DNA of 64,000 nt from Gammaproteobacteria bacterium (GTDB lineage Bacteria; Pseudomonadota; Gammaproteobacteria; JAJPIJ01). Shown here piece after piece: positions 1 through 64,000 of the stretch (within the stretch, counting starts at the first letter, position 1; the number at the start of each line of letters is the position of its first letter). The stretch lies in the NCBI GenBank assembly GCA_022072255.1, contig JAJVHZ010000011.1, positions 39,540 to 103,539 of the forward strand. Direction: 5' to 3'. Below the pieces are notes generated by a model, which was given only the letters and a program-made list of their open reading frames with translations, searched no databases and was not told where the DNA came from. A program made the position numbers and the translations under genes.

Positions 1-159
1 CAGCGCCGGCACCAGGACGTCCGGCCGCGCGCCGATGATCGCGACCTCCACACGCGCCCCGAGCCCCTCGCGAACGGCGAGCGCCGCGGCGACGATCTCC
101 CGCGTCACCGGCCGCACGACGCCGCCGCGGTGCTCGGCGATCACGAGGACCGCGCTCAC
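1..159 (-). CDS. etfA: Electron transfer flavoprotein alpha subunit, N-terminal fragment (gene continues beyond the window start)
   Basis: Minus-strand translation begins MSAVLVIAEHRGGVVRPVTREIVAAA, a typical EtfA N-terminus. Its GTG start overlaps the etfB stop (GTGA). Confidence 0.7.
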   Translation of the reverse strand, partial: MSAVLVIAEHRGGVVRPVTREIVAAALAVREGLGARVEVAIIGARPDVLVPAL

Positions 160-953
160 CGCGGGCCTCCCCGGATATCCCTGATCAACGCCGCCAGCGC
201 CGCGGCCTGTTCGCCCGCACGGCCCTCGATCATCCTCGGCCTCGGCCTCGGCGGCACGTACATGCGGCGCACGCGCGCGGCCCTGGCCGCGGCGATCGCC
301 GCGCCGTCGATCGCCAGTTCCGCGAGTGCGGGTGTGTCCACGGATCGGCCGGCCGCCTGGGTGATGCCGCGCAGCGAGGCATAGCGCGGGGTGTTGATGC
401 CGACCTGGATCGTCAACACGGCGGGGCAGCGTATGCGGACGCACTCCTCCAGGCCGCCCTCGAGCTCGCGCCGCACGAGCGCCTCGCCGGCATCGGCGCT
501 GAACTCGAGCGCCCGCACGACCGCCGCCCGGGGCCAGGCGAGCAGCGCCGCCAGCGCCACGCCCGTCTGCGCCTGGCCATGATCGGCGCCCTGGACGCCG
601 GTCAGCACCAGCGCGGGCTGCTCGCGGCGCACGAGCGCGGCGAGCACGTGGGCGATCATCATGCCGTCGCAGTCCTGCAGGCGCTCGTCCCACACCCGCA
701 CGCCCCGGTCCGCGCCCTTCGCCAGGCACTTGCGCAGCTCCGCGGTCGCATCCTCCGCGCCCACCGTCGCGGCCACCACCTCGATGTCCCCGCCGCCGCG
801 CTCCCGGATGCGCAGCGCCTCCTCCAGGGCGTAGTCATCCCACTCGTTCAGATCGCGGTCGCAGTAGTCCCGGTCCACGTCGAGGCCGTCGGCGCGCAGC
901 TCGAACTCGTCGTCCAGGTTCAGGACCTGCTTCACGCAGACGAGTATCCTCAT
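156..953 (-). CDS. etfB: Electron transfer flavoprotein beta subunit
   Basis: 265 aa beginning MRILVCVKQV, the EtfB signature N-terminus. It lies upstream of etfA in the same orientation. Confidence 0.85.
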   Translation of the reverse strand: MRILVCVKQVLNLDDEFELRADGLDVDRDYCDRDLNEWDDYALEEALRIRERGGGDIEVVAATVGAEDATAELRKCLAKGADRGVRVWDERLQDCDGMMIAHVLAALVRREQPALVLTGVQGADHGQAQTGVALAALLAWPRAAVVRALEFSADAGEALVRRELEGGLEECVRIRCPAVLTIQVGINTPRYASLRGITQAAGRSVDTPALAELAIDGAAIAAARAARVRRMYVPPRPRPRMIEGRAGEQAAALAALIRDIRGGPR

Positions 954-984
954 GACCGGCCGCAGCCTCCGCGAACGCCGCCGC

Positions 985-3423
985 TCACGCCCTGACGCGC
1001 TCCATGGCCGGGTCGTAGAGCGGGCGCAGATGCACCCGGGCCGGCACCCGCACCGTGGCGACCTCGAGCTCGTAATCGCCCGTCTCGAGGTAGTCGCGAT
1101 CGACGCCGCCGGGATTGCGTACGTACCCGTAGCCGATGCTGGCGTTCACGGTATGGCCGAACCCGCCGCTGGTCAGCCAGCCCACGCGTTCGCCGTTGCG
1201 GTATATGGTCTCGCGCCCGAGCAGGACGACTTCCGGATCGTCGACCGTGAAGCATGCCAGAGCCTTCGCGAGCGGGCGCTGCCGCTGCCCGACCAGCGCC
1301 TCGCGCCCCAGGAACGGAACGTCCGCGCCGAGCTTCACCGCCCACCCCAGGCCCGCCTCCAGCGGCGTGTTGCCGGGCGTGATATCCGTGCCCCAGGCCC
1401 GGTAGCCCTTCTCCAGGCGCAGGCTCTCGATCGCGCGATACCCGCAGTTGGCGATGCCGTGCGGGCGCCCCGCGGCCATCAGCGCCTCGTAGAGGCTCAG
1501 CGCGAATTCCACGGGGACGTGCAGCTCCCATCCCAGCTCGCCGACGTAGGTCACGCGCAGGGCGGTGACCGGCGCGCCCGCGACCTGCAGCGACCGGGTC
1601 GTGGCGAACGGGAAGGCCGCGTTCGCGAGGTCCTCCTCGCACAGCGCGGCGAGCACCGCGCGCGCGCGCGGCCCGAACAGCGAGAGCACGGCATGCGCCG
1701 AGGTGACGTCGACGAGTTCGGCGTGGGCGCCGGCGGGGATGTTGCGGCGGATCCACTCGAAGTCATGGGTGGCAAAGCCGGTACCGGTCACGATGTAGAA
1801 CCGATCGGCGGCGAGCCGCGCCACGGTCAGGTCGCACTCGATGCCGCCGCGGCTGTTCAGCATCTGCGTATAGGTCAGCGAGCCGGGGGCCCTGGCGACG
1901 TCGTTGGCGCATATCCAGGTGAGGCACGATTCGGCATCGCGGCCGATCAGCAGGAACTTCGCGAACGAGGACTGATCGAAAAGGCCCACGCGTTCGCGCA
2001 CCGCGCGGTGTTCCTCGCCCACGGCGGCGAACCAGTTCTGCCGGCCGAAGCCGTAGGCGTCCTCCGGGGCCTGGCCCGTGGGGGCGAACCAGTTCGGCCG
2101 CTCCCAGCCCAGCTTCTCGCCGAAGCAGGCGCCCGCGTCCTTCAGCCGATCGTAGAGCGGCGAACGCCGCAGCGGCCGCCCGCTGCGATGCTCCTCGTGC
2201 GGCCAGGCCACCGTGTAATGCTTGCCGTACATCTCGAGCGTGCGCTGGCGCAGCCAGCCGCTGTCGCCGTGCGGGCGTCCGAAGCGACGGATATCCACGG
2301 GCCAGAGGTCGTAGGGCGCCTCGCCCCCGGCGATCCACTCGGCGAGCGCCTTGCCGGCGCCGCCCGCCGAGGCGATACCGAAGGCGTTGAAGCCGGCGGC
2401 GACATAGTAGTTCCGAAGCTCCGGCGCCTCACCGAGTATGAAGTTGCCGTCGGGCGTGAAACTCTCCGCGCCGTTCACCAGCTTCTTGATGCCGGCGTTT
2501 TCCAGCGCCGGCACCCGGCCGACAGCCAGGTCCGTCAGCTGCTGGAAGTGCGCCCAGTCCGGCTCCAGGAGCCGGAACGCGCGCGCCGGCCCCTTGCCCG
2601 GGTCATGAGGGATGGGGTCGGGCTCGTAGCCGCCCATCACCAGGCCGCCGACCTCCTCCTTGTAGTAGGTCAGGCGGTCGGGATCGCGCAGTGTGGGCAA
2701 TGTCGGGGTCACGCCGTCGATCGGGTCGGTGATCAGGTACTGATGCTGCACCGAAACCAGCGGGACGTTGACGCCGGCGAGCCGGCCGAATTCCCGCGCC
2801 CACTGGCCGCAGCAATTGACCAGCACCTCGCAGGCGATCCGGCCCATGGAGGTCGCCACCGCGGCGACCCGCCCGTCCACGGTCTCCACGCCCGTCACCC
2901 TGCATCCCTCGATGATCGTCACGCCGCCCCGGCGCGCGCCGATCGCCAGCGCCTGCGTGATGTCCGCCGGGTTCGCCTGTCCATCGGTGGGGAGAAACGC
3001 CGCGCCGACCACATCGTCGATCTCCATCAGCGGCCACAGCGCCTTCGCCTCCGCCGGCGTCAGCAGATCCATCTGCAGGCCGAAGCTCCTGGCGGTCGTC
3101 GCCTGCCGGCGGAGTTCCGTCATGCGCGCCTCGGTGCACGCCAGGCGCAGCCCCCCGTTCATCTTCCAGCCGGTCGCCTGGCCGGTCTCCGCCTCCAGGG
3201 TCTGGTAGAGCGTCACCGAATGTCCGAGCAGCTGCGTGATGCTGGCGGACGTCCGCAGTTGTCCGACCAGGCCGGCGGCGTGAAAGCTGGTTCCGCCCGC
3301 GAGCTTCAGCCGTTCCAGCAGCACGACGTCCTTCCAGCCGAGCCTTGCCAGGTTGTAGGCCACGGAGCAGCCGATGATGCCTCCGCCGACGATGACAACG
3401 CGTGTACTGCCGGGTAGCGTCAT
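985..3423 (-). CDS. Dimethylglycine/sarcosine dehydrogenase family protein (FAD oxidoreductase N-terminal domain fused to GcvT-like aminomethyltransferase C-terminal domain)
   Basis: 812 aa. N-terminal FAD dinucleotide-binding motif VVIVGGGIIGCSVAY. C-terminal folate-binding GcvT-like region. Sits next to etfAB, its expected electron acceptor. Confidence 0.8.
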   Translation of the reverse strand: MTLPGSTRVVIVGGGIIGCSVAYNLARLGWKDVVLLERLKLAGGTSFHAAGLVGQLRTSASITQLLGHSVTLYQTLEAETGQATGWKMNGGLRLACTEARMTELRRQATTARSFGLQMDLLTPAEAKALWPLMEIDDVVGAAFLPTDGQANPADITQALAIGARRGGVTIIEGCRVTGVETVDGRVAAVATSMGRIACEVLVNCCGQWAREFGRLAGVNVPLVSVQHQYLITDPIDGVTPTLPTLRDPDRLTYYKEEVGGLVMGGYEPDPIPHDPGKGPARAFRLLEPDWAHFQQLTDLAVGRVPALENAGIKKLVNGAESFTPDGNFILGEAPELRNYYVAAGFNAFGIASAGGAGKALAEWIAGGEAPYDLWPVDIRRFGRPHGDSGWLRQRTLEMYGKHYTVAWPHEEHRSGRPLRRSPLYDRLKDAGACFGEKLGWERPNWFAPTGQAPEDAYGFGRQNWFAAVGEEHRAVRERVGLFDQSSFAKFLLIGRDAESCLTWICANDVARAPGSLTYTQMLNSRGGIECDLTVARLAADRFYIVTGTGFATHDFEWIRRNIPAGAHAELVDVTSAHAVLSLFGPRARAVLAALCEEDLANAAFPFATTRSLQVAGAPVTALRVTYVGELGWELHVPVEFALSLYEALMAAGRPHGIANCGYRAIESLRLEKGYRAWGTDITPGNTPLEAGLGWAVKLGADVPFLGREALVGQRQRPLAKALACFTVDDPEVVLLGRETIYRNGERVGWLTSGGFGHTVNASIGYGYVRNPGGVDRDYLETGDYELEVATVRVPARVHLRPLYDPAMERVRA

Positions 3424-3438
3424 GGTCTGCGTCCGCCT

Positions 3439-4326
3439 CTATGGTCTTCCGAACCGCTGTTGAAACTCCGCCCAGGCACGCTCGAACCGCTGCAGGTTCT
3501 CGGTCGTGTAGGCGACGTAGTCGAAATCGATGGTCGAGAAGATCTCCGAGACCATGCTCCACATGCTCTCGCGCAACAGCGAGGCGCACTTCATCGCCGC
3601 GTAGCGCCGGCGCAGATCCTCGCTCGGCGCCTTCTCGAAGTACGCCTCCAGCAGCCACTCGTCCTGCTCCGGGGCGAGCGCGTTGTTGGAGGCCAGGCCG
3701 CCGAGATCGAACAGCGGGCTGTTGAAGCCGCCGTAGTCCCAGTCGACCAGCCACAGCCTGGCGCCGTCGTCGATGAAGTTGGCGGCGAGCAGATCGTTGT
3801 GGCCGAACACGATGGTGACCGGGCCCACGGCGCCCTCGAGCTGCCCGGCGAGCCGGGCGAGGCGCGGCAGCTCCGGGACCATGCGGCTGTTGTGCTCCCG
3901 CAGCGTCATGGCGTAGTCGCGCAGCACCTGGAACACCCAGAACATGGCCGCCGGACCGCGGAAGTATTTCGGGATGTCCCGATGGCAGCGTTGAATCGCC
4001 GGGACGATCCGACGCAGCATGGCGTCCTGGCGCACCATCTCCGGCGTGAGCGTCGTGCCCTCGATGTAGCGCATGACGAGCGCTCCGGCCTCCGCGTGCA
4101 CGATCTCCGGCGATATCCCCGCCGCGCACGCCGCCCGCGCGGCGGCGAGCTCGTTGGCGCGCGACACGCCGTGCACCGGCATGTCGTCTCCGATGCGGAC
4201 CACGAAGCGCTCGCCGCCGTGCTCGACCAGGAAATTGGTGTTGGTGATCCCGCCGGCGAGCGGCACCGGATTGACGGGCGAGCGCCAGCAGCCCAGTCGC
4301 ATCGCTCTCTGTCTGGCGCGGTCCAT
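3439..4326 (-). CDS. Choline/ethanolamine kinase family protein (aminoglycoside phosphotransferase fold)
   Basis: GGITNTNFLVE nucleotide-binding loop, HNDLLAANF (Brenner motif) and DWDYGGFN motifs, typical of LicA-like choline kinases. Confidence 0.65.
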   Translation of the reverse strand: MDRARQRAMRLGCWRSPVNPVPLAGGITNTNFLVEHGGERFVVRIGDDMPVHGVSRANELAAARAACAAGISPEIVHAEAGALVMRYIEGTTLTPEMVRQDAMLRRIVPAIQRCHRDIPKYFRGPAAMFWVFQVLRDYAMTLREHNSRMVPELPRLARLAGQLEGAVGPVTIVFGHNDLLAANFIDDGARLWLVDWDYGGFNSPLFDLGGLASNNALAPEQDEWLLEAYFEKAPSEDLRRRYAAMKCASLLRESMWSMVSEIFSTIDFDYVAYTTENLQRFERAWAEFQQRFGRP

Positions 4327-4335
4327 GGCGGCGGG

Positions 4336-6348
4336 CTACGCGATGCCGAGCCGGTGTTTGCGCGCCGCGACCCATGGCTGGATCAGGCGGTCGGCGATGA
4401 TCGCCATGAAGGCGATGCAGACGCCGGCGACGACGCCGCGGCCGACGTCGGCCTTGGCAAGCGCGATGTAGACCTCCTGCCCGAGTTCGCGTGTCCCGAC
4501 CAGCGCCGTGATCACGAGCATGCTGAGCGCCATCAGGATCGTCTGGTTCACCCCGAGCATGATCTCCGGAAACGCCAGGGGCAGCTGGACCTTCCACAGC
4601 AGTTGTCTGCGCGTGCAGCCTGAAGCGACGGCCGCCTCGACGAGCGTCGGGTCGATCTGCCGGATGCCGAAGATGGTGTAGCGGACGGGGAAGACGATGG
4701 CGTAGGCGATCACCGCCAGCATCGCGGTGAAATCTCCGACGCGAAACAGCATCACCACGGGCATCAGGTAGGCGAAAGCGGGCAGGGTCTGCAGCGTATC
4801 GATGATCACCTGCACCACGCGGTTGAGCCGCTCGTGCCGGGCGGCGAGTATGCCGACGGGGATCCCGAGGGCGCAGGCGAGCAGCGTCGCCAGTCCGCAG
4901 AGATAGAGGGTCTGCATCGCCTTCTCCCACTGCCCGGTCACGGCGATGAACCCTGCCAGCGCGGCCACGAGCAGCGCGAGCCTCCACCGTCCCAGGCGCC
5001 AGCCCGCGTATGCCAGGGCGGCGACCACCGCGGCCCACGGCAGCGCGACGAACAGGCGCTTGATCGGCACCATGAAATTGAGCAGCACCCAGGCCTTCAG
5101 CGCCTCGATGAGGTCGAAGAAGTTGACGTTCAGCCACTTCATCGTCTCGTTGATGAGCGGGCCGGTGGTGACCTGAAGCTCCTCGGGATACTGTTGCACG
5201 GCCGGAATCAGCCAGCCGAGCAGCCAGCTCGCCGCGACCACCGCGGTGGCGGCGAGGAGATGCGGGTGGCGGCGCCATCGCGGGCGGGACTCGCCCGGCG
5301 ACTGCGCCGAGGGCGGTCGGGCCGCGTAGGCCTGGCTCAGCCGATCCAGCGCGATCGCGAGCAGCGTGATGGCGATACTCGCCTCCAGCCCGGCGCCGAA
5401 GTTCAGACTGCGCAGCGCGGTCAGCACGTCGCGCCCCAGTCCCCCCGCTCCGATCATCGAGGCGATGATGACCATGTTGAGCGACAGCATGATGACCTGG
5501 TTCACGCCGATCATCAGTCCGCCGCGCGCGGCCGGGACCATGACCCGCCAGGTCAGCTGCCCGCGCGAGCAGCCGGCCATGCGCCCGAATTCGACGATCT
5601 CGGTCGGCACGCGGCGCAGCGCGAGGGTGGTGTTGCGCACCATCGGCGGCAGCGCATAGATGATGGTCGCAATCATCGCCGCCACCGGGTTGAAGCCGAA
5701 CAGCACGAGGATCGGCACGAGGTAGGCGAACACGGGCACCGTCTGCATCAGGTCCATGATCGGCGTGATGGCGCGCTCGAACATCGGGTGCCGGAAGGCA
5801 AGTATTCCGAGCAGGAGCCCGCCGGCCACGCCGAGCGGCACGGCGATGACGATCGACGACAGCGTGATCATGGCGCTGTGCCACTGCCCGAACACGGCGA
5901 TGTAAAGGAAGCAGCCGCACACCAGCAGCCCCAGCCGCCAGTCGCGGGCGTAGAGGGACATCACCGTGACCACGCCGATCGCGCCCACCCACGACAGCGG
6001 CGGCCAGATGAGCACGGCCTGCTGGCCCATGCCGCGCACGAAACCGCCGGAGAGCAGGCTCTTGGCGGCCTCCAGCGGCCACTGCAGCACCCAGGAGATC
6101 GCGCGCGTCAGCTCCTGGAAGGTGAACAGGCCCAGGCTGGCGTCCTCGTACAGCCACTTCACGAAGCGGCTCACCCAGGCCTGCGCGGGCAGGGTCCACT
6201 CCTCGGGGAACGTCACCGCCCAGGGAGCCGCGGCGCGGCCGAGGTACAGGCATACCGCGAGCACCGCGATGGTCGCCCAGGCCCACGGCACGGCCGAGCG
6301 CGGCGTCGCCGTGTCCACTCGTACCGCCGCGGCGGTGCCGGCGGTCAC
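4336..6348 (-). CDS. proW: Glycine betaine/proline-type ABC transporter permease, tandem-duplicated (two ProW-like domains)
   Basis: 670 aa with two repeated permease modules carrying ABC TMD EAA-like loops. Its ATG overlaps the proV stop (ATGA). Confidence 0.75.
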   Translation of the reverse strand: MTAGTAAAVRVDTATPRSAVPWAWATIAVLAVCLYLGRAAAPWAVTFPEEWTLPAQAWVSRFVKWLYEDASLGLFTFQELTRAISWVLQWPLEAAKSLLSGGFVRGMGQQAVLIWPPLSWVGAIGVVTVMSLYARDWRLGLLVCGCFLYIAVFGQWHSAMITLSSIVIAVPLGVAGGLLLGILAFRHPMFERAITPIMDLMQTVPVFAYLVPILVLFGFNPVAAMIATIIYALPPMVRNTTLALRRVPTEIVEFGRMAGCSRGQLTWRVMVPAARGGLMIGVNQVIMLSLNMVIIASMIGAGGLGRDVLTALRSLNFGAGLEASIAITLLAIALDRLSQAYAARPPSAQSPGESRPRWRRHPHLLAATAVVAASWLLGWLIPAVQQYPEELQVTTGPLINETMKWLNVNFFDLIEALKAWVLLNFMVPIKRLFVALPWAAVVAALAYAGWRLGRWRLALLVAALAGFIAVTGQWEKAMQTLYLCGLATLLACALGIPVGILAARHERLNRVVQVIIDTLQTLPAFAYLMPVVMLFRVGDFTAMLAVIAYAIVFPVRYTIFGIRQIDPTLVEAAVASGCTRRQLLWKVQLPLAFPEIMLGVNQTILMALSMLVITALVGTRELGQEVYIALAKADVGRGVVAGVCIAFMAIIADRLIQPWVAARKHRLGIA

Positions 6349-7430
6349 TTCGGCCGTTCCTGGCCGCCGTCCTGCCGGACGAGCAGGTCGATCACCTGCT
6401 GGCGATCGATCATCCCGACTATCGCGGAGCTGCCGTCGACCACGGCATGAGGCTGCGGGCTCTCGACGATCTGTCTGGCCACTGACGCGACCCGCGCCTC
6501 CGCCCGCACCTGCCCGGCATACTCCACCCGCTCGTCGGGCGCGCGCATCAGCGCCCTTACGCTCAGCACCTTCGCCCGCGGGATGTCGCGCGTGAACTCG
6601 GATACGTACGCGGTCGCGGGATGCGTGATCAGCTGCTCGGGCGTGCCGATCTGGATGATCTCGCCGTCCTTCATGATCGCGATGCGATCGGCGAGCCGGA
6701 TGGCCTCGTCGAAGTCGTGGGTGATGAATGCGATGGTCTTCTTCAGGACGCTCTGGATCCGCAGGAATTCATCCTGCATCTCCCGGCGGATGAGCGGATC
6801 CAGGGCGGAGAAGGGCTCGTCCAGGAACCAGATATCCGGTTTCACCGCCAGCGAACGCGCGATCCCGACGCGCTGCTGCTGCCCGCCGGAGAGCTCGCGC
6901 GGATAGCAGGATTCCCGGCCCTTCAATCCCACCAGCTCGATCATCTCGCGCGCCCGCGCCTCGCGCGCCTGCCGCTCCACGCCCTGCACCTCCAGCGGGA
7001 AGGCGACGTTGCCGAGGACGGTCAGGTGCGGCAGCAGCGCAAAGTTCTGGAACACCATCCCCATCTTGTGGCGCCGGATCTCGATCAGCTCGGTCTCGGT
7101 CGCCTTCAGCAGATCCCGGCCGTCAAACAGGACCTGGCCGGCCGAGGGCTCCACCAGCCGGGACAGGCAACGCACCAGCGTGGACTTGCCGGACCCCGAC
7201 AGGCCCATGATGACGAAGATCTCGCCCTCGTGGATGGCAAACTCGACGTTGCGGACCGCCGCGATCAGGCCCGCCCCGTGCAGGTCGGCCGCCGACGGCG
7301 TGCCCGGGAGCATCGCCTGGAAGCGATCGGCGCTCGTTCCGAAGACCTTCCAGAGTCCGCGGCACGCGAGCTTGACGGCGCGCGTGCCGCGCACCGGGTG
7401 GTCCGCGTCACGGGAAGCGGGATCGGCCAT
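6345..7430 (-). CDS. proV: Glycine betaine/proline ABC transporter ATP-binding protein with C-terminal CBS domains
   Basis: Walker A GLSGSGKST, signature LSGGQQQRV and Walker B FLDEPFSALD. The C-terminal extension is typical of ProV/OpuAA. Confidence 0.85.
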   Translation of the reverse strand: MADPASRDADHPVRGTRAVKLACRGLWKVFGTSADRFQAMLPGTPSAADLHGAGLIAAVRNVEFAIHEGEIFVIMGLSGSGKSTLVRCLSRLVEPSAGQVLFDGRDLLKATETELIEIRRHKMGMVFQNFALLPHLTVLGNVAFPLEVQGVERQAREARAREMIELVGLKGRESCYPRELSGGQQQRVGIARSLAVKPDIWFLDEPFSALDPLIRREMQDEFLRIQSVLKKTIAFITHDFDEAIRLADRIAIMKDGEIIQIGTPEQLITHPATAYVSEFTRDIPRAKVLSVRALMRAPDERVEYAGQVRAEARVASVARQIVESPQPHAVVDGSSAIVGMIDRQQVIDLLVRQDGGQERPK

Positions 7431-7515
7431 GGCTCCTGCGGATCACTCCCAGGGGACTCGCCGGACCGCGGGGGGGACGCCCCGCGATCCGTCGCTCACC
7501 GGCAGTCGCTCCGAT

Positions 7516-8466
7516 CTATTGCGTCCACGCCTTCCACGTCGCCTCGTTATTCTTCATCCACTCCGCGACGACGTCCTCGAGCTTGGCGCCCTCGAGATCG
7601 ATCTTGGCTATCAGTTCGCCCATCGTCTTGTTGTCGATCCGGAAGTTGCGCACCGCGGCGTACGCCTTGGGCCACTTCTCCTCTCCGCCCTTCCAGCCGA
7701 CCTTCTTGATCCAGCCGTGCGGCTTGCCGCAGTCATGGGTCTTCTTGGGATTGATGCCCCAGGCCGGATCGGTGTAACAGGCGTCCTCGTACTCGGGAAA
7801 CGCCACCCATTCGCCCTCGTACTTGATGGGCGCCCAGTGCGGCGTGTAGATCCAGAGCAGGATCGGGGCCTGGCGCTGGTAGGCCGACTCCAGCTCCGCG
7901 AACATCGCCGCGTCGGTGCCGGCATGCACGACCTCGAAGGGCAGTTCCAGCGCCTCGACACGCTCCTCGTCGAAGCCGCCCCAGGTGACCGGGCCGCCGA
8001 GATAACGACCCTTCGGCGCGGTCTCGGGGGTGGCGAAGGCCTCCCCACACTGCTTCAGCGCCTCCCAGTTCGGCAGCCCCGGACACTTCTCCTTCATGTA
8101 GGCGGGGAACCACCATTCCTCCTTCGCCTCCATGCCCGTCTCGCCGAGGTCGATCGTCTTTCCCGTGGCGAGCGAGGCGTCCATCGCCTCCTTGCCCGTG
8201 GTCTGCCAGATCTCCATGGCGACCGCCAGGTCCCCGGTCTCCAGACCGGCGAACTGCGCGAGGTAGTCGGCCTGCACGTACTCCACGTTGTAGCCCATCG
8301 ACTTCAGCACCTCACCCATGATGTGGGTGGTGACGTACTGGCCGGTCCAGTCGTGTATGGTCAGCTTGATGGGGTCCTGAGACTCGGCGGCTGGTGCACT
8401 GCCACAGAGCCCCCACGTCAGCCCCAGCAACATGCTGCCGATCAGTCTGCGCCGCTGTGTTTTCAT
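7516..8466 (-). CDS. proX: Glycine betaine-binding periplasmic protein (ProX-like substrate-binding protein)
   Basis: The track ORF runs to 8748, but a signal-peptide start MKTQRRRLIGSMLLGL lies at 8466, preceded by AGGAGG. Trp-rich binding-cage residues fit the ProX family. Confidence 0.75.
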   Translation of the reverse strand: MKTQRRRLIGSMLLGLTWGLCGSAPAAESQDPIKLTIHDWTGQYVTTHIMGEVLKSMGYNVEYVQADYLAQFAGLETGDLAVAMEIWQTTGKEAMDASLATGKTIDLGETGMEAKEEWWFPAYMKEKCPGLPNWEALKQCGEAFATPETAPKGRYLGGPVTWGGFDEERVEALELPFEVVHAGTDAAMFAELESAYQRQAPILLWIYTPHWAPIKYEGEWVAFPEYEDACYTDPAWGINPKKTHDCGKPHGWIKKVGWKGGEEKWPKAYAAVRNFRIDNKTMGELIAKIDLEGAKLEDVVAEWMKNNEATWKAWTQ

Positions 8467-8746
8467 CGGACATGCCTCCTCTGTTGGTTCGTGTAACCTC
8501 GGAACTGCCCGCAAGAACAGCATAGCCCCGCCTGAAGACCGCAGGATGAGGATCATTGCGGCGCGATGGTCGTGCGCGATTTTTCCAAGGGGCCTTCCCG
8601 CGCCATCTTCCTCCTCATCCCACATACAGTCAATGAATCCCACATGAAGCGGGCACGTTTTGTTGCTTTGTGTGGGATTCGAAACTAAGCTCACGCAATT
8701 CAACTGGTCGGGCCGATCGACGGCCACCGAACAGGCGATCGCAGAC

Positions 8747-9505
8747 ATGTTCCCGACACGACGGGAGTCCGAGATACTTCAGGCCGTGCGCCTGCAGGGC
8801 TCCTGCAGCATCGGCGAGCTCGCGGCGCGCTTCGGCGTGTCGGAGGAAACGATCCGCCGCACCGTCAAGCCACTCGTCAGCAGCGGCCTGGTCAGGAGGG
8901 TCCACGGCGGCATCGTGCTGCCGGATCGGTTGAACGAGCCGCCTTTCCAGCGGCGGATGCAGGAGAATCGCGAAGCCAAGCAACGGATTGCCGCGGCCGT
9001 GGCCGCGCGGATCAAGGACGGGGACTCTCTCATGCTGGATACCGGATCGACCACCGCCTATACCGCCCTCGCGCTCGCCAACCACTCCAATCTCGTCATC
9101 ATCACGAACTCGGTGGAGATTGCGCGGATGCTCGCCAGCCGCAACGGCAACCGCGTCTGCATGGCCGGCGGCGAGCTGCGTGCCGATGATGGCGCCGCCT
9201 TCGGGCAGGCGGCCCAGGATTTCGTCCGGCGCTTCCATGTCGACTACGCGATTCTCTCCATCGGCGCGATAAACGAGGCCGGCGTGTTCATGGACTATCA
9301 TCTCTGCGAGGGCGAGTTCTCGCGCGCCGTCATCGAGCAGGCCAGCGAGGTCATCGTGGTGGCGGATCGGTCCAAGTTCGGCACGCGCGCCCCGGTCAAG
9401 GTCTGCGACGCCGAGGCCGTCGATCTGCTCGTCACCGACGGCGCCATTCCGCGCAGGCTGATGCGGAGATTCGTGCAGTCCAATACGCGGGTGGTAGCGG
9501 CCTGA
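8747..9505 (+). CDS. DeoR/GlpR family transcriptional regulator
   Basis: N-terminal HTH (RESEILQAVRLQGSCSIGELAARFGVSEETIRR) plus a DeoR C-terminal sugar-phosphate-binding-like domain. Divergent from the proXVW operon. Start taken at MFPTRRE (8747). Confidence 0.75.
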   Translation: MFPTRRESEILQAVRLQGSCSIGELAARFGVSEETIRRTVKPLVSSGLVRRVHGGIVLPDRLNEPPFQRRMQENREAKQRIAAAVAARIKDGDSLMLDTGSTTAYTALALANHSNLVIITNSVEIARMLASRNGNRVCMAGGELRADDGAAFGQAAQDFVRRFHVDYAILSIGAINEAGVFMDYHLCEGEFSRAVIEQASEVIVVADRSKFGTRAPVKVCDAEAVDLLVTDGAIPRRLMRRFVQSNTRVVAA

Positions 9506-9565
9506 GGCCGCGCCCGCATCGGCGACCGTCAATCGTTCAGGCAGCCACTTGCCCCGCTCGCCCTG

Positions 9566-9593
9566 TTGACATAGTTAGCTACCTAACTATAAT
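9566..9593 (+). promoter_or_regulatory. Near-consensus sigma-70 promoter (TTGACA-N16-TATAAT) with an inverted-repeat operator (TAGTTAG-N5-CTAACTA) in the spacer
   Basis: TTGACA at 9566-9571 and TATAAT at 9588-9593. The spacer tagttagctacctaac contains TAGTTA/TAACTA inverted arms. Lies immediately upstream of the MarR gene. Confidence 0.6.
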
Positions 9594-9600
9594 GGGCGCC

Positions 9601-10104
9601 ATGCTGCAGCTCAAAGACCTACCCGACGCCCTGATACTCGGCAAATTCGCCGACCGCTACGGGGCGGTGGATGTCGATGCGGTGCTCCAGTTCCTGAGCA
9701 TCCTTCGCATCGGGACCGATCTTTCCGAGGCCCTGGACGGCTTTCTGGCCAGACGCGGCCTGCTTCAGGGCCGCTGGTGGGTGCTGATCCTGCTCATGCG
9801 CGAGGATGACCTGACCTCGACACCGTCGGAGCTGGCGGAAAAATCCGGCGTCAGCCGGGCCACCATGACCCGGCTGATCGACGGGCTGGCGCGCGACGGC
9901 CTGGTGAAACGCCTGGGCGACCGCAGCGACCGCAGGAAGTACTCCATCAGGCTGACCGCGGCCGGGCAGGCCAGGCTGGACGAGGTGATGCCCGAATACT
10001 ACCCGCGCGTGAAGCGCATGATGAAAGTCCTGTCCGCAGCGCAGCGCGAACAGCTATTGCAGAACCTGCTGCTGCTCAAGGAGCGCAGCAAGGTATTCCA
10101 GTGA
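9601..10104 (+). CDS. MarR family transcriptional regulator
   Basis: Winged-helix region TPSELAEKSGVSRATMTRLIDGLARDGLVKRLGDRSDRR. Start is ambiguous: the track's 9592 overlaps the -10 box, so 9601 is used and the mRNA may be leaderless. Confidence 0.75.
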   Translation: MLQLKDLPDALILGKFADRYGAVDVDAVLQFLSILRIGTDLSEALDGFLARRGLLQGRWWVLILLMREDDLTSTPSELAEKSGVSRATMTRLIDGLARDGLVKRLGDRSDRRKYSIRLTAAGQARLDEVMPEYYPRVKRMMKVLSAAQREQLLQNLLLLKERSKVFQ

Positions 10105-10111
10105 TATTTTT

Positions 10112-10140
10112 TTGCCGATTTAGTTAGCTACCTAAGTATT
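10112..10140 (+). promoter_or_regulatory. Second copy of the MarR-type operator (TAGTTAGCTACCTAAGTA) within a putative promoter of the downstream SnoaL-like gene
   Basis: A near-identical 18-mer (17 of 18 positions match) to the site at 9572-9589. TTGCCG lies 17 nt upstream of AGTATT. Positioned 50 nt upstream of the ATG at 10191. Confidence 0.5.
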
Positions 10141-10190
10141 TTTCGTACAAGACTACAGAGACCATTCCCAACCTTGCCCAAGGAGTCATC

Positions 10191-10646
10191 ATGAACAAGT
10201 TCTTTGCAACCGCCCTCACCGCAACCCTGGCCCTGGGTCCCACCCATGCCGCCCATGCCGGCGACGATACGCGCGCCATCGTCGAGGCCGCCAACGCGGC
10301 GTGGAACCAGGCCCTGAACAGCGGCAACCCGCAGGCCCTGGCCGCTCTATACACGGAAGACGCCATCCTGTCGCCGGGAAACGGCAAGGCGCTGGTCGGA
10401 CGCGCGGAGATCGAAGCGCTGTTCCGCGGCTTCGTCGAGGCCGGTGTGCACAACCACACCCTGGAAATCATCGAAGTGGGCGGCACCGACACGCTGATCT
10501 ACCAGGTGGCCCGCTGGAGCGCGCAGGGCGCCGCCACCGCCGATGGCAAGACTCCCAGCTTCGGCGGAGTCACCACCAGCGTGCTGGAAGAGGGCCAGGA
10601 TGGAGCGTGGCGCGCGCGCAGCCACGTATGGAACGCCGTTCAATAG
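10191..10646 (+). CDS. Secreted SnoaL-like/DUF4440 (NTF2-fold) protein
   Basis: Signal peptide MNKFFATALTATLALGPTHAAHA, then an NTF2-like domain (AIVEAANAAWNQALNSGNPQALAALYTEDAIL). AGGAG ribosome-binding site. Confidence 0.6.
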   Translation: MNKFFATALTATLALGPTHAAHAGDDTRAIVEAANAAWNQALNSGNPQALAALYTEDAILSPGNGKALVGRAEIEALFRGFVEAGVHNHTLEIIEVGGTDTLIYQVARWSAQGAATADGKTPSFGGVTTSVLEEGQDGAWRARSHVWNAVQ

Positions 10647-10985
10647 CCGCCCGAGCAAGGCCGACGCACGCGGCACCTGCATGCGGCTGCATATCGCCGG
10701 CAGGTCATCTGCGCAAGGATGCGCGGATGCGCGCGTGCGGCCACGCACCGTAATCGCCGTCTCTGTCGCGCCCGGCTGGTCTTCGGCCAGCAGGGCGCGG
10801 CGGGCGCTTCCACGCCATCTCCGGGGATGAGGTACATAGAGGGCTCGCGCCGGTCAGGACCATCCTCTGGAGCAGCGCGGCATGGTGCCGGACAGCGCGC
10901 AAGGACGTGTCGGCAAAATGGACATCGCGTGCCCGCAGACTAGACTTTGCGATATTCATTCATCGGTCCGGACGGCGGATGCGGC

Positions 10986-11405
10986 ATGGCCATGCTGTCA
11001 ACACCGCGAATCCTGCGTCGCGAGGCAGCGCGACTGAGGCCTCTGGTCGTGTCTGCAATTGCCCTGTTCGCCCTCGCCTCGGACATCGAGGCCCAACAGC
11101 GCGCCGTCATCGTCAATGGCGAACTTCTCGATGACGAGGGCCTGACGCTGATTGACCAGCTGAATTGCGGGCAACCGGTTGGCGACGGAATATATGCGTT
11201 GGATCTCGGGTCGCGAACCTGGGGCTACGCCGACAGTGAGGAGCGCCAGGCGCTGCCCGATTGCGAGGCGGTGGCGCCCGTCGGCGAGGACGAGGTTGTG
11301 GAGGCGCCGGGATCTGAGGAGCCCGCCACGGCCGACGATTGCGAAAGCCGCTATGAGTACTTCGAGGACCGGATGATGTACTGCTACGGCGTCAGCCCCC
11401 CCTGA
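10986..11405 (+). CDS. Hypothetical small secreted protein with four Cys and an acidic C-terminus
   Basis: Coding-like GC3 bias. Predicted signal peptide (LRPLVVSAIALFALASD). No recognisable family. Ends 30 nt upstream of the next gene. Confidence 0.4.
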   Translation: MAMLSTPRILRREAARLRPLVVSAIALFALASDIEAQQRAVIVNGELLDDEGLTLIDQLNCGQPVGDGIYALDLGSRTWGYADSEERQALPDCEAVAPVGEDEVVEAPGSEEPATADDCESRYEYFEDRMMYCYGVSPP

Positions 11406-11435
11406 GGGGACTTACGCCGCGAGGGGGGGTACTCG

Positions 11436-13034
11436 ATGTCGAGGCTGCCAGGCCAGATCTGGATGATCCTCATTGCGGCCGGCGTCCTGTCGCTGATTGC
11501 CTCACTGCTGATCGGCTATCTGTATCGTCGCGCGCTGATCCGCCACATGGGCGGCAGGGCGTCGGATGTGTCGGAAGCGGCCGCGCCACCGGCGGCGATC
11601 GCCGACCGGCGCATGGCCGGCACCCTCGCCGGACGCTACCCCACCGGTTCCGAGAACCGCGCGGCCCAGCGCCGCCTCACGTGGTACATCCTGGCCTTGA
11701 CCGCGTTGGTTGCAGTGTCGGCGGCGGCCCTGCAGTGGCTGCTGCTCTTCGATGTCGAGCTGACGCCCCGGCGGCTGCTGGTCCAATCCGCCGCCTACTT
11801 CTGGATGGCGCTGCCCGCATTGGCCGTGGCCTGGCGGTGGCGGCGCCGGACCCTGATTGCCGCTCTCGCCGTCTATTACGTCCTGTTCGTGGGATTCGGG
11901 ATGAGCCAGTCGACCGAGGCCCAGCAGCTGTCCACCGTCATGAAGCACGGCGCCTTCGCCATCGGCATGCCCATGGTGATAGTGATGCTTTTCGGCCTCG
12001 GCGGCGTGACGCGCGCCATCGGCAGCTGGCTGCTGCCGATCTTCATCCTGCTCGCGGCGGCATCGACGGCGGGCGCCGAGTTTCTCTTCCAGCTGATGGA
12101 GACGTCACCGCGCCTCGTCGAAGGGGCGCTGCAATACCTGAGTGCCGAGGCGGTGATCGCGGGTGCCGTCCTCACCCCGTGGATGCTCGCGATCCTCCCG
12201 GTCGTGTGGCTCTCGCGCCTCGTCGACGGGCTCTACCGGCGCAAGCTGTTCTCGGAGCTGGCCTGGCTGATGACCTCCTTCTGGTTCGTCTGCCTGACGC
12301 TCGAAGTCGCCAGCGGCATGCACGGCGCAGGATTCCATGCACTCTGGATGTATCTGCCGATGCTGTGGTTGCCCGTCACCTTCTACGCGCTGCGCCGTGC
12401 GATGGCGCCGCGGTCGCGGCCGCCCATGCTGCTGGTGTTGCGCGTGTTCCAGCGCGATCGGGAGATGGAGGCGCTGTTCGACGCCGTCATCGAGCGCTGG
12501 CGGGTGACCGGCAACGTGGCGCTCATCGCCGGCACCGATCTGGTCTCGCGCACGATCGACCCGGGCGAGATCTTCGCCTTCCTCGGCGGCCGCATCGACA
12601 GGCAGTTCATCGCCTCCGTCGAGGGCATCCCGGGACGCCTCGCCGCGTTCGACCTGCAGCCGGACATCGAGGGCCGCTACCGCATCAACGAGTGCTATTG
12701 CCGCGACACCACCTGGAAGCCGACGCTCGCTGCCCTGGTCGAGATGAGCGACGTGGTCCTGACGGATCTGCGGCGTTTTCAGGCGCACAACGAGGGCTGT
12801 CGCTACGAGCTCGGGATACTCGCGCGCGCGCGAAACATCGCCCGGGTGGTCGTGCTGTTCGACGGCAAGACCGATCGTGCAGTCGCCGCGCAGGACACGG
12901 CCGGCGCGCCGGCCACGCGTTTCCACTGGATGGACGTGACGTCGCGTGGCAGAGCCGGATGGCGGGAGGCATTGCAGGCCCTGTTCGTCGAACTCCCGGA
13001 CGCGGGCGGGCGGACGGCGCGTCGCGCCGCCTGA
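11436..13034 (+). CDS. Hypothetical polytopic membrane protein (about 8 TM helices) with an about 200-aa cytoplasmic C-terminal alpha/beta domain of unknown function
   Basis: 532 aa. Hydrophobic N-terminal two-thirds rich in Trp. C-terminal region has alternating hydrophobic beta-strand-like segments (LLVLRVF, VALIAGTD, VVLTDLR, RVVVLFDGKTD). No confident family assignment. Confidence 0.55.
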   Translation: MSRLPGQIWMILIAAGVLSLIASLLIGYLYRRALIRHMGGRASDVSEAAAPPAAIADRRMAGTLAGRYPTGSENRAAQRRLTWYILALTALVAVSAAALQWLLLFDVELTPRRLLVQSAAYFWMALPALAVAWRWRRRTLIAALAVYYVLFVGFGMSQSTEAQQLSTVMKHGAFAIGMPMVIVMLFGLGGVTRAIGSWLLPIFILLAAASTAGAEFLFQLMETSPRLVEGALQYLSAEAVIAGAVLTPWMLAILPVVWLSRLVDGLYRRKLFSELAWLMTSFWFVCLTLEVASGMHGAGFHALWMYLPMLWLPVTFYALRRAMAPRSRPPMLLVLRVFQRDREMEALFDAVIERWRVTGNVALIAGTDLVSRTIDPGEIFAFLGGRIDRQFIASVEGIPGRLAAFDLQPDIEGRYRINECYCRDTTWKPTLAALVEMSDVVLTDLRRFQAHNEGCRYELGILARARNIARVVVLFDGKTDRAVAAQDTAGAPATRFHWMDVTSRGRAGWREALQALFVELPDAGGRTARRAA

Positions 13035-13101
13035 AGCGGATGCGCATCTGGCGAGCGACCATCTGCAGCGCGCGGCGAGCCGAACTCAGGGCACGGTGCT
13101 G

Positions 13102-13192
13102 TCACACCGTCCGCCACACGATGTTCCGATGAGTCATGATCCCTTGCAGGAAGCTGGTGGGCGCAGCAGGATTCGATCCTGCAATCAGGGGA
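13102..13192 (-). pseudogene. Degenerate partial copy of the tRNA-CAU 3' half plus its downstream flank (pseudo-tRNA, possible att remnant)
   Basis: About 75% identity over roughly 100 nt to 14122-14225. Shared blocks are tcacaccgtccg, tgagtcatga and tggtgggcNcagcaggattcgaNcctgcaa. No 5' acceptor strand is present. Confidence 0.5.
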
Positions 13193-13331
13193 ACATTAGC
13201 GGGCGGCCAGCAGATAGGAAATTCATTGATCGGCCACTTGCGGCGCCTGCTCTGCGCCAAATGGCGGTTGGCGCAATTCAGAGAGCTGGCAGCGCGGTGA
13301 GCGTTGTCATAGCGGATTGGGGGATATGGGC

Positions 13332-14024
13332 ATGTCAGATACGGCGTTGATTGTTGGCGTGGGCAAGGGCTTGAGTGCGTCGATTGCGCGTCGCCTGGCT
13401 CGCGAAGGTATGCAGGTCGGGATGGCTGCGCGAAATACGGAGAAACTGACCGAACTCGCAAGAGATACAAGGGCGCGAACGTACGCCTGCGATGCATCTG
13501 ACGCGGCTGCGGTCTCGAAGCTGTTCGAGATGGTGGAAGCCGAAGTCGGTATACCCGGGCTCGTGGTATTCAACGCCAGTGATCGCTATCGTGGACCGAT
13601 AGAGACACTTGACCCGGAGCAGGTATGGCGCTCCTACGAGCAGTCCGCGTTTTCAGGATTCCTGGTGGCGCAAGCGGCAGCCAAGTGCATGTTGAGAGCA
13701 GGCCGAGGCTCAATATTTTTCACGGGTGCTACAGCCAGCGTGAAGGCGCTGCCAAGCTCGGTTCCTTTCGCCATGCCGAAATTCGCGCTTCGAGCGTTGG
13801 CGCAAGCCCTTGCCCGTGAACTGTCACCGAAGAATATTCATGTGGCGCATTTCGTGATCGATGGCGGTATCGCTACGAGCTGGACTCGCCCTGGCGAAGA
13901 GGGGCCGCCGGACAGATGGCTCAGCCCGGACGCGATCGCGGAAACTTACCTCCACATCCATCGCCAGCACAGAAGTGCGTGGACGTGGGAGATCGAGCTT
14001 CGGCCGTGGACTGAAAAGTTCTAG
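13332..14024 (+). CDS. Short-chain dehydrogenase/reductase (SDR) family oxidoreductase
   Basis: N-terminal TALIVGVGKGLSASIARRLAREG Rossmann motif and typical SDR length. Start at MSDTALIVG. Confidence 0.7.
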   Translation: MSDTALIVGVGKGLSASIARRLAREGMQVGMAARNTEKLTELARDTRARTYACDASDAAAVSKLFEMVEAEVGIPGLVVFNASDRYRGPIETLDPEQVWRSYEQSAFSGFLVAQAAAKCMLRAGRGSIFFTGATASVKALPSSVPFAMPKFALRALAQALARELSPKNIHVAHFVIDGGIATSWTRPGEEGPPDRWLSPDAIAETYLHIHRQHRSAWTWEIELRPWTEKF

Positions 14025-14192
14025 CGGGCATTGAGGGGGTATCCAGGCAAACAGTCATCCGTTGGATCAGCCACCGGCGGCGCTCGCTCGGTGCCGAATG
14101 GGGGTTGGCCAAAGCTGGTGTCGATGAAACGTGGGGCAGCTCACACCGTCCGGAGCAGGATGTGCAGGTGAGTCATGAGTCCCTGGGGGAAA

Positions 14193-14268
14193 TGGTGGGC
14201 CCGGCAGGATTCGAACCTGCAACCAAGGGATTATGAGTCCCCTGCACTAACCGTTGTGCTACAGGCCC
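14193..14268 (-). tRNA. tRNA with CAU anticodon (tRNA-Met or, more likely, lysidine-modified tRNA-Ile2)
   Basis: Reverse complement GGGCCTGTAGCACAACGGTTAGTGCAGGGGACTCATAATCCCTTGGTTGCAGGTTCGAATCCTGCCGGGCCCACCA folds as a cloverleaf with anticodon CAT and an encoded CCA. Variable loop and anticodon stem resemble ileX-type tRNA. Position downstream of rpoD matches E. coli ileX. Confidence 0.85.
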
Positions 14269-14353
14269 AGTGCGAGATCGCTTTCCCCCCTCACCCTGGC
14301 CCTCTCCCGAGGGGAGAGGGAAGGGCAATCGAGGGTACTGCGGTAATGCGGCG

Positions 14354-16219
<1,866 letters not shown>

Positions 16220-16390
16220 GGGTCTCTGGCGGGTCTAATCTTAACTATCTGTCTGAAAATCGATTTGGGATTCCTGTTGAGACCTAAGTCTAGACCAGGA
16301 ACCGACGGGCGCCAGGGTCGTGGGCGCCCCAAAAAAGACCGCGAATTCTACAGGAGCAGGGCAGGGGCTGTCAGCCGCCGGTCGGGTTCG

Positions 16391-18163
16391 TCACTTCTCC
16401 GGCGCCGACAACTGGCGCAGCAGGGATTTTTCCTCTTCCGTCAGATCTTTCAACGGCTTGCGGGCAAGCTCGGCGCACATGGTCTTGTGTACCAGGTCCC
16501 GCAGCCGCGCTATCGCAGCCAGGAATTCCGCCTCGACGCCGTCGGCCGGGGTGGCCAGTTCCTGCGCCAGCAGCTTCTGCAGGTGCCGCCCCTCCGGGCG
16601 GTCACGCCAGTGCTCGACCAGGGCGCCGCTGCCGACATCGGGATTTGACTGTACAAACGCGATGAGTTCAGCGAGCAGGTCGGCGCCGCCCTGGCCGGAA
16701 CGCACGAGCTGTTCGGCCCGCTCCACCCTGAGCGCCAATGACGGCACGTGCAGCAGCAAGGTGATGGCGAGGCGTACCAGGGAGCGCCCCTCGCGAGGGG
16801 CGGTGCTCCTGCCCTTGCGGGCGTCGTTGCGCGGCGAGGGTGCCCGCACGCCGCCCACCATCGGTGCCAGCGTGCGCAGGTCGAGATCGGACAGCCGCGA
16901 CAGTCGCTGCGCCAGCATCTGCTTGAGCGCGCCGCTCGGCACCGGCGAGAGCAGTGGCTTGGCGAGATCCACCAGCCGGGCGCGGCCGTCCAGGGTGGCG
17001 AGGCTGACCTGCGCGGAGAGCGTGTCGAACAGGAAGTCCGACAGCGGCGTGAACCGCGCGGGATCCTCGAACATCCCCGCGCCTTCCTTGCGCACCAGCG
17101 TATCGGGGTCCTCGCCCGTGGGCAGGAACAGGAAGTTCACGTAGTGCCCCTCGCCGAGCAGGGGCAGCGAGGTCTCGAGCGCCCGCCACGCCGCCCTGCG
17201 TCCGGCCTCGTCGCCGTCGAAGCAGAACACCACCTCGGGAGTCGCGCGGAACAGCCGTTCGAGGTGATCGCGGGTGGTCGCCGTGCCCAGCGTGGCCACG
17301 GCGCCGGTCACGCCGTGCTGGTGCAGGGCGATGACGTCCATGTAGCCCTCGACGACGAACAGCCGCTCGAGCTGCCGGTTGGCCTTGCGCGCGTGAAAGA
17401 GCCCGTAGAGCTCGCGGCCCTTGTGAAAGATGGGGGTCTCCGGGGAATTCAGATACTTCGGCTCGCCCTGTTCGAGGATGCGGCCGCCGAAGCCGATGAC
17501 GCGGCCGCGGTGATCGTGGATCGGGAACATGATGCGATCGCGAAAGCGGTCGTAGTGCCGGCTCTGCCCGGTGGTCGCGCCGGTGCCTTCCTTGGGCACG
17601 AGCATGCCGGCGGCTTCGAGGTCGCGCACCGCCTCCGGCGTGGTGCCCAGGGCCTTGAGCAGACTGTCCCACCCGGGCGGAGCGTAGCCGAGTTTGAAGG
17701 CGGCGGCCGTCTGCCCGTCCAGGCCGCGGGCCTTGAGATATTTCTTCGCGCGCTCCGACTGCGGATGGTCCTTGAGCTCGCGCGAATAGTATTGCTGTGC
17801 CTGCTCGAGCACGGTATAGAGGCGCGCGGCCTCACCGCTCTTCGCACCCGGGCCCGCTCCGGCCTCGGCCGGCACGGTCATGCCGACCCTGGCAGCCAGA
17901 TCGTGCACCGCTTCCACGAAATCGAGCCGGTCGTACTCCATCAGGAAGCCGATCGCGGTGCCGCTCGCGCCGCAGCCGAAGCAGTAGTAGAACTGCTTGT
18001 CGGGGGCGACCGTGAAGGACGGCGTGCGCTCCTCGTGAAACGGGCAGCGCGCCTGGAAGTTCCTGCCGGCCTTCTTCAGCGGCACGCGCTCGTCGATCAC
18101 GTCGACGATGTCGACGCGCGCGAGCAGGTCGTTGATGAAGGATTCCGGAATGCGCCCAGCCAT
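16391..18163 (-). CDS. dnaG: DNA primase DnaG
   Basis: Zinc-ribbon CPFHEERTPSFTV...YYCFGCGASG, a TOPRIM domain and a C-terminal DnaB-interaction region. Lies between rpsU/yqeY and rpoD. Confidence 0.95.
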   Translation of the reverse strand: MAGRIPESFINDLLARVDIVDVIDERVPLKKAGRNFQARCPFHEERTPSFTVAPDKQFYYCFGCGASGTAIGFLMEYDRLDFVEAVHDLAARVGMTVPAEAGAGPGAKSGEAARLYTVLEQAQQYYSRELKDHPQSERAKKYLKARGLDGQTAAAFKLGYAPPGWDSLLKALGTTPEAVRDLEAAGMLVPKEGTGATTGQSRHYDRFRDRIMFPIHDHRGRVIGFGGRILEQGEPKYLNSPETPIFHKGRELYGLFHARKANRQLERLFVVEGYMDVIALHQHGVTGAVATLGTATTRDHLERLFRATPEVVFCFDGDEAGRRAAWRALETSLPLLGEGHYVNFLFLPTGEDPDTLVRKEGAGMFEDPARFTPLSDFLFDTLSAQVSLATLDGRARLVDLAKPLLSPVPSGALKQMLAQRLSRLSDLDLRTLAPMVGGVRAPSPRNDARKGRSTAPREGRSLVRLAITLLLHVPSLALRVERAEQLVRSGQGGADLLAELIAFVQSNPDVGSGALVEHWRDRPEGRHLQKLLAQELATPADGVEAEFLAAIARLRDLVHKTMCAELARKPLKDLTEEEKSLLRQLSAPEK

Positions 18164-18238
18164 CTCGGGCGTAGGATAACCGAGGCGGCGGCCGCTGCGT
18201 TTTTCCGGCAGACGGCCGGGAGCCGGCGGGCGGGGAGA

Positions 18239-18685
18239 CTAACCGCCGAGTTTATGCCTCACCCTGGCGGAGACCACCGTCATGTCGGCCTTGCCCGCGA
18301 GCTTCTGCTTCAGGGCTCCCATCACCTTGCCCATGTCCCTGGCGCTGGCGGCGCCGGTGGCGGCGATGACCTCGGCGACCGCCGTGTCGATCTCCGCCTC
18401 GGAGAGCTGCGCCGGCAGGAAGCCCTGGACGATGCCGATCTCGAACTGCTCCTGCTCGGCCAGATCCGGCCGGTTGCCGGCCTGGTACTGCTGAATGGAG
18501 TCGCGGCGCTGTTTGACCATCTTCTCCAGTGTCGCCATCACCTGTGCGTCGTCGAGCGTGATCCGTTCGTCGACTTCCTTCTGTTTGATGGCCGCCGTGA
18601 TCAGCCGCAACACGCCCAGGCGCCGTTTGTCCTGGGCGCGCATGGCGGTCTTCACTTCATCGCTGATGCGATCCTTTAAACTCAC
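18239..18685 (-). CDS. GatB/YqeY domain-containing protein
   Basis: VSLKDRISDEVKTAMRAQDKRRLGVLRLITAAIKQ matches the YqeY N-terminus. Start taken at the GTG near 18685. The track's extended ORF N-terminus looks non-coding. Confidence 0.7.
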   Translation of the reverse strand: MSLKDRISDEVKTAMRAQDKRRLGVLRLITAAIKQKEVDERITLDDAQVMATLEKMVKQRRDSIQQYQAGNRPDLAEQEQFEIGIVQGFLPAQLSEAEIDTAVAEVIAATGAASARDMGKVMGALKQKLAGKADMTVVSARVRHKLGG

Positions 18686-18743
18686 GGTCGGCAGAAAGTG
18701 TGCGGCGCGCCATCGGGCGCGCCGTAGCGGGCTTCGACAGGGA

Positions 18744-19028
18744 TTAGAACGAACGTGGGCCGCGGGGGCCGCCACGACCACCGGCGCGTGCGGCATTGCG
18801 CTGTGCGGCCGCGCGGGCGCGCTGGGCCATGGTCATGTTCGAGCGAATCATCTTCTTCTGCCAGCGTTTCACCGCCGCGGCGGCCTTGCGCTTGCGCACC
18901 TGGGTCGGCTTCTCGTAAAACTCGCGGCGATGGATCTCGGCAAGGATGCCGGCCTTCTCGCAGGCGCGCTTGAAGCGACGCAGGGCGACGTCGAACGGCT
19001 CGTTCTCACGGACTTTGACTGACGGCAT
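18744..19028 (-). CDS. rpsU: 30S ribosomal protein S21
   Basis: [48 protein letters not shown], with AGGAG 7 nt upstream. Has a C-terminal basic extension. Confidence 0.9.
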
Positions 19029-19086
19029 TCGTACTCCTAACGCTGAACGGCAGGTGTTTGAAAGGGCGGGTATTGTAGTGGACGAC

Positions 19087-20160
19087 ATGGTAATTGCAAA
19101 GCCGAAATCGGCGCCCGCGGAGGCGGTTGCCGGGCCGGTGCTGGGCGTGGAAACCTCCTGCGACGAGACCGGAGTGGCCGTCTATGATCCGCGCCTCGGA
19201 CCGGGCGCGGGACTGCTCGCGCACGTGCTGTACAGCCAGGTCGATCTGCACGCGAAGTACGGCGGCATCGTGCCGGAGCTGGCCTCCCGCGACCACGTCC
19301 GCAAGACCCTGCCACTCGTCCGGGAAGTCCTTCATGCGGCAGGTGTTTCCGCCCGCGACCTGGGCGGTGTGGCGTATACGGCCGGACCGGGCCTGATCGG
19401 GGCGCTGCTGGTCGGGGCGGCAATAGGTCGTTCGCTGGCCTGGTCGCTGCGGATACCCGCCATCGCCGTGCACCACATGGAGGCCCACCTGCTGGCGCCT
19501 CTGCTGGAGCCGGATCCGCCGACCTTCCCGTTCGTCGCCCTGTTGGTGTCCGGCGGCCACACCCAGCTGTTCCGGGTCGACGGCCTCGGCCGCTACACCC
19601 TGCTCGGGGAGTCGCTGGACGATGCCGCCGGCGAGGCCTTCGACAAGACCGCCAAGCTGCTCGGGCTGGGCTATCCCGGCGGTCCGGCGATCGAGCGGCT
19701 GGCCCGCGACGGCAATCCGGATCGCTTCGACTTCCCGCGTCCCATGACCAACCGGCCCGGCCTGGATTTCAGTTTCTCCGGCCTCAAGACCTACGCCCTG
19801 AACACGCTGCAGCAGGAGGGCGGCGACGCGCAGACCAAGGCCGACATCGCGCGGGCCTTCTCCGAGGCGGTCGTGGAGACGCTCGCCATCAAATGCCGCC
19901 GCGCGCTGGCGCAGACCGGGATGAAGTGTCTCATCGCCGCCGGCGGGGTGAGCGCGAACGCGAGGCTGCGGGAGCGCCTGGCGGAGATCGCCGCCGAGTT
20001 CGGCGCGCGCGTGGTCTATCCGCGTCCGGCCTTCTGCACCGACAACGGTGCGATGATCGCCTTTGCCGGCGCCCTTCGCCTCGCGGCCGGCTACCGCGAG
20101 CCGCTTGCCTTCAGGGCCTATCCGCGCTGGCCGATGGCAGAGCTGCCGCCGGCGGCCTGA
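19087..20160 (+). CDS. tsaD: tRNA N6-adenosine threonylcarbamoyltransferase TsaD
   Basis: [17 protein letters not shown] and [10 protein letters not shown] metal-binding motifs. Divergent from rpsU as in E. coli. An alternative GTG start at 19138 with GGAGG upstream would give an E. coli-like N-terminus. Confidence 0.85.
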
Positions 20161-20409
20161 CGGAGCTGGTCGAGTCCCCAGCAAGACGGATCATCCTCGG
20201 CGGACTGCCGGTGCCCGCCCGGCTACCGCTGCGCGGTCCATCCATGTACCGCTTGCTACCGCGGCGTCGTGCTCGTCCATCCCTGCTGCGCGCCGCCGAG
20301 GCGCGCCAGGCAGGCACCGGCAGTCCGCTCGAAACCCCGTGCTGTGCCGAATGGCCGGCAGACCGCCCCCCGCGCACGCCGCAACCAAAGAAGGGCGGCA
20401 CTGCGGCGA

Positions 20410-21024
20410 CTAGGGCTCGGCGGAAGACTTGCTGCCGATGCGCGATTCCGTGCCGTCGATGAGCTTCCGGATGTTGGAGCGATGCCGCCAGAGGAGCAGC
20501 GCGACCATGGCGAGGATGGCCAGCACGCTCAGCGCTGGATAGCCGCGGAACCAGGCGTACAGCGGCGTGAGCACCGCTGCCGTGATCGCGGCGAGCGAGG
20601 ACAGCTTGCTCAGCCTGGCGACCACGAACCAGATCACCACGAAGAAGATGGCCAGCGGCCACGCGATGCCGAGCAGCGCGCCGATGAGGGTCGCCACTCC
20701 CTTGCCGCCCTGGAACTGGAAGAAGACGGGATACAGATGGCCCAGGAAGGCGGCGAATCCGATAGCCGCCAGCGCATCGATCGGCAGGCCCAGGGCGCGT
20801 CCGAGGAGCACCGGCAACAGCCCCTTCAGCGAATCGCCGAGCAGCGTCGCGGCGGCCGCCTTCCTGCCGGCGACGCGTAGCACGTTGGTGGCGCCCGGGT
20901 TGCCGGAACCGACGGTGCGCGGATCCGGCGCGCCGATCGCGCGGCAGACGATGATGGCCGCCGACAGGGAGCCGAGCAGATACGCGACGACGATGAGAAT
21001 GGCTGCGGTCATCAGGGCCGCCAT
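20410..21024 (-). CDS. plsY: Glycerol-3-phosphate acyltransferase PlsY
   Basis: About 205-aa membrane protein with GSGNPGATN and FKGGKGVAT motifs. Start at MAALMTAAIL. Confidence 0.85.
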   Translation of the reverse strand: MAALMTAAILIVVAYLLGSLSAAIIVCRAIGAPDPRTVGSGNPGATNVLRVAGRKAAAATLLGDSLKGLLPVLLGRALGLPIDALAAIGFAAFLGHLYPVFFQFQGGKGVATLIGALLGIAWPLAIFFVVIWFVVARLSKLSSLAAITAAVLTPLYAWFRGYPALSVLAILAMVALLLWRHRSNIRKLIDGTESRIGSKSSAEP

Positions 21025-21110
21025 TGGACTGGCTCGCGCTTGACAGGTCAAGATCGCATCGGTTTTAGTGGCGGGCGGGCAGGGCGATCAGAGAACATTC
21101 AAATAGATCC

Positions 21111-21464
21111 ATGGACATCGTCTACATCCACGACCTGCGCATCGAGGCGACCATCGGCGTGTTCGAGTGGGAGCGGCGCATACGTCAGACGCTGGTCATC
21201 GATCTGGACTTCGGCATCGACAACCGCCGGCCCGCCGCGACCGACGATCTGCGCGATACGATCGACTACGGCGCGGTCGCCACGCGCGTCACCGCCTACG
21301 TCGAGGAGAGCAATTTCAGCCTGGTGGAGACGCTGGCCGAGCGCATCGCCGAGCTACTGCTCAACGAATTCAACGTGCCGTGGGTGCGGTTGAAGATCAA
21401 CAAGCAGGGCGCGGTGCGCGGCGTGCGCGACGTCGGCGTGATCATCGAGCGCGGTCACTGCTGA
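21111..21464 (+). CDS. folB: Dihydroneopterin aldolase
   Basis: 117 aa beginning MDIVYIHDLRIEATIGVFEWER, typical of FolB. Neighbours plsY and tsaD as in E. coli. Confidence 0.85.
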   Translation: MDIVYIHDLRIEATIGVFEWERRIRQTLVIDLDFGIDNRRPAATDDLRDTIDYGAVATRVTAYVEESNFSLVETLAERIAELLLNEFNVPWVRLKINKQGAVRGVRDVGVIIERGHC

Positions 21465-21491
21465 TCACGCGGCGGCGCGCGAGGGGAGCGT

Positions 21492-21926
21492 ATGAAGAAA
21501 CTCGTCATGTTCATGGGCGCCGTCGGATTGCTGCTGGGCGGCTGCGGCAGCCTGCAGTCGCAGAAGCGGGCCAACGCGCTGTCCGACACGCTCAACGAGT
21601 ATCGCATCCTGATGCGCTGGGGGGATTACGAGAGCGCGCTCACCTATGTCCGGTTCCGCCCCGGCAAGGCCCAGGAGCTCCCAGAGGTGGATCTCGACGC
21701 GCTGAAACAGGTCCGGCTCGCGTCCTACGACGTGATCGAACAGGTCGTGACGCCGGAGGAGACCGAGGCGGAAGTCAAGGTGGCGATGACCTACTACCAC
21801 GAGGAATCCAACGTTCTGCACACCCTCATCCAGAGGCAGCACTGGTGGTACGACGGCGAGCGGAATCGCTGGTATCTCGAGACCGAGTTCCCGGACCTCA
21901 TCGGCAACATGCAGAAAGACCGTTGA
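21492..21926 (+). CDS. Hypothetical lipoprotein
   Basis: Lipobox LLGGCGS after a signal peptide. 144 aa with no confident family. Confidence 0.5.
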   Translation: MKKLVMFMGAVGLLLGGCGSLQSQKRANALSDTLNEYRILMRWGDYESALTYVRFRPGKAQELPEVDLDALKQVRLASYDVIEQVVTPEETEAEVKVAMTYYHEESNVLHTLIQRQHWWYDGERNRWYLETEFPDLIGNMQKDR

Positions 21927-23113
21927 GCGCGCGCACGGGATTGGACCTCCCGCCGCCCCCGCCGGAGGCCCGCGCCGTCAGCGAGGCCCTGGGCAGGCGT
22001 ATCCGCGATGCCATCGCCGCCGCGGGCGGCACCATTCCCTTCCGGCAGTACATGACGATGGCCTTGTACGAGCCCGGCCTCGGCTACTATTCCGCCGGCG
22101 CGGCCAAGTTCGGCGCCGCTGGCGATTTCGTCACCGCGCCGGAGATCTCGGCGCTGTTCGCGGCATGCCTCGCGCGCCAGGTAGGGCAGATCCTTGACGA
22201 CCTCGGCGGCGGCGAGGTGCTGGAGTTCGGCGCGGGCACCGGCCGGCTGGCGCGCGATCTCCTGCTCGAGCTCGAGCGCCTCGGCGCGCTGCCCGCCGCC
22301 TATCTCATCCTGGAGGTGAGCGCCGATCTGCGTGAGCGACAGCGCCAACTGCTGGCTGGGCTGCCGCCGGCGCTCGCCGGTCGCGTGCGCTGGCTGGATG
22401 CGTTGCCGGGCGAATTCGCCGGAGTGGCGCTCGCCAACGAGGTGCTCGACGCCATTCCGGTGACCCTGCTGCGCAAGGAGGGCGTGCGTGGCTGGAGCGA
22501 GCTGCACGTGGGTCTGGCGGCGGGAGGTTTCTGCTGGGAGGCGACGCCGCTGACCGCGGGCTCGGCGCTCGCCGACTACATCGACTCCATCGAGCGCGAA
22601 TACGGGCCGCTGCCGCCGGGATACACCACCGAGGTCTGCATGGAATTGCGCCCCTGGTTCGAGGCGCTGGCCGCGGCCATGAATCGCGGCGCTGCGCTGA
22701 TCATCGATTACGGCTACAGCCGGCGCGAGTACTACCACCCGGATCGCACCGCCGGCACGCTGCTGTGCCATTACCGCCAGCGCGCGCACGCCGACCCCCT
22801 GGTGTACACGGGCTTGCAGGACGTCACCGCCTCGGTCGACTTCACGGCGGCGGCCGAGGCTGCGCAGGACGCCGGCTTCGCGGTCGCCGGTTATACCACC
22901 CAGGCACGGTTTCTCCTGTCGCTGGGTCTGCTGGATCTCGTCGGTGAGCGCGCCGCGGCCGATCGCAGGCGGGAGGTCGAGCTGGCGCAGCAGGTGCGGC
23001 GCCTTTCCCTGCCCGCCGAGATGGGCGAGCGCTTCAAGGTGCTGGCGCTGCTGCGCGGCGTGGTGACGGGGCTACAGGGTTTCCGCGCCGGCGATCTGCT
23101 GCACAGGCTCTGA
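21923..23113 (+). CDS. Class I SAM-dependent methyltransferase, MidA/NDUFAF7 (DUF185) family
   Basis: Contains GDFVTAPEISALFA and LEFGAGTGRLARDLL motifs. Only the 3' part of the track's long ORF is genic. Start proposed at TTG 21923, overlapping the upstream stop. Confidence 0.6.
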   Translation: MSARTGLDLPPPPPEARAVSEALGRRIRDAIAAAGGTIPFRQYMTMALYEPGLGYYSAGAAKFGAAGDFVTAPEISALFAACLARQVGQILDDLGGGEVLEFGAGTGRLARDLLLELERLGALPAAYLILEVSADLRERQRQLLAGLPPALAGRVRWLDALPGEFAGVALANEVLDAIPVTLLRKEGVRGWSELHVGLAAGGFCWEATPLTAGSALADYIDSIEREYGPLPPGYTTEVCMELRPWFEALAAAMNRGAALIIDYGYSRREYYHPDRTAGTLLCHYRQRAHADPLVYTGLQDVTASVDFTAAAEAAQDAGFAVAGYTTQARFLLSLGLLDLVGERAAADRRREVELAQQVRRLSLPAEMGERFKVLALLRGVVTGLQGFRAGDLLHRL

Positions 23114-23180
23114 GTCGCAGGGCGGCGAGTACTGCGCGAGGGCGGCGTGCGCATGATCACCACCCTCGCGCCTCGGGGCT

Positions 23181-23492
23181 CTACTGCGGCGGAAGCTGGT
23201 CGGCACCGCCTTCGGTTGTCGGCTGGCTGGTGACCGGGGCCGGCACGGCCGCCGGCATCACCCTGGCTGGGGCCTTTCTCTTCGCGGGCCTCCTGCGAGC
23301 CGGAGTCTTCTTCGCCGCGGCCTTCTTCTTCTTCGGTTTCGCGGCGGCCTTCTTCTTTTTCGCCGCCGGTCTGCGAGCCGGGGCCTTCTTCCTCGCCTTC
23401 TTGCGTGCTGGCGCCCGGCGTGCGGGTGCCTTCTTCTTCGCCGCCTTCTTCTTGCCCTTCTTTGCCGGACGTGACTTCTTTCTTGCAGCCAT
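23181..23492 (-). CDS. Histone H1-like (AlgP/Hc-like) lysine/alanine/proline-rich nucleoid-associated protein
   Basis: 103 aa made of AKK/KKAPAR/KPKKKKAAA repeats. The plus-strand frame is a poly-F/A artefact of the same repeats. Confidence 0.55.
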   Translation of the reverse strand: MAARKKSRPAKKGKKKAAKKKAPARRAPARKKARKKAPARRPAAKKKKAAAKPKKKKAAAKKTPARRRPAKRKAPARVMPAAVPAPVTSQPTTEGGADQLPPQ

Positions 23493-23671
23493 TTATCCCC
23501 CCATCGATCACGATTGAAAAGACTGGATGAACCGCAACTCCGCTGCGGAGTTTAGGTCTGCACAATCTGACTGGCAAGGTGCGCGCGGAAAACGTCGGTC
23601 CATTGACTCGCGATGTGTCCGGCGTGCGGTTCGGTACGCGGCTGCCGGCGCGGGATGCGCACCGTCGAAGC

Positions 23672-24280
23672 TCATCGCCGCGGCGGCCTGCCGTTGCGCA
23701 GCAGTTGCGGGCGGCGATAGCAGCGGACGCTGTGATCGTTGACCAGGCCGGTGGCCTGCATGTGCGCGTAGCAGATGGTCGTACCGACGAAACTGAAGCC
23801 GCGCCGCTTCAGTTCCTTGCTCATGGCGTCGGACTCCGGCGTGCGGGCGGGATAGTCCCGTAGCGTGCGCAGCGTGTGCACGAGGGGCCTGCCGTCGACG
23901 AACTGCCAGAGGAAACCGGCGAAGCTGTCCGTCTGCGCCCGCAGCTCGAGGTAGCGCCGCGCGTTGTTGATGGCGCCGAGGATCTTCTGCTCGTTGCGGA
24001 TGATGCCGGGATTCTGCATCAGCCGCGCCACCTTGCGGCGGTCGTAACGGGCAATCCGGGCGGGGTCGAAGCCGTCGAAGGCGGCGCGGTAGTTCTCGCG
24101 CTTGCGCAGCACCGTGTACCAGCTCAGCCCGGCCTGTGCCGCCTCCAGGGTGAGGTATTCGAACATCAGCCGGTCGTCGTGCACCGGCACGCCCCATTCC
24201 TCGTCGTGATAGGCGACGTAGTCCGGCTTGCTCATGTCGACCCATGGGCAGCGTCGGGTCTTCGCGGGTAGGGATGCCAT
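23672..24280 (-). CDS. tag: DNA-3-methyladenine glycosylase I
   Basis: CPWVDMSKPDYVAYHDEEWGVPVHDDRLMFEYLTLEAAQAGLSW matches Tag, including the zinc-binding Cys/His positions. Start at MASLPAK (24280). Confidence 0.85.
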   Translation of the reverse strand: MASLPAKTRRCPWVDMSKPDYVAYHDEEWGVPVHDDRLMFEYLTLEAAQAGLSWYTVLRKRENYRAAFDGFDPARIARYDRRKVARLMQNPGIIRNEQKILGAINNARRYLELRAQTDSFAGFLWQFVDGRPLVHTLRTLRDYPARTPESDAMSKELKRRGFSFVGTTICYAHMQATGLVNDHSVRCYRRPQLLRNGRPPRR

Positions 24281-24363
24281 AGAGACAACCTTAGCCCGCA
24301 AGGCGGTAGTGTCCCAGTACCGCGCACGGCGCCCCGCGGTTCGGCACGACCGGCCGCCGGCGT

Positions 24364-25845
24364 TCAGTCGGCGCGCACCGCGCGCTCGCGGGCCCACGCC
24401 CGCAAGGCCGCCATGCGCTCGGCCATCACCACCGACAGCGGTCGGGTGCGCCTGATCTCCGCGGCGATGAGCGCGCCGGTCAGCGGTTTGCCCTCGGCAT
24501 GGGCCTCGTAGAGCGAGGAGACGATGGCCTGTTCGATCTCCGCGCCGGCGAAGCCCTCGCTGAGCGCAGCCAGCCCGTTCAGATCGAATTGCGCGGGGTC
24601 GAGCTTGCGGCGTTTCAGGTGGATACGCAGTATGTCGCGCCGCGCCTCGAGGTCGGGCAGATCGACGAAGAAGATCTCGTCGAACCGGCCCTTGCGCAGC
24701 AGTTCCGGCGGAAGTCCCTGTATGTCGTTGGCGGTGGCGACGATGAACACGCGAGTATCGCGTTCCGAGAGCCAGGTGAGCAGCGTCCCGAGCACGCGTC
24801 GCGACACCCCGCCGTCGACACCGCTGCCGTGGTCGGTGGCCAGGCCCTTCTCGATCTCGTCGATCCAGAGCACGCAGGGTTGCATGCCCTCGGCGGCCTT
24901 CAGCGCCTCGCGCAGGTTGCGCTCGGTCTCGCCGAAGAACTTGTTGTACAGCGTGGCGAAATCCAGCCGCATCAGCGGCAGCCCCCAGGCGCCGGCGACG
25001 GCCTTCGCCGCCAGGCTCTTGCCGCTGCCCTGCACGCCGGTCAGCAGGATGCCCTTGGGCCGATCGATCCCGGTCTTCTCCGGATCGCCGGCGAAGGCCT
25101 TGCGGCGCACGTCCAGCCAGCGCTTCAGCGCCTTCAGTCCGCCGACCGCGTCGAAGTTGCAGGTGTCCAGCTCCAGCGACAGCGTGCTCTCGGCGTCCAG
25201 CGCGCTCTGCTTGTAGCGGGTGATTCGGTCAAGGTCCTCGCGCGTGATGGCGCCGTCGTGGGCGATGGCCTCGCGCACGAGGCGGCGCGCGTCTTCGTAG
25301 CACAGCCCGGTCAGGTGCCGGGCGAACTGGCGGATGACGTCCGGCTCGGTCCGTATGCGCTGGCCGGCGTCGCGCTCCCACGCCTGGATCTCCTCCATGA
25401 GCAGCTGCCAGAGCTGGCCGGTGTCCGGCATCTTCAGGCTGAAACGCGCGCTCATGCGCAGGAGTTCCTTCGGCAGCTCCAGCTGCGGGCTGATGAAGAC
25501 CAGCGTGCGCGGGGATTTCGGGTAGTCGAGCGCAATCTCGCGCACCAGGCGCAGGTTCAGCGGTTCCTTCAGAAACGGATGCGCGTCCAGGAACACGTAG
25601 ACGCCGCTGAAGATCGTGCGGTCGATATGGCGCAGGGCGTCGGTGAGATCGGTGGTGCTGGGCGTGGCCGCCTGCGCCCCGCGCCGGTTCAGGCCCCCGG
25701 TCACCGACCAGGTGAACAGGGCCAGCTCCTCGAGATTGGTGACCCGCTCCAGCAGTGCCAGCACGCGGCTTTCCTCGTGCGTCTCGATGAGCACGATGGG
25801 GAGGCGCGACTTCAGGATGACGGTGAGGTCGTGGGAGTCGTTCAC
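24364..25845 (-). CDS. AAA+ family ATPase (single AAA module, CDC48/FtsH-like)
   Basis: Walker A GVQGSGKS and Walker B VLWIDEIE, plus an arginine-finger region. No in-frame ATG, so start proposed at GTG 25845 with GGGGAA upstream. Confidence 0.7.
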   Translation of the reverse strand: MNDSHDLTVILKSRLPIVLIETHEESRVLALLERVTNLEELALFTWSVTGGLNRRGAQAATPSTTDLTDALRHIDRTIFSGVYVFLDAHPFLKEPLNLRLVREIALDYPKSPRTLVFISPQLELPKELLRMSARFSLKMPDTGQLWQLLMEEIQAWERDAGQRIRTEPDVIRQFARHLTGLCYEDARRLVREAIAHDGAITREDLDRITRYKQSALDAESTLSLELDTCNFDAVGGLKALKRWLDVRRKAFAGDPEKTGIDRPKGILLTGVQGSGKSLAAKAVAGAWGLPLMRLDFATLYNKFFGETERNLREALKAAEGMQPCVLWIDEIEKGLATDHGSGVDGGVSRRVLGTLLTWLSERDTRVFIVATANDIQGLPPELLRKGRFDEIFFVDLPDLEARRDILRIHLKRRKLDPAQFDLNGLAALSEGFAGAEIEQAIVSSLYEAHAEGKPLTGALIAAEIRRTRPLSVVMAERMAALRAWARERAVRAD

Positions 25846-25859
25846 GGATGTTCCCCGGC

Positions 25860-27098
25860 TCAGCGGCTGGTGTCGGCTCGGCGTGCATCGTCGATGGCAC
25901 TTATGCGCCGCTTCTGCAATTCCTGTGCAAAATCCTCGCCTTCCAGCCCCATGGCGCGCAGCGCGCCGGCATCCACGCCCCGTGCCGCCCGTAGTGCGGC
26001 ACGCGCCAGCGCGGCCTGCGGGTAGGAGCGCTCTTCCAGCCCGAGGCGACCGCGAAAATCCGCCTCGCATGCGAGCAGGAACAGCTCGAAGCGATCCGGT
26101 CGGCGGAACGCATCACAGCCCTGCAGCAGCTTGAGCACGGTGGCCGCCTTGACGTCACCGATGCGGTGACAGATGCCGTGGAAGCGGGCGACGATGAGCG
26201 CCAGGTCGCGAAAGTGGTTGGGGGCCCGGTATCGACGGCACAGCCCGCGCAGCAGCTCGACGCTGCGCTCCTCGTGGCCGTAGTGCCTCGGCAGCACCTC
26301 AGCAGGGGTCGTGCCCTTGCCGAGGTCGTGGGTGAGCGCGGCGAAGCGCACGGTGGCCTCGCCCGAGAGCCGAGCTGCCTGATCCACGACCATCAGCAGA
26401 TGCACGCCGGTGTCGACCTCCGGATGATAGTCCGCGCGCTGCGGCACCCCGAAGAGCCTGTCGATCTCGGGAAAGAGCACGGCCAGCGCGCCGCAGTCCC
26501 GCAGCACCTCCAGGAACCGGCGTGGCCGCGACTCGCCCAGCGCGCGCTCGAGTTCCTGCCAGACGCGCTCGGGCGTGAGATCGGCCAGTTCGCCGCCCGC
26601 GCTCATCGCCCGCAACAGCTCCATCGTCTCCCCGGCGACACGGAATCCGAAGCGCGCCGCGAACCGGGCCACGCGCAGCACGCGCAGCGGATCCTCGACG
26701 AACGCCGGCGAGACGTGGCGAAGCAGGCCGGCCCTCAGGTCGGCCTGGCCGTTGTAGGGGTCGATGAGCGTGCCGTCTTCGGCCTCCGCCATCGCGTTGA
26801 TGGTCAGGTCGCGGCGGCGCAGGTCCTCCTCGAGCGTGACCTCCGGGGAGGCGTGCACGCGAAAGCCCTTGTAGCCGCGGCCCGACTTCCGCTCCGTGCG
26901 GGCGAGCGCGTATTCCTCCCTGGTGACGGGGTGCAGGAAGACGGGGAAGTCACGCCCGACGGGTTTGTAGCCGAGTGCCTGCATCTGCTCGGGCGTGGCG
27001 CCGACCACCACCCAATCGCAGTCCTGCACCGGTTTTCCGAGCAACCGGTCGCGCACCGCGCCGCCGACCCGGTAGACCTGCATCGAGGGCGGAGTCAT
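25860..27098 (-). CDS. cca: Multifunctional CCA-adding tRNA nucleotidyltransferase/phosphohydrolase
   Basis: [16 protein letters not shown] head domain and a C-terminal HD domain (HDLGK). Start at 27098, with 27083 as an alternative. Confidence 0.85.
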
Positions 27099-27216
27099 GG
27101 CTGGATGGTCGTCATCTGGATCCGGGGCGGACCCCGGAGAGGCTGGCGCATCGCCGCGGGATCGCCGGTCTCCGGCGCCAGGCGCGCGGCGCGGCCGCTG
27201 CAGGGGCGCCGGCGCA

Positions 27217-28188
27217 TCAATAGGCGCGTGCGCGGCCGGCCTCGCTGCGATATTCGGCGTAGCGCGCCCGCGAGTAGCGGTGCGCCAGGTACTGTGGCGC
27301 GATGGTCTCCAGGGGGGTTGGCGTGACCCCCAGCGTCGCGAGGCCATTCTCGCCGCTGCATACACTGTCGATGCTCAGCGAGCGCAGGTTGTCGCGCGAC
27401 AGCGGCTTGCCGGGCACGTACTCCATGACGCCGGCCTGCAGGCGTGAGAGGAAATCGCCCAGGCCGATGACGACCGCTCGCGACCCGATCAGCCTGCGGG
27501 TGTAAAGGACCAGCTCGCGCAAGGTGTAGATGCGCGGTCCGCACAGGTCGTAGCGCCTGCCGAAGGTCGTCTTCTCGCGCAGCGCGCGCGCGTAGGCCTC
27601 CACGACGTCGCCGACATGGACCGGGGCAAAGCGGGCATCGGGCCTGGCCAGCGGCAGCACCGGGGACAGGCGCAGCAGTCCGGCGAAGCGGTTCAGAAAA
27701 CTGTCCTCCGGTCCGAAGATGACCGAGGGCCGGAACACCGTCACCTGCAGGCCGGCGCCGCCGGCGGCCATGACGTGGTCCTCGGCGATGCCCTTGCTGC
27801 GCAGATAATTGCTCGGTCCCTGCGGCGAGGCGTGCAGCGCGCTCATGTGCAGCAGCCGTCTGGTGCCGTTGCGCTTGCAGAAATCGATGACGCGCGTGCT
27901 GAACTCGACGTGCGCCTTGTGGAAGCCGCGCCCCTGATCGCCGCGCTCGTTGAGGATCCCTACCAGGTTGATGACGGCATCGGCCCCCTCCATCGCCTCG
28001 CGCAGTCGCATCGGGTCGTGGACGTCGACCTCGATGACCTCCACGGTGGGGATTACCAGCAGGTGACGGCTGCGCTCGCGATTGCGGGTCAGCACGCGCA
28101 CGCGGCAGCCCTCCATGTGCAGCCGGTTGACGAGGTGGCGGCCGACGAAACCGCTGCCTCCCAGAACGCAAACGTTACGGATCTGCAT
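27217..28188 (-). CDS. NAD(P)-dependent epimerase/dehydratase family protein (complex I NDUFA9-like)
   Basis: N-terminal [15 protein letters not shown] Rossmann motif. 323 aa. Confidence 0.7.
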
Positions 28189-28236
28189 TGCTGCCTCCAG
28201 ACTGACGGGTTCTGCGCGGCGACGCGGGCGGACCGC

Positions 28237-30264
28237 TCACGGCGACCCCGGCCCAAGCTGCGCAAGCCCGGGACCGGAGTCGCAGCTGGCCGGCGTGGTG
28301 CTCTCCGCGGCGACGTACGCCACGCGCTCGCGCAGCGGCCGGACCTTCTCCTGCAGGCGCATCTCGTAGAGTGCGGTGTAGAAGAGGATGTTGCGCACGT
28401 AGCGGCGCGTCTCGGTGAACGGAATCGTGTCCACCCAGATGTCGGCCTCGATGCAGTCACGCAGCGGCCGCCATTTCTTCACCCGCAGCGGGCCGGCATT
28501 GTACGCGGCTGCCGCCATCGCGAGGTTGCCGCCGTGCCTGTCGAGCATGTCGCGCAGGTAGGCCGAGCCGATCATCACGTTGGACTGCGCGCGCAGCAGG
28601 TCCGCGGTCGTGTGCGACGACAGGCCGATGCGCCTGGCGGTCAGCTTGCCGGTCGCGGGCATGACCTGCATCAGGCCGAGCGCCCCGGCGGGAGAGCGGG
28701 CGAATTCGTTGAAGGCGCTCTCCGAGCGGATGAAGCTCAGCATCACCGCCGGCTCGAGGTTGCGCTCGCGCGCGTAGCGCTCGACGACGTCGGTGTAGCC
28801 GAGCGGGAATCGCACCTCGAGGTCGTCGTATTCCCTGGCCTTGCCGAGCGAGGCGATCGCGCGGTCGTACCACTGCAGCCGGTGCGCGGCCGCCGCCGCC
28901 TCCATGAGTCCCTGCCTGTCCAGGCTGGCGATCTCGAAAGTCCATTCCGCCCGCGCCGGCGCATCGAGCTCCAGGACGTGCAGCTCGCGCGCCCGCTCGA
29001 TCCCCGGCCTGCTCAGGAAGGAGGCCACCTGCGCCGCGGAAACGGGCAGGGGCCGGTGATTGAAGCTGTAGGGGGCGCCGAGGATACCTGCCGACATCAG
29101 TCCGTAGTAGTCACGTTCCGCTACCAGCTGCCGGAAGATCGTCTCGGCCTCGTCCTGCCGGCCCAGTTGCTGCAGCGCGCGCGCGCGCCAGTACAGCCAG
29201 CGCGAGGCGTTCATGTCGTCGGCTGCAGGCCGCGTTGTCCAGCGCGTGATGCGATTCCAGTCGCGATGCTCCAGCGCCGCCATCAACTGCGCACGTTGCA
29301 GGTCCGCGCTTGTGTTTCCCTCCGGGACCTCATCGAGGATTGCGAGCGCGTCGGAGCGCTCCTGACGCACGGCGGCCATGGCGATGCCCGCGGCGATCCG
29401 TCCCCGTTCCTCGGAACTGAACTGGTAATCCTCGTGCCGTCTCTGCCACTCGGTGGCGGCCGCGCCGGCATTGCGGCGCGCGAGCCGCTCTACGCCGCTG
29501 CGCACGATGGCGCGCGTGACCGGCGTGTCGGCGCGCAGCAGCGGGCTGCCGAGATGTTTCTGCGGGTCGCTGGCGACGTCCTGCCAGACCTTCAGCAACG
29601 GTGGCTGCCATTCAGGCAGTGCGCGGGCCAGCTGTTGCGCCAGCGCGGTGTTGCCCTCGTCGAGCGCCAGGCCGAGACGCCGCAGCACGGTGTCCGCGGT
29701 CAACGCGCCCGTGCGGCCGAGCCAGTCGTCGACCGCGTCGCACGCCGGCGGCAACGACACACCGGTCATCCACAGTTCGAACGCCTCGGCCTCGAGCGCC
29801 GCCGGCGGACTATCGGCCGCCACCAGTGCCTGGACGTGCGCGCACCGCAGCGGGATCTTCTGCTGAGGGGCATAGTCGGCGAGAAATTCCGTCCATCGCT
29901 CCTGCCTCGCGAGCATCGTCAGCCATTGCGTGCGCAGGCGCTCACCGGCCATCGTCCCGGCATTGTCCGCGAGGAACTGCCGCACCGCGGCGCGCGCGGC
30001 CTCGATCCCGTCCTTATCCAGCCTGTGCCGCAGGGATTCGTACTGCAGGTGTGGGTAGAGCAGGTAGTCCTCCAGGCCCGCGCTCAGGCTCTCGCCCCTG
30101 GCGAAATCCCTGGACTGAAAGGCGCTGTAGGCGCGGCGGAACTGCGCGCGCACCGCGTCGCCGGCTGCGGACGCCGGTCCCGCCGCGCCCGTGGTCAGGG
30201 CGCAGAGCAGCAGGACGACGCGACCGGTACGGCGCCGCCAGGGCGGCAAGCGATGCACACGCAT
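28237..30264 (-). CDS. slt: Soluble lytic murein transglycosylase (Slt70 family)
   Basis: Signal peptide, a superhelical N-terminal domain and a C-terminal lysozyme-like catalytic domain (ESAFNEFARSPAGALGLMQVMPATG ... AYNAGP). Confidence 0.85.
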   Translation of the reverse strand: MRVHRLPPWRRRTGRVVLLLCALTTGAAGPASAAGDAVRAQFRRAYSAFQSRDFARGESLSAGLEDYLLYPHLQYESLRHRLDKDGIEAARAAVRQFLADNAGTMAGERLRTQWLTMLARQERWTEFLADYAPQQKIPLRCAHVQALVAADSPPAALEAEAFELWMTGVSLPPACDAVDDWLGRTGALTADTVLRRLGLALDEGNTALAQQLARALPEWQPPLLKVWQDVASDPQKHLGSPLLRADTPVTRAIVRSGVERLARRNAGAAATEWQRRHEDYQFSSEERGRIAAGIAMAAVRQERSDALAILDEVPEGNTSADLQRAQLMAALEHRDWNRITRWTTRPAADDMNASRWLYWRARALQQLGRQDEAETIFRQLVAERDYYGLMSAGILGAPYSFNHRPLPVSAAQVASFLSRPGIERARELHVLELDAPARAEWTFEIASLDRQGLMEAAAAAHRLQWYDRAIASLGKAREYDDLEVRFPLGYTDVVERYARERNLEPAVMLSFIRSESAFNEFARSPAGALGLMQVMPATGKLTARRIGLSSHTTADLLRAQSNVMIGSAYLRDMLDRHGGNLAMAAAAYNAGPLRVKKWRPLRDCIEADIWVDTIPFTETRRYVRNILFYTALYEMRLQEKVRPLRERVAYVAAESTTPASCDSGPGLAQLGPGSP

Positions 30265-30483
30265 GCGCTAATTGTTGCCGGCATGTGGCTTGCGCACAAG
30301 ACGCCGGTGTGGGATGGTCGCTGCGCCGCGGCGGCGGCCCCGGCGAGACAGGAGTTCGGGGCGCCGCGAGCGGTCACCGCCTCGTCGCAGCGGCCGCGCA
30401 GATCGGCGGCGAGATCTGCGATCATCCCGCCGGCAGGCTCCCCGGGGCCGCTCGCCCGAGCCCCACGGAGACTCGAACCCCGC

Positions 30484-31269
30484 ATGACGATACTCATCTA
30501 CCTGCTGCTCGGCGTGTTCGCGGGGTTTCTCGGCGGTCTGCTGGGGCTGGGCGGCGGCATCGTCGTGGTGCCCGCGCTGTTCTTCATCTTCCGCGGCCTG
30601 GGATTCCTGCCCGGGGCGATCATGCACATGGCGATCGGCACCTCGCTCGCCACGGTCGTGCTGACGGCGACCGTCTCGACCTGGGCGCATCACCGCCGCG
30701 GCGCCGTGATGTGGCCTGCGGTCGCGCGTTTCGCACCGGGCATCGTGGTCGGCAGCCTCGCCGGGGGCGTGCTCGCGGATCAGCTCGCGGGCACCGCCCT
30801 GCGCATCTTCTTCGGGCTGTTCGAACTCCTGATCGCCCTGCAACTCGCCTTTGGATTGCAGCCGAAGCCGACGCGCACGCTGCCGTCCACGGGGACCATG
30901 GCCGCCGTCGGGGCGGGCATCGGCGGACTCTCGGCAGTGTTGGGTATCGGCGGCGGCACGATGACCGTTCCGTTCCTGGTGTGGTGCAACGTCGGGATCC
31001 GCCAGGCGGTGGCGACCTCGGCCGCCTGCGGCCTGCCGATCGCGGTGGCCGCCACCGTCAGCCACGTGATCGCCGGGCTGCACACGACCGGCCTGCCCGT
31101 GGGGGCGATCGGATACGTCTACTGGCCGGCGGTCGTCGTGACCGGGCTGGCCAGCGTGGTCTTCGCGCCGCTGGGGGCGCGGGTGGCGCACGCGATCCCG
31201 ATGACGGCGCTCCGCTGGATCTTTTCGACGGTGCTGGCGATCATCGGCGTCCGCATGCTCATGGGCTGA
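30484..31269 (+). CDS. TauE/SafE (DUF81) family sulfite/anion exporter membrane protein
   Basis: About 262 aa with two internal repeats of Gly-rich TM helices (GLLGLGGGIVVVP and VLGIGGGTMTVP). Confidence 0.75.
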   Translation: MTILIYLLLGVFAGFLGGLLGLGGGIVVVPALFFIFRGLGFLPGAIMHMAIGTSLATVVLTATVSTWAHHRRGAVMWPAVARFAPGIVVGSLAGGVLADQLAGTALRIFFGLFELLIALQLAFGLQPKPTRTLPSTGTMAAVGAGIGGLSAVLGIGGGTMTVPFLVWCNVGIRQAVATSAACGLPIAVAATVSHVIAGLHTTGLPVGAIGYVYWPAVVVTGLASVVFAPLGARVAHAIPMTALRWIFSTVLAIIGVRMLMG

Positions 31270-31281
31270 AGCGGTCGCCAT

Positions 31282-31740
31282 TTGTGCCATCGGCGTTATG
31301 ATCCGCGCATGCAGCACGCTCTGCAGGTTCGGCCGTACGGAACTCCGGCGACCAGGCATTGCCTGGAGATCGGCGCATTCGAGCTTGGGGCGCAGCGGCG
31401 CGATGCGGGCGCCGAGACCAGGCGCGGCCCCCGACGACGGCTGCGCTGCGCCCGATGCGGACATGCGATCACCGAGGCCGAACAGCGCATCGTGGTCGGC
31501 GGCAGCCACGCCCATCGGTTCGCCAATCCCTCGGGCTGGGTCTACGAGATCGGGTGCTTTCGTGACGCCGCCGGCTGCTCGACGGTTGGCGATCCGGTCG
31601 CCGAGCACACCTGGTTCGCGGGCTATCGCTGGCAGATCGCGGTCTGCGCGCAGTGCGGCGGACACCTCGGCTGGCGTTACCGCGGGGGCGAGGCGATCTT
31701 TCACGGCCTCATCCTGGAGAGGCTGACTGCCGAACAGTGA
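31282..31740 (+). CDS. Bacterial cereblon-like CULT domain protein
   Basis: Two CxxC pairs (CARCGH and CAQCGGH) and a tri-Trp motif EHTWFAGYRWQIAVCAQCGGHLGW. The latter aligns to the human CRBN thalidomide-binding pocket ([24 protein letters not shown]). Confidence 0.7.
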   Translation: MCHRRYDPRMQHALQVRPYGTPATRHCLEIGAFELGAQRRDAGAETRRGPRRRLRCARCGHAITEAEQRIVVGGSHAHRFANPSGWVYEIGCFRDAAGCSTVGDPVAEHTWFAGYRWQIAVCAQCGGHLGWRYRGGEAIFHGLILERLTAEQ

Positions 31741-31768
31741 GACCAGAGGCCCCGACCGGATCACATAC

Positions 31769-32341
31769 ATGGAACCTAAGCCCACGCTGTCTCCGGAGAC
31801 CGTCGCGCACCTGCTCTCGACGCGCCGCACGATCCACGACTTCAAGCCCGGCTTGCCGCCGCCGGAGGTGATCCACGCCGCCATCGACGCGGCGCGCTGG
31901 GCGCCCAACCACCGCCTGACCGAGCCCTGGCACTTCTACCTGCTCGGGCGCGAGACCGCCGATGCCATTGCCGACCTCAATGCCGATCTGATCGCCGCGA
32001 GCGGCGACGCCGCCGGCGCCGAACGGAAACGCAAGCGATGGCGCGCCGTACCGGGCTGGCTGTTGCTGACCTGCGAGCGATCGGAGGACGCGGTGCGCGC
32101 GCGGGAGGACTATGCCGCCTGCTGCTGCGCGGCGCAGAACATGTTGCTGTATCTCTGGAGCGCCGGTGTCGGCGTGAAGTGGACCACCGGTCAGGTGGTG
32201 TGCGATCCGCGCTTTTTCGAGCTGACCTGGATCGACCCGGAGCGCGAGACGGTGGTGGGGATGTTCTGGTACGGCTATGCGGCAGAGGTGCCGGCGACGA
32301 CGCGCAGACCGGTGGACGAGGTCCTGGTGCGGCTGCCGTGA
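31769..32341 (+). CDS. Nitroreductase family protein
   Basis: 190 aa carrying the RRTIHDF, WAPNHRLTEPW and KWTTG family motifs. Confidence 0.7.
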   Translation: MEPKPTLSPETVAHLLSTRRTIHDFKPGLPPPEVIHAAIDAARWAPNHRLTEPWHFYLLGRETADAIADLNADLIAASGDAAGAERKRKRWRAVPGWLLLTCERSEDAVRAREDYAACCCAAQNMLLYLWSAGVGVKWTTGQVVCDPRFFELTWIDPERETVVGMFWYGYAAEVPATTRRPVDEVLVRLP

Positions 32342-33378
32342 CGGGCGCTGCGCTGCGGGTACCGGGGCATGTTCCGCTCGCGGTGGCCACACGCGGCGGC
32401 ATCGTCGAGGCGGTGCATCATGGCTCGATCGCGGTAGTCGACGCCGTCGGCCGCACCCTGCACGCCTGCGGCGACAGCCAGGCCGTCATCTTCCCGCGCT
32501 CCAGCCTCAAGCCCTTCCAGGCCATGCCGCTCATCGCCCATCCGCAGTTCGTGCGGCTGCAGTTCACCGGCAGGGAGATCGCGCTCTGCTGTGCCAGCCA
32601 TTCCGGCGAGCCCCGGCACGCCGAGGCGGTGGCGGAAATGCTGCACAAGATCGGATGCAAACAGCAGGATCTGCAGTGCGGCACGCATCCGCCGTTGTAC
32701 TTCGAGGCCATGGGCATCCGGCCGCGCGCCGAGGATATCTACACGCCCGTGCACCACAACTGCTCCGGCAAGCACACCGGCATGCTGGCCCTGAGCGCGC
32801 TGCTCGAGGCTCCGGTCGACGGCTACGTGGAGATCGATCACCCGGTGCAGAGGGCGATACGCGCCGCGGTGGCGCATTTCAGCGGGGTTCCGGCCACGGA
32901 CCTCGTGGTCGGCATCGATGGCTGCAGCGCGCCCAACTTCGCGCTGCCGCTGGCGGCCCTGGCCCGCGCCTATGCGCGTCTCGGGCGCACCGATCCCGAC
33001 GGGAAATACGGTGAGGCGCCGCGAACGATCGTCGAATCCATGGTCGCGCACCCGGAGATGGTCTCGGGCATGAAACGCATGGACCTGGCCCTGGCGCATG
33101 CCGGCCATGGCGATTTCGTACCGAAGAGCGGGGCCGAAGCGGTGCACGCGATGCTGGTGCGTGGGCGCGGGATCGGGATCGCCGTAAAGGTCGCGGACGG
33201 GGCGGCCCGTGCCCTGCACGTCGTCATCGTCGAGACGCTGCGTCAGCTCGGGCTCGTGGGCGAGCTTGCCGACACGCCGCTGGAGTGCCATGCGCGGCCG
33301 CCGATCCGCAACTGGCGGGGCGTGACCACGGGCGAGGTGCTGCCGGTCTTCGCGCTGACTCCGGCGTCGCCTGCATGA
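32338..33378 (+). CDS. Asparaginase II (Rhizobium AnsA-type, PF06089) family protein
   Basis: RGGIVEAVHHGSIAVVDAVGRTLHACGD...RSSLKPFQAMPLI resembles the R. etli asparaginase II N-terminus. GTG start overlaps the upstream stop (GTGA). Confidence 0.65.
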   Translation: MTGAALRVPGHVPLAVATRGGIVEAVHHGSIAVVDAVGRTLHACGDSQAVIFPRSSLKPFQAMPLIAHPQFVRLQFTGREIALCCASHSGEPRHAEAVAEMLHKIGCKQQDLQCGTHPPLYFEAMGIRPRAEDIYTPVHHNCSGKHTGMLALSALLEAPVDGYVEIDHPVQRAIRAAVAHFSGVPATDLVVGIDGCSAPNFALPLAALARAYARLGRTDPDGKYGEAPRTIVESMVAHPEMVSGMKRMDLALAHAGHGDFVPKSGAEAVHAMLVRGRGIGIAVKVADGAARALHVVIVETLRQLGLVGELADTPLECHARPPIRNWRGVTTGEVLPVFALTPASPA

Positions 33379-33794
33379 CAGTCGCGCAGGAATCCATCAG
33401 TATCCATACGGGCGGACGCGGCGCGCACGACATCACCTCGGAGGTTGAACGCGTCGTCGGGGGAAGCGGCGTGCGCATCGGCACCTGCCACGTATTCGCG
33501 AGCCACACCAGCGCCTCGCTCATCGTCTGCGAGAACGCCGACCCGCAGGTGCTGGGCGACCTGGAGGCCTGGCTCGCCCGGCTGGTGCCGGACGGAGATC
33601 GCCTGTTCCGGCACACCGCGGAGGGGCGCGACGACATGCCGGCGCACGTGCGCTCGGTGCTGACGCATACGGACGTCGTGCTGCCGGTGAGCGCGGGCCG
33701 CCTGCGGCTCGGCACCTGGCAGGGCGTTTATCTGTACGAGCATCGCATCGCCGCGCACACGCGGCAGGTCATCATCACCGTCCAGGGAGAGTGA
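33375..33794 (+). CDS. YjbQ/UPF0047 family protein (secondary thiamine-phosphate synthase-like)
   Basis: Start MTVAQESISIHTGGRGAHDIT. About 139 aa. ATG overlaps the upstream stop (ATGA). Confidence 0.7.
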   Translation: MTVAQESISIHTGGRGAHDITSEVERVVGGSGVRIGTCHVFASHTSASLIVCENADPQVLGDLEAWLARLVPDGDRLFRHTAEGRDDMPAHVRSVLTHTDVVLPVSAGRLRLGTWQGVYLYEHRIAAHTRQVIITVQGE

Positions 33795-33796
33795 GC

Positions 33797-35575
33797 ATGA
33801 GTTTCAGGTCCGGAGTTGTGCGTGTGGTCGTGACCTTCCTCGCGGGGCTGATGGTCCCGGCGGTGCATGCCGGCGAGGGTGACTGGCCGCTGCATGGCCA
33901 CGACTACGGCAACACCCGCTTCAGTCCGCTGCGGCAGGTGACGCGTGAGAACGTCGGCAAACTGCAACTGGCGTGGACGATAAACACCGGCAGGAAGGCC
34001 TCCTTCCAGACGACCCCGATCGTGGTCGACGGCGTCATGTACATCACGACCCCCTACAACGACGTGCTGGCGCTGAATGCCGCCACCGGCGAGCAGGTCT
34101 GGCGCTACAACCACGTGCTGCGCACGGAGGAGTTCTGCTGCGGGCCGGCCAATCGCGGCGCCGGCGTGGCGGGCGGCAGGCTCTACATGGCGACGATCGA
34201 CAACCGCCTGCTCGCGCTCGACACTGCCACCGGCGCCGTCGCCTGGGACGTCGAGATCACCAACACCGACCCCGGCGTGCGCGAGGCGGTGGCACCATTG
34301 CTGGGCGAGGCCCTGTTCAAGGACGCGACCGTCACCGGCGGCACCGGCTACAGCGCCAACATGGCGCCGCAGGTGTTCGACGGCAAGGTCTACGTCGGCA
34401 TCACCGGCACCGGCTACGGACTGCACCTGGACCTCAAGGACAAGGGCGATGCGGCCCTGTCGGTCGTCGGGTTCTCCGGCGGCGACAACGGGCTGCGCGG
34501 TTTCCTGGCGGCCTACGACGCGGCGACGGGCCGTGAGCTCTGGCGCTGGCACACCGTGCAGGACGAGCGCTGGGTCGGCGAGTGGCGCGCACGCACGCCC
34601 GACGGCGTGGCGCTGAACCGCGATCTCGACGCCGAGAAGGCGGCGGCGGCGAAGTGGCGGGACGCGTGGCGGCTCGGCGGCGGATCGATCTGGACCACGC
34701 CGGCGATCGACACCGGGACGCGCACGCTGTACATCGGCACCGGCAATCCCGCCCCGCAGATGGATGACCAGACCCGCCCGGGCGACAACCTCTACACCAG
34801 CAGTGTCGTGGCGCTGGACGCCGACACCGGCAAGCTGAAGTGGGGGTACCAGCTCGTTCCGCACGATCGCTGGGGCTACGACGCCGCCAGTCCGCCGGTG
34901 CTCATCACCGTGCAGCGTGACGGGACCACGATCCCCGCCGTCGCCGCCGCCGGCAAGACCGGCTGGGTGTATGTGCTCGACCGGCGCAGCGGCGAGCTCA
35001 TCTACAGGTCCGAGCCGTTCGTCCCGCAACGCAACCTGTTCGCACGGCCCACGGCCGAGGGCGTGGAGATCGCGCCGGCGATACTGGGCGGCGGCCAATG
35101 GTCGCCGGCCGCCTACGACAGCGCGACCCACACCTATTTCATCGAGGGGGTCCACCATCCCGCGACCTACTACACGAAACCGCTTACGCCCACCCCCGGC
35201 ATGCCCTGGACGAGCTACACCTATATGGAACTGTCCAAGTCCGAGCGCGGCGGCACGCTGACGGCCATCGACGCGGCCAACGGACGCATACGCTGGCAGC
35301 AGCAGACCCCGGAACCGTTGCTGGGCGGCCTGGCCGTCACTGCCGGCGGGCTGGTGTTCGCCGGGGAGGGCGACGGCCGTTTCAGCGCCTTCGACGCCGA
35401 CGGCGGCGCGCGTCTCTGGAGCTACCAGGCGGAGGCCGGGGTCAACGCCCCGCCTGTCGTCTATGAGGTCGGCGGCAGGCAGTACGTGGCGGTGGCGGCA
35501 GGGGGGAATTCATTGTTCAACTTCAAGACCGGCGACGGGCTCCTCGTCTTTGCCCTGCCGGCGGGTGAGCGGTAG
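33797..35575 (+). CDS. PQQ-dependent dehydrogenase (quinoprotein alcohol dehydrogenase family), secreted
   Basis: Signal peptide, vicinal Cys-Cys (EEFCCGPANRG), an eight-bladed beta-propeller with Trp docking motifs, and conserved DGxxxW repeats. Preceded by AGGGAG. Confidence 0.8.
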   Translation: MSFRSGVVRVVVTFLAGLMVPAVHAGEGDWPLHGHDYGNTRFSPLRQVTRENVGKLQLAWTINTGRKASFQTTPIVVDGVMYITTPYNDVLALNAATGEQVWRYNHVLRTEEFCCGPANRGAGVAGGRLYMATIDNRLLALDTATGAVAWDVEITNTDPGVREAVAPLLGEALFKDATVTGGTGYSANMAPQVFDGKVYVGITGTGYGLHLDLKDKGDAALSVVGFSGGDNGLRGFLAAYDAATGRELWRWHTVQDERWVGEWRARTPDGVALNRDLDAEKAAAAKWRDAWRLGGGSIWTTPAIDTGTRTLYIGTGNPAPQMDDQTRPGDNLYTSSVVALDADTGKLKWGYQLVPHDRWGYDAASPPVLITVQRDGTTIPAVAAAGKTGWVYVLDRRSGELIYRSEPFVPQRNLFARPTAEGVEIAPAILGGGQWSPAAYDSATHTYFIEGVHHPATYYTKPLTPTPGMPWTSYTYMELSKSERGGTLTAIDAANGRIRWQQQTPEPLLGGLAVTAGGLVFAGEGDGRFSAFDADGGARLWSYQAEAGVNAPPVVYEVGGRQYVAVAAGGNSLFNFKTGDGLLVFALPAGER

Positions 35576-35592
35576 GGGCGGGGCGTCGACGG

Positions 35593-36888
35593 GTGTGGCG
35601 ATTGTTCAAGTATGCCTTCTGGCTGGCGCTGACCGCGCTACTCCTCGGTCCATTCGTCCTGGCGGCGATGATGTTCGAGGCGGCCCCACGCATCACGGGC
35701 GATGCGAAGATCGCGGTCGAGGACGTCGAGCGGCTCAAGACACTGCTCAAGCAGAACGACCCGCGTGACCTGCGCGAGGGCGAGACGCGCCGGATTGAAC
35801 TCAGCCAGCGGGATATCAACCTTGGTGTCGAATACGTACTATCCCGGCTGCCGCTGGTGCAGGGGGCGGTGGCACGAACCGAGGTCGCGGCCGGCCACGC
35901 CACGGTCGAGGCGAGCCTCCCGACGCCCGGCAATCCGTTCGGCCAGTACTGCAACCTGTCCATGCGCCTGCGCCCGGCCGCGCGCGGTGTGGCCGTCGAC
36001 GCGCTGCGGGTCGGACGTGTGCCGGTCCCGGGGTGGCTGCTGGGCAGGGCGCTCGAGCTCGCGGATGGTCGCGCGCGGGATATCGCGGGCTACCGTGAGG
36101 CCAGCGACGTCGCGCAGGCCATCTCCGAGGTCGACTTCCGGCCCGGGGCCGTCGCGTTCGTCATGCAGTGGCATGGTGACCTCGCCCGGCGCGTCGAGCG
36201 GCAGGGGCGCGAGCTGGTGCTGCCCGCCGAGGAGCGCGCCCGCCTGCAGGTGCACTACGAGGAGCTGGCGCGGATCCTGAGCAACCGCCTCAAGGACGGC
36301 GACTCACTGGTGTACTTGTTGCGCCCGATGTTTTCCTACGCCGCGGATCGCAGCGAGGACGGCAATGACCCGGCGAAGGAAAACAAGGCGGCGATGGTCG
36401 CCCTGGCGCTGTATGCCGCGGCGGCGCCGGAGGATCTGGGACGCCTGTTCGGCGACGAGGAGGCGCGGGGTCTGACACCGCTGAAGGCGGTCGAGGTCAC
36501 GCTCGACGGGCGCGCCGATCTGGCCAGGCACTTCCTCGTCTCCGGGGCGTTGAGCGCCGCGGCCAACGACGTGATCGCCGATGTCATCGGCGTGTTCAAG
36601 GAGGTCCAGGACTCCCGCGGCGGTTCGGGCTTCAGTTTCGCGGATCTCGCCGCGGACCGGGCCGGGGTGCGCTTCGGACAGCTTGCCGTTCGATCGCCCG
36701 ACGCGCTCCAGCAGCGAGTCGCGGCGGCCGCCGAGGAGCGCGAGTTCATGCCATCCGTGGGAGACCTGCCCGAGGGCATGCAGGAGCCGGAGTTCATCCG
36801 GCGCTTCTCGAACCGCGACAGCAGCGCCTACGCCGAGGTCGTGGCCGAGATCGAGAGCCGCCTCGATCGCTGCGTGCTGTTCCGCTGA
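35593..36888 (+). CDS. Hypothetical membrane-anchored protein (single N-terminal TM, large extracytoplasmic domain)
   Basis: 431 aa with TM segment FWLALTALLLGPFVLAAMMF. No recognisable family. Starts 17 nt after the PQQ dehydrogenase gene. Confidence 0.5.
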   Translation: MWRLFKYAFWLALTALLLGPFVLAAMMFEAAPRITGDAKIAVEDVERLKTLLKQNDPRDLREGETRRIELSQRDINLGVEYVLSRLPLVQGAVARTEVAAGHATVEASLPTPGNPFGQYCNLSMRLRPAARGVAVDALRVGRVPVPGWLLGRALELADGRARDIAGYREASDVAQAISEVDFRPGAVAFVMQWHGDLARRVERQGRELVLPAEERARLQVHYEELARILSNRLKDGDSLVYLLRPMFSYAADRSEDGNDPAKENKAAMVALALYAAAAPEDLGRLFGDEEARGLTPLKAVEVTLDGRADLARHFLVSGALSAAANDVIADVIGVFKEVQDSRGGSGFSFADLAADRAGVRFGQLAVRSPDALQQRVAAAAEEREFMPSVGDLPEGMQEPEFIRRFSNRDSSAYAEVVAEIESRLDRCVLFR

Positions 36889-36933
36889 CGCCGGTCGGCG
36901 GGCATCGGCGGCACCGCCCGCGCGTCGCGGCGC

Positions 36934-38046
36934 TCACCGCTCGGCGCCCAGGGCACGCGCGCGCCCCAGCGTGGCGGCGCGTCGGCGTTCGTCGGCCGCG
37001 GCATCCCACCCGTCGCTCACCTCGGGCCAGCCGGCCGCATGCCGCAGCGCCAGTTCCACCAGTGCGTCGATATGCCCGGCGTCTTCGTTGAGCGCGGGGA
37101 TGTAGCTGTATCGATCGCCGCCGGCCTGCAGGAAGGCGTCGCGGCCGCGCATGGCGATCTCCTCGAGCGTCTCCAGACAATCGGCGGAGAATCCCGGGCA
37201 GAGCACGTCCAGCGATTTCACACCGCGGGCGGGCAGCCCGCGCAAGGTGACGTCCGTGTATGGCTGCAACCATTGCGCGGGCCCGACCCGCGACTGGAAC
37301 GCTACCAGGCATTCGTCCGTTCCCAGCCCCAGCGCCTCGCAGAGCAGCCGTGCGGTCTTCCTGCACTGGCAGTGATAGGGGTCGCCGGCCAGCATGTATT
37401 TTCGCGGTATGCCGTGAAACGACAGCAGCAGCCGTTCGCCGCGGCCATGGCTCGCCCAGTGCGACTCCACGGATCGCTTCAGCGCGCCTATGTATAGGCC
37501 GTCGTCGTGGTAGCTCATCACGGTGCGCAACTCCGGCACCCAGCGCCAGGTCCGCAGTACCGCGCTCACGGCGTCCACGGTCGAGGCGGTCGTGGCCGCG
37601 CAGTATTGCGGATACAGCGGCAGCACGAGCAGACGCCGTGCGCCAGCCTCGCGCAGCTCCGCCATCGCGGCGCGTATCGAGGGATTGCCGTAGCGCATGC
37701 CGAGCGCGACTTGTACCGGTCCCGGACAGCGCGCCTGCAGTGAGTGCTGTAGCGCGGCGGCCTGCCGGCGCGAGAACACGAGCAGTGGCGAGCCCGCCTC
37801 GGTCCAAACCTGTCGATAGGCATGCGCCGATTTGGCGGGGCGAATGTTGAGGATGACGCCGTGCAGGAGCGGCAGCCAGACCATGCGAGGTGTCTCGACG
37901 ACGCGCGGATCGGCGAGAAACTCCGCGAGGAACCGGCGCAGCGCTCTCGGTGTGGGTTCATCCGGCGTGCCGAGGTTGGTGAGCAGTACGCCCAGGCAAC
38001 TGCGCGCGTCGTGGCGGAAACCGGATTGTCCCTGATAGGCAGTCAT
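36934..38046 (-). CDS. hemH: Ferrochelatase
   Basis: LLTNLGTPDEPT and LPLYPQY motifs and 370 aa length. Start at MTAYQG (38046). Confidence 0.85.
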   Translation of the reverse strand: MTAYQGQSGFRHDARSCLGVLLTNLGTPDEPTPRALRRFLAEFLADPRVVETPRMVWLPLLHGVILNIRPAKSAHAYRQVWTEAGSPLLVFSRRQAAALQHSLQARCPGPVQVALGMRYGNPSIRAAMAELREAGARRLLVLPLYPQYCAATTASTVDAVSAVLRTWRWVPELRTVMSYHDDGLYIGALKRSVESHWASHGRGERLLLSFHGIPRKYMLAGDPYHCQCRKTARLLCEALGLGTDECLVAFQSRVGPAQWLQPYTDVTLRGLPARGVKSLDVLCPGFSADCLETLEEIAMRGRDAFLQAGGDRYSYIPALNEDAGHIDALVELALRHAAGWPEVSDGWDAAADERRRAATLGRARALGAER

Positions 38047-38121
38047 GCGCGCGTGGCTTGCTACCGCGAGTACGGGCGGCGAGTATAGCAAGCCATCAAC
38101 CCCGGCAGCAGGAGACGAGAC

Positions 38122-38484
38122 GTGCACATCAGGCGGACGGTGGATTGCGAGGCCTATACGGCCAACGACGGCTGTGCCATACGCGAGCTGCTGCATCCGG
38201 AGAATGAGCCCGTCGCATTGCCGTATTCACTCGCTGAAGCTCGGGTGGAGCCCGGCGCGCGGTCCTGTCGCCACAAGCTGGCGGGCGCGGAGGTCTACTA
38301 CATCCTGGAGGGTTGCGGCGTGATGCATGTCGACGCCGAGGCGGGACCCTGCATGCAGGGCGACGTCGTTCATGTCCCGGCAGAGGCCGTGCAGTGGATC
38401 GAAAACCCCGGCGTCAATCTGCTGCGGTTCCTCTGCATCGTCAGTCCTCCCTGGCGCGTCGAGGACGACACGCGCCTGGAGTGA
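38122..38484 (+). CDS. Cupin domain protein
   Basis: 120 aa. The HKLAGAEVYYILEG ... GDVVHVPAE region fits a conserved-barrel cupin. Confidence 0.55.
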   Translation: MHIRRTVDCEAYTANDGCAIRELLHPENEPVALPYSLAEARVEPGARSCRHKLAGAEVYYILEGCGVMHVDAEAGPCMQGDVVHVPAEAVQWIENPGVNLLRFLCIVSPPWRVEDDTRLE

Positions 38485-38511
38485 TCCACGCGCGCTCGGG
38501 CACGCGCCGGT

Positions 38512-41010
38512 TCAGGCTATCCTCCGCAGGACGCTGGCCGGCGGTTCCGCGAGAGCGCCGCGCAGGCCTGCCAGACCGAAGGCGCCCACGCCGAGCACGC
38601 CGGCCAGCGTGCCGATCGGCCACAGCCAGAGGTTGATCCGATAGGTGACGTGGAATACGTGTCCGGCCAGCAGCCACGCGGTCAGGCCGGCGGCGCTGGC
38701 GGCGAGCACGCCGGCGACCAGACCGATGACGATGAATTCTGCCAGCAGGCTGCGCGTGACGATCGCGCGCGCGGCGCCGAGGCTGCGGAGCAACGCGCTC
38801 TCCCGCGCGCGCTCGTCCTGCGTGGCCTGCAGGGCAGCCACGAGCACGAGCGCGCCGGCGGCAAGCGTGAACAGGAACACGAAGCGCACGGCGAGGTTCA
38901 CCCGATCCATGATCAGCCGCACCTGATCCATGACGGCGGCGACGTCGATGACGGTAACGCTCGGGAAGAGTCGCACGAGCTCGTTGAGCGCCGTACGCTC
39001 CTGCGCCGGGAGATGGAAACTGGTGATGTAGGTGGCGGGCATCTGTTCCAGCAACCCCGGCGCGGCGATCACGAAGAAATTCACGTTGAAGGAATCCCAC
39101 TGCACGTCGCGCAGGCTGGTCACCGGCGCCCTGATGGTCTCGCCGGCGATGTCGTAGGTCAGCGTGTCTCCGAGGCCGATCCCGAGCGTCTCGGCGATGC
39201 CGGATTCCATCGAGAACTGCGGCGCGGCCCCGGCCGTCTCCGGCCACCACCTGCCGGCCGTCACGACGTTGTCCGGCTGCATGCGCCCGGCCCACGAAAG
39301 GTTGAATTCGCGGTCGACGAGCCGTCGCGCGCGCGGGTCTTCATAATCCGAGGGCTGAACCGGCTGCTCGTTGATGGCGGTCAGCCGGCCGCGAACCATG
39401 GGGAACACGCCGCCGGTCTTCAGCCGGTGCCCTGCCAGGAAATCGCGCAGTGGCCCGACCTCTGCCGGCGGGATGTTGATGACGAACTGGTTGGGCGCGC
39501 CAGGCGGGATCTTCCCCTGCCAGCCGGCGATGAGGTCGCCATGCACGAGGGTGATCAACAGCATCGCCATGATGCCCAGACCCAGCGCCACTATCTGCAC
39601 GCTGCTGGTGCGCGCCCGCCTGGCGACGCTGGCAAGCCCGTAACGCCAGCTCACCCCCACGTGCCGCCGCAGGCGGCCGAGCGCCTGCACGGACAGCCAC
39701 GCCGCGATCGCCAGCGCCGCGATCGCCAGCAGGCAGCCGCCGAGCAGGTAGAGCGTGAGCGCAACGTCGCGGGCCTGCCAGGGGGCGACGGCGAGCAGCG
39801 CCAGCAGCGCCACCGCGTACACGATCGCGCTGCGTACCGGTACCGGCGCGAGGTCGCGGCGCAGCACGCGCAGCGGCGGCACGTTCTTCAGGGAGAGTAT
39901 CGGCGTCAGGGCGAAGCCGACCAGCACGAGGAAGCCGATGAGCATTGCCCCGGCGACGGCGGCGAGCGATGGCGACGGCAGCGCGCCGCCGACGAATCCG
40001 CTGAGCGTCCCCGCCAGGACATGCTGCGCGATATAGCCCAGCGCCACGCCCGCGATGCTCGCGATCGAGGCGAGCACCAGCATCTCGATCAGCAGCATGC
40101 CGGTGATGGTGGCCTGCGTGGCGCCGAGGCAGCGCATGACGGCGGCGGTGTCGAGGTGGCGTTCGGCATAGCGGCGGGCAGCGAGCGCGATCGCCACGCC
40201 GGCGACGATGACCGCCGTCAGGGCTGCCATGCCGAGGAACAGATCCGCGCGCTCCAGGGCGGTGCGAAGTTCGGGCCGGGCATCGCCGACATCGAGCACC
40301 TTCAGGCTGCGGTCGTTCAGGTGCGCCCATTGCCCGCGCAAGGCCGCGATCGCCTTCTGGTCGCCGGCCACGAGCAGGCGATGATTGACGCGGCTGCCGG
40401 GCATCACGAGTTGTGTCGCCGCGACATCGGCGAGGTTCATGATTGCGCGCGGGGCGATGCTGAAGAAGTCGCCGCCGCGGTCGGGTTCGAGCACCAGCAC
40501 CCTGTCGACGCGCAGCGCGACGGCGCCGACGGTCACGGTCTGGCCGAGGTCGATCTTCAGCGCCTGCAGCAGGCGCGCGTCCGCCCATAGCGTTCCCGGC
40601 GCCGGCACCTCGCGTACCTCGCGTGCCGCGTCGAATGGGGCGTCGGCGATGGACACGTTCCCGCGCAGGGGATAGCGTTCGTCGACGGCCTTCAATTCGG
40701 TCAGTTGCAGGCGTTCACCGCTCTGTATGACGCTGCGCATCGACAGGGTACGAGCGGTATCCAGCCCCAGTCCACGCGCGGCTTCGGCCAGCGTTTCCGG
40801 TATGGCATTGGCACTCTCCACGGCCAGATCCGCGGCCAGCAGGGCGTTGCCCTGCGCGTGGAGCGCGCGTTCGGCGCGGTCCACGAACAGACTGACCGCG
40901 CTCAGCGCCGCGACCGCGGTCAGGATCGCCACCATGATGAGTGTCAGCTCGCCGGCGCGCAGATCGCGACGGACGTTGCCGAGACCGAGCCTGAGCATGC
41001 GGGCAATCAT
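38512..41010 (-). CDS. ybbP: ABC transporter permease, YbbP/FtsX-like with two FtsX domains
   Basis: About 830 aa with repeated FtsX 4-TM modules. ATG overlaps the upstream ATPase stop (ATGA). Confidence 0.75.
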   Translation of the reverse strand: MIARMLRLGLGNVRRDLRAGELTLIMVAILTAVAALSAVSLFVDRAERALHAQGNALLAADLAVESANAIPETLAEAARGLGLDTARTLSMRSVIQSGERLQLTELKAVDERYPLRGNVSIADAPFDAAREVREVPAPGTLWADARLLQALKIDLGQTVTVGAVALRVDRVLVLEPDRGGDFFSIAPRAIMNLADVAATQLVMPGSRVNHRLLVAGDQKAIAALRGQWAHLNDRSLKVLDVGDARPELRTALERADLFLGMAALTAVIVAGVAIALAARRYAERHLDTAAVMRCLGATQATITGMLLIEMLVLASIASIAGVALGYIAQHVLAGTLSGFVGGALPSPSLAAVAGAMLIGFLVLVGFALTPILSLKNVPPLRVLRRDLAPVPVRSAIVYAVALLALLAVAPWQARDVALTLYLLGGCLLAIAALAIAAWLSVQALGRLRRHVGVSWRYGLASVARRARTSSVQIVALGLGIMAMLLITLVHGDLIAGWQGKIPPGAPNQFVINIPPAEVGPLRDFLAGHRLKTGGVFPMVRGRLTAINEQPVQPSDYEDPRARRLVDREFNLSWAGRMQPDNVVTAGRWWPETAGAAPQFSMESGIAETLGIGLGDTLTYDIAGETIRAPVTSLRDVQWDSFNVNFFVIAAPGLLEQMPATYITSFHLPAQERTALNELVRLFPSVTVIDVAAVMDQVRLIMDRVNLAVRFVFLFTLAAGALVLVAALQATQDERARESALLRSLGAARAIVTRSLLAEFIVIGLVAGVLAASAAGLTAWLLAGHVFHVTYRINLWLWPIGTLAGVLGVGAFGLAGLRGALAEPPASVLRRIA

Positions 41011-41696
41011 GGCGAGGTCAGCATGCGTCCTGCGGTCAGCGTGATCCGGCGTTCGCAACGCGTCGCCAGTTTCATGTCGTGAGTGACGAGCACCAGCGTG
41101 GTCCCGGCCTCCTCACGCAGCGAGAACAGCAGATCGGCGATCAGCGCGCCGCTCGTGGCGTCGAGATTGCCGGTGGGCTCGTCGGCGAACAGGATACGCG
41201 GCCGCGTGACGAAGGCCCGGGCGATGGCCACGCGCTGCTGCTCGCCGCCGGAGAGCTGGTTCGGGTAATGATCGGTGCGCTCCTCAAGTCCGACGCGCGC
41301 GAGGATCGCCTCGGCCTGCACCGCGGCATCCGCGCGGCCCGCGAGCTCCAGCGGCAACATCACGTTTTCCCTGGCGGTCATGCTGTGCAGGAGCTGAAAG
41401 TTCTGGAAGACGAAACCGACGCGGCGGGCGCGCAGCGCCGCGCGTCCATCCTCGTCGAGCGAGTTCAGATCGACGCCGTCCAGCAACACTCGACCGCGAG
41501 TCGGGGTGTCCAGCCCGGCAAGCAGGCTTAGCAGCGTGGACTTGCCCGATCCGGACACACCGACGACCGCCACCGCCTCGGAGGGGTGTATTAGAAAGCT
41601 GATATCATCGAGTATCGTCAGGTCGCCCGACGGGCTGCGCACGGTCTTGCCGAGCGCGTCCGCGAGTATGATCGGCTTATCGATGGCCTCTACCAT
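41007..41696 (-). CDS. ybbA: ABC transporter ATP-binding protein (YbbA/LolD-like)
   Basis: Walker [10 protein letters not shown], signature [14 protein letters not shown] and Walker [12 protein letters not shown]. Confidence 0.85.
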
Positions 41697-42372
41697 GCGC
41701 TGGTGTCGTGGATTTCTCATTGGTCTGTGGATGCTTTCCGCACCAGCCGCTGGTGAATCGGTGGACCGGAGCGCCGGCGACGCCGACAGCCCGGCGCCTG
41801 TCGTGCTGGTGCTGGGCGACAGTCTGAGCGCGGCCTACGGATTGCGGGTCGACCGGGGCTGGGTAAGCCTTTTCGAACAGCGGCTGCGGCAACAAGGTTA
41901 TCCGCACCGCGTGCGCAATGCGAGCGTCAGCGGCGAGACCACGCGCGGCGCGCTCGATCGGCTCGAGCCGGCTTTGAAGAAGCACAACCCGTCAATCGTC
42001 ATCATCGAGCTGGGTGCCAATGACGGACTGCGCGGCCAGTCCCTGGAGGAGATGACCGCCAACCTGGGCGAGATCGTCGATCTCTCGCGCCGCCATGGAG
42101 CTACTCCGCTGCTGCTCCGCATGCGCCTGCCACCCAACTATGGACCGGCTTACATCGAAAAGTTCGTCGCGGTCTACGAAGCAGTCGGCCGGGACTGGAA
42201 CGTGCCGCTGTCGAGATTCATGCTGGACGGCGTATCGGGCAATCCACAGTTCACCCAGGACGACGGTCTGCACCCGAATGAGATCGCGCAGCCGCGGATA
42301 CTCGATAACGTCTGGCCGGCCATCGAACCGCTGCTGCAGGAGACGCGTACCGCGCAGATGAAATCTCCATGA
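41695..42372 (+). CDS. tesA: SGNH-family arylesterase / thioesterase I / lysophospholipase L1
   Basis: GDSLSAAYG (catalytic Ser in GDSL), GANDGLRG and DGLHPN motifs. Has a signal peptide. Divergent from ybbA as in E. coli. Confidence 0.8.
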   Translation: MRWCRGFLIGLWMLSAPAAGESVDRSAGDADSPAPVVLVLGDSLSAAYGLRVDRGWVSLFEQRLRQQGYPHRVRNASVSGETTRGALDRLEPALKKHNPSIVIIELGANDGLRGQSLEEMTANLGEIVDLSRRHGATPLLLRMRLPPNYGPAYIEKFVAVYEAVGRDWNVPLSRFMLDGVSGNPQFTQDDGLHPNEIAQPRILDNVWPAIEPLLQETRTAQMKSP

Positions 42373-42938
42373 GATACTGCAGCCACTGCGGTCAGCCCGT
42401 GACGCGCATGGTCCCCGAGGGCGACAACCGCGAGCGCCACGTATGCTCCGCGTGCGCGACCGTTCACTACCAGAATCCCAAGGTCGTGGCCGGATGCATC
42501 GTGGAATGGGAGGGTCGAATCCTGCTCTGCCGCCGCGCCATCGAGCCGCGTTACGGCCTGTGGACCCTGCCCGCCGGGTTCATGGAGAACGACGAGACCA
42601 CGGGGGAGGCGGCGATACGCGAGACACACGAGGAGGCGGACGCGTGCGTCGAGCTGCTGGACCTGCACACCCTGCTCAGCCTGCCGCATGCCAACCAGGT
42701 CTACATGATGTACCGCGCGCGCCTGCTCGAACCGAGCTTCGGCCCGACGCACGAGAGTCTCGAGGTCCGGCTCTTCAGCGAGGCCGACATTCCCTGGAAC
42801 GAGCTCGCGTTCCCGACGATCCTGCACACGCTCAGGTTCTACTACGAAGACCGCCGCCAAGGGCGATTCGGAGTGCACGTCGGCGACATCGTCCGGCGCG
42901 AGGGTACCGCGGAGTTTCATCACCGCCGGCCGCGCTAG
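42369..42938 (+). CDS. NUDIX hydrolase with N-terminal zinc ribbon
   Basis: CSHCGQ...CSAC zinc ribbon, then Nudix box GGFMENDETTGEAAIRETHEEA. Start overlaps the tesA stop. Confidence 0.75.
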   Translation: MRYCSHCGQPVTRMVPEGDNRERHVCSACATVHYQNPKVVAGCIVEWEGRILLCRRAIEPRYGLWTLPAGFMENDETTGEAAIRETHEEADACVELLDLHTLLSLPHANQVYMMYRARLLEPSFGPTHESLEVRLFSEADIPWNELAFPTILHTLRFYYEDRRQGRFGVHVGDIVRREGTAEFHHRRPR

Positions 42939-42986
42939 CGCGGCCGGCGGGCTCCCGGGCAGTGACGCGTCGGCGTCAGCCGGCGG

Positions 42987-44315
42987 TCAGGAGGCCGTGC
43001 GGATGAGGCCGGCGGCGGCGGTCTGGTTGGAGAATGCGTCGATCAGGATGAAGCGGCCGAGCGACGCATCCTCGGTGAACAGCGCACACGGCACGGGCTG
43101 AGCCAGCGCGATCCGCAGCTGGCCGATTTCGTTCAAGGTGAACGGCTGATCGTGCGGCACACGCCGGACCCCGGCGAGATCGAGCTTGTCGTCCACACCC
43201 TGCACCCTGGCCTGTACGGTGCGGGCGCCGAGCTTCAGCCAGTATTTCTTCGACGGATTCATCGCGTCGGTGTCGAGCCAGCAGATATCGGCGATCAGTT
43301 GCCTTGCCGACGTCGGCTGGGTGCCCGAGGCCAGCACGTCTCCACGCGAGGCATCGACGTTCTCGTTCAGCGTGACCGTGACGCTCTGCCCGGCGGCCGC
43401 CTGCGACAGCTCGGTCTCGTAGAGGCTGATCGAGCGCACCGTGACCGTGAGGCCGGCCGGGAGGACCTGCACGGTGTCGCCGACGCACAGCGTGCCGCTG
43501 GCAACGAAGCCCTGCAGCCCGCGTAATCCGTCGACCGCGCTACCTGCGGCGGTTTCGGCGCCATAGACGCGCTGCACGCGCTGGACGACGAAGCGGCAGG
43601 GGCCATGCATGCCGGCACGGCCGGCAGGCAGGCGCTCGAGATGCTCGAGCAACGCCGGGCCGCGGTACCAGGGCATGCGCTCGCTCTGCTCGACGACGTT
43701 GTCGCCCTCCAGCGCCGAAACCGGCACGAAGACCGGCTCGGGGAGCGACAGGCGGCGCGCGAGTTCAACGTAGGCGTCGCGGATACCGATGAAGACGTCT
43801 TCGTCGAAATCCATGCGGTCCATCTTGTTGATCGCCACGATGAGGTGGCGGATGCCGAGCAGGCCGGCTATCGCGCTGTGGCGGCGCGTCTGCGACAGCA
43901 ACTCCGCGACGCCGTTTTCGATTTTCACGCGGGTGGGATCGATCAGCACCACGATCGCATCGGCGGTGCTGGCGGCGGTGACCATGTTGCGCGTGTACTG
44001 TTCGTGTCCCGGGGCGTCGGCGACGATGAACTTGCGCGAGCCGGTGGAGAAGTATCGATAGGCGACGTCGATCGTGATGCCCTGCTCGCGTTCGGCCTCG
44101 AGACCGTCGGTCAGCAGTGAAAGATCCAGCACGCCGGCCTCGGTGCGCTTGTGTTTGGCGCGTTCCAGCGACTGCACCTGATCAGCGAGCACGGCCTTGC
44201 TGTCGTAGAGTATGCGGCCGATGAGCGTGCTCTTGCCGTCGTCCACCGATCCGGCGGTCAGGAACCGCAGCACGCCATGGGAGGAGTGCGCGTGGTCGTA
44301 TTCGTGCGCGGACAT
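42987..44315 (-). CDS. cysN: Sulfate adenylyltransferase subunit 1 (GTPase)
   Basis: GSVDDGKST G1 motif, DAPGH and NKMD motifs. 443 aa. GGAGGGG upstream. Overlaps the cysD stop by 1 nt. Confidence 0.9.
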   Translation of the reverse strand: MSAHEYDHAHSSHGVLRFLTAGSVDDGKSTLIGRILYDSKAVLADQVQSLERAKHKRTEAGVLDLSLLTDGLEAEREQGITIDVAYRYFSTGSRKFIVADAPGHEQYTRNMVTAASTADAIVVLIDPTRVKIENGVAELLSQTRRHSAIAGLLGIRHLIVAINKMDRMDFDEDVFIGIRDAYVELARRLSLPEPVFVPVSALEGDNVVEQSERMPWYRGPALLEHLERLPAGRAGMHGPCRFVVQRVQRVYGAETAAGSAVDGLRGLQGFVASGTLCVGDTVQVLPAGLTVTVRSISLYETELSQAAAGQSVTVTLNENVDASRGDVLASGTQPTSARQLIADICWLDTDAMNPSKKYWLKLGARTVQARVQGVDDKLDLAGVRRVPHDQPFTLNEIGQLRIALAQPVPCALFTEDASLGRFILIDAFSNQTAAAGLIRTAS

Positions 44316-45226
44316 CAGAAATACCCCTCCTTCTTGCGGCGCTCCATCGATGCCTCCGAGGTCTGGTCGTCCATGCGCGTGGCGCCGCGCTCGGTGATCT
44401 CCGTCAGCGCCGTCTCGGCGATGATCGCGTCGATCGTCCTGGCGGTGCTGGCGACCGGGCACGTGCACGAGATGTCACCGACCGTGCGGAAGCGCACCGA
44501 TCGCGTCACGATCGCCTCGCCCTCCTCGGGCGGGGTGATGGGTGTGACCGGCACGAGCAGACCGCGGCGCGGGATAACCTGACGCTCGTGAGCGTAGTAG
44601 ATGGGCGGCAGCGGGATATTCTCGCGCTCGATGTACTGCCAGACGTCCAGTTCCGTCCAGTTCGAGATCGGGAACACCCGCATGTTCTCGCCCTTGTGCA
44701 GCTTGGTGTTGTACAGGTTCCACAGCTCGGGCCGCTGGTTGCGGGGATCCCACTGACCGAAGGCGTCGCGGTGCGAGAAAATCCGCTCCTTGGCGCGGGC
44801 CTTCTCCTCGTCACGGCGCGCGCCGCCCAGCAGCGCGTCGAATCCGTGCTCCTCGATGGCCTCCAGCAGGGTCACCGCCTGCGCGGCGTTGCGCGAGGCG
44901 AGGGGATGCGGCAGCGACACCGTGCCGCGCCGGATGGACTCCTCCACCGCGGCCACCACCAGCCGCTCGCCGAGCCCGGCGATGCGTCGATTGCGGAAAT
45001 CGATGACCTCCGGGAAATTGTGACCGGTGTCCACATGCAGGAGGGGGAACGGCAGCTTTTCCGGCCGGAAAGCCTTCAGGGCGAGATGCAGCACGACGCA
45101 GGAATCCTTGCCGGCGGAGAACAGCAGCGCGGCCTTTTCGAATTCGGCCGCGACCTCGCGCAGGATGTAGATGGATTCGGCTTCCAGCCAGTCGAGATGG
45201 GTTTGGTCCAGGGTGCGAATGGTCAT
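44315..45226 (-). CDS. cysD: Sulfate adenylyltransferase subunit 2
   Basis: MTIRTLDQTHLDWLEAESIYILREVAAEFEKAALLFSAGKDS carries the PAPS-reductase-like P-loop SAGKDS. Confidence 0.9.
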   Translation of the reverse strand: MTIRTLDQTHLDWLEAESIYILREVAAEFEKAALLFSAGKDSCVVLHLALKAFRPEKLPFPLLHVDTGHNFPEVIDFRNRRIAGLGERLVVAAVEESIRRGTVSLPHPLASRNAAQAVTLLEAIEEHGFDALLGGARRDEEKARAKERIFSHRDAFGQWDPRNQRPELWNLYNTKLHKGENMRVFPISNWTELDVWQYIERENIPLPPIYYAHERQVIPRRGLLVPVTPITPPEEGEAIVTRSVRFRTVGDISCTCPVASTARTIDAIIAETALTEITERGATRMDDQTSEASMERRKKEGYF

Positions 45227-45472
45227 ATCACTGCCGTCAGTCACTACGGGGGGTCTGCAGCGCGCGAGACGGCGCCGCTGCCCGGCGCGCTGCCGCTCTG
45301 CAAAGGCCGTCATTATAACGTAGCCCCATTGATTCACCATCGATTACAGTGAGATAGGCCACACAGACGAGCTCTGCCTGCGCCCTTCGCAGGGGTTGTC
45401 CGCGGCATCGCGAGAGGGTCCCGGCCCGTACCGGTGACGCTATACTGGCGTGGGAAACGCAAGAGGTGCGCC

Positions 45473-45814
45473 ATGTCCAAGAGCATTTTCGCCAAGATCA
45501 TCGATCGGGAGATCCCGGCCCGGATCGTTCACGAGGACGATCTCTGTGTGGCCTTTCACGACGCGGCGCCGCGGGCGCCCATGCACATCCTGGTGGTGCC
45601 CAGGAAGCCGATCGCCATGCTCGGCGAGGCATCCCCCGAGGATCGCGAGTTGCTGGGGCATCTCATGGTGACGGCAGCGGGTATCGCCAAAGCGCAGGGC
45701 CACGGGGACGCCTTCCGGCTGGTCGTGAACAATGGTGAGGGCGCCGGCCAGACGGTCTTCCATCTGCACGTGCACCTGCTCGGTGGCCGCACCTTCAGCT
45801 GGCCGCCGGGGTGA
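45473..45814 (+). CDS. HIT family protein (histidine triad nucleotide-binding)
   Basis: MSKSIFAKIIDREIPA start and an HLHVHLLGG histidine triad. Confidence 0.85.
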   Translation: MSKSIFAKIIDREIPARIVHEDDLCVAFHDAAPRAPMHILVVPRKPIAMLGEASPEDRELLGHLMVTAAGIAKAQGHGDAFRLVVNNGEGAGQTVFHLHVHLLGGRTFSWPPG

Positions 45815-45882
45815 TCCGCCGCGCCGGGCCGCGGAGGTCGGGCGGCCGTCAGGCGGCGGGACGCCCGGCCGCCGGCAAGGGG

Positions 45883-47145
45883 CTAGGAGGTGCGCTTCAT
45901 CGAATCGAAGAAGTCGTCGTTGTTCTTGGTGGCCTTCAGACGTTCGAGCAGGAATTCCGCCGCGGCAATCTCGTCCATGGGCGCCAGTAGCTTGCGCAGG
46001 ATCCACATCTTCTGAAGCTCGTCGGCCGGCACCAGCAGTTCCTCGCGTCGGGTGCCGGAGCGGTTGATGTTGATGGCCGGAAAGATGCGCCGCTCGGCGA
46101 TCTTGCGCTCCAGGTGCAGTTCCATGTTGCCCGTGCCCTTGAACTCCTCGTAGATGACGTCATCCATGCGCGAGCCGGTGTCGATGAGCGCGGTGGCGAG
46201 AATGGTGAGCGAGCCGCCCTCCTCGATGTTGCGCGCCGCGCCGAAGAAGCGCTTCGGTCGCTGCAGGGCGTTGGCGTCGACGCCGCCCGTGAGCACCTTG
46301 CCCGAGGAGGGTACGACGGTGTTGTAGGCGCGGGCCAGGCGGGTGATCGAATCGAGCAGGATCACCACATCGCGTTTGTGCTCGACCAGCCGCTTGGCCT
46401 TCTCGATTACCATCTCGGCGACCTGAACGTGCCGGGTCGCGGGTTCATCGAAGGTGCTGGATACGACTTCGCCGCGGACCGAGCGTTCCATCTCGGTCAC
46501 TTCCTCGGGCCGTTCGTCGATCAACAGGACGATGAGATAGCAGTCGGGATGGTTGGTGACGATGGACTGCGCGAGGCTCTGCAGCAGCATCGTCTTGCCG
46601 GCCTTCGGTGGCGAGACGATGAGGCCGCGCTGTCCCTTGCCGATCGGCGCCACCAGGTCGACCACGCGTGGCGTCAGATCCTCGGTGCTGCCGTTGCCGC
46701 GCTCCAGCGCCAGGCGCTTGTTGGCAAACAGCGGCGTGAGATTCTCGAACAGAACCTTGTTCTTGGCGTTCTCGGGCGGCTCGAAGTTGATCTCGCTGAC
46801 CTTGAGCAGGGCGAAGTAGCGCTCGCCCTCCTTCGGCGGCCGGATGGTGCCCGAGATGCTGTCGCCGGTGCGCAGGTTGAAACGCCGGATCTGGCTGGGT
46901 GACACGTAGATGTCGTCCGGGCCCGCCAGATAGGAGCAGTCCGCCGACCGCAGGAACCCGAAACCGTCCTGCAGTATCTCGAGGACGCCATCGCCCCAGA
47001 TTTCATCGCCCTTTTTCGCCTGGGCCTTGAGTATGCCGAAGATGACGTCCTGCTTGCGGGAGCGCGCGGCTCCTTCGATACCGAGTCCTTCGGCCAGTGA
47101 GATGAGTTCTGATGCGGGTTTGCGTTTGAGTTCCGTAAGGTTCAT
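45883..47145 (-). CDS. rho: Transcription termination factor Rho
   Basis: 420 aa beginning [26 protein letters not shown]. Contains an OB-fold RNA-binding region and an ATPase domain with GKT. Confidence 0.97.
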
Positions 47146-47372
47146 GGATGATATGGCGTGCTTGAGAACATGGACGTGCGAGGCGCAGCCGGCACGGTTA
47201 CGACGTTAATTGGAAATCTTGAACTGGAAGATGTGCCGGAGTCGGCGGGGCACAGCAACTGCTTTACGGCTTTAAGGAGAAAGCTAGCACGGCATCCGCC
47301 ATTCGTCCAGTGCCACGGCGGAATCGGCTGCCTGAACGGCGCCGCGACGCGCGAGGGCGTGCCGGGGGCACC
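47146..47372 (-). promoter_or_regulatory. rho 5' leader / trxA-rho intergenic region (site of Rho autogenous attenuation in other gammaproteobacteria)
   Basis: A 227-nt untranslated region between the trxA stop and the rho ATG. C-rich and G-poor segments on the transcribed strand. Confidence 0.4.
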
Positions 47373-47702
47373 TCAAATGTTGCCGTCGATGAACGCCGCG
47401 AGCTGCGATTTGGACAGGGCGCCAACCTTGGTGGCCGCCACGCCGCCATCCTTGAAGAGCATCAGGGTGGGAATGCCGCGGATGTTGAACTTCGTCGCCG
47501 TGTCGCGGTTCTCGTCGATATTCACCTTGGCGACCTTGATCCGGCCGGCGTAGTCCTGCGAGATCTCGTCCAGTATCGGGGCGATCATGCGGCAGGGACC
47601 GCACCATTCCGCCCAGTAATCCACGAGCACCGGTATCTGCGAGTTGAGCACGTCGGCATCGAAGCTGGCATCGGTCACGTGGAAAATATTGTCACCACTC
47701 AT
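47373..47702 (-). CDS. trxA: Thioredoxin 1
   Basis: 109 aa with the WCGPC active site. Confidence 0.95.
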
Positions 47703-47798
47703 GCGTCATATCTTTCCGGATAGGAACCGCCCTCATTCTCAGGCCAATGCCCGGCGGGATGCAAGGGCGCACCCCAGCGGAGCCGATCAGATTACGCT

Positions 47799-49127
47799 AT
47801 GCTAGCCGCCATGATTGATACCGATACGGAAAAACACACCCAATTCGAAGGCTTGGGGCTGCACCCCCAGTTGTTGCAGGGCGTGAAGACGGCCGGATTC
47901 GTCCGCTGTACGCCGATCCAGGCGGGGACCCTGCCCTTGGCGCTGGCGGGCCAGGACGTCGCCGGGCAGGCGCAGACCGGCACCGGCAAGACCGCGGCAT
48001 TCCTGCTGGCGCTGATGCAGCGCCTGATGCAAGAGCCGGCCCTCGAGCACCGCAAACCGAATCAGCCCCGCGCCATCGTCCTGGCGCCGACGCGCGAGCT
48101 CGCCATCCAGATCCACAAGGACGCGCAGGTGCTCGGGCAGTACACCGGCCTGAAGATGGCGCTGGTCTACGGCGGCGTGGACTACGACAAGCAGCGCGCC
48201 GAGCTGCAGGCGGGCGTCGAAATCCTGATCGGCACGCCCGGACGCATCATCGACTATTTCAAGCAACACGTCTTCGACCTGCGCGCCATCGAGGTGATGG
48301 TGCTGGACGAGGCCGATCGCATGTTCGACCTTGGCTTCATCAAGGACATCAGGTTCCTGCTGCGGCGGATGCCTGCCCCGGAGCGGCGACTGTCGATGCT
48401 GTTCTCAGCGACCCTGTCCCTGCGCGTCCAGGAGCTCGCCTACGAACACATGAACAATCCGCGCCTGGTCGAGGTGAATCCCGACAAGGTCACGGTCGAT
48501 GCCGTCGCCCAGGTGCTCTACCACGTCGAGAACCGCGAAAAGCTGCGGCTGCTTATGGGGCTGCTGCGCCGGATCAATCCCGTGCGCACGCTGGTGTTCG
48601 TCAATACCAAACGGGCCGCCGACCTGGTCGCCGACACCCTGCGCAGCAACAGCTGCGAGGCGCGCGTGCTGTCGGGCGACGTCCCCCAGAAGAAGCGACA
48701 ATCACTGCTGGCGCGCTTCGCGCGCGGCGAGCTGCCGGTGCTCGTCGCCACCGACGTGGCCGCGCGCGGTCTGCACATCCCGGGCGTCAGCCACGTGATC
48801 AATTACGACCTGCCGCAGAACGGCGAGGACTACGTGCATCGCATCGGCCGCACCGCTCGCGCCGGGGCCACGGGCGATGCCATCAGCCTCGCCTGCGAGG
48901 ACTATGTCTATTCGCTGATGGACATCGAGGAATACATCGGCCACCGCATCCCGACGGAGAAGATCACCGAGGGCCTGGTGGTGGAGCTCAAGCCGATCGC
49001 CCGAGAGGAGCGTACGGAACGCCCGCGCAGCGCCCGACCACACCGTGGCGGGCCCAGTCGAGGAGGCGGGGGCGGGGGGCGGCGCGGGCGCGCGCGCGGT
49101 CCGCGCGCGGCACAACCCGCCGGCTGA
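47799..49127 (+). CDS. rhlB: ATP-dependent RNA helicase RhlB (DEAD-box)
   Basis: Q-motif, [15 protein letters not shown] and HRIGRTAR motifs, plus an Arg/Gly-rich C-terminal tail. Divergent from trxA-rho as in E. coli. Confidence 0.85.
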
Positions 49128-49151
49128 TGACGCACCGCCGGCGCGGGGTTG

Positions 49152-49823
49152 TCAGGCCGGCAGTCGCTGTCTCAACCAGCGCGAGATGTCGGCTACCTCC
49201 TCCTCACACACCGAGTGCGGCATGGGGTAGCTGCGCCACTCCACCCTGTAGCCGGAGGCCTTGAGCAGTCTGGCGGATGCCTCACCCTGGTGGGCAGGGA
49301 TGATCGGGTCGAAACTGCCATGGGCCATGAAGATCGGGACACTGCCGTTGGCCGGGCTGGCCTCGGCCGGGAGCGTCATCGGCAGCGGCAGGTAGGTGGA
49401 AAGGGCCAGAATCCCGCCAAGAGGTTCGTGGTGGCGCAGGCCGGCGAACAGCGCCACCGCCCCGCCCTGGGAAAACCCGGCAACCACGATCCGTCTGCTG
49501 TCTATGCCGAGCGCCCCCTGCCCGGCGATGTGCTCACTCAGGATCCTGGCGGAGTCCCGGATGCCGGCCTCGTCTTCGCGCCGGGTGAGATCGTTCTCTG
49601 CGACGTCGTACCAGCCACGCATCGCCATGCCACGATTGATGGTAATGGGTCTCACCGGCGCGTGCGGGAAGACGAAGCGGATACCGTGGTTGGAGGGCAG
49701 ATCGAGCTCCGCCACCATGGGTTCGAAATCATGACCGTCGGCGCCCAGGCCGTGCAGCCAGATCACCGATGCCGTGGCCTCGCCGGCGCCTTCGACAATC
49801 ACGGGTGGCGGTGTGCTGGTCAT
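49152..49823 (-). CDS. Alpha/beta hydrolase: phospholipase/carboxylesterase family
   Basis: GFSQGG nucleophile elbow. About 224 aa from MTSTPPPVIV. Confidence 0.75.
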   Translation of the reverse strand: MTSTPPPVIVEGAGEATASVIWLHGLGADGHDFEPMVAELDLPSNHGIRFVFPHAPVRPITINRGMAMRGWYDVAENDLTRREDEAGIRDSARILSEHIAGQGALGIDSRRIVVAGFSQGGAVALFAGLRHHEPLGGILALSTYLPLPMTLPAEASPANGSVPIFMAHGSFDPIIPAHQGEASARLLKASGYRVEWRSYPMPHSVCEEEVADISRWLRQRLPA

Positions 49824-49931
49824 GGGACGGGCGATCGCCGGGCGGTCAGGTAGGAATTCTCCGGCGCCCAATCTATCATGCCGTCAGCGCGGCGATGCCC
49901 GCCGCCACAGAAATTCACCCGACACGCACTC

Positions 49932-50084
49932 ATGCGCCCCGGCACCTTCCTCCGCACCCTCCTGCTCGGTCTGGCCGCCGCTGGCCTGATGCTGCTCGCC
50001 GCCTGTGGCCAGAAGGGGGACCTCTACCTGCCGGAGCGGACCTCCGCCATTTCGCAGGCCGGTTCGTCGACGGCGCGGGGCTGA
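49932..50084 (+). CDS. lptM: LptM (YifL) small lipoprotein
   Basis: MRPGTFLRTLLLGLAAAGLMLLAACGQKGDLYLP has a lipobox followed by the GxKGxLYLP motif. Lies immediately upstream of lysA. Confidence 0.65.
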   Translation: MRPGTFLRTLLLGLAAAGLMLLAACGQKGDLYLPERTSAISQAGSSTARG

Positions 50085-50088
50085 GCCA

Positions 50089-51351
50089 ATGCAGGCTTTC
50101 GCATACCGCGACGGGGTGCTGCACGCGGAGGGGGTGCCGTTGACCGATATCGCCGAGCGCCACGGCACACCGACTTACGTATACTCGCGCGCCGCCATCG
50201 AAGCGCGCTGGCGGGCCTTCGATCGCGGATTCGCCCGCCTTCCGCACCTCATCTGTTACGCCGTCAAGGCCAATTCGAACCTTGCCATCCTCGGCGTACT
50301 CGCGCGCCTCGGTTCCGGATTCGACATCGTTTCGGTGGGCGAGCTGGAGCGCGTCCTGCGTGCCGGCGGCGATCCGGGCAAGGTGGTTTTCGCCGGCGTG
50401 GGCAAGCGCGAGGACGAGATTGCGCGTGCGCTCGAGGTCGGCATCCGCTGTTTCAACGTCGAGCTCGTACCGGAGCTCGAGCGCATCCACGATGTCGCGC
50501 GGCGGATGGGCGCGTGTGCACCGGTGGCGATGCGTGTCAATCCGGATGTCGACGCGCGCACTCACCCCTATATCGCCACGGGAATGAAGCAGAACAAGTT
50601 CGGGATCCCTGGCGACGAGGCGCTTTCGGTTTATGAATATGCCGCACGGCTGCCGCATCTGAAAGTGGTCGGCATCGGTTGCCACATCGGCTCCCAGCTT
50701 ACAGCGGTCGAACCGTTCGACGACGCCGTGGCGAAGGTGCTCGGCCTCGTGCACCAGCTGCGGGCGCGGGGCGTGACGATCGAACATATCGACATCGGTG
50801 GCGGCCTGGGCATCCAGTATCGCGACGAGCAGCCGCCCGCGGTCGATGCGTACGCCGAGGTCATCTGCCGGCGCCTCGTCGGGCAGGTGAAGGAGGTGCT
50901 GATGGAGCCCGGAAGGGCGATCGTCGGCAACGCCGGCATCCTCCTGACGCGGGTAGAGTACGTGAAGCAGACCCCGGAGAAGCGTTTCGTCATCGTCGAT
51001 GCGGCGATGAACGACTTGATCCGCCCGGCGCTGTATGAGGCATGGCACGAGATACTGCGCGTGGGGCGCGAGTCGGACGCGGCCGCCGTCGAGTGTGATG
51101 TGGTGGGACCGGTCTGCGAGACGGGGGACTTCCTGGCGCGCGATCGCGCCGTCGCCGCCGCACAGGGCGACCTTCTGGCCGTGATGTCCGCGGGCGCTTA
51201 TGGTTTTTCGATGAGTTCGAACTACAATGCCCGCCCCCGCGCGGCAGAAATCATGGTCGACGGGGTGCAGGCGTATCTGGTGCGCGCACGCGAGACGGTG
51301 GGTCAGCTTCTTGCCGGCGAGACTACGCTTGGGGCGGAGTCCGCACCATAA
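50089..51351 (+). CDS. lysA: Diaminopimelate decarboxylase
   Basis: PLP-site region YAVKAN and EPGR(A/S)IV motif. 420 aa. Confidence 0.9.
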   Translation: MQAFAYRDGVLHAEGVPLTDIAERHGTPTYVYSRAAIEARWRAFDRGFARLPHLICYAVKANSNLAILGVLARLGSGFDIVSVGELERVLRAGGDPGKVVFAGVGKREDEIARALEVGIRCFNVELVPELERIHDVARRMGACAPVAMRVNPDVDARTHPYIATGMKQNKFGIPGDEALSVYEYAARLPHLKVVGIGCHIGSQLTAVEPFDDAVAKVLGLVHQLRARGVTIEHIDIGGGLGIQYRDEQPPAVDAYAEVICRRLVGQVKEVLMEPGRAIVGNAGILLTRVEYVKQTPEKRFVIVDAAMNDLIRPALYEAWHEILRVGRESDAAAVECDVVGPVCETGDFLARDRAVAAAQGDLLAVMSAGAYGFSMSSNYNARPRAAEIMVDGVQAYLVRARETVGQLLAGETTLGAESAP

Positions 51352-51371
51352 TGGTGCGCCATCCAGCACAT

Positions 51372-51389
51372 GCGCACGATTCGAGTGCG
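51372..51389 (+). promoter_or_regulatory. Candidate NtrC enhancer half-site palindrome GCAC-N7-GTGC upstream of the glnA sigma-54 promoter
   Basis: tGCGCACgattcgaGTGCGtc has the same arm spacing as the NtrC consensus TGCACCAnnnTGGTGCA. Centre lies about 70 bp upstream of the -24 element. Confidence 0.35.
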
Positions 51390-51440
51390 TCGCGACGACG
51401 TTACTGTTTTTTGGTCCTTTGTTTTTACAGCGGAAATTGG

Positions 51441-51456
51441 TGGCACATTTTCTGCT
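51441..51456 (+). promoter_or_regulatory. Sigma-54 (-24/-12) promoter, glnAp2-like
   Basis: TGGCACATTTTCTGCT: GG and GC have the exact consensus spacing (TGGCACG-N4-TTGCW). Sits about 110 nt upstream of the glnA ATG. Confidence 0.6.
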
Positions 51457-51565
51457 GACTGGGCCCAGACCTCATGCCGTAAACGGGCGTCGTCGTCTTT
51501 AGCTCGAGTAGTCGCTGCGGTAGTCGAAATTGACCTGAACGCCAAAATCCCTTCCGGAGGAGAGT

Positions 51566-52978
51566 ATGTCTACACCCGACCAGATCCTAAAAATGATCAA
51601 GGACAAGGAGATCAAGTTCGTCGATCTCCGCTTCACCGACACGCGTGGCAAGGAGCAGCATGTCTCCGTTCCCTGCAGTCATTTCGATGCCGACAAGTTC
51701 GAGAGCGGCCATGCGTTCGATGGATCTTCGATCGCGGGCTGGAAGGGCATACAGGCCTCTGACATGCTGCTGATTCCCGATCCGATGACGGCGCGCCTGG
51801 ATCCCTTCACTGAAGAGCCGGTGCTGAACATCACCTGTGACGTGGTGGATCCCGCCGACGGCAAGGGTTATGACCGCGACCCGCGCAGCATCGCCAAGCG
51901 CGCCGAGGCCTACCTGAAATCCAGCGGCCTTGGCGATACCGCCTACTTCGGTCCTGAACCGGAGTTCTTCGTTTTCGATGGGGTCACGTGGAGTGTCGAC
52001 ATGTCGGGCTGCTTCGTGAAGATCAAGTCCGAGGAGGCGCCCTGGTCCAGCGGGATAGAATACGAAGAGGGCAACATCGGCCACCGTGCGCCGGTAAAGG
52101 GCGGCTACTTCCCCGTGGCGCCACAGGACTCGCTGCAGGATATCCGCAACGCCATGTGCGTCGCGATGGAGAAGCAGGGCGTGGACGTGGAGGTGCACCA
52201 CCACGAGGTGGCTGCGCCGGGCCAGTGCGAGATTGGCACCCGGTTCGCGCCGCTGGTGCAGCGCGCCGACTGGCTGCAGATCCTCAAGTACACCGTGTGG
52301 AACGTCGCGCATGCCTACGGCAAGACCGCGACGTTCATGCCCAAGCCGGTCGTCGGTGACAACGGCTCCGGCATGCACGTGCACCAGTCGATCTGGAAGG
52401 GTGGCCAGAACCTGTTCGCGGGTGATGGCTATGCAGGTCTCTCCGAATTCGCGCTGTACTACATCGGCGGCGTCATCAGGCACGCGCGTGCCCTGAACGC
52501 CATCACCAACCCGGGCACGAACAGCTACAAGCGCCTGGTCCCGGGCTTCGAGGCGCCGATCAACCTGGCCTACTCGGCACGCAACCGGTCGGCGTCCTGC
52601 CGTATCCCGTTCGTTTCCAGCCCCAAGGGCCGCCGCGTGGAGGTACGCTTCCCCGATCCGATCGCCAACCCGTATCTGGCCTTCGCGGCACTGATGATGG
52701 CCGGGCTGGACGGCGTGCAGAACAAGATCCACCCGGGCGATCCGATCGACAAGAATCTCTACGATCTGCCGCCGGAGGAGGCGAAGAAGGTGCCGACCGT
52801 ATGCCATTCGCTCGACCAGGCGCTGGGCGAACTCGACAAGGATCGCGCCTTCCTGACCAAGGGTGGCGTGTTCTCCGACGACGTGATCGATGCATACATC
52901 GAGCTGAAGATGGAGGAGGTCACGCGCTTCCGTATGACCACCCACCCGCTGGAGTTCGAGATGTATTATTCCGGCTAG
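51566..52978 (+). CDS. glnA: Glutamine synthetase type I
   Basis: 470 aa beginning [33 protein letters not shown] Tyr adenylylation-site region NLYDLP is present. GGAGGAG ribosome-binding site. Confidence 0.97.
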
Positions 52979-53007
52979 GGCGCCTGGCCGCCGAATTGGC
53001 CGTGAAC

Positions 53008-53033
53008 AGCCCCCGAACGGGGGCTTTTCTTTC
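53008..53033 (+). terminator. Rho-independent terminator of glnA
   Basis: GC stem AGCCCCCG-aac-GGGGGCT followed by TTTCTTTC, 30 nt after the glnA stop. Confidence 0.8.
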
Positions 53034-53077
53034 GGGTCCAACTTGTTGGGCTTCGCACGGTTGGCTATTCTGCTCCA

Positions 53078-53665
53078 ATGCGCAAATCGATCATTGCGGT
53101 GCTGCTGACGCTCTCCACCTTCGCGGCCGGGGCCGTGGAGCTGTACAAGTGGGTCGACAAGGACGGCGTCCACTACTCCGACCAGCCGGCGCCCGGGGCG
53201 GAGAAGATAGAAGTCCACGGGGTACCCAATGTCGGGGCGACGCCTGTCCCGCCGCCAGCGGCGCCAGCGGCGCCGGCGGCGGGGACGTTTGCCGGCTACG
53301 AGCAGTTCGCGGTGACCGAGCCGCCGGATAACGGCATCATTCGCGACAACAGCGGCGCTGGCGAGGTTTCCGTTACCGTCTCACTGACTCCGGCATTGCG
53401 CGAGGATCTGGGCCATACGGTGCGGGTAACGCTGGCCGGACAGACACAGGGCGGGGCCGCCACGCAGTTCAGCTTCACGGGCATCGACCGTGGCACCCAT
53501 ACCATTTCCGCCGCGGTTATCGACGGGGCCGGCAGCACGCTGCAGACAACCACCGCGACGTTTACATTGCAACGGACCTCGATCCTTCAGAAGAAGCCCA
53601 GTCCCACGCCTGCTCCAGGCCCCGCCCCATCGCCATCCCCGGCCCCGAAGCCCTCCACCCCCTAG
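53078..53665 (+). CDS. DUF4124 domain-containing secreted protein with Pro/Ala-rich linkers
   Basis: Signal peptide, ELYKWVDKDGVHYSD DUF4124 motif and a P/S/T/A low-complexity tail. Confidence 0.65.
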   Translation: MRKSIIAVLLTLSTFAAGAVELYKWVDKDGVHYSDQPAPGAEKIEVHGVPNVGATPVPPPAAPAAPAAGTFAGYEQFAVTEPPDNGIIRDNSGAGEVSVTVSLTPALREDLGHTVRVTLAGQTQGGAATQFSFTGIDRGTHTISAAVIDGAGSTLQTTTATFTLQRTSILQKKPSPTPAPGPAPSPSPAPKPSTP

Positions 53666-53848
53666 TCCCGCAGCCCTCCCCTGACCCGCCTTTTCCCGGT
53701 GCAGGCGATGTCCGGGACCTGCCGGGTTTGATGGTCTGATTATTGCTGATTGGCTTGATGCGCGACGCCAGGCGCGCCTGGCATCCAGATCAACACATTG
53801 TTTTTATTGATTCATTGGCGCGGACCCGATCGGAACATCGAGTATGCC

Positions 53849-53864
53849 ACCTCCCGGCGCACTA
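53849..53864 (+). promoter_or_regulatory. NtrC-binding site (GCACTACAATGGTGCA) upstream of ntrB
   Basis: 14 of 17 match to TGCACCAnnnTGGTGCA with correct half-site spacing. Lies 37 to 52 nt upstream of the proposed GTG start, where glnLp-like autorepression would act. Confidence 0.55.
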
Positions 53865-53900
53865 CAATGGTGCAATAAGGAAAATTCGCGGGAGATCTCG

Positions 53901-54945
53901 GTGCGAGATTTCAGTGCATTGCTGGATTCCCTGTCCACCGGAGTACTGCTGTTCGATGCGGAATTGCGGGTCATCTATATGAACTCGGCGGCCGAGGCGC
54001 TGCTCTCGGTGAGCGCGCGCAAGGTGCTCGGCATGGCGGTGCAAGGCCTGCTGCCGGAGGTGCCGTTGCAGCTCAGCGACGGGCTGAACCGGGCGTTGCG
54101 GACGGGGCAGCCCTTGGCGGAGCGCGAGGTCACCCTGCACGGCCCGAACGCCGAGCCGCTGACGATCGACTGCATCATCACGCCCACTGGTGAAGAGATT
54201 TCCGGCGCCGCGGTCCTGCTCGAACTCGTGAACGTCGATCGACTGCACCAGATCGCGCGCGAGGAGAACATGACGACCCAGCAGAATATGACCGGTGCGC
54301 TGCTCCGCGGGATGGCGCACGAGGTCAAGAATCCGCTCGGCGGCATACGCGGCGCAGCGCAGCTGCTGGAGCGCGAGCTGTCCACGGAGGATGAACGCGA
54401 GTACACACGCATCATCATCGGTGAGTGCGACCGGCTGAGAAAACTCATCGACCGCATCCTGCTGCCGGATCGTGCTCAGCACATGCAGGTCCTGAATCTG
54501 CATGAGGTCCTCGAGCACGTGCGCAGCCTGGTGCAGGCGGAGGCCACGGGCATCACCGTCACCCGCGACTACGACCCCAGCGTGCCGGACCTGTTCGCCG
54601 ATCGCGACCAGCTCATCCAGGCCGTGCTCAACGTCGTGCGCAACGCGGTCTATGCCGTCCGGGACGGTGGCGGCATCGTCCTGCGCACCCGCGTGGAGCG
54701 GCAGTTCACCATCGGAGGCAGACGCCATCGGCTGGTCGCCCGCGTCGATATCACCGACAGCGGTCCGGGCATCCAGCCCGAGATCGCCGATCGGATCTTC
54801 TATCCCATGGTCTCGGGGCGGCCCGATGGAGCCGGCCTGGGCCTTTCCATCACGCGGACGCTGATCCAGCGTCAGGGGGGCATGATTGCATTCGAGAGTC
54901 GGCCAGGAAAGACAACCTTCAGCATCTGGCTACCAGCGGGGAATC

Positions 54946-54959
<14 letters not shown>
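53901..54959 (+). CDS. ntrB: Nitrogen regulation sensor histidine kinase NtrB (GlnL)
   Basis: PAS region LLDSLSTGVLLFD, H-box HEVKNPLGGIRGAAQLL and an ATPase N/G boxes. GTG start with GGGAGA 5 nt upstream is preferred over the track ATG at 53844, which would place the NtrC site inside the ORF. Confidence 0.8.
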
Positions 54960-56343
<1,384 letters not shown>

Positions 56344-56378
56344 ACGGCGGAGCCTTCAGGCGGCGCCGCGGCAGTCGG

Positions 56379-57416
<1,038 letters not shown>

Positions 57417-57688
57417 TTATAGCGCGCAACCGCTCCAAGGCCGCCCCGGCCGTGCCGGCCAACAGGCTGGTGGTTTCCGCAGGGTCGAGGCCGGCGATGA
57501 TCGGGCCCGAGATCGAGTCTGCCCGCGGTGCGCGGCCAGGATGCCGCATCGGCCCGTGCCGGTCTCGAATTCATCATTGTCATGCATATTTTTTTATCGC
57601 ATGCGCTCTGCTATTTTTGCCAATCTCAATGCCGCCAATGCGGCTATATATGCTTGAGCTTGCATAACATCCGCAGGAATATGCCCAC

Positions 57689-58198
57689 TTGACGACGACT
57701 ACGCCAACCACCACGAGCGCCACGGCGCACGACGACCTTGCGGCGAGCATGCGACAGATCGTCGACGCACACCGCTCCCAGCCGGGCGCCCTACTGCCGG
57801 TTCTGCATGCGTTGCAGGACGCACTCGGCTACCTGCCCCCCTCGGCCGTACCGATTGTTGCCGAGGCGTTGAACCTGTCGCGCGCCGAGGTTCACGGTGT
57901 CCTCACCTTCTACCACCATTTCCGCACGACGCCGCCGGGGCGGCATACGGTGCGGATCTGCCGCGCCGAGGCCTGCCAGTCCATGGGCTCCGCTGCGCTG
58001 GAGCAGCATGCAAGGCGACGCCTCGGCATCGGGTTTCACGACACGACGCCGGACGGCGCCCTGTCGCTGGAGCCCGTCTACTGTCTCGGTAACTGTGCCT
58101 GCTCGCCGGCCGTGATGGTCGACGGCGATCTCTATGGACGCGTCACTGCGGCCCGCCTGGACGCGCTGCTGTCCGCTATCGCGGTGGACACGAAATGA
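57689..58198 (+). CDS. fdsG: NAD-dependent formate dehydrogenase gamma subunit (NuoE-like 2Fe-2S)
   Basis: Thioredoxin-like [2Fe-2S] motifs CRAEACQS...CLGNCACSP. First gene of an fdsGBACD-type operon. Confidence 0.8.
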
Positions 58199-59745
58199 AG
58201 GTCGATGTCTTCGTCCCGCGCGATGCGGCGGCGCTCTCGCTCGGCGCGGAGGCCGTTGCGCTCGCTGTGAGCACCGAGGCGGCTCGGCGTGGCCTCGATG
58301 TCCGCCTCGTGCGATCCGGGTCTCGCGGCCTGTTCTGGCTGGAGCCCCTGGTCGAGGTGGCCACGCCGGCCGGCCGCATCGCCTATGGTCCGGTAAGCGC
58401 CGACGATGTCGCCAGCCTGTTCGACGCGGGCTTCCTGGCGGGAGGCGGGCATGCTCTGAAGCAGGGCCTGACGGAAGAAATTCCTTACCTGAAAAGACAG
58501 GAACGGCTGACATTCGCTCGCGTCGGCATCACGGATCCCATCTCGCTTGAAGATTACCTGGCGCACGGCGGCTATCGCGGCCTGCGCAACGCGCTGGACA
58601 TGACCGGCGCGGCGATCGTGCAGGCCGTGACCGATTCCGGCTTGCGCGGCCGCGGTGGCGCGGCCTTTCCCACGGGGATCAAATGGAACACCGTGCTGGG
58701 CGTGCCGGCCGATCGGAAATACGTGGTCTGCAACGCCGATGAGGGCGATTCCGGCACCTTCGCCGATCGGATGATCATGGAAGGCGATCCCTTCGTCCTG
58801 ATTGAAGGGATGACGATTGCCGGCATCGCCGTCGGCGCCACGCAGGGGTACGTCTACGTGCGTTCGGAATATCCGCACGCCATCGCGACGCTCAATCAGG
58901 CCATCGCGCTGGCCTATATGCATGGGTACCTGGGCGAGAGCGTCCTCCGCAGCGGCAAGACCTTCCAGCTGGAGGTGCGCAAGGCTGCGGGCGCATACGT
59001 CTGCGGCGAGGAGACGGCGATGCTGGAGAGCATCGAGGGCAAGCGGGGAATGGTGCGTTTCAAGCCGCCCTTGCCGGCGATCGCGGGCCTCTTCGGCAAG
59101 CCGACCCTCATCAACAACGTGCTGTCGCTCGCCGCAGTTCCCATCATCCTCGACAAGGGGGCAGCGTTCTACAGGGAATACGGGATGGGTCGTTCACGCG
59201 GCACGCTGCCGATACAACTCGCCGGCAACATCCGGCACGGCGGGCTCATCGAAACGGCATTCGGCATCACGCTGCATGAGGTGCTGTACGATTTCGGAGG
59301 AGGCGCGGCCAGCGGACGGCCAATCCGCGCAGTGCAGGTCGGTGGACCGCTCGGCGCCTACCTGCCCGAGTCCCAGTTCGACACGCCGATTGACTACGAG
59401 GCATTTGCCGCCAACTGGGCGGTGTTGGGCCACGGCGGCGTGGTGGTTTTCGATGACACCGTCGACATGGCGGCGATGGCCCGTTTCGCGATGGAGTTCT
59501 GCGCCATCGAGTCCTGCGGCAAGTGCACCCCGTGCCGTATCGGTTCCACGCGCGGTACCGAGGTCATCGATCGTATCGTGGCGCGCATCGACCACGGCAA
59601 GAACGTGAAGCTGTTGCGCGATCTCTGCGACACGATGCTGAACGGTTCGCTCTGCGCCCTGGGCGGCATGACGCCCTATCCCGTGTTGAGCGCTCTCAAT
59701 CATTTCCCTGAAGACTTTGGTGCCGAAGGGGCAAAAGTCGCCTGA
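58195..59745 (+). CDS. fdsB: NAD-dependent formate dehydrogenase beta subunit (NuoF-like; NAD/FMN/4Fe-4S)
   Basis: [17 protein letters not shown] motif and CGKCTPCR 4Fe-4S motif. Start overlaps the fdsG stop. Confidence 0.85.
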
Positions 59746-59778
59746 CGTTCCACGCTCCAGGATCAGAGGGTCACATCC

Positions 59779-62664
59779 ATGCAATCCATCAGCGATAAGG
59801 ATCTCGGTACACCGCCGTCGGAGTCGACGAAACAGGTCACGCTGGATATCGACGGATTCAGGGTCACGGTTCCGGAAGGCACCACGGTCATGCGTGCCGC
59901 CGCGACGATCGGCATCGGCGTGCCCAAACTCTGTGCCACCGACATGCTGGTACCGTTCGGATCCTGCCGACTTTGCCTTGTGGAGATCGAGGGTATGCGC
60001 GGCTACCCGGCCTCGTGCACGACGCCGGTTGCCGAAGGCATGAGAGTGACGACTCAGAACCAGAAGCTCGGCGACCTGCGTCGGGGGGTCATGGAGCTCT
60101 ACATTTCGGATCATCCGCTCGACTGCCTTACCTGTCCGGCCAACGGTCATTGCGATCTGCAGGACATGGCCGGCGTCGTCGGCCTGCGCGAAGTGCGATA
60201 CGGATACGACGGCGCCAATCACGTCTGCGCGCAGACCTGCGACGGAAAGGCGAATCCGATGTTTGCCGCCAAGGACGAGAGCAATCCGTATTTCACCTTC
60301 GATCCGAGCAGATGCATCGTCTGCTCCCGCTGCGTGCGCGCGTGCGACGACGTGCAAGGCACCTTCGCGCTGACGATCCAGGGCCGCGGCTTCGAGTCGA
60401 AGGTCTCCCCCAGCCAGAACCAGGACTTCCTGGACTCCGAGTGCGTCTCCTGCGGCGCCTGCGTGCAGGCCTGCCCGACCGCCGCGCTCAGCGAGAAGTC
60501 GCTCATCGCGATGGGGCAGGCCGACCACAGCATCGTCACGACCTGCGCGTACTGTGGAGTTGGCTGCTCGTTCAAGGCCGAAATGAAAGGCAGTGAGGTC
60601 GTTCGAATGGTGCCAAACAAGGACGGGCACGCCAACCATGGGCATTCCTGCGTCAAGGGCCGCTTCGCCTTCGGGTACGCCACGCACAAGGATCGCATCA
60701 CCACGCCGATGATCCGTGCCCGGATCACCGACCCATGGCGGGAGGTGTCGTGGGAGGAGGCGATCGGCCATGCCGCCGCCGAGTTCAAGCGCATACGGGG
60801 GACCTATGGACGCGGGTCGATCGGCGGAATCACCTCCTCGCGCTGCACCAACGAGGAGACATATCTCGTGCAAAAGCTCGTGCGCGCGGCATTCGGCAAC
60901 AACAATGTCGATACCTGCGCCCGCGTCTGCCATTCCCCGACCGGCTATGGCCTGAAGCAGACCCTCGGCGAGTCCGCCGGAACCCAGACCTTCGATTCGG
61001 TCATGAAGACGGACGTCATCATGGTCATCGGTGCCAATCCCACGGACGGGCACCCGGTATTCGCCTCGCGCATGAAGCAGCGCCTGCGCGAGGGCGCGAG
61101 GCTCATCGTCGTCGATCCGCGTACGATAGGACTCGTCAAGGCCCCGCATCTTGCCGCCGATTACCATCTGAAACTCAGGCCGGGCACCAACGTGGCGCTC
61201 GTCACGGCGATGGCGCACGTGATCGTGACCGAAGGCCTGTGCCGCGAGGATTTCATCGAGGCGCGCTGCGAGATCGACTCCTACCGCAAGTGGAAAACCT
61301 TCGTCGCCGAGCCCCGTCATTCGCCGGAGGCGACGGCATCCGTCACTGGAGTACCGGCGGAACTGGTGCGCGGCGCCGCGCGGCTGTTCGCCACTGGCGG
61401 CAACGCCGCCATTTATTACGGACTCGGGGTCACGGAACACAGCCAGGGTTCGACCATGGTGATCGGCATCGCCAATCTCGCGATGTGCACGGGCAACATC
61501 GGGCGCGACGGCGTCGGTGTGAACCCGCTGCGCGGCCAGAACAACGTCCAGGGCTCGTGCGACATGGGCTCGTTCCCGCACGAGTTTCCCGGCTACCGCC
61601 ACGTCTCCGACGAGTCCGTTCGCGCGCTGTTCGAGACGGCCTGGGGCACGACGCTCGAGGATGAGCCTGGCCTGCGCATACCCAACATGTTCGAGGCCGC
61701 GCTGGACGGCAGCTTCAAGGGGCTTTACATACAGGGCGAGGACATCGCCCAGTCCGATCCGGACACCCAGCACGTGCATGCCGCACTCAAGGCCATGGAT
61801 TGCGTCGTGGTGCAGGATCTGTTTCTCAACGAGACGGCGATGTTCGCGCACGTGTTCCTGCCCGGGTCGTCTTTCCTCGAGAAGAACGGAACGTTCACCA
61901 ACGCGGAGCGGCGCATCTCCCCGGTCCGACGCGTGATGCCGCCGCTCGCGGGCAAGGAGGACTGGGAGGTCACGGTGATGCTGTCCAATGCGCTCGGCTA
62001 TCCGATGAACTACGCGCACCCGTCGGAGATCATGGACGAGATCGCCGCGCTGACGCCCACCTTCGAGGGCGTGAGCTTCGCGAGGCTCGAGGAACTCGGC
62101 AGCATCCAGTGGCCGTGCGATGACAGCCATCCCCGGGGCACGCCGATCATGCACGTGGGCGAATTCGTTCGCGGCAAGGGCCGGTTCATGCTCAGCGAGT
62201 ACGTGCCCAGCCACGAACGCACCACCGGCCGCTTCCCGCTCGTCCTCACCACCGGCCGCATCCTCTCGCAGTACAACGTCGGCGCCCAGACCCGCCGCAC
62301 GCCGAATTCGCTGTGGCATTCCGAGGATCGCCTGGAGATCCACCCGCATGATGCGGAGGTGCGCGGCGTCCGCGACGGCGACTGGGTCGGGATCCAGAGC
62401 CGTGCAGGCGAGAGCGTCCTGCGTGCGACCATCACCGAGCGCGTACAGCCGGGTGTGGTCTATACCACCTTCCATTTCCCGGAATCCGGAGCCAACGTGA
62501 TCACCACCGACAACTCCGACTGGGCGACCAACTGTCCGGAATACAAGGTGACCGCGGTGCAGGTGACGAAGGTCTCCCAGCCTTCCGAATGGCAGCGCCG
62601 TCATCGCGCCTTCAGCGACCAGCAGAACCGGCTGCTCGAGGAGCGTCATGGCCTGCGCTCCTGA
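59779..62664 (+). CDS. fdsA: NAD-dependent formate dehydrogenase alpha subunit (molybdopterin, NuoG-like N-terminus)
   Basis: 961 aa. N-terminal 2Fe-2S and 4Fe-4S Cys clusters, then a MopB domain with the active-site Cys in the CAR(V)CHSP region (Cys-type, not Sec). Confidence 0.9.
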   Translation: MQSISDKDLGTPPSESTKQVTLDIDGFRVTVPEGTTVMRAAATIGIGVPKLCATDMLVPFGSCRLCLVEIEGMRGYPASCTTPVAEGMRVTTQNQKLGDLRRGVMELYISDHPLDCLTCPANGHCDLQDMAGVVGLREVRYGYDGANHVCAQTCDGKANPMFAAKDESNPYFTFDPSRCIVCSRCVRACDDVQGTFALTIQGRGFESKVSPSQNQDFLDSECVSCGACVQACPTAALSEKSLIAMGQADHSIVTTCAYCGVGCSFKAEMKGSEVVRMVPNKDGHANHGHSCVKGRFAFGYATHKDRITTPMIRARITDPWREVSWEEAIGHAAAEFKRIRGTYGRGSIGGITSSRCTNEETYLVQKLVRAAFGNNNVDTCARVCHSPTGYGLKQTLGESAGTQTFDSVMKTDVIMVIGANPTDGHPVFASRMKQRLREGARLIVVDPRTIGLVKAPHLAADYHLKLRPGTNVALVTAMAHVIVTEGLCREDFIEARCEIDSYRKWKTFVAEPRHSPEATASVTGVPAELVRGAARLFATGGNAAIYYGLGVTEHSQGSTMVIGIANLAMCTGNIGRDGVGVNPLRGQNNVQGSCDMGSFPHEFPGYRHVSDESVRALFETAWGTTLEDEPGLRIPNMFEAALDGSFKGLYIQGEDIAQSDPDTQHVHAALKAMDCVVVQDLFLNETAMFAHVFLPGSSFLEKNGTFTNAERRISPVRRVMPPLAGKEDWEVTVMLSNALGYPMNYAHPSEIMDEIAALTPTFEGVSFARLEELGSIQWPCDDSHPRGTPIMHVGEFVRGKGRFMLSEYVPSHERTTGRFPLVLTTGRILSQYNVGAQTRRTPNSLWHSEDRLEIHPHDAEVRGVRDGDWVGIQSRAGESVLRATITERVQPGVVYTTFHFPESGANVITTDNSDWATNCPEYKVTAVQVTKVSQPSEWQRRHRAFSDQQNRLLEERHGLRS

Positions 62665-63535
62665 GTGGTTCACTGCCATGGCAGGGCTGGGAGAGTCCAA
62701 TCCCGCCGTCGGAGTTCAGAATGTCGAACGATGGCGGAATGGAGCGACGATCTCGACACCGGACAGGCTTGCCGAGGAGGTGCCGGTGGCCCTGGTCTAC
62801 AGCGGTATTCCCTACGTGGTCATGCTGGCCACACCGCTCGACCTGGAGGACTTCGCGATCGGTTTCAGCCTGAGCGAGCAGGTGGTCGAATCCCGGGGAG
62901 AGATCAGGTCGATCACGATAGGGGAGCGTGCCCCAGGAGTGCAGGTCGAGTTGTGCATACCGCGGGAGCGCCTGCTCACCCTTGCCGCGCGCCAGCGCAA
63001 CCTCGCCGGCCGTACCGGATGCGGGCTGTGCGGGACTCAGCATCTGGAGGAGGCCATACGCCATCCTTCGCGCGCGGCGAGCGGCATTTGGCAGTTGCCG
63101 GCGGCCGAGATGCACGAGCGCCTGCGAGACCTCCCTCGCTGGCAGGCCATCAATGCAGCGACCGGTGCGCTGCATGCCGCCGCCTGGGTACGCCCCGGAG
63201 AGGAGATCGGTCTGGTGCGCGAGGATATAGGCCGTCACAACGCGCTGGACAAGCTCATCGGCGCTCTCGCCCGCGCCACGCAGGATTTCTCCGGCGGCTA
63301 TGTCATCGTCACCAGCCGCGCGAGTTACGAGATGGTGCAGAAGGTGGCGTCGGTGGGCATACCGATGCTGGTCGCCGTATCGGCCCCGACCGTGCTGGCC
63401 ACCCGCATCGCCGAGGAGGCCGGCGTGACGCTGGTCGGATTCGGGCGCGAGGCCAGCCACGTGGTGTACACCCATTCCAATCGACTTCAATCCACCGCTA
63501 GCGGCGATACGCAATGCACATCGAACGTCTCGTGA
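62648..63535 (+). CDS. fdhD: Formate dehydrogenase accessory sulfurtransferase FdhD (FdsC)
   Basis: EVPVALVYSGIPYVVMLATPLDLEDFAIGFSLSE and GCGLCG motifs. Alternative start at 62678, just after the fdsA stop. Confidence 0.85.
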   Translation: MACAPEWFTAMAGLGESNPAVGVQNVERWRNGATISTPDRLAEEVPVALVYSGIPYVVMLATPLDLEDFAIGFSLSEQVVESRGEIRSITIGERAPGVQVELCIPRERLLTLAARQRNLAGRTGCGLCGTQHLEEAIRHPSRAASGIWQLPAAEMHERLRDLPRWQAINAATGALHAAAWVRPGEEIGLVREDIGRHNALDKLIGALARATQDFSGGYVIVTSRASYEMVQKVASVGIPMLVAVSAPTVLATRIAEEAGVTLVGFGREASHVVYTHSNRLQSTASGDTQCTSNVS

Positions 63536-63747
63536 AAATGGCAAACGACATCGGCGATTTCTTCAAGACCGAGCCGAACCGTGTCGACGCCATCGAGGGC
63601 ATAGCCACGCACATCGCGCGTTTCTGGGATCCACGCATGCGGGAACAGATCCTCGAATATCTGAAAAAGGACGGCGGCGAACTCGATGAGATCGTGCGGG
63701 AGGCGCTGGGTCGCGTCACGGCTCCGAAGCCGCGTCACACGGCTTGA
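63514..63747 (+). CDS. fdsD: Formate dehydrogenase delta subunit FdsD
   Basis: About 70-aa protein (…MANDIGDFFKTEPNRVDAIEGIATHIARFWDPRMREQILEYL…) typical of FdsD. Alternative start at 63538. Confidence 0.7.
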   Translation: MHIERLVKMANDIGDFFKTEPNRVDAIEGIATHIARFWDPRMREQILEYLKKDGGELDEIVREALGRVTAPKPRHTA

Positions 63748-63872
63748 GGCTTTCCCGCGTTGCAGGCCGCGGCATGCCGGCGCGCCTGCCCGACACACCA
63801 GCACGTCCTCTCCACCCCGCATCGGCCGCTGGGACTCCGGGGGGATCGCCGCGACGCACGCGGCGCTTCGGT

Positions 63873-64000
63873 TACTTCAGGTCGGCGACGTCGGGCACCA
63901 CGATCGCGAACAGGTCGGCCATGCCGGCGAGACTCGCTTCATGCAGCGCCTTTGCGGAAAGAATTCGGCCGGATATCGAGGGTAGATCGCGCGTGGCAGT
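63873..64000 (-). CDS. C-terminal fragment of an unidentified protein (gene continues beyond the window end)
   Basis: Minus-strand frame ...SGRILSAKALHEASLAGMADLFAIVVPDVADLK ends with TAA at 63873. No family assignment is possible. Confidence 0.3.

Follow-up and report, generated by a model that had tools for sequence, protein, structure and literature searches.

The window, by which we mean the whole stretch of DNA analysed (64,000 nucleotides), contains a compact two-gene cassette in which both genes lie on the strand shown. The upstream gene encodes a YetL-like MarR repressor of 167 residues (9601–10104, with its stop codon at 10102–10104) and the downstream gene encodes a 151-residue DUF4440/SnoaL-like protein of the SgcJ/EcaC family (10191–10646). 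The marR gene is preceded by a promoter on the same strand whose −35 hexamer TTGACA (9566–9571) and −10 hexamer TATAAT (9588–9593) match the consensus at 12 of 12 positions, the sole full-consensus site in a promoter scan of 9300–10900. The 16-nt spacer between the hexamers is occupied by an 18-bp inverted repeat of the GTTAG-N4-CTAAC type, operator O1 (TAGTTAGCTACCTAACTA, 9572–9589), whose last two bases are also the first two of the −10 box. The arms of O1 are 7 bp long (TAGTTAG/CTAACTA) and flank a CTAC centre, with 16 of the 18 positions self-complementary.

A second copy of the repeat, operator O2 (TAGTTAGCTACCTAAGTA, 10121–10138), lies in the marR–snoaL intergenic region, 16 nt past the marR stop codon and 52 nt before the ATG of the SnoaL-like gene at 10191. 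It differs from O1 by a single mismatch, C to G at 10136. Allowing up to three mismatches, we found no further copies of the 18-mer in the 64-kb window beyond O1 and O2; shuffled sequence gave 0.00. An earlier note on this DNA had described both repeats, one with inverted arms inside a TTGACA/TATAAT promoter with a 16-nt spacer and one upstream of the SnoaL-like gene. Both positions are exact and the promoter geometry is as described, the arms being in fact 7 bp in length. Upstream of O2, a run of seven T residues followed by TTGCCG (10107–10117, same strand) is conserved in close relatives and may be a weak −35/UP-like element. The SnoaL-like gene has a Shine–Dalgarno sequence on this strand, AAGGAG, at 10180–10185, which reads (a/g)aggag in two relatives (L001 and L002).

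The regulator scores above the cutoffs of both relevant Pfam families: MarR (PF01047) at 44.3 bits versus 24.6, and MarR_2 (PF12802) at 44.2 versus 27. Its best match among solved structures is Bacillus subtilis YetL (PDB 7wze, E=4.8e-29), with residues 3–166 of the query aligned to 2–165 of the chain; the second-best PDB match has E=1.3e-11. Identity to YetL is 36% overall along the full length, rising to 63% around the recognition helix, and the similarity includes an N-terminal extension ahead of the usual first helix. YetL is a flavonoid-responsive repressor of yetL and yetM. These two genes are transcribed divergently in Bacillus, where YetL controls an FAD monooxygenase (FAD_binding_3); the window instead has a tandem pair with a DUF4440/SnoaL-like target. 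For this reason the regulator is classed, on homology, as a YetL-like MarR and not as a YetL orthologue. The targets of YetL are its own gene and a single adjacent enzyme gene (review PMC10458429), and the extra N-terminal helix of the protein is unusual among MarR structures (PMC11602129).

Other family assignments were tried and rejected. The name MprA/EmrR, carried by the public record P0001, corresponds to a model (NF008122) against which the protein scores 51.2 bits versus a cutoff of 157. A MepR orthologue would have been expected to resemble PDB 4l9n more closely than the E=0.0022 obtained, and the Escherichia coli MarR equivalog model gives 22.3 bits versus a cutoff of 240. Our literature search, which included methylotrophs, returned no paper on this orthogroup and no reports of binding, transcript ends or expression for the protein or its orthologues.

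The arms of the window repeat also occur next to yetM in Bacillus. The yetL–yetM intergenic region of a B. subtilis-group genome contains a perfect 18-bp palindrome, TAGTTAGGCGCCTAACTA, with the same TAGTTAG and CTAACTA arms. This sequence is reportedly the YetL operator at yetM described in 2009 by Hirooka and co-workers, and the yetL-side site is said in the same work to overlap the Shine–Dalgarno sequence and not the promoter spacer. A full-text literature search with the operator 18-mer gave no match. The yetL region of B. amyloliquefaciens (L083) contains no clean palindrome and was left out of the operator comparison.

A similar correspondence is found with MepR of Staphylococcus aureus, a repressor of mepR and mepA that responds to cationic drugs. 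MepR is distant from the window protein by the match quoted above and its target is a MATE efflux pump; mepA carries two abutting sites. The MepR operator consists of two GTTAG signatures spaced 4 bp apart in AT-rich surroundings. Such sites, which overlap promoter elements, are carried by the regulator gene as well as by the target gene (PMC3936728). The oligonucleotide used for the MepR–DNA structure, TATTTAGTTAGATATCTAACTAAATA, contains the same 18-bp frame as the window repeat (PMC3936728). Read in this frame, O1 becomes taGTTAGctacCTAACta, with inverted GTTAG signatures 4 bp apart and AT-rich flanks, which places the window repeat in an experimentally established class of MarR operators. 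The arrangement of sites is also familiar from E. coli MarR, whose dimer binds palindromes that overlap the −35 and −10 elements of its own operon promoter, with a second site downstream, and is relieved from repression by small phenolic ligands. The marO operator sequence is different, and marRAB has a leader and a Shine–Dalgarno sequence, unlike the gene in the window.

To place the locus in a comparative context, we scanned one genome per species and retained the 80 closest loci, in which the relatives are 54–88% identical. The conserved start could be placed in 76 of these, which carry the operator and promoter counts given below; an operator was called as TAGTTAG-N4-CTAACTA with at most two mismatches. 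O1 lies directly upstream of the orthologous gene and fills the promoter spacer in 69 of the 76 loci. Among these 69, 54 have TTGACA at all six −35 positions and 51 have TATAAT as the −10 hexamer. The TTAG/CTAA cores do not vary, unlike the 4-bp centre and the flanks; in this sequence comparison the conservation of the repeat is far beyond chance. The operator-in-promoter layout is therefore conserved in about 70 related bacteria, mostly users of methanol or methylamine, and constitutes an ordinary self-regulating switch. The proposal that the 18-mers are operators, made in the earlier note, gains support from this conservation, from the adjoining YetL-like MarR gene, from the half-sites of Bacillus yetL–yetM and from the MepR operator frame, and we treat both as predicted operators.

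About 64 of the 80 loci come from genomes named Methylophilaceae, Methylophaga/Methylophagaceae or Methyloversatilis. Species with an orthologue that exist in culture include Methylobacillus flagellatus (L074), Methylophaga lonarensis (L021), Methylotenera oryzisoli (L056) and Methylovorus mays (L050). Beyond the marR–SnoaL pair nothing is broadly conserved across the set, except that an EamA exporter gene accompanies the pair in 26 of the 80 loci and a tautomerase gene does so in 12; the remaining neighbours have housekeeping functions. One locus from an ‘Opitutia bacterium’ bin (L004) is 99.94% identical over 5191 nt to a contig from a Methylophilaceae bin (L005), and its ‘Opitutia’ assignment is probably a binning error in the public record. 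The Methylotenera bin MFD13448_ilm_asm_bin13 contains two paralogous marR–snoaL cassettes on separate contigs (L006 and L008), each with O1 and O2. Several Methylophilaceae loci (L005–L007) have two SnoaL paralogues in tandem, of which one is N-terminally extended by a possible signal peptide and the other is not.

The second operator is less widely distributed. An O2-type site with at most two mismatches is located 10–25 nt after the marR stop codon in 37 of the 76 loci; in loci that lack it, the marR stop codon abuts the Shine–Dalgarno sequence and ATG of the SnoaL gene, and the two genes form a tight operon under O1. Position 16, at which the two window sites differ, is T in 38 of 42 O2 sites versus C in 61 of 69 O1 sites, and is G in the window O2. 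This position is the first G of GTTAG, a base that MepR does not contact (PMC3936728). Within a genome, O1 and O2 change together in their 4-bp centres: both have CTAC in the window and CCAG in L011, and the O2 of L038 is O1 exactly reverse-complemented. The co-variation extends to L035–L037 and L059. This pattern suggests either concerted evolution of the two sites or a protein that selects the shape of the centre.

The marR promoter lies only a short distance from the conserved start codon. The conserved N-terminus begins MLQLKDLP, corresponding to ATG 9601 in the window; most homologues are 167 residues long, and residues that precede MLQL in longer annotations show no conservation. The start codon is ATG in 75 of the 76 orthologous loci. 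Seven nucleotides (GGGCGCC) separate TATAAT from ATG 9601, and transcription is therefore expected to begin at A 9601 or at C 9600. The corresponding gap is 5–11 nt in all 69 loci, with peaks at 6, 7 and 10 nt, which leaves no space for a Shine–Dalgarno sequence and implies an mRNA that is leaderless or nearly so. The window gene combines the features by which we recognised leaderless genes, namely a −10 box about 6–8 nt from the start codon, no Shine–Dalgarno sequence and an AUG start. Comparison across the orthologous loci strongly supports the prediction that marR mRNA is leaderless or has a 1-nt leader, and agrees with the earlier note in placing the probable start of translation at ATG 9601. 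For the 27 relatives with a 10-nt gap, a leader of 3–4 nt is implied, not zero. In these loci (e.g. L069, L073, L077, ~3990–4003) the gap reads G-N3-CTAAY(C/T) and forms, together with the start codon, CTAAYYA-TG, an extra element resembling a right half-site in which the last A is the A of the start codon; this element is absent from the window.

Leaderless mRNAs are thought to be rare in proteobacterial lineages. Repressor mRNAs that begin at or next to the AUG include lambda cI transcribed from PRM and Tn1721 tetR, whose proteins are unrelated to the window MarR. A precedent for a leaderless MarR gene is provided by crtR of Corynebacterium glutamicum, a MarR-type gene reported to be leaderless (PMC5401885). 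The crtR product belongs to a different MarR branch, and the leaderless state in the window is predicted from promoter geometry in 69 species, unlike in the cI, tetR and crtR precedents. Bacillus yetL also differs in this respect, having an ordinary GGGAG Shine–Dalgarno sequence.

The product of the downstream gene matches the Pfam families DUF4440 (46.6 bits versus a cutoff of 25.2) and SnoaL_2 as well as TIGR02246 (50.9 versus 33.95). Its nearest PDB match is 3hx8, annotated as a ‘putative ketosteroid isomerase’, and the nearest solved relatives are uncharacterised ‘ketosteroid isomerase-like’ proteins. Residues 1–23 resemble, by eye, a Sec signal peptide (MNKFFATALTATLALGPTHAAHA, followed by G), ending in AHA before the G. 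Orthologues of 126 residues align from residue 26, and many orthologues have no signal peptide. The window product is, judged from these features, a probable periplasmic NTF2-like protein.

A DUF4440/SnoaL gene is found directly downstream of marR in 69 of the 80 loci, and several natural rearrangements preserve its association with the operator. In L033 the SnoaL gene is inverted and detached from marR, and has its own promoter, TTGACA-a-TAGTTAGCCAGCTAACTA-AAAT, about 100 nt upstream. A metagenome scan for the operator together with a −10 box identified six contigs in which a SnoaL homologue lies behind TTGCAT-operator-TATAAT with no marR gene on the available contig DNA; a seventh contig (L190) is similar. 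These arrangements suggest that the SnoaL-like gene is a direct target of the repressor. The locus had been described as a self-contained autoregulated MarR circuit controlling one secreted effector gene. The pairing of the genes and the retention of operator-bearing promoters by unlinked SnoaL genes support the core of that description. The term ‘secreted effector’ is too strong for a probable periplasmic NTF2-like protein with many orthologues that lack a signal peptide, and ‘self-contained’ does not hold strictly among relatives, some of which add an EamA exporter or tautomerase gene.

The marR and SnoaL-like genes are probably a single operon with O2 as an internal operator. In the most economical model the O1 promoter gives rise to a single leaderless bicistronic mRNA, and O2 serves as a roadblock or pairs with O1. 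We found no terminator between the two genes and no significant RNA structure (fold z=0.21); the same transcript therefore most likely reads into the SnoaL-like gene. A less probable arrangement comprises two transcription units, with O2 embedded in a weak promoter of its own and the SnoaL-like gene transcribed and repressed independently. In this arrangement the T-run would be UP-like, TTGCCG would serve as the −35 element, and a poor −10 element would overlap the end of O2. Both the clade of the window and Methylophilaceae have kept the block of T-run and TTGSCS that precedes O2, so that a weak internal promoter is possible, and the unlinked SnoaL genes described above do carry operator-bearing promoters of their own. 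The best relaxed promoter match near O2 is TTGCCG-19-TATTTT, with 8 of 12 positions, but its 19-nt spacer is poor for sigma-70, and neither the window nor any of three diverse relatives has a sigma-70 promoter of at least 9/12 with a 16–18-nt spacer around O2. The lack of a terminator after marR also argues against separate units, as do some Methylophaga loci in which the Shine–Dalgarno sequence lies 5 nt past O2, leaving no space for a normal 5′ UTR.

Translation could in principle start at the in-frame ATG within the −10 box (9592–9594), a codon whose overlap with TATAAT the earlier note had pointed out. The transcript would then be a longer one that originates upstream of 9566, as might happen if transcription of the DeoR gene read through, and the promoter match would be incidental. 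This start gives the longest ORF, is used in one public annotation (P0001, 170 residues, identical to the window protein), and is compatible with the lack of any terminator found between the DeoR stop codon (9505) and 9566. The three additional residues are unconserved, however, and a 167-residue record (P0004) has the length of most homologues, which start MLQLKDLP. The promoter hexamers keep fixed positions in 69 loci despite differing upstream genes, and ATG 9592 has no Shine–Dalgarno sequence ahead of it because the bases there are the operator itself. We consider this start improbable, and ATG 9592 is probably unused. Less probable still is the idea that the 18-mers are direct repeats left by mobile or recombination-mediated insertion of marR and not protein-binding sites. 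The two copies do bracket marR, 11 nt before its start codon and 16 nt after its stop codon, as such repeats might. Their cores are invariant across species while the centre and flanks drift, as expected for the binding site of a dimer, and O2 is missing where the genes are joined in a tight operon. Single copies of the site stand before unlinked SnoaL genes, and related MarR proteins have been proven to use this motif as their operator. On this pattern of conservation we rejected a mobile-element origin of the repeats.

The reading that we prefer, and in whose complete stepwise form we have good confidence, takes the two genes for a stress-response cassette under the control of a YetL-like MarR repressor. 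What the sequences show is the anatomy of the locus, its conservation across species, the homology of the regulator to YetL, and half-sites identical to those of the Bacillus palindrome and of the experimentally defined MepR operator; the steps that follow are the model built on this. A repressor dimer would bind the GTTAG-N4-CTAAC palindrome O1 (9572–9589) and keep RNA polymerase off the consensus sigma-70 promoter, since O1 fills the spacer and overlaps the −10 box and bound repressor would thereby exclude the polymerase. On release of the repressor, transcription would start at the A of ATG 9601 or 1 nt earlier, giving a leaderless mRNA on which ribosomes would initiate marR translation without a Shine–Dalgarno sequence. 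The transcript would continue into the SnoaL-like gene, which has a normal Shine–Dalgarno sequence. Through O2 the repressor would hold the downstream gene at a further point, whether the site serves as a roadblock or pairs with O1; that a bacterial MarR can be a roadblock is something that we only infer. By analogy with YetL and MepR, a small ligand, probably aromatic or otherwise toxic, would free the repressor from both sites and so induce the regulator and the periplasmic NTF2-like protein together. The exporter and tautomerase genes present in relatives suggest a small-molecule detoxification response.

The genomic surroundings of the cassette are as follows. Upstream, positions 985–9505 hold a cluster for the catabolism of methylated amines that includes an 812-residue protein with DAO and GCV_T domains, of the dimethylglycine/sarcosine dehydrogenase type, a glycine-betaine-type ABC transporter (permease, ATPase and OpuAC binding protein) and a DeoR regulator. 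A formate-dehydrogenase-like gene with 2Fe-2S and molybdopterin domains is located at 59779–62664. The amine cluster and the formate-dehydrogenase-like gene fit a one-carbon lifestyle; aside from the latter, the remaining window consists of chromosomal housekeeping genes, among them dnaG, tsaD, rho, glnA and hemH. Comparison with syntenic relatives defines a conserved cassette block at 9555–10803. The adjacent 2.2 kb (10803–13040) are missing from the syntenic locus L002, where about 166 nt separate the flanking blocks, and contain ORFs without a Pfam match at 10947–11405 and at 11436–13034, the latter encoding a 532-residue membrane protein. L001 and L002 have about 350 extra nucleotides between the DeoR gene and the marR promoter.

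Related promoter–operator arrangements were observed in other MarR clades. A clade of shorter proteins (~135–143 residues, with the motifs PSHGDIL and RTKPTVT) from low-GC metagenomes, including those of the human gut, follows the same design as the window, with (C/A)TTGACAA-TAGTTAGAT(A/G)TCTAACTA-TAAT-N6-ATG. Examples are L145 (7799–7830), L088 (reverse strand), L086, L097, L119, L121, L129, L133 and L152, among others. Because only 6 nt lie between the −10 box and the start codon, these genes look leaderless as well. In a third clade, with proteins of 148 residues, the upstream region reads ATTGACAA-TAGTTAG(C/T)ACCCTAACTA-TAAT, followed by an operator-like copy, ATTTAGCATACTAACTAAT, and then by an AAGGAGG Shine–Dalgarno sequence (L084, L089, L091, L098, L113, L118, L141, L147, L158 and L171). 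Genes of this clade have tandem operators and are not leaderless. In the sequences compared, the promoter–operator module is common to different MarR branches.

A broader interpretation, which we regard as speculative, is that the cassette belongs to a methylotroph-linked regulon that detoxifies a metabolite of the one-carbon lifestyle or habitat, with O2 possibly a true roadblock. Such a regulon may comprise the leaderless YetL-like repressor, a periplasmic or cytoplasmic NTF2-like protein and sometimes an EamA exporter or tautomerase. The lineages that share the cassette are unrelated but have the one-carbon lifestyle in common (about 64 of the 80 loci), and the cassette could therefore sense a metabolite of that lifestyle or habitat; a quinone, an aldehyde adduct or a plant or algal phenolic could be the candidate. 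If O2 is a true roadblock, the cell could go on producing repressor with the enzyme gene still off.

The design described here is a known one: a YetL-like MarR, a known class of GTTAG operator and a classic operator-in-promoter arrangement, and current understanding stands. Three features are mildly notable: a leaderless layout that is deeply conserved in Proteobacteria, a strong link to methylotrophs, and a second operator in an internal position. The locus offers a clean, testable operator–repressor pair for a gene pair that is uncharacterised yet widespread among methylotrophs, and the analysis corrects both the start codon and the ‘MprA’ name in one public annotation. That about 70 species have kept the spacing of −10 box and ATG provides good evidence, of a comparative kind, that leaderless translation occurs in Proteobacteria. 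Finally, the GTTAG-N4-CTAAC operator code reaches Proteobacteria from the Firmicutes, where it serves YetL and MepR, and with this extension the regulons of this MarR branch become predictable by motif search.

Follow-up and report, generated by a model that had tools for sequence, protein, structure and literature searches.

A gammaproteobacterial two-gene cassette: a small secreted cysteine protein and a polytopic membrane protein ending in a Rossmann-like domain

The 64,000-nucleotide stretch of gammaproteobacterial DNA analysed here (the window) contains two adjacent ORFs that an earlier note had picked out as an uncharacterised cassette and a candidate membrane-associated sensor or effector system. 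The locus raises two questions: whether the genes, here called A and B, belong together, and what a polytopic membrane protein ending in an α/β domain might do. The ORFs are as the note described them, A at 10947-11405 (+) in the mechanical ORF list and B at 11436-13034 (+, 532 aa), 30 nt apart. Upstream of them lie genes for a MarR protein (9592-10104) and a DUF4440/SnoaL protein (10191-10646). The features are collected in Table 1.

Table 1. Features of the A-B locus and its downstream flank (positions in the window)
Feature	Position	Strand	Basis and remarks
Sigma-70-like promoter match TGGACA-16-TAGACT, 5′ of A	10919..10946	+	Consensus scan, 9/12; weak pattern match only
Gene A	10986..11405	+	139 aa, Sec-type secreted, four conserved Cys; mechanical ORF from TTG 10947
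A-B spacer, 30 nt	11406..11435	+	Strong Shine-Dalgarno (GAGGGGGGG) and C7/G7 inverted repeat, read from the sequence
Gene B, membrane part, residues 1-322	11436..12401	+	N-terminal TM helix, linker ~36-70, 6-8 more helices; AF2, hydropathy, positive-inside
Gene B, Rossmann-like α/β domain, residues ~325-505	12408..12950	+	AF2 models, three alignments, domain-profile search
Gene B, variable C-terminal tail and stop codon	12951..13034	+	Low pLDDT, poor conservation
Ancestral B-to-tRNA spacer with decayed 3′ half of an old tRNA-Met copy	13035..13199		Pseudo-tRNA 13155-13199 (-); direct repeats D3/D5, pattern search
Inserted segment of ~1 kb with SDR gene (13317-14024), outside the cassette	13200..14140	+	Pfam adh_short; GC
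Intact tRNA-Met (CAT)	14193..14268	-	ARAGORN
rpoD, next to tRNA-Met	14354-16219	-	ORF list; rpoD domains in relative L085

Gene A probably starts at the ATG at 10986, which gives a protein of 139 aa. A database homologue (P0117) has the same 139 residues from this ATG with 100% identity, and a GGA-rich Shine-Dalgarno-like stretch precedes it. The product begins with a signal-like segment and contains four cysteines (in LNCG, PDC, DDCES and YCYG) that are kept in every aligned homologue, in agreement with its description as a small secreted Cys-protein. Only about 14 homologues were found, none with a Pfam domain, and scans of A against Pfam, NCBIfam and PADLOC gave no match. A trypsin gene is present at two related loci (L003 and L085), and the idea of A as its Trypco-type partner was dropped solely since A has no Pfam match.

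The 30-nt spacing suggests that A and B are co-transcribed. In all six contexts sampled from the clade of B at 50% identity or more (the window, L003, L084, L085, L087 and L088), A lies directly 5′ of B, and the gap is 30-65 nt among relatives. The pair persists through at least four combinations of flanks, with identity as low as 47% for A and 54% for B. Substitution rates against relatives showed that divergence and purifying selection are alike in the two genes (dN/dS 0.19-0.42 for A and 0.31-0.46 for B), so neither is a chance ORF. Further away the association lapses. When A was searched by tblastn against 82 related loci, only L003 matched, the B family lacking A outside its own gammaproteobacterial clade, and two of three more distant contigs carry A without B. 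To the earlier note's question whether the two always occur together, the answer is yes for the sampled members of B's clade and no beyond it. A pair absent or scattered in related genomes would have told against the cassette; this outcome did not arise outright, the pair being missing from distant relatives but kept in close ones.

These absences, together with the small number of A homologues, could mean that A and B are unrelated neighbours whose pairing is synteny inherited within a narrow clade. We regard this as improbable, given that the pair has outlasted its changing flanks at such low identities, that B has a strong Shine-Dalgarno sequence just downstream of A, and that the two genes evolve at similar rates. 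Moreover, in another clade of B the same upstream slot is filled by a non-homologous signal-peptide protein (DUF4399), an analogous small exported product. In this lineage A and B are a genuine two-gene cassette and are co-conserved.

The cassette had been placed beside a tRNA gene with a degenerate duplicate. The duplicate is real: positions 13102-13199 are a degenerate copy of the 3′ 45 nt of tRNA-Met and 52 nt of its flank, with 76-82% identity. The cassette itself is not the tRNA's neighbour, as an SDR gene stands between B and tRNA-Met. The segment carrying this gene has a GC content of ~0.59-0.60 against 0.67-0.69 in B and is missing between B and tRNA-Met/rpoD in two relatives (L085 and L090), and the stretch 13035-13199 is collinear with the B-tRNA spacer of L085. 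The degenerate copy marks a ~1-kb SDR insertion into tRNA-Met, an event separate from A-B. In a tRNA-associated island, an integrase and att repeats would bracket the cassette. The only tRNA-derived repeat brackets the SDR segment instead, a pattern search found no third such repeat in the window, and none of the annotated neighbours was seen to be an integrase.

Hydropathy analysis of B gave eight clear hydrophobic segments and a weaker ninth at ~300-318, where AlphaFold places a single 45-residue helix (residues 274-318). The protein is thus polytopic as claimed, but has 7-9 helices and not firmly eight. All of the Arg/Lys-rich loops fall on one side, which would put the N-terminus outside and, by the positive-inside pattern, the Rossmann-like domain in the cytoplasm. 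The linker is variable and modelled with low confidence by AF2. Alignment showed conservation in the membrane part of W123, R134-W135, R193-A194, P248-W249, P308, W311 and P313, and the conserved WRWSR 133-137, TRA 192-194 and Y267 are on cytoplasmic loops adjoining the C-terminal domain. The same layout was found in 99 distant full-length representatives of the family, with 6-10 hydrophobic segments preceding the domain in every one. The membrane part diverges past detection even inside its own family (local HMM test). Per-member Pfam scans at E ≤ 10 with three alignments returned nothing for it and Foldseek found no solved structural relative.

The C-terminal domain was modelled confidently by AF2, both within full-length B (pLDDT 84.7, pTM 0.86) and alone (pLDDT 87.7), as six strands alternating with helices, and here the earlier note was right to propose an α/β domain. 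Family-wide, R336, W355, G359, D368, R416, C422, W427, D444, R446, G454 and E458 are invariant, D444 being at the end of strand 4 and E458 on the following helix. Strand 1 (331-335) is followed by RVFQRD, which has no Gly and forms no GxGxxG-type loop. The invariant D368 lies three residues past strand 2 (360-365), where classical NAD(P)/FAD Rossmann domains have their acidic residue, a feature that alone does not establish membership. As this is the site of the ribose-binding acid in classical Rossmann folds, the ligand of the domain may contain ribose.

Both of the specific families suggested for this domain fared badly in sequence comparisons. Of the TIR profiles (PF13676 / PF01582), TIR_2 matched one of 57 B members (E 0.12), and hhalign comparison of the domain alignment with seven TIR_2 neighbours gave probabilities of 0.4-0.5%, which speaks against a TIR-like domain. 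The hallmarks of SLOG/LOG proteins are Gly-rich and PGGxGTxxE motifs. The B domain showed neither these nor a match to the family profile, so a SLOG-like domain is not indicated either. Foldseek did return recurrent matches to PpnN/LOG, but they are weak (best E 1e-3, TM ≤ 0.45) and the fold assignment is generic. A further echo came from the nucleoside 2-deoxyribosyltransferase (NDT) family, Pfam PF05014 (Nuc_deoxyrib_tr): sub-threshold matches spanning strand 4 and the Glu helix were found in 19/57, 15/47 and 6/27 B members of the three alignments (best E 5e-4), covering profile positions 58-99 only. At 14.1 bits (E 0.053), the window protein stays under the gathering cut-off of 28.8 bits. 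NDT proteins have their catalytic Glu where the helix past strand 4 begins; in B the invariant E458 is inside the matched region, and no residue-level alignment to a solved NDT was obtained.

The NDT echo has a competitor, equally weak, in SRP54, which was a recurrent weak Pfam match (9/57 and 5/27 members, best E 4e-4). The C-terminal domain might accordingly be a degenerate SIMIBI-class (SRP54/FtsY/ParA-like) P-loop NTPase that has lost Walker A and serves at the membrane as a non-catalytic scaffold or dimerisation switch. The stretch 'SDVVLMDLRGF..N.GC..EL..LA....RVVVLVD..TD' can be aligned with SRP54 'DVVIMDTAGR....G.MDEL.......EVLLVVDAMTGQ' position by position, and Ffh/FtsY, ParA/ParF and Gtr1/2 are among the weak Foldseek matches. 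However, none of the scores reaches significance (PDB E 0.3-0.5) and the G of 'DLRGF' is not conserved, being R in the window protein. Walker A (GxxxxGK[ST]) is absent after strand 1 from the window protein and its subfamily, the former having neither Gly nor Lys in that loop; the most that is seen, in some distant members, is 'LGK[KR]S', within 'RVFxLGK[KR]S'. Overall this origin seems very unlikely. PDB profile searches with the three B alignments gave no credible relative, SRP54 appearing at E > 0.1. An XRCC4 match (E 0.006) was rejected as spurious. The same searches also returned designed armadillo repeats.

The domain order of B, with the polytopic membrane part first and the cytoplasmic Rossmann-like domain second, and its acid past strand 2 as in dinucleotide binders would also suit a transporter or ion channel with an RCK/KTN-like regulatory ligand sensor, as in K+ channels and KefC. 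B would then serve ordinary homeostasis, and A would be unrelated or loosely associated. Against this, no match to TrkA_N or any other transporter family was found at E ≤ 10 in 47 members (nor did the domain match adh_short or NmrA), RVFQRD takes the place of a GxGxxG loop, and in the membrane part the periplasmic loops are short, no selectivity motif is visible and no solved structure is related. The neighbourhoods of B are also unlike those of ion homeostasis. We consider this explanation very unlikely.

The domain profile matched 2213 clusters at 50% identity, and all 116 full-length homologues of B are annotated as hypothetical. None of Pfam, NCBIfam, PADLOC or the solved structures claims B; PADLOC-DB 2.0 gave no match for A or B at E ≤ 1, and no description of the family was found in the literature on TPR-S, DUF7379, DUF4399 and conflict systems. 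The statement that B could not be placed in a family has thus held up, and no confident match to a housekeeping family emerged. The family to which this inner-membrane protein belongs is large and unnamed, and its members share one fixed architecture: an N-terminal helix, a variable cytoplasmic linker, 6-8 further helices and a strongly conserved domain of ~180 residues. The family is patchily distributed, with hits in 204 of the 185,579 species representatives of the genome collection for the patterns used. Between close relatives the position of B shifts and its flanks change, as expected of an accessory gene, which is how it had been viewed. No copy was found on phages or plasmids by tblastn or on viral contigs by scanning, and one distant member stands alone among housekeeping genes (gidA, dnaJ).

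The partners of B homologues elsewhere were annotated with Pfam and PADLOC. A conflict-type gene is in the same putative operon as B at 35 of 76 loci and within 6 kb at 45 of 82, and the association was found in five of six clades. The operon partners are CHAT-lipase giants, an M15 peptidase, caspases, a CapV-like patatin, TIR proteins and PGAP1-like hydrolases. Intergenic distances of -3 to +22 nt point to translational coupling. The commonest neighbour is a protein of ~1800 aa in which a CHAT caspase-like domain and TPR-S repeats are combined with a pair of lipase-like DUF7379 domains. Some neighbours match PADLOC effector models (patatin, TIR and caspase), the patatin partner matching the CBASS phospholipase effector model with an E value of 2e-44. 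RlpA-like genes are also present, and no CD-NTase or cyclase was recognised among the annotated neighbours. A search of the window for homologues of the partner genes found no TIR, caspase, patatin, lipase or M15 partner.

By guilt by association, on which any function of A or B would depend, the function of B is probably linked to membrane-based defence or stress signalling. Our preferred, and still tentative, reading is that A-B is a module that senses or acts at the membrane and has a pocket of nucleotide type. R336, D368, R416, C422, D444, R446 and E458 would line a pocket for a phosphorylated, ribose-containing ligand, and the domain would bind such a nucleotide or act on it. This event would be coupled to the membrane module, as signalling or permeabilisation. 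In five of six subclades B is in putative operons with cell-dismantling enzymes, and on this ground it may act from the membrane as sensor or executor in a conflict-type module, whether for abortive infection or for programmed cell death. The window would hold a minimal form, B with the periplasmic accessory A, which could touch the short outer loops of B, and no dedicated effector.

The earlier note's interpretation is partly borne out. The sensor or effector role ascribed to the cassette is favoured, indirectly, by homologues in operons with caspase/CHAT, TIR, patatin and lipase genes, whereas the missing effector partner in the 64-kb window counts against it. So do several other observations: the architecture of B never shuffles, whereas conflict-system modules usually do; A and B have no PADLOC match and no phage, plasmid or viral copy; a distant member is alone with gidA and dnaJ; the fold is generic, lacks a Gly-rich loop and has the rival SRP54 echo; and A occurs without B.

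The same neighbourhoods can be read differently. B may be a membrane-embedded enzyme of envelope lipid or glycan metabolism. At the inner leaflet its Rossmann-like domain would then use a lipid head group or a nucleotide-activated donor, with the lipid substrate seated among the helices, and the presence of lipase, peptidase and RlpA genes nearby would be a matter of envelope remodelling and not of immunity. A fixed, self-contained architecture over 2213 clusters and many invariant charged residues are enzyme-like, conserved motifs line the cytoplasmic loops beside the domain, and one distant member has a housekeeping context. However, no glycosyltransferase, acyltransferase or phosphotransferase signal was seen at any threshold and there is a single Rossmann-like lobe where GT-B enzymes have two. 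Nor do the patchy distribution, the shifting position between close relatives and neighbours that are caspases, TIR and CBASS-type patatin, not biosynthetic genes, fit well, and we think an envelope enzyme unlikely.

If the membrane sensor or effector module is taken further, the B family could be the core of an undescribed class of membrane-based immunity or programmed death. B would be a 7-9-helix sensor of envelope perturbation, sometimes via A or DUF4399 as co-receptor, and its new nucleotide-processing Rossmann-like domain would make, destroy or bind a signal controlling interchangeable executioners (CHAT-lipase, M15, CapV-like patatin, TIR). This is a speculative extension, and one that we doubt. 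The domain nevertheless merits attention, with more than 2000 sequence clusters, no name in any curated library and a strictly kept architecture, and its recurrent operon partners are the enzymes of bacterial suicide during infection. Should the association be functional, this family would be the missing membrane component of caspase/lipase/TIR systems and a tractable entry point to them, with one gene needed, or two with A; if B is instead an envelope enzyme, it still represents a large unannotated family deserving a name. For this window less is gained, namely an orphan cassette that is well delimited and whose evolutionary history is clear.

How does B compare with known systems? NDT, LOG/SLOG and TIR domains reportedly act on or sense nucleotides in conflict systems. 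B resembles them in its three-layer α/β fold of ~130 core residues, in an invariant Glu on the helix past strand 4 preceded by G-[CT] ('GCxxEL') in the PF05014-matched region, and in genomic company that includes TIR and a CBASS-type effector. It differs in that no member reaches any family's threshold, in an insertion of ~50 residues with an extra strand between strands 2 and 3, in many invariant Arg and two (near-)invariant Cys (C422 and C455) atypical of those families, and in the constant fusion of the domain to a polytopic membrane module.

Nucleotide-gated anti-phage membrane effectors, such as type II Thoeris TM-Macro ThsA, the CBASS/Pycsar TM effectors and CARF-TM proteins, have 2-4 membrane helices. 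Like them, B joins a membrane module to a cytoplasmic domain that would be of nucleotide type, some of its loci adjoin TIR proteins and a CapV-like phospholipase, and its distribution is patchy and mobile. Unlike them, it has 7-9 helices, one fixed architecture, no PADLOC model match, no CD-NTase or cyclase recognised among annotated neighbours and no partner in the window. RCK/KTN channels and transporters share with B the order of membrane and Rossmann-type domains and the acid past strand 2, but B lacks a TrkA_N match, a Gly-rich loop and a recognisable pore or transporter fold.

Kaur et al. 2020 (PMC7159879) describe caspase and α/β-hydrolase effector pairings of bacterial conflict systems and state that an α/β-hydrolase gene always accompanies caspase-superfamily domains. 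A term search of the paper found no multi-pass membrane protein that bears a Rossmann-like domain, and B belongs to none of the vWA-MoxR, GTPase and STAND cores described in it. The window has no caspase or hydrolase partner, whereas the commonest neighbour of B elsewhere recalls this pairing by uniting lipase-like DUF7379, CHAT and TPR-S in a single protein.

The small secreted Cys-protein gene A and the 532-aa membrane protein gene B are adjacent, as the earlier note described, with small corrections: A probably starts at the ATG at 10986, its start in databases (139 aa; P0117, a 100% identical homologue from a gammaproteobacterial MAG), and B has seven to nine membrane crossings. The genes are 30 nt apart and a strong Shine-Dalgarno sequence, GAGGGGGGG, precedes B. 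An inverted repeat covers this sequence and the A stop codon, and a hairpin could possibly form there and act on translation of B. There are 116 full-length homologues of B (36-98% identity), every one annotated as hypothetical and without a Pfam domain, and 14 homologues of A. Compared with four relatives, A has a dN/dS of 0.19-0.42 and B one of 0.31-0.46, showing that both are coding and constrained; the constraint is judged looser than on core genes.

Features of the cassette and its surroundings, in gene order
Feature	Position (nt)	Strand	Remark
Betaine-binding protein gene		-	first in listed order
DeoR gene			before MarR
MarR gene	9592-10104		upstream of A
DUF4440/SnoaL protein gene	10191-10646		between MarR and A
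Sigma-70-like match	10919-10946		weak
ORF A	10947-11405	+	ORF call
C7...G7 inverted repeat	11396-11429		
ORF B	11436-13034	+	ORF call, 532 aa
Degenerate tRNA copy	13102-13199		
Inserted SDR segment	13200-14140		about 1.04 kb
SDR gene	13317-14024		downstream of B
tRNA-Met	14193-14268	-	after SDR gene
rpoD		-	after tRNA-Met

An AlphaFold model of B (47 sequences, pLDDT 84.7, pTM 0.86) begins with a helix at residues 4-39, followed by a linker modelled with low confidence (about 40-70) and by long helices up to residue 318. Hydropathy gave eight clear hydrophobic segments and a weaker ninth at about 300-318. The Arg/Lys-rich loops (27-84, WRWRRR at 133-138, 192-198, DGLYRRK at 264-270 and RRAMAPRSR after 318) all lie on the same side, which places the N-terminus outside and the C-terminal domain in the cytoplasm. 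The number of crossings is given as seven to nine because residues 274-318 (12255-12389) are drawn, with high confidence, as one continuous 45-residue helix. The model may have missed a hairpin here, or the helix may be embedded in the membrane without crossing it; both ends of the helix carry Arg/Lys clusters.

The C-terminal domain (residues ~325-505) is the conserved core of B: in the near subfamily mean column identity is 61-62%, against 49% for the whole protein. A profile search with this domain gave 2213 clusters (50% identity, E ≤ 1e-3), 880 of them with E ≤ 1e-30, and in almost all the domain is preceded by ~330-400 residues. Six to ten hydrophobic segments lie ahead of it in 99 of 99 full-length representatives, and in 42 of these the membrane part is too diverged to be detected by B's own N-terminal HMM. 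TPR repeats and an RDD domain are rare additions. Invariant in the broad family are R336, W355, G359, D368, R416, C422, W427, D444, R446, G454 and E458. Residue 447 (12774-12776) is Arg in the window and Gly in most homologues, P0001 (98% identical) among them ('DLRGF' motif); across the family it varies (G/S/N/D/Q/A/R). One homologue, P0002 (locus L090, 2165-3951), is 584 aa long and extends into an opposite-strand tRNA-Met gene (3876-3951), which seems to reflect either a gene call carried too far or an altered stop codon.

B had no match in Pfam, NCBIfam or PADLOC. In the model the domain has strands at 331-335, 360-365, 417-422, 440-444, 470-475 and 496-500. A domain-only model (pLDDT 87.7) gave a best Foldseek E of 1e-3 with TM ≤ 0.45; with the full model, PpnN/LOG were recurrent weak matches and the membrane part had none. 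When family members were scanned singly against Pfam at E ≤ 10, sub-threshold echoes of Nuc_deoxyrib_tr (19/57, 15/47 and 6/27 members; best E 5e-4) and SRP54 (9/57 and 5/27; best E 4e-4) were seen. On the window protein the former covers residues 433-476 (strand 4, the Glu helix and strand 5), where SRP54-type PDB profile matches also fall. PDB profile searches with the family alignments yielded no significant match; the alignment to SRP54 appears orderly, yet its E is 0.3-0.5. A degenerate SIMIBI scaffold is a rival reading of the domain. There is no Gly in the loop that follows strand 1, and D368 stands where Rossmann folds hold their ribose-binding acid. The suggestion of a TIR-like domain failed in profile comparison: hhalign against the TIR_2 neighbours of some homologues gave a probability of 0.4%. 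The domain is taken to be Rossmann-like, with three layers, and to belong to a family so far undescribed.

Protein A has a positively charged N-terminus followed by a hydrophobic stretch, LRPLVVSAIALFALA, and an acidic mature part; its four Cys (LNCG, PDC, DDCES and YCYG) are kept in all aligned homologues. It had no family match in Pfam, NCBIfam or PADLOC scans. From these features we infer a putative Sec-exported, disulphide-bonded periplasmic protein.

By tblastn, A was found in one of 82 related loci, L003, directly upstream of a B homologue (82% identical). In targeted look-ups, every sampled member of B's own clade had A as the gene directly before B (6/6; trypsin-like protease 2/6, TIR 1/6). 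The left flank is as in the window in L088-L090 (B 88%); the order is trypsin-like protease, A, B, tRNA-Met, rpoD in L085/L086 (85%), A, B, alkyl-sulfatase in L087 (84%) and trypsin, A, B, ETF-alpha in L003. In L084, the most distant member (B 54%, A 47%; 65-nt A-B gap), there is a divergent TIR_2 protein with a hydrophobic segment (789-1754, minus strand). The trypsin-like serine protease gene lies directly upstream of A-B (L003 6597-7508; L085 1-825), a place taken in the window by the MarR and SnoaL-like genes. A might be an unrelated neighbour of B. The ETF block adjoins the cassette in L003 but lies 4 kb to its left in the window, so the pair moves as a unit. The pairing proposed earlier thus holds within the clade and not beyond it: other B clades lack A, which is not obligatory for B, and A stands alone on two contigs, so neither is B obligatory for A. 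In a Denitromonas/Zoogloeaceae clade the upstream slot is filled by a DUF4399 signal-peptide protein (132-144 aa) unrelated to A, 16-25 nt from B (L044, L065, L067, L069 and L070; ~7540-7985 in L065, L067 and L070). This suggests a recurring pattern of B with a small periplasmic protein.

The degenerate tRNA copy exists, but the cassette is not what explains it. Its sequence repeats 14141-14237 with 76-82% identity, comprising the 3' 45 nt of tRNA-Met and 52 nt beyond. Alignment to L085, in which an intact tRNA-Met lies 120 nt after B, shows that 13035-13199 lines up with the spacer that ancestrally separated B from the tRNA, together with the former 3' half of that tRNA. The intervening segment, whose sole gene is the SDR gene, has a lower GC (about 0.59-0.60) and is absent from L085 and L090. 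It therefore appears to have inserted into the tRNA-Met gene, restoring its 3' half, and the duplicate marks an event separate from the cassette. Ancestrally the order was A, B, tRNA-Met, rpoD. The cassette is not enclosed by any repeat, and none of the annotated neighbours was an integrase gene.

Genes in the 82 loci were called with a GC3 filter and clustered, and cluster representatives were annotated. The partners of B include a giant of ~1800 aa that combines two DUF7379/LCAT-type lipase domains with a CHAT domain and TPR-S repeats; an M15 peptidase of 231 aa between this giant and B (gaps -3 to +20 nt); caspases of the Peptidase_C14 type; a patatin that follows B after 22 nt and matches the CBASS phospholipase effector model (E 2e-44); TPR-S proteins that contain a TIR-like stretch; TIR_2 proteins; and PGAP1-like hydrolases overlapping the B stop codon. 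A BTAD-AAA_16 STAND-type protein and other alpha/beta hydrolases are single cases. At least one such partner lies within 6 kb of B in 45 of the 82 loci and in its putative operon (same strand, gaps ≤150 nt) in 35 of 76. Such neighbours occur in five of six B clades (50% identity grouping), and the CHAT giant in 21 of 22 loci of one clade. Kaur et al. 2020 (PMC7159879) describe pairings of caspases with alpha/beta hydrolases as effectors of conflict systems. The literature searched yielded no account of a B-like protein.

The giant, a 220-300-aa M15 peptidase and B form a conserved putative operon (gaps -63 to +20 nt) in Rhodocyclales, Rhodoferax and related MAGs (L015, L018, L019, L021, L022, L026, L037, L039, L040, L046, L052, L062, L064 and L076), in most with B starting near 8001 and the other two just upstream. 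PADLOC had no match for the giant or the peptidase. In L002 (Dechloromonas sp. A34) the three lie upstream of a contractile-injection-system-like cluster (8107-13575; phage sheath, gp19 tube, Pvc16_N). The CapV-type patatin (L010 9573-10739; also L046, L051 and L059) is 22-58 nt 3' of B, and no nucleotidyltransferase was noticed next to it. Tandem same-strand B paralogues occur in L050, L079 and L082, 40 nt apart in the latter two (Hydrogenophaga and related loci).

These neighbours bear on the proposal of an undescribed membrane sensor or effector. It is partly supported: B represents an undescribed family of membrane proteins with a novel Rossmann-like cytoplasmic domain, and it has a clade-specific secreted partner. 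The link to a role is indirect but recurrent. In the preferred mechanism, offered tentatively, the domain would bind or process a nucleotide-type ligand, and this event would be coupled to the membrane module within a conflict-type system. That B is a self-contained enzyme or transporter is a serious rival, because none of the partner types seen elsewhere occurs in the 64 kb window, B was not found on the plasmids, phages and viral contigs searched, one distant member has no such company, its neighbours being gidA, dnaJ and a radical-SAM gene, and the architecture never shuffles. The rivals named for B itself are an envelope enzyme and a regulated transporter. As to known systems, the resemblance of the C-terminal domain to the NDT, SLOG and TIR folds is a lead, not membership.

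Follow-up and report, generated by a model that had tools for sequence, protein, structure and literature searches.

Background

Islands that integrate by means of an integrase leave a standard signature, namely a regenerated tRNA gene together with a displaced 3' fragment beginning in the anticodon loop. Among tDNA islands, this loop is the sublocation at which crossovers are most common, with 2083 of the 3919 cases in Islander (PMC4383910). In the literature on ICEs and IMEs, an element that keeps attL and attR but is without integration genes is known as a CIME, and the tandem accretion of ICE and IME remnants at the same target has been described for streptococcal elements (PMC5704250).

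The present analysis concerns a window of 64,000 nucleotides, i.e. the whole stretch of DNA considered, from an uncultured gammaproteobacterial lineage. It contains a tRNA gene with anticodon CAT, a partial second copy of this gene and of its trailing flank, and a short islet between both copies (Table 1). The repeat copies are interpreted here as the attachment-site scars of a tyrosine-integrase-type integration into a tRNA-Ile2(CAU) gene and the islet as a decayed, integrase-less remnant, a reading that is given a probability of about 75%. Loci of relatives are referred to by their L numbers.

Compared with the Islander-type islands (PMC4383910), several properties are shared. Firstly, the intact tRNA gene would have been regenerated by island sequence, and a cognate fragment lies at the far end, on its 3' side, on the same strand and in direct orientation. 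Secondly, this fragment starts in the anticodon loop ('A' attachment site), one of the recognised crossover sublocations besides the T loop and the T/acceptor junction. Thirdly, the cargo is of foreign composition, and both alternative islands and empty sites occur at the same tDNA, the uninterrupted target site being present in the relatives L087 and L085. In contrast with those islands, which depend on tyrosine or P4-like integrases, the islet of the window measures 0.94 kb and carries one gene, no tyrosine integrase gene (PF00589) is found between tDNA and fragment, and the repeats are 78% rather than approximately 100% identical. Similarly, the islet resembles a CIME in being flanked by attL and attR (copies only 78% identical) without integration and transfer genes. 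Tandem accretion is paralleled by the tandem elements at the same tRNA in L103 and by an apparent two-unit array in the islet itself. The tandem of L103 with another island, and an element end (Y) that is shared with the larger island of L098, fit the decay and cis-mobilisation of CIMEs; neither a parent ICE or IME nor mobilisation was seen. Differences are that the att repeats of the window are decayed, present-day mobilisation in trans being doubtful, and that the host is an uncultured gammaproteobacterium instead of a streptococcus.

The feature is of an ordinary kind, a tRNA hot spot being occupied by a decayed island or an islet resembling a CIME, and its main value lies in annotation and in the reading of the history of this genome. 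Only three points are mildly unusual: the remnant is tiny, it apparently consists of two units in tandem, and its repeat reaches into the tRNA trailer. None of them challenges current understanding.

Results

The tRNA gene and its conserved neighbours

Both ARAGORN and Rfam found a single tRNA gene in the window, located 85 nt downstream of rpoD, which itself follows dnaG. Although ARAGORN labelled this gene as Met, three observations point to a tRNA of the tRNA-Ile2 (lysidine) type. Inspection of its sequence shows C4-G69, C5-G68, and G27-U43, which are identity elements for TilS; its closest E. coli match, among 5,426 E. coli genomes, is an annotated tRNA-Ile (81.6% identity); and the order of rpoD followed by tRNA-CAU is kept across the gammaproteobacterial loci examined. 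It resembles E. coli ileX in type (best match tRNA-Ile) and in position after rpoD, where E. coli presumably carries an ileX-type tRNA-Ile2 gene, and shows nothing unusual in this comparison. The gene is 100% identical in L087, L085, and L099-L103. With respect to the islet, it represents attL, its 3' part of 45 nt being the proximal copy of the tRNA portion of the repeat (T3''). Rfam matched the tRNA alone over the region. An intron or split tRNA was rejected as a candidate, since the tRNA is continuous and no match to the Rfam family Intron_gpI was found in 12800-14500 at E values up to 10.

The neighbour on the other side is a gene for a predicted membrane protein of 532 amino acids; in L087 and L085, the relatives with the empty site, this gene lies beside the flank of the tRNA. 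The protein has no Pfam domain but more than 100 homologues, in Burkholderiales, Propionivibrio, Dechloromonas MAGs, and others, and the dN/dS of the gene compared with L103 is 0.35, indicating fairly relaxed constraint. In L085, the stop codon of this gene has been lost, and the called ORF of 584 amino acids reads through the trailer into the tRNA gene.

Table 1 Coordinates of the islet components and of the genes on both sides, by position in the window
Feature	Position	Strand	Description
532-aa membrane protein gene	11436-13034	+	Neighbour on the far side of the islet; no Pfam match
L	13035-13101		Native intergenic DNA, from the stop codon of the 532-aa gene to the flank
F*	13102-13154	-	Distal copy of the 52-nt flank; continuous with native intergenic DNA
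T3'*	13155-13199	-	Displaced, decaying copy of tRNA positions ~32-76 (attR side)
Y1	13200 to ~13285		Conserved element end, joined to T3'* at the anticodon-loop breakpoint
SDR gene	13332-14024	+	Short-chain dehydrogenase/reductase, 230 aa; Pfam adh_short 3e-28
Y2	14029-14109		Second copy of the element end
Joint Y2-F'	14110-14140		31 nt without clear homologue; weak resemblance of the final ~10 nt to the end of L
F'	14141-14192	-	Proximal copy of the 52-nt flank, which trails the tRNA immediately on its 3' side
T3''	14193-14237	-	Proximal copy of the tRNA part of the repeat
tRNA gene	14193-14268	-	Anticodon CAT; ARAGORN; Rfam tRNA, 73 bits
rpoD	14354-16219	-	Next gene upstream of the tRNA; Pfam sigma-70 regions 1.1 to 4

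The direct repeat and its distal copy

A blastn comparison within the window retrieved a direct repeat consisting of 13102-13199 and 14141-14237 (98 columns, one gap, 77.6% identity, E 6e-18). An earlier, sequence-only reading had proposed a duplicate of half the tRNA gene plus its downstream flank; this duplicate is real and all four conserved blocks quoted for it are present, but its second segment had been placed at 14122-14225, which needs correction to the coordinates given here. The local alignment score of the repeat is 52, far from the background of 9.4 ± 1.4 (maximum 16) obtained with 1000 dinucleotide shuffles, so that chance similarity of the copies was rejected; apart from this pair, no score in the 64 kb exceeds 15.

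The repeat comprises 45 nt of the tRNA-CAU gene, from the anticodon loop (position ~32) to the 3' end, and the 52 nt of flank that follow. Between the two copies in the window, identity amounts to 82% for the tRNA portion (37 of 45 positions) and to approximately 72-76% for the flank, and all eight differences in the tRNA portion occur in the distal copy (T3'*) alone. Because it starts in the anticodon loop and is without tRNA positions 1-31, the distal copy is a pseudo-fragment, as had already been supposed, and neither ARAGORN nor Rfam called it as a tRNA. Its end coincides with the nucleotide at which the perfect displaced fragment of L098 ends. The distal flank (F*) is 74-77% identical to the flank of relatives and, together with 13006-13101, aligns unbroken with L087, L085, and L098.

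Compared with the consensus of three outgroups, the distal copy differs at 8 of 45 sites in the tRNA part and at 12 of 53 sites in the flank (range 18-23%). The adjacent native spacer (L), which is 75-87% identical to that of L087, L085, and L098, differs at 8 of the 53 sites (15%) where these three outgroups agree. By these figures, the distal copy looks like neutrally decaying DNA. Decay was independent in the window fragment and in the L103 fragment, the mutations of one differing from those of the other in position or in base. As to annotation, the pseudo-tRNA at 13.1 kb deserves the label of an att scar.

Anatomy of the islet

On the plus strand, the order of components is L, F*, T3'*, Y1, the SDR gene, a trace of 4-7 nt, Y2, the joint, F', T3'', and the 5' part of the tRNA gene. 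Y1 is homologous to L098 1120-1203 and L103 3971-4047 (~75% identity). In addition, a second, internal repeat was found (13194-13272 and 14029-14109; 72% identity over 82 columns), with a score of 28 compared with 9.4 ± 1.3 (maximum 15) for shuffles. The alignment of Y2 opens with the 4-7 nt of the trace, which are similar to the tRNA fragment at its anticodon-loop end (CATTGAG). The start of Y2 was also found after the SDR stop codon in L103, and the structure is therefore older than the split of the two SDR copies.

The internal repeat suggests the presence of two gutted elements in tandem. Indeed, an arrangement in which tRNA 3' part and Y end alternate with cargo (T3|Y-cargo-T3|Y-...-T3) is most simply explained in this way; the distal element would have retained the SDR gene, and the proximal one would have shrunk to Y2, the joint, and F'. 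The tandem history of the islet is thus probable rather than directly visible.

Between the repeats, Pfam searches of the ORFs retrieved no integrase or transfer genes, the SDR gene being the only ORF with a Pfam match. No integrase lies beside the repeats either, both sides consisting of housekeeping or conserved genes that are syntenic in relatives. Similarly, tblastn with the integrase of L055 gave nothing in the window and, among all loci, matched its own locus only, in agreement with the earlier statement that no integrase is present.

Occupancy of the site in relatives

A scan of a species-level genome collection with the N-terminus of RpoD yielded distant relatives only (at most 65% identity); close relatives were obtained by exact-protein look-ups. 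At least five occupancy states exist among genomes with RpoD sequences at least 95% identical.

The arrangement of the window was found in L001, L002, and L097, representing strains that are 98-100% identical. The empty site, composed of the 532-aa gene, ~67 nt of L, the 52-nt flank, one tRNA gene, and rpoD, is present in L087 and L085, of which the 532-aa proteins are 85% and 88% identical to that of the window, respectively; L083, L084, L086, and L088 are likewise listed as sites without SDR gene or duplicate. Window segments 13006-13192 and 14142-14360 both align to L087 and overlap there on one stretch of 89 nt. Hence, the islet is an insertion; the sequence-only reading had named the comparison of the rpoD-tRNA region in related genomes as the check on this point.

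A different island with the same junction occupies L098. There, L and the flank are followed by a perfect 45-nt tRNA fragment (ending in ...GGGATTATGAG), joined at that point to DNA homologous to window 13200-13282. The cargo beyond this junction extends over at least 6.5 kb of 58% GC (the island being partly covered) and includes GGDEF/EAL and two-component genes. In L099-L101, a large element with genes for Excalibur, AraC, CsrA, and a 1716-aa SLT/LPD38 protein follows directly after the tRNA; judged from this gene content, it looks like a conjugative or phage-like island. It was located at 12076-21863, its far end and its integrase lying beyond the DNA covered, in genomes with 97-98% identical RpoD. 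L102 has a 'Fer4' island directly after the tRNA. The small ORFs of the islands of L098, L101, and L102 gave uninformative Pfam results.

In L103 (with L104 and L089), the SDR islet and the 'Fer4' island occur in tandem. The order in L103 is the tRNA, 27 nt of flank, a few nucleotides, the SDR gene, a stretch homologous to Y, a degenerate tRNA fragment of 28 nt, the 'Fer4' island of 5.9 kb, and the 532-aa gene. As the 'Fer4' island beyond the SDR gene is the one that sits directly at the tRNA in L102, this order reflects tandem accretion. The 'Fer4' island (L103 4076-9965; L102 12147-17050; also in L089) encodes a ferredoxin, an M28 peptidase, an RNase H-like RVT_3 protein, Zip, and an alkyl sulfatase. 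In L103 and L089, it reaches right up to the stop codon of the 532-aa gene, neither trailer nor tRNA fragment having survived there, and in L102 the 532-aa and 139-aa genes are both missing; deletions have therefore eroded the distal side of the hot spot.

The more distant L055 (Porticoccus) has the orthologous tRNA with an 8.8-kb island that encodes an Arm-DNA-bind_3 plus Phage_integrase protein; its repeat, perfect over 47 nt, begins at the same position of the anticodon loop. Indeed, the tRNA fragment starts at the same anticodon-loop nucleotide in the window, L098, L103, and L055. At every relative locus examined, a single tRNA was present, with or without an island after it; in L085, L087, and L099-L104, there is one tRNA per locus. 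The junction between rpoD and tRNA-Ile2 is a recombination hot spot in this lineage.

For the 532-aa gene, dS with respect to the window is 0.17 for L085 (empty) and 0.28 for L103 (occupied). Because the empty L085 is closer to the window than the occupied L103, loss or horizontal spread is required; either the islet was lost in L085, presumably by recombination between the repeats, or it moved between lineages.

The SDR gene

The SDR gene is the single intact gene between the repeat copies, in line with its earlier description as a lone gene, and is convergent with the tRNA. Its GC3 is 0.645, compared with 0.84-0.93 in seven neighbouring genes, and the GC content of the inserted stretch is 60%, versus 67% for the window. 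The closest outside homologues (74-77% amino acid identity) reside in an unrelated SDR-PpoB2-DUF1326 chromosomal context, and at the DNA level they are similar over the coding sequence only. Composition and context thereby mark the SDR gene as foreign and horizontally acquired.

The SDR of L103 is 94% identical to that of the window at the amino acid level (dS 0.37, dN 0.028). The resulting dN/dS of 0.08 indicates that the gene is kept by purifying selection, i.e. that it represents functional cargo, no other cargo having survived. At the place of the classical catalytic YxxxK motif, the window SDR reads VPFAMPK, so that a phenylalanine may replace the catalytic tyrosine; even so, purifying selection on the gene is strong.

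The trailing flank within the repeat

The repeat of the window overruns the end of the tRNA by 52 nt, unlike that of the other islands at the rpoD-tRNA locus. In L055 the repeat, and in all four of L099-L102 the similarity to the window, stops where the tRNA has its 3' end. This extension is the one feature for which a simple core does not account, and it is atypical even at this locus; the sequence-only reading had rightly singled it out. A structural or terminator role of the 52-nt flank was ruled out as a candidate by fold z-scores of -0.6 to +0.8, i.e. no significant fold, and by a terminator search that found no terminator-like site.

Given a crossover in the anticodon loop, the proximal flank (F') must have come with the element. 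F' is 81-87% identical to the flank of the empty-site relatives, and its window-specific divergence is 7 of 52 sites, versus 8 of 53 for the native spacer L. The F' sequences of the window and L103 are no more alike than either is to native flanks. With three outgroups, 36 sites of the flank show no difference between the copies and the outgroups, ten are unique to the distal copy, five are unique to the proximal copy, and two are shared-derived, a count that is undermined by the mosaic nature of L002.

L002, which carries the SDR islet, is otherwise more than 99.6% identical to the window but has five SNPs within 14163-14192 (L002 2466-2495). Four of the five match the state in the trailer of at least one relative, the A-to-T change at 14192 being present in L085 only. 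The fifth is a T-to-C change at 14163, where relatives have T; the C of L098 lies one base earlier. At these positions, L002 is a local recombination mosaic.

The inclusion of the 52-nt flank in the repeat is probably a matter of the origin of F', for which two sources may be considered. Firstly, the attP arm on the tRNA side may carry, in this clade-specific element family, a trailer homologous to that of the host; the attP would then be of usual size, consisting of ~90 nt of Y, the core, 45 nt, and 52 nt. Secondly, an earlier imprecise excision may have captured the trailer from a related host. In lambda gal/bio-type specialised transducing genomes, aberrant excision captures adjacent host DNA. 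By analogy, such an event would account for element-borne host flank by the core and for the permuted order Y2-joint-F'-T3''. The analogy differs from the present case in that no excised form or phage genes were seen, and it is one of the two explanations for F'.

Discussion

Origin of the islet

The interpretation of the islet as an integration remnant follows from the empty sites, the shared breakpoint, the alternative islands, the foreign composition, and the Y1/Y2 repeat. Of the two readings offered from the sequence alone, the att remnant is the one that gains from the empty sites of L087 and L085 and from other islands being joined at the same anticodon-loop nucleotide. The insertion itself was probably performed by an integrase. 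The scenario would start with site-specific integration into the tRNA-Ile2(CAU) gene that lies downstream of rpoD, at its anticodon loop, whereby the incoming DNA gave the tRNA a new 3' part (now T3''). The original 3' part would have been displaced by approximately 1 kb, to decay as a pseudogene (now T3'*). Subsequently, the element may have lost its integrase and nearly everything else, leaving the 0.94-kb islet (13200-14192) with Y1, the SDR gene, Y2, and F'. The order T3'*|Y1-SDR-(T3' trace)|Y2-F'-T3'' would correspond to two gutted elements integrated in tandem, and the overrun of 52 nt would mean that the tRNA-side arm of the incoming DNA bore a trailer homologous to that of the host.

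Several observations count against this scenario. No integrase was found in the window or in any element with a Y end (L098 being only partly covered). F' should be element-borne, yet F' of the window and of L103 resembles the native flanks of relatives, and the two shared-derived sites hint that both copies in the window are native. Furthermore, the empty L085 is closer to the window than the occupied L103, and the tRNA trace before Y2 spans only 4-7 nt. An intact donor element or attP was not found in viral, plasmid, phage, or metagenome searches. In scans for the flank and for the Y motif, metagenomes yielded L085 again and nothing else, and viral collections gave nothing or chance matches of 24-26 nt. 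A blastn search of the whole unit against plasmids and phages gave similarity in the tRNA and the SDR coding sequence only.

Alternative explanations

A rival reading is Campbell-type homologous recombination via the 98-nt homology, without an integrase in the final event. A circular or linear fragment with the SDR gene and with its own copy of flank and tRNA 3' part, for example aberrantly excised from a related strain, would have entered the chromosome and thereby duplicated the homology; the native copy may then be the proximal one, and the foreign copy the distal one. This course of events would fit a repeat that takes in 52 nt of non-tRNA flank and possibly ~10 nt of L, as well as an F' that is native-like both in its identity to relatives and in its divergence, which matches that of L. 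Allelic recombination inside F' is seen in L002, and the order Y2-joint-F'-T3'' is the expected content of a circle excised with adjacent host DNA. However, three lineages and the L055 island, which has an integrase, agree in the anticodon-loop nucleotide at which the tRNA-side repeat end and its junction to Y are found, and this argues for a site-specific crossover. Moreover, 98 nt at ~80% identity is a poor substrate for RecA, and the Y junction would still have been made earlier by an integrase, so that only the last step is altered. Homologous recombination as the final event is considered unlikely.

Less probable still, and put forward as a speculation, is a role for the combination of tRNA 3' part, 52-nt trailer, and Y end as the recombination module of clade-specific, tiny, integrase-less cassettes with single metabolic genes that are moved in trans. 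The integrases of the larger islands, using the same site, would shuttle such cassettes into and out of the tRNA-Ile2 locus. If so, the SDR islet would still be mobile and no dead scar, and its occurrence in the contexts of both the window and L103, as well as its absence from the closer L085, would be explained.

A local duplication of the flank and the tRNA 3' part, through a replication error or a long staggered break filled in with unrelated SDR DNA, would involve no mobile element, in accordance with the two shared-derived sites between the copies and with the absence of an integrase. It is highly improbable, as the distal copy adjoins a Y sequence that L098 and L103 share and that is found beside other cargo there. 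In addition, the locus holds at least four further types of island in relatives, and the breakpoint coincides with a known integrase crossover site.

Lastly, a relic of an ancient tandem tRNA-CAU array, with one gene truncated by the SDR insertion, would predict the joint duplication of flank and tRNA part, but this alternative, also raised by the sequence-only reading, was rejected with near certainty, given that no relative examined has a second intact tRNA at the locus, that the two copies of the window both map to the one copy in the empty site, and that the truncation coincides in position with the junctions of the islands in L098, L103, and L055.

Other insertions near the tRNA gene in relatives

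In several distant relatives, hosted by Steroidobacteraceae, Woeseiaceae, and similar MAGs, a group I intron (RF00028, 57-78 bits) splits the orthologous tRNA-CAU after the anticodon (L019 11989-12227, L008 12007-12278, L051 9786-10069, and L013 12409-12647), which is why ARAGORN misses the tRNA genes of these relatives. In addition, a MITE-like hairpin insert occurs in the spacer between rpoD and the tRNA in L085 (3956-4083), L101 (11869-11990), and L102 (11886-11964). Absent from the window, L087, and L103, this insert has terminal inverted repeats of ~17 nt (GGGGTCGGAGTGATTTA...TAAATCACTCCGACCCC).

Follow-up and report, generated by a model that had tools for sequence, protein, structure and literature searches.

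Five tightly packed genes in the 64,000-nt stretch of gammaproteobacterial DNA analysed here (the window), together with two same-strand genes directly upstream, probably represent a lineage-specific gene string that forms one operon of unrelated enzymes rather than a hidden pathway (Table 1). A sequence-only reading had recognised the five as a nitroreductase, an asparaginase-II-family (PF06089) protein, YjbQ, a secreted PQQ-dehydrogenase with a vicinal Cys-Cys and an anchored protein of no known family, and had proposed that they form a single functional unit. The assignments were borne out by the profile scores and topology listed in the table, and the start/stop overlaps and recurrence of the string in relatives stand as well; against a functional unit speak the loss of single members in relatives and the absence of the partners outside the lineage. 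Since relatives gain and lose the genes singly, the arrangement resembles an ordinary lineage-specific operon and probably not a pathway.

Table 1. Genes of the string and its flanking anchors, with coordinates in the window.
Feature	Coordinates	Strand	Evidence
Soluble lytic transglycosylase (SLT), 5′ boundary, divergent	28237..30264	-	PF01464/PF14718 in L001
TauE/SafE-family membrane permease	30484..31269	+	PF01925, E 7e-52
Single-domain bacterial cereblon (CULT) protein	31309..31740	+	phmmer vs PDB: MsCI4 4v2y, E 2e-26
Small FMN nitroreductase-family protein, 190 aa, cytoplasmic	31769..32341	+	PF00881, 76 bits (threshold 23.5)
PF06089 (class 3 L-asparaginase-like) amidohydrolase, GTG start	32338..33378	+	PF06089, 367 bits (threshold 25)
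YjbQ/UPF0047 protein	33375..33794	+	PF01894, 137 bits; TIGR00149, 140 bits (cutoff 67.75)
Secreted eight-bladed PQQ-dehydrogenase-like propeller, unnamed clade	33797..35575	+	PF01011, 300 bits
431-aa protein, unnamed family	35593..36888	+	N-terminal transmembrane helix, no Pfam family
Ferrochelatase (hemH), 3′ boundary, convergent, syntenic anchor	36934..38196	-	PF00762 in syntenic locus L001

Direct reading of the sequence recovered every junction claimed earlier. The GTG start of the PF06089 gene (32338-32340) is overlapped by the nitroreductase stop codon TGA (32339-32341) in a GTGA tetranucleotide, and the ATG of the YjbQ gene overlaps the PF06089 stop codon in the ATGA at 33375-33378. The YjbQ stop codon (33792-33794) is followed by the PQQ-dehydrogenase ATG at 33797, which is preceded by a Shine-Dalgarno-like GGGAGAG; an alternative in-frame start, GTG at 33791, would create a further GTGA overlap with the YjbQ stop. 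The 431-aa ORF starts with GTG at 35593, 17 nt after the PQQ-dehydrogenase stop codon TAG (35573-35575). The distances among the five genes are -4, -4, -4 (or +2) and +17 nt. The GTG start of the PF06089 gene is backed by tblastn matches which in many loci extend to residues 1-8 of the query, and the ATG at 33375 is the sole start codon for YjbQ within 60 nt; no Shine-Dalgarno-like motif was found upstream of either start. The overlaps are real, which argues for co-transcription and translational coupling. The five packed genes are probably transcribed together, most likely in one operon running from the TauE or the CULT gene through the 431-aa gene, and termination-reinitiation at the three 4-nt overlaps would probably translate the downstream genes.

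The string is longer than noted earlier, with the TauE and CULT genes directly upstream at distances of +39 nt (to the CULT gene) and +28 nt (from the CULT gene end to the nitroreductase start). All of these genes, the five and the upstream two, lie on one strand and are so closely spaced that neither a terminator nor a promoter would fit between them. The TauE gene, the probable first member, and the SLT gene diverge from a 219-nt spacer; TauE precedes the PF06089 gene in L005-L007, L014, L018, L021 and L028 (related loci are numbered with the prefix L). The position of the SLT gene is conserved in L005, L006, L014, L018, L028 and L090 and serves as a syntenic anchor, as does hemH, found with tblastn at 57-93% identity in L005-L007, L014, L085, L086, L089 and L090. 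A consensus scan for promoters and terminators, uninformative overall, gave no terminator-like site between the five genes, and its sole promoter-like match is a weak one between the TauE and CULT genes. An Rfam scan of positions 29000-39000 returned no riboswitch or other RNA, and the 45 nt that separate the 431-aa gene from hemH show no more folding than shuffled controls (z = -0.4). Neither a transporter nor a regulator dedicated to the string turned up.

Among proteins of known structure, the nearest relatives of the nitroreductase are 2i7h (E 4e-17) and YdjA (3bm1, E 8e-10). Its score against the YdjA equivalog model NF008088 is 34 bits, with a cutoff of 183, and by sequence it would be classed as a member of the PF00881 superfamily of undefined subfamily. 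The PF06089 protein is homologous over its full length to the Rhizobium etli enzymes ReAIV (8cly, E 1e-58) and ReAV (7os3, E 1e-53). The S-x-x-K, C-S-G-K-H and G-C-S motifs, which we take to hold the catalytic Ser/Lys and the Zn-binding Cys/Lys/Cys of ReAIV/ReAV, are kept and align with those of 8cly, so that both score and motifs are those of a class 3 enzyme; there was no match to an NCBIfam equivalog. The R. etli class 3 asparaginase genes presumably adjoin an asparagine permease and an aspartase. Unlike those genes, the PF06089 gene described here has TauE, CULT, nitroreductase and YjbQ genes as neighbours.

YjbQ scores over its full length above the curated cutoff of TIGR00149 ('secondary thiamine-phosphate synthase enzyme') and is related to several structural-genomics structures, for example 2p6c (E 6e-17). 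It is encoded next to a PF06089 gene, an adjacency that we saw only in some Gammaproteobacteria; the ATGA overlap of the two genes recurs in L005, L085, L090 and L011. The literature gave nothing relevant on a link between YjbQ and asparaginase.

The cereblon-like family, to which the upstream CULT protein belongs, binds cyclic imides. Similar to MsCI4 from Magnetospirillum gryphiswaldense, the protein consists of a single CULT domain with two CxxC zinc pairs and a Trp/Trp/Trp/Tyr ligand cage that align to 4v2y, thus having the residues expected of this domain; unlike MsCI4, it carries about 45 additional N-terminal residues. The score against the Pfam Yippee-Mis18 model (18.5 bits) is under the cutoff. 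Bacterial CULT proteins comprise the CULT domain alone and have been reported mostly from Deltaproteobacteria (PMC4287342), whereas the host here is a gammaproteobacterium. The gene is present in L005, L006, L014, L085, L090 and the P0013 contig and absent from L007, L018 and L021. Four CULT homologs elsewhere have unrelated neighbours, with neither a nitroreductase nor a PF06089 gene adjoining, and on the strength of these four loci a functional link between CULT and PF06089 through cyclic imide or asparagine chemistry was rejected as a general rule.

The PQQ-dehydrogenase was aligned to ExaA (1flg), ADH-IIB (1kv9) and PedH (6zcv), and conservation in its clade was assessed over 119 homologs. 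It resembles ExaA and PedH (6zcv/6zcw) over the whole eight-bladed propeller (E 1e-73 and 1e-70), and shares with them a signal peptide, ending at AVHA/GEG, the vicinal Cys-Cys and the Asn ligand in G-N-P. C114-C115 and N317, aligning with C105-C106 and N266 of ExaA, are invariant in the 119 homologs. Unlike ExaA, the protein lacks the residues that we take to be the catalytic base (D316) and the Glu metal ligand (E179) from the ExaA/MxaF structures. The position of D316 is occupied by G360 in three independent alignments and is Gly in 115 of the 119 clade members, with an Asp two residues further on, where PedH has its extra lanthanide ligand; E179 corresponds to D230, in a column that is mostly Gly (73/119). 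The score of 428 bits against TIGR03075 (methanol/ethanol family) is under the cutoff of 480. An invariant G-Y-G-L-H segment inserted in the clade sets it apart from both ExaA and PedH, and no gene for a cytochrome c or MxaJ-like partner lies nearby. The literature gave nothing relevant on PQQ clades without the catalytic base. The active site of the clade has an atypical W-G-Y-D.

The 431-aa protein begins with a transmembrane helix (residues 2-27), followed by an alpha/beta domain (about residues 65-192); its helical C-terminal domain contains the invariant motif S-R-G-G-S-G-F-S-F-x-D-L-x-A-D-R-A-G, and haem or other redox motifs are absent. A profile of the family found no match among PDB sequences. 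The region of the C-terminal motif is weakly similar to the DUF2279/YfiM lipoproteins: NF008028 gives E 7e-5 and 23 bits, with a cutoff of 117, and PF10043 is matched by 17 of 59 family members at E ≤1 (best E 0.0035). As every score is far under the cutoffs, membership of DUF2279/YfiM was rejected; the 431-aa protein has four times their length, a transmembrane helix as anchor where they carry a lipobox, and the additional alpha/beta domain.

The arrangement is not unique to the source genome. At least six MAGs or contigs of related Gammaproteobacteria carry the full string (L005, L006/L001, L085, L090, L086 on a partial contig, and the P0013 contig). L005, L085 and L090 show exactly these overlaps, which the P0013 contig has as well. 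String and overlaps thus persist to some depth, with 431-aa proteins of only 48-49% identity (L006, P0013 contig), a point against an operon of unrelated enzymes. The full string was found only where the unrelated flanks are also syntenic, with epimerase-SLT on one side and hemH-cupin-FtsX on the other (L005, L006, L085, L090). Within this same frame other, somewhat more distant loci miss different subsets, so that members are not gained and lost together. L014 is without the PQQ-dehydrogenase and the 431-aa protein, and L007 reads TauE-nitroreductase-DUF1499-PF06089-hemH, the CULT, YjbQ, PQQ-dehydrogenase and 431-aa genes being absent. L089 has a nitroreductase, PF06089, another gene, a PQQ-dehydrogenase (72% identity), a VanZ-like gene and hemH, with neither YjbQ nor the 431-aa gene, and L018, L021 and L028 show TauE-DUF1499-PF06089. 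YjbQ is missing from L007, L018 and L089, and DUF1499 replaces or adjoins the nitroreductase in other loci. In every one of the six full-string loci, and in L086 too, the PQQ-dehydrogenase and 431-aa genes lie side by side.

Outside the lineage the set dissolves. In 72 PF06089 loci of 45-54% identity, mostly from Betaproteobacteria, every other string gene is missing, and the neighbours across the approximately 70 betaproteobacterial loci are genus-specific housekeeping genes only. Similarly, no string partner adjoins the PQQ-dehydrogenase in 41 loci of its clade (51-63% identity), the nearest case being L095, which has a YjbQ homolog on the other strand at a distance of about 2 kb; ORF clustering over these 41 loci gave no recurrent neighbour, none occurring in more than nine loci, and none of them has a 431-aa homolog. 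Four 431-aa homologs of 37-44% identity lie in unrelated contexts from which the PQQ-dehydrogenase is absent; neither these nor the four CULT homologs have any string partner beside them. With no partners outside the lineage and independent losses within it, the PF06089-YjbQ-PQQ trio, whose neighbourhood the sequence-only reading had suggested checking, is not conserved. The set is kept where downstream synteny is lost in one case only, and there in part: L011 (51% GC, no hemH downstream) retains mutually overlapping DUF1499, PF06089 and YjbQ genes, with the ATGA overlap of the last two and DUF1499 in front, which gives the PF06089-YjbQ pair some independent support and suggests that this sub-module may be functional. 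These patterns are consistent with a string assembled stepwise in a variable slot between the stable SLT and hemH anchors. The older part would be PF06089 downstream of TauE, usually with the nitroreductase and/or DUF1499 and often with YjbQ, and the secreted PQQ-dehydrogenase-like and membrane-anchored 431-aa proteins would be a 3′ addition in the closest relatives only.

It is highly improbable that all five genes form one pathway for an unknown compound, in which periplasmic oxidation by the quinoprotein would be followed by cytoplasmic amide hydrolysis and reduction. The three consecutive 4-nt overlaps are the densest run in the window, and gene order and overlaps are repeated in at least six related contigs, which speaks for such a pathway, but members are lost independently in the syntenic loci L014, L007 and L089, adjacent co-occurrence outside the lineage is lacking in 72, 41 and 8 loci (the nearest case being L095), a dedicated transporter or regulator was not found and the literature gives no link. 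A pathway confined to the source lineage may be compatible with the presence/absence patterns. Mere adjacency with several internal promoters, the overlaps being by-products of a compact GC-rich genome, is very unlikely, although tight spacing is common in the window: about half of its same-strand neighbour pairs are no more than 35 nt apart, and a 4-nt overlap is possible in six of approximately 31 such pairs, three of which are the consecutive ones of the string and the others are at 6345/6348, FtsX/ABC and 58195/58198. The single promoter-like match would also suit internal initiation. However, a terminator does not fit where a stop codon overlaps the next start, no terminator-like site was seen within the five-gene run, and the starts of PF06089 and YjbQ both lack a Shine-Dalgarno motif.

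Rather unlikely, too, is the fusion of two modules in one transcript, a cytoplasmic one acting on an amide (nitroreductase and/or DUF1499, PF06089, YjbQ) and a periplasmic pair, in which the 431-aa protein would assist the PQQ-dehydrogenase as a partner, for instance in docking, maturation or electron transfer. The occurrence of the cytoplasmic genes without the pair in L014 and L011, the overlaps kept in L011, and the constant adjacency of the two genes for exported or anchored products in the full-string loci agree with this division. It is opposed by L089, with a PQQ-dehydrogenase but no 431-aa gene, by the lack of 431-aa homologs in all 41 other PQQ-dehydrogenase loci and of PQQ-dehydrogenases in all four other 431-aa loci, by the missing redox motif and by the three loci without YjbQ. 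Under the preferred reading of one operon of unrelated enzymes, the nitroreductase, PF06089 protein and YjbQ would act in the cytoplasm and the other two products in the periplasm, and the products most likely share expression and not a substrate.

The pathway candidate itself matters little, and the comparison shows that in a compact GC-rich genome a shared pathway cannot be inferred from tight start/stop overlaps alone. Quite unlikely as a whole is a joint reading of a DUF1499/nitroreductase-PF06089-YjbQ amidohydrolase module beside a distinct quinoprotein clade. Its first part could be an unrecognised gammaproteobacterial module with a substrate other than free asparagine, here adjoining a cereblon-like protein. 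The second could be a separate class of PQQ (or non-PQQ) propeller enzymes with a catalysis of its own, and with the 431-aa protein as a lineage-specific partner; the clade has thousands of members without the canonical catalytic Asp and Glu ligand. This clade, very large and unnamed, has a remodelled active site and is a modest lead, as is the recurrent PF06089-YjbQ(-DUF1499) adjacency, which could help to find out what two poorly characterised families do. A further modest lead is the membrane-anchored 431-aa family, for which a confident predicted model was obtained that has no structural relative in the PDB.

In the sequence-only reading, five translationally coupled genes were described, running from the nitroreductase to the gene of a membrane-anchored 431-aa protein. 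The ORF map and direct reading of the junctions agree with the start/stop overlaps and the 17-nt gap reported there. The GTGA at 32338-41 holds the nitroreductase stop together with the PF06089 start, and the ATGA at 33375-78 forms the PF06089/YjbQ junction. The ATG at 33375 is the sole option for the YjbQ start within 60 nt, and tblastn matches elsewhere, reaching query residues 1-8, lend credence to the GTG start of PF06089. A Shine-Dalgarno motif was found before neither of these genes; the ATG of the PQQ-dehydrogenase-like gene is preceded by the Shine-Dalgarno-like GGGAGAG, and an alternative in-frame GTG at 33791 would make a third GTGA overlap. This gene stops at TAG (35573-75), 17 nt before the GTG of the 431-aa ORF. 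In a rough map of all genes in the window, a 4-nt overlap is possible in 6 of about 31 same-strand neighbor pairs, three of which are the consecutive ones of the string; tight spacing is common in the host genome (69% GC), and the string is the densest run.

The string extends further 5' than had been noted, with two more same-strand genes ahead of the nitroreductase, and is bounded by genes on the opposite strand. Scans of the string region gave no Rfam element and neither a promoter nor a terminator that was convincing. Read from translations only, the rest of the window seems to include core genes, among them rpoD, dnaG, rho and glnA, and on that reading the region would be core chromosome and not an island. 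The 5' ends of the longest listed hemH ORF and of the cupin ORF overlap by about 75 nt; hemH probably starts further downstream in reality, because homologs have 370 amino acids vs 420 in the window.

Genes of the string and its borders (string genes from the nitroreductase onwards: ORF map, junctions read directly)
Feature	Coordinates	Strand	Remark
Lytic transglycosylase (SLT)	28237-30264	-	divergent; bounds string on TauE side
TauE/SafE permease	30484-31269	+	39-nt gap to next gene
CULT (cereblon) homolog, 143 aa	31309-31740	+	28-nt gap to nitroreductase
Nitroreductase (NTR)	31769-32341	+	
PF06089	32338-33378	+	GTG start
YjbQ	33375-33794	+	ATG start
PQQ-dehydrogenase-like	33797-35575	+	ATG start
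431-aa ORF	35593-36888	+	GTG start
Ferrochelatase (hemH)	36934-38196	-	convergent; bounds string on 431-aa side
Cupin	38122-38484	+	

A search with PF06089 against one genome per GTDB species gave 80 loci, which with their 10-kb flanks were queried with twelve proteins encoded in this region. The complete order from TauE to the 431-aa gene is found in loci L005 (90% identity) and L006 (68%), whose flanks also match (epimerase-SLT and hemH-cupin-FtsX); L006 has an extra DUF1499 gene, in its region at about 8 kb, inserted ahead of PF06089. In L014 (53%) the order epimerase-SLT-TauE-CULT-NTR-PF06089-YjbQ is followed directly by hemH, and both the PQQ dehydrogenase and the 431-aa gene are absent. 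L007 (59%) reads TauE-NTR-DUF1499-PF06089-hemH (DUF1499 at 1438-2001) and L021 reads TauE-DUF1499-PF06089 (DUF1499 at 4834-5298). TauE and PF06089 lie about 0.5 kb apart in L018 and L028, which gave no NTR or CULT match; these two loci would share the layout of L021, with a putative DUF1499 gene. DUF1499 is directly 5' of PF06089 in several related Gammaproteobacteria, yet missing from the window. The other 72 loci, mostly from Betaproteobacteria (45-54% identity), contain none of the other string genes, and clustering of their neighbors returned genus-specific housekeeping genes only.

A metagenome scan with the PQQ dehydrogenase gave 46 loci. The full string is present in L085 (95%), L090 (92%) and, on a partial contig, L086 (84%). 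L089 (72%) lacks YjbQ and the 431-aa gene and reads NTR-PF06089, an unrelated 280-aa ORF, the dehydrogenase, an opposite-strand gene that is weakly VanZ-like, and hemH. In this syntenic relative the 280-aa ORF (5976-6818) and the VanZ-like membrane protein gene (8848-9771) occupy the YjbQ and 431-aa positions, which shows turnover within the same slot. At 41 loci of 51-63% identity no string gene adjoins the dehydrogenase, and no ORF family recurs beside it in more than 9; one of them, L095, carries an opposite-strand YjbQ homolog at a distance of about 2 kb. For the 431-aa family, which has no Pfam domain, 295 members were detected; the protein of the window is identical to a hypothetical protein from a MAG labelled Gammaproteobacteria bacterium. 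One homolog of 49% identity lies on a contig with the whole string and 4-nt overlaps, and those at 37-44% identity have unrelated surroundings in all four cases (Methylomonas, Competibacteraceae, another gammaproteobacterium and an unclassified bacterium). For four CULT homologs, all on long contigs, the neighbors are unrelated.

The arrangement has been passed down in a single gammaproteobacterial lineage whose neighboring housekeeping genes are just as syntenic. Between TauE and hemH the gene content varies gene by gene inside a stable frame, which is the mark of a variable slot that gains and loses genes, and not of a selected pathway cluster. The claim that the five genes are one functional unit is not supported, as the full string is confined to one lineage with syntenic flanks and its members vary singly; a single five-gene pathway is highly improbable, for all the tightness of its junctions. 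Uniqueness to this genome, which the sequence-only reading had named as speaking against one unit, was not found, since relatives share the arrangement, but beyond common descent this conservation says nothing about function. The one exception is L011 (51% GC; PF06089 50% identical), where DUF1499 (265-759), PF06089 and YjbQ mutually overlap with the same ATGA junction, followed by DUF427, a 194-aa ORF that reads like a putative pseudoazurin, and others in place of hemH. Because the overlapping trio is kept with downstream synteny lost (about 260 nt of contig precede DUF1499, so that synteny is assessable on the downstream side only), a PF06089-YjbQ(-DUF1499) sub-module is plausible from these few loci.

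The PQQ-dehydrogenase-like protein has a Sec-type signal peptide, as read from its sequence, and falls in a very large clade that has no name (more than 5000 matches at E ≤ 1e-60). In each of three independent alignments (ExaA, ADH-IIB, PedH), Gly360 takes the position of the catalytic Asp, Asp230 that of the Glu ligand, and Asp362 that of the extra lanthanide ligand of PedH. Among 119 homologs the W-G-Y-D motif (region of residues 360-362), with Gly in place of the canonical catalytic Asp, is nearly invariant, the Glu ligand is not conserved, its column being mostly Gly, and the inserted G-x-T-G-x-G-Y-G-L-H (residues 201-210) is invariant except at the x positions. The Asn ligand is invariant, as is the vicinal Cys-Cys pair that had been noted. 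The protein is not filed in the methanol/ethanol family because it scores under the TIGR03075 cutoff; it probably works like a member of that family with a remodeled metal site.

We consider it rather probable that the string is a single transcript with reinitiation at the overlaps and products that act separately. Transcription would probably start upstream of TauE or CULT, and ribosomes ending one gene would reinitiate on the next. The nitroreductase, amidohydrolase and YjbQ would remain in the cytoplasm, and the quinoprotein-like propeller and the anchored 431-aa protein would act in the periplasm. The main rival, two real modules fused into one transcript, would suit the trio of L011 and has to be set beside the variation of single genes; it is unlikely. 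There is only a small chance that PF06089, YjbQ and DUF1499 form a module, or that the W-G-Y-D quinoproteins are a class of their own in catalysis, with a lineage-specific partner. The finding is real but ordinary, a probable lineage-specific operon of known-family members and one unnamed family.

Pfam and NCBIfam agree on the four families named earlier, and returned nothing for the 431-aa protein, likewise described as being of no known family. The nitroreductase, a small protein of its superfamily, is closest to 2i7h and YdjA but scores far under the YdjA equivalog cutoff. The PF06089 protein can be aligned over its full length with the class 3 asparaginases of Rhizobium etli and retains S-x-x-K, C-S-G-K-H and G-C-S, residues with catalytic and zinc-binding roles in the published structures. 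The YjbQ protein is a standard member of its family. The 143-aa protein is a single-domain CULT protein that matches MsCI4 (4v2y) with an E-value of 2e-26, and both CxxC pairs and the Trp/Trp/Trp/Tyr cage are kept. We know of no cellular role for bacterial CULT proteins; the CULT gene adjoins that of the nitroreductase and, nearby, that of the asparaginase-like amidohydrolase.
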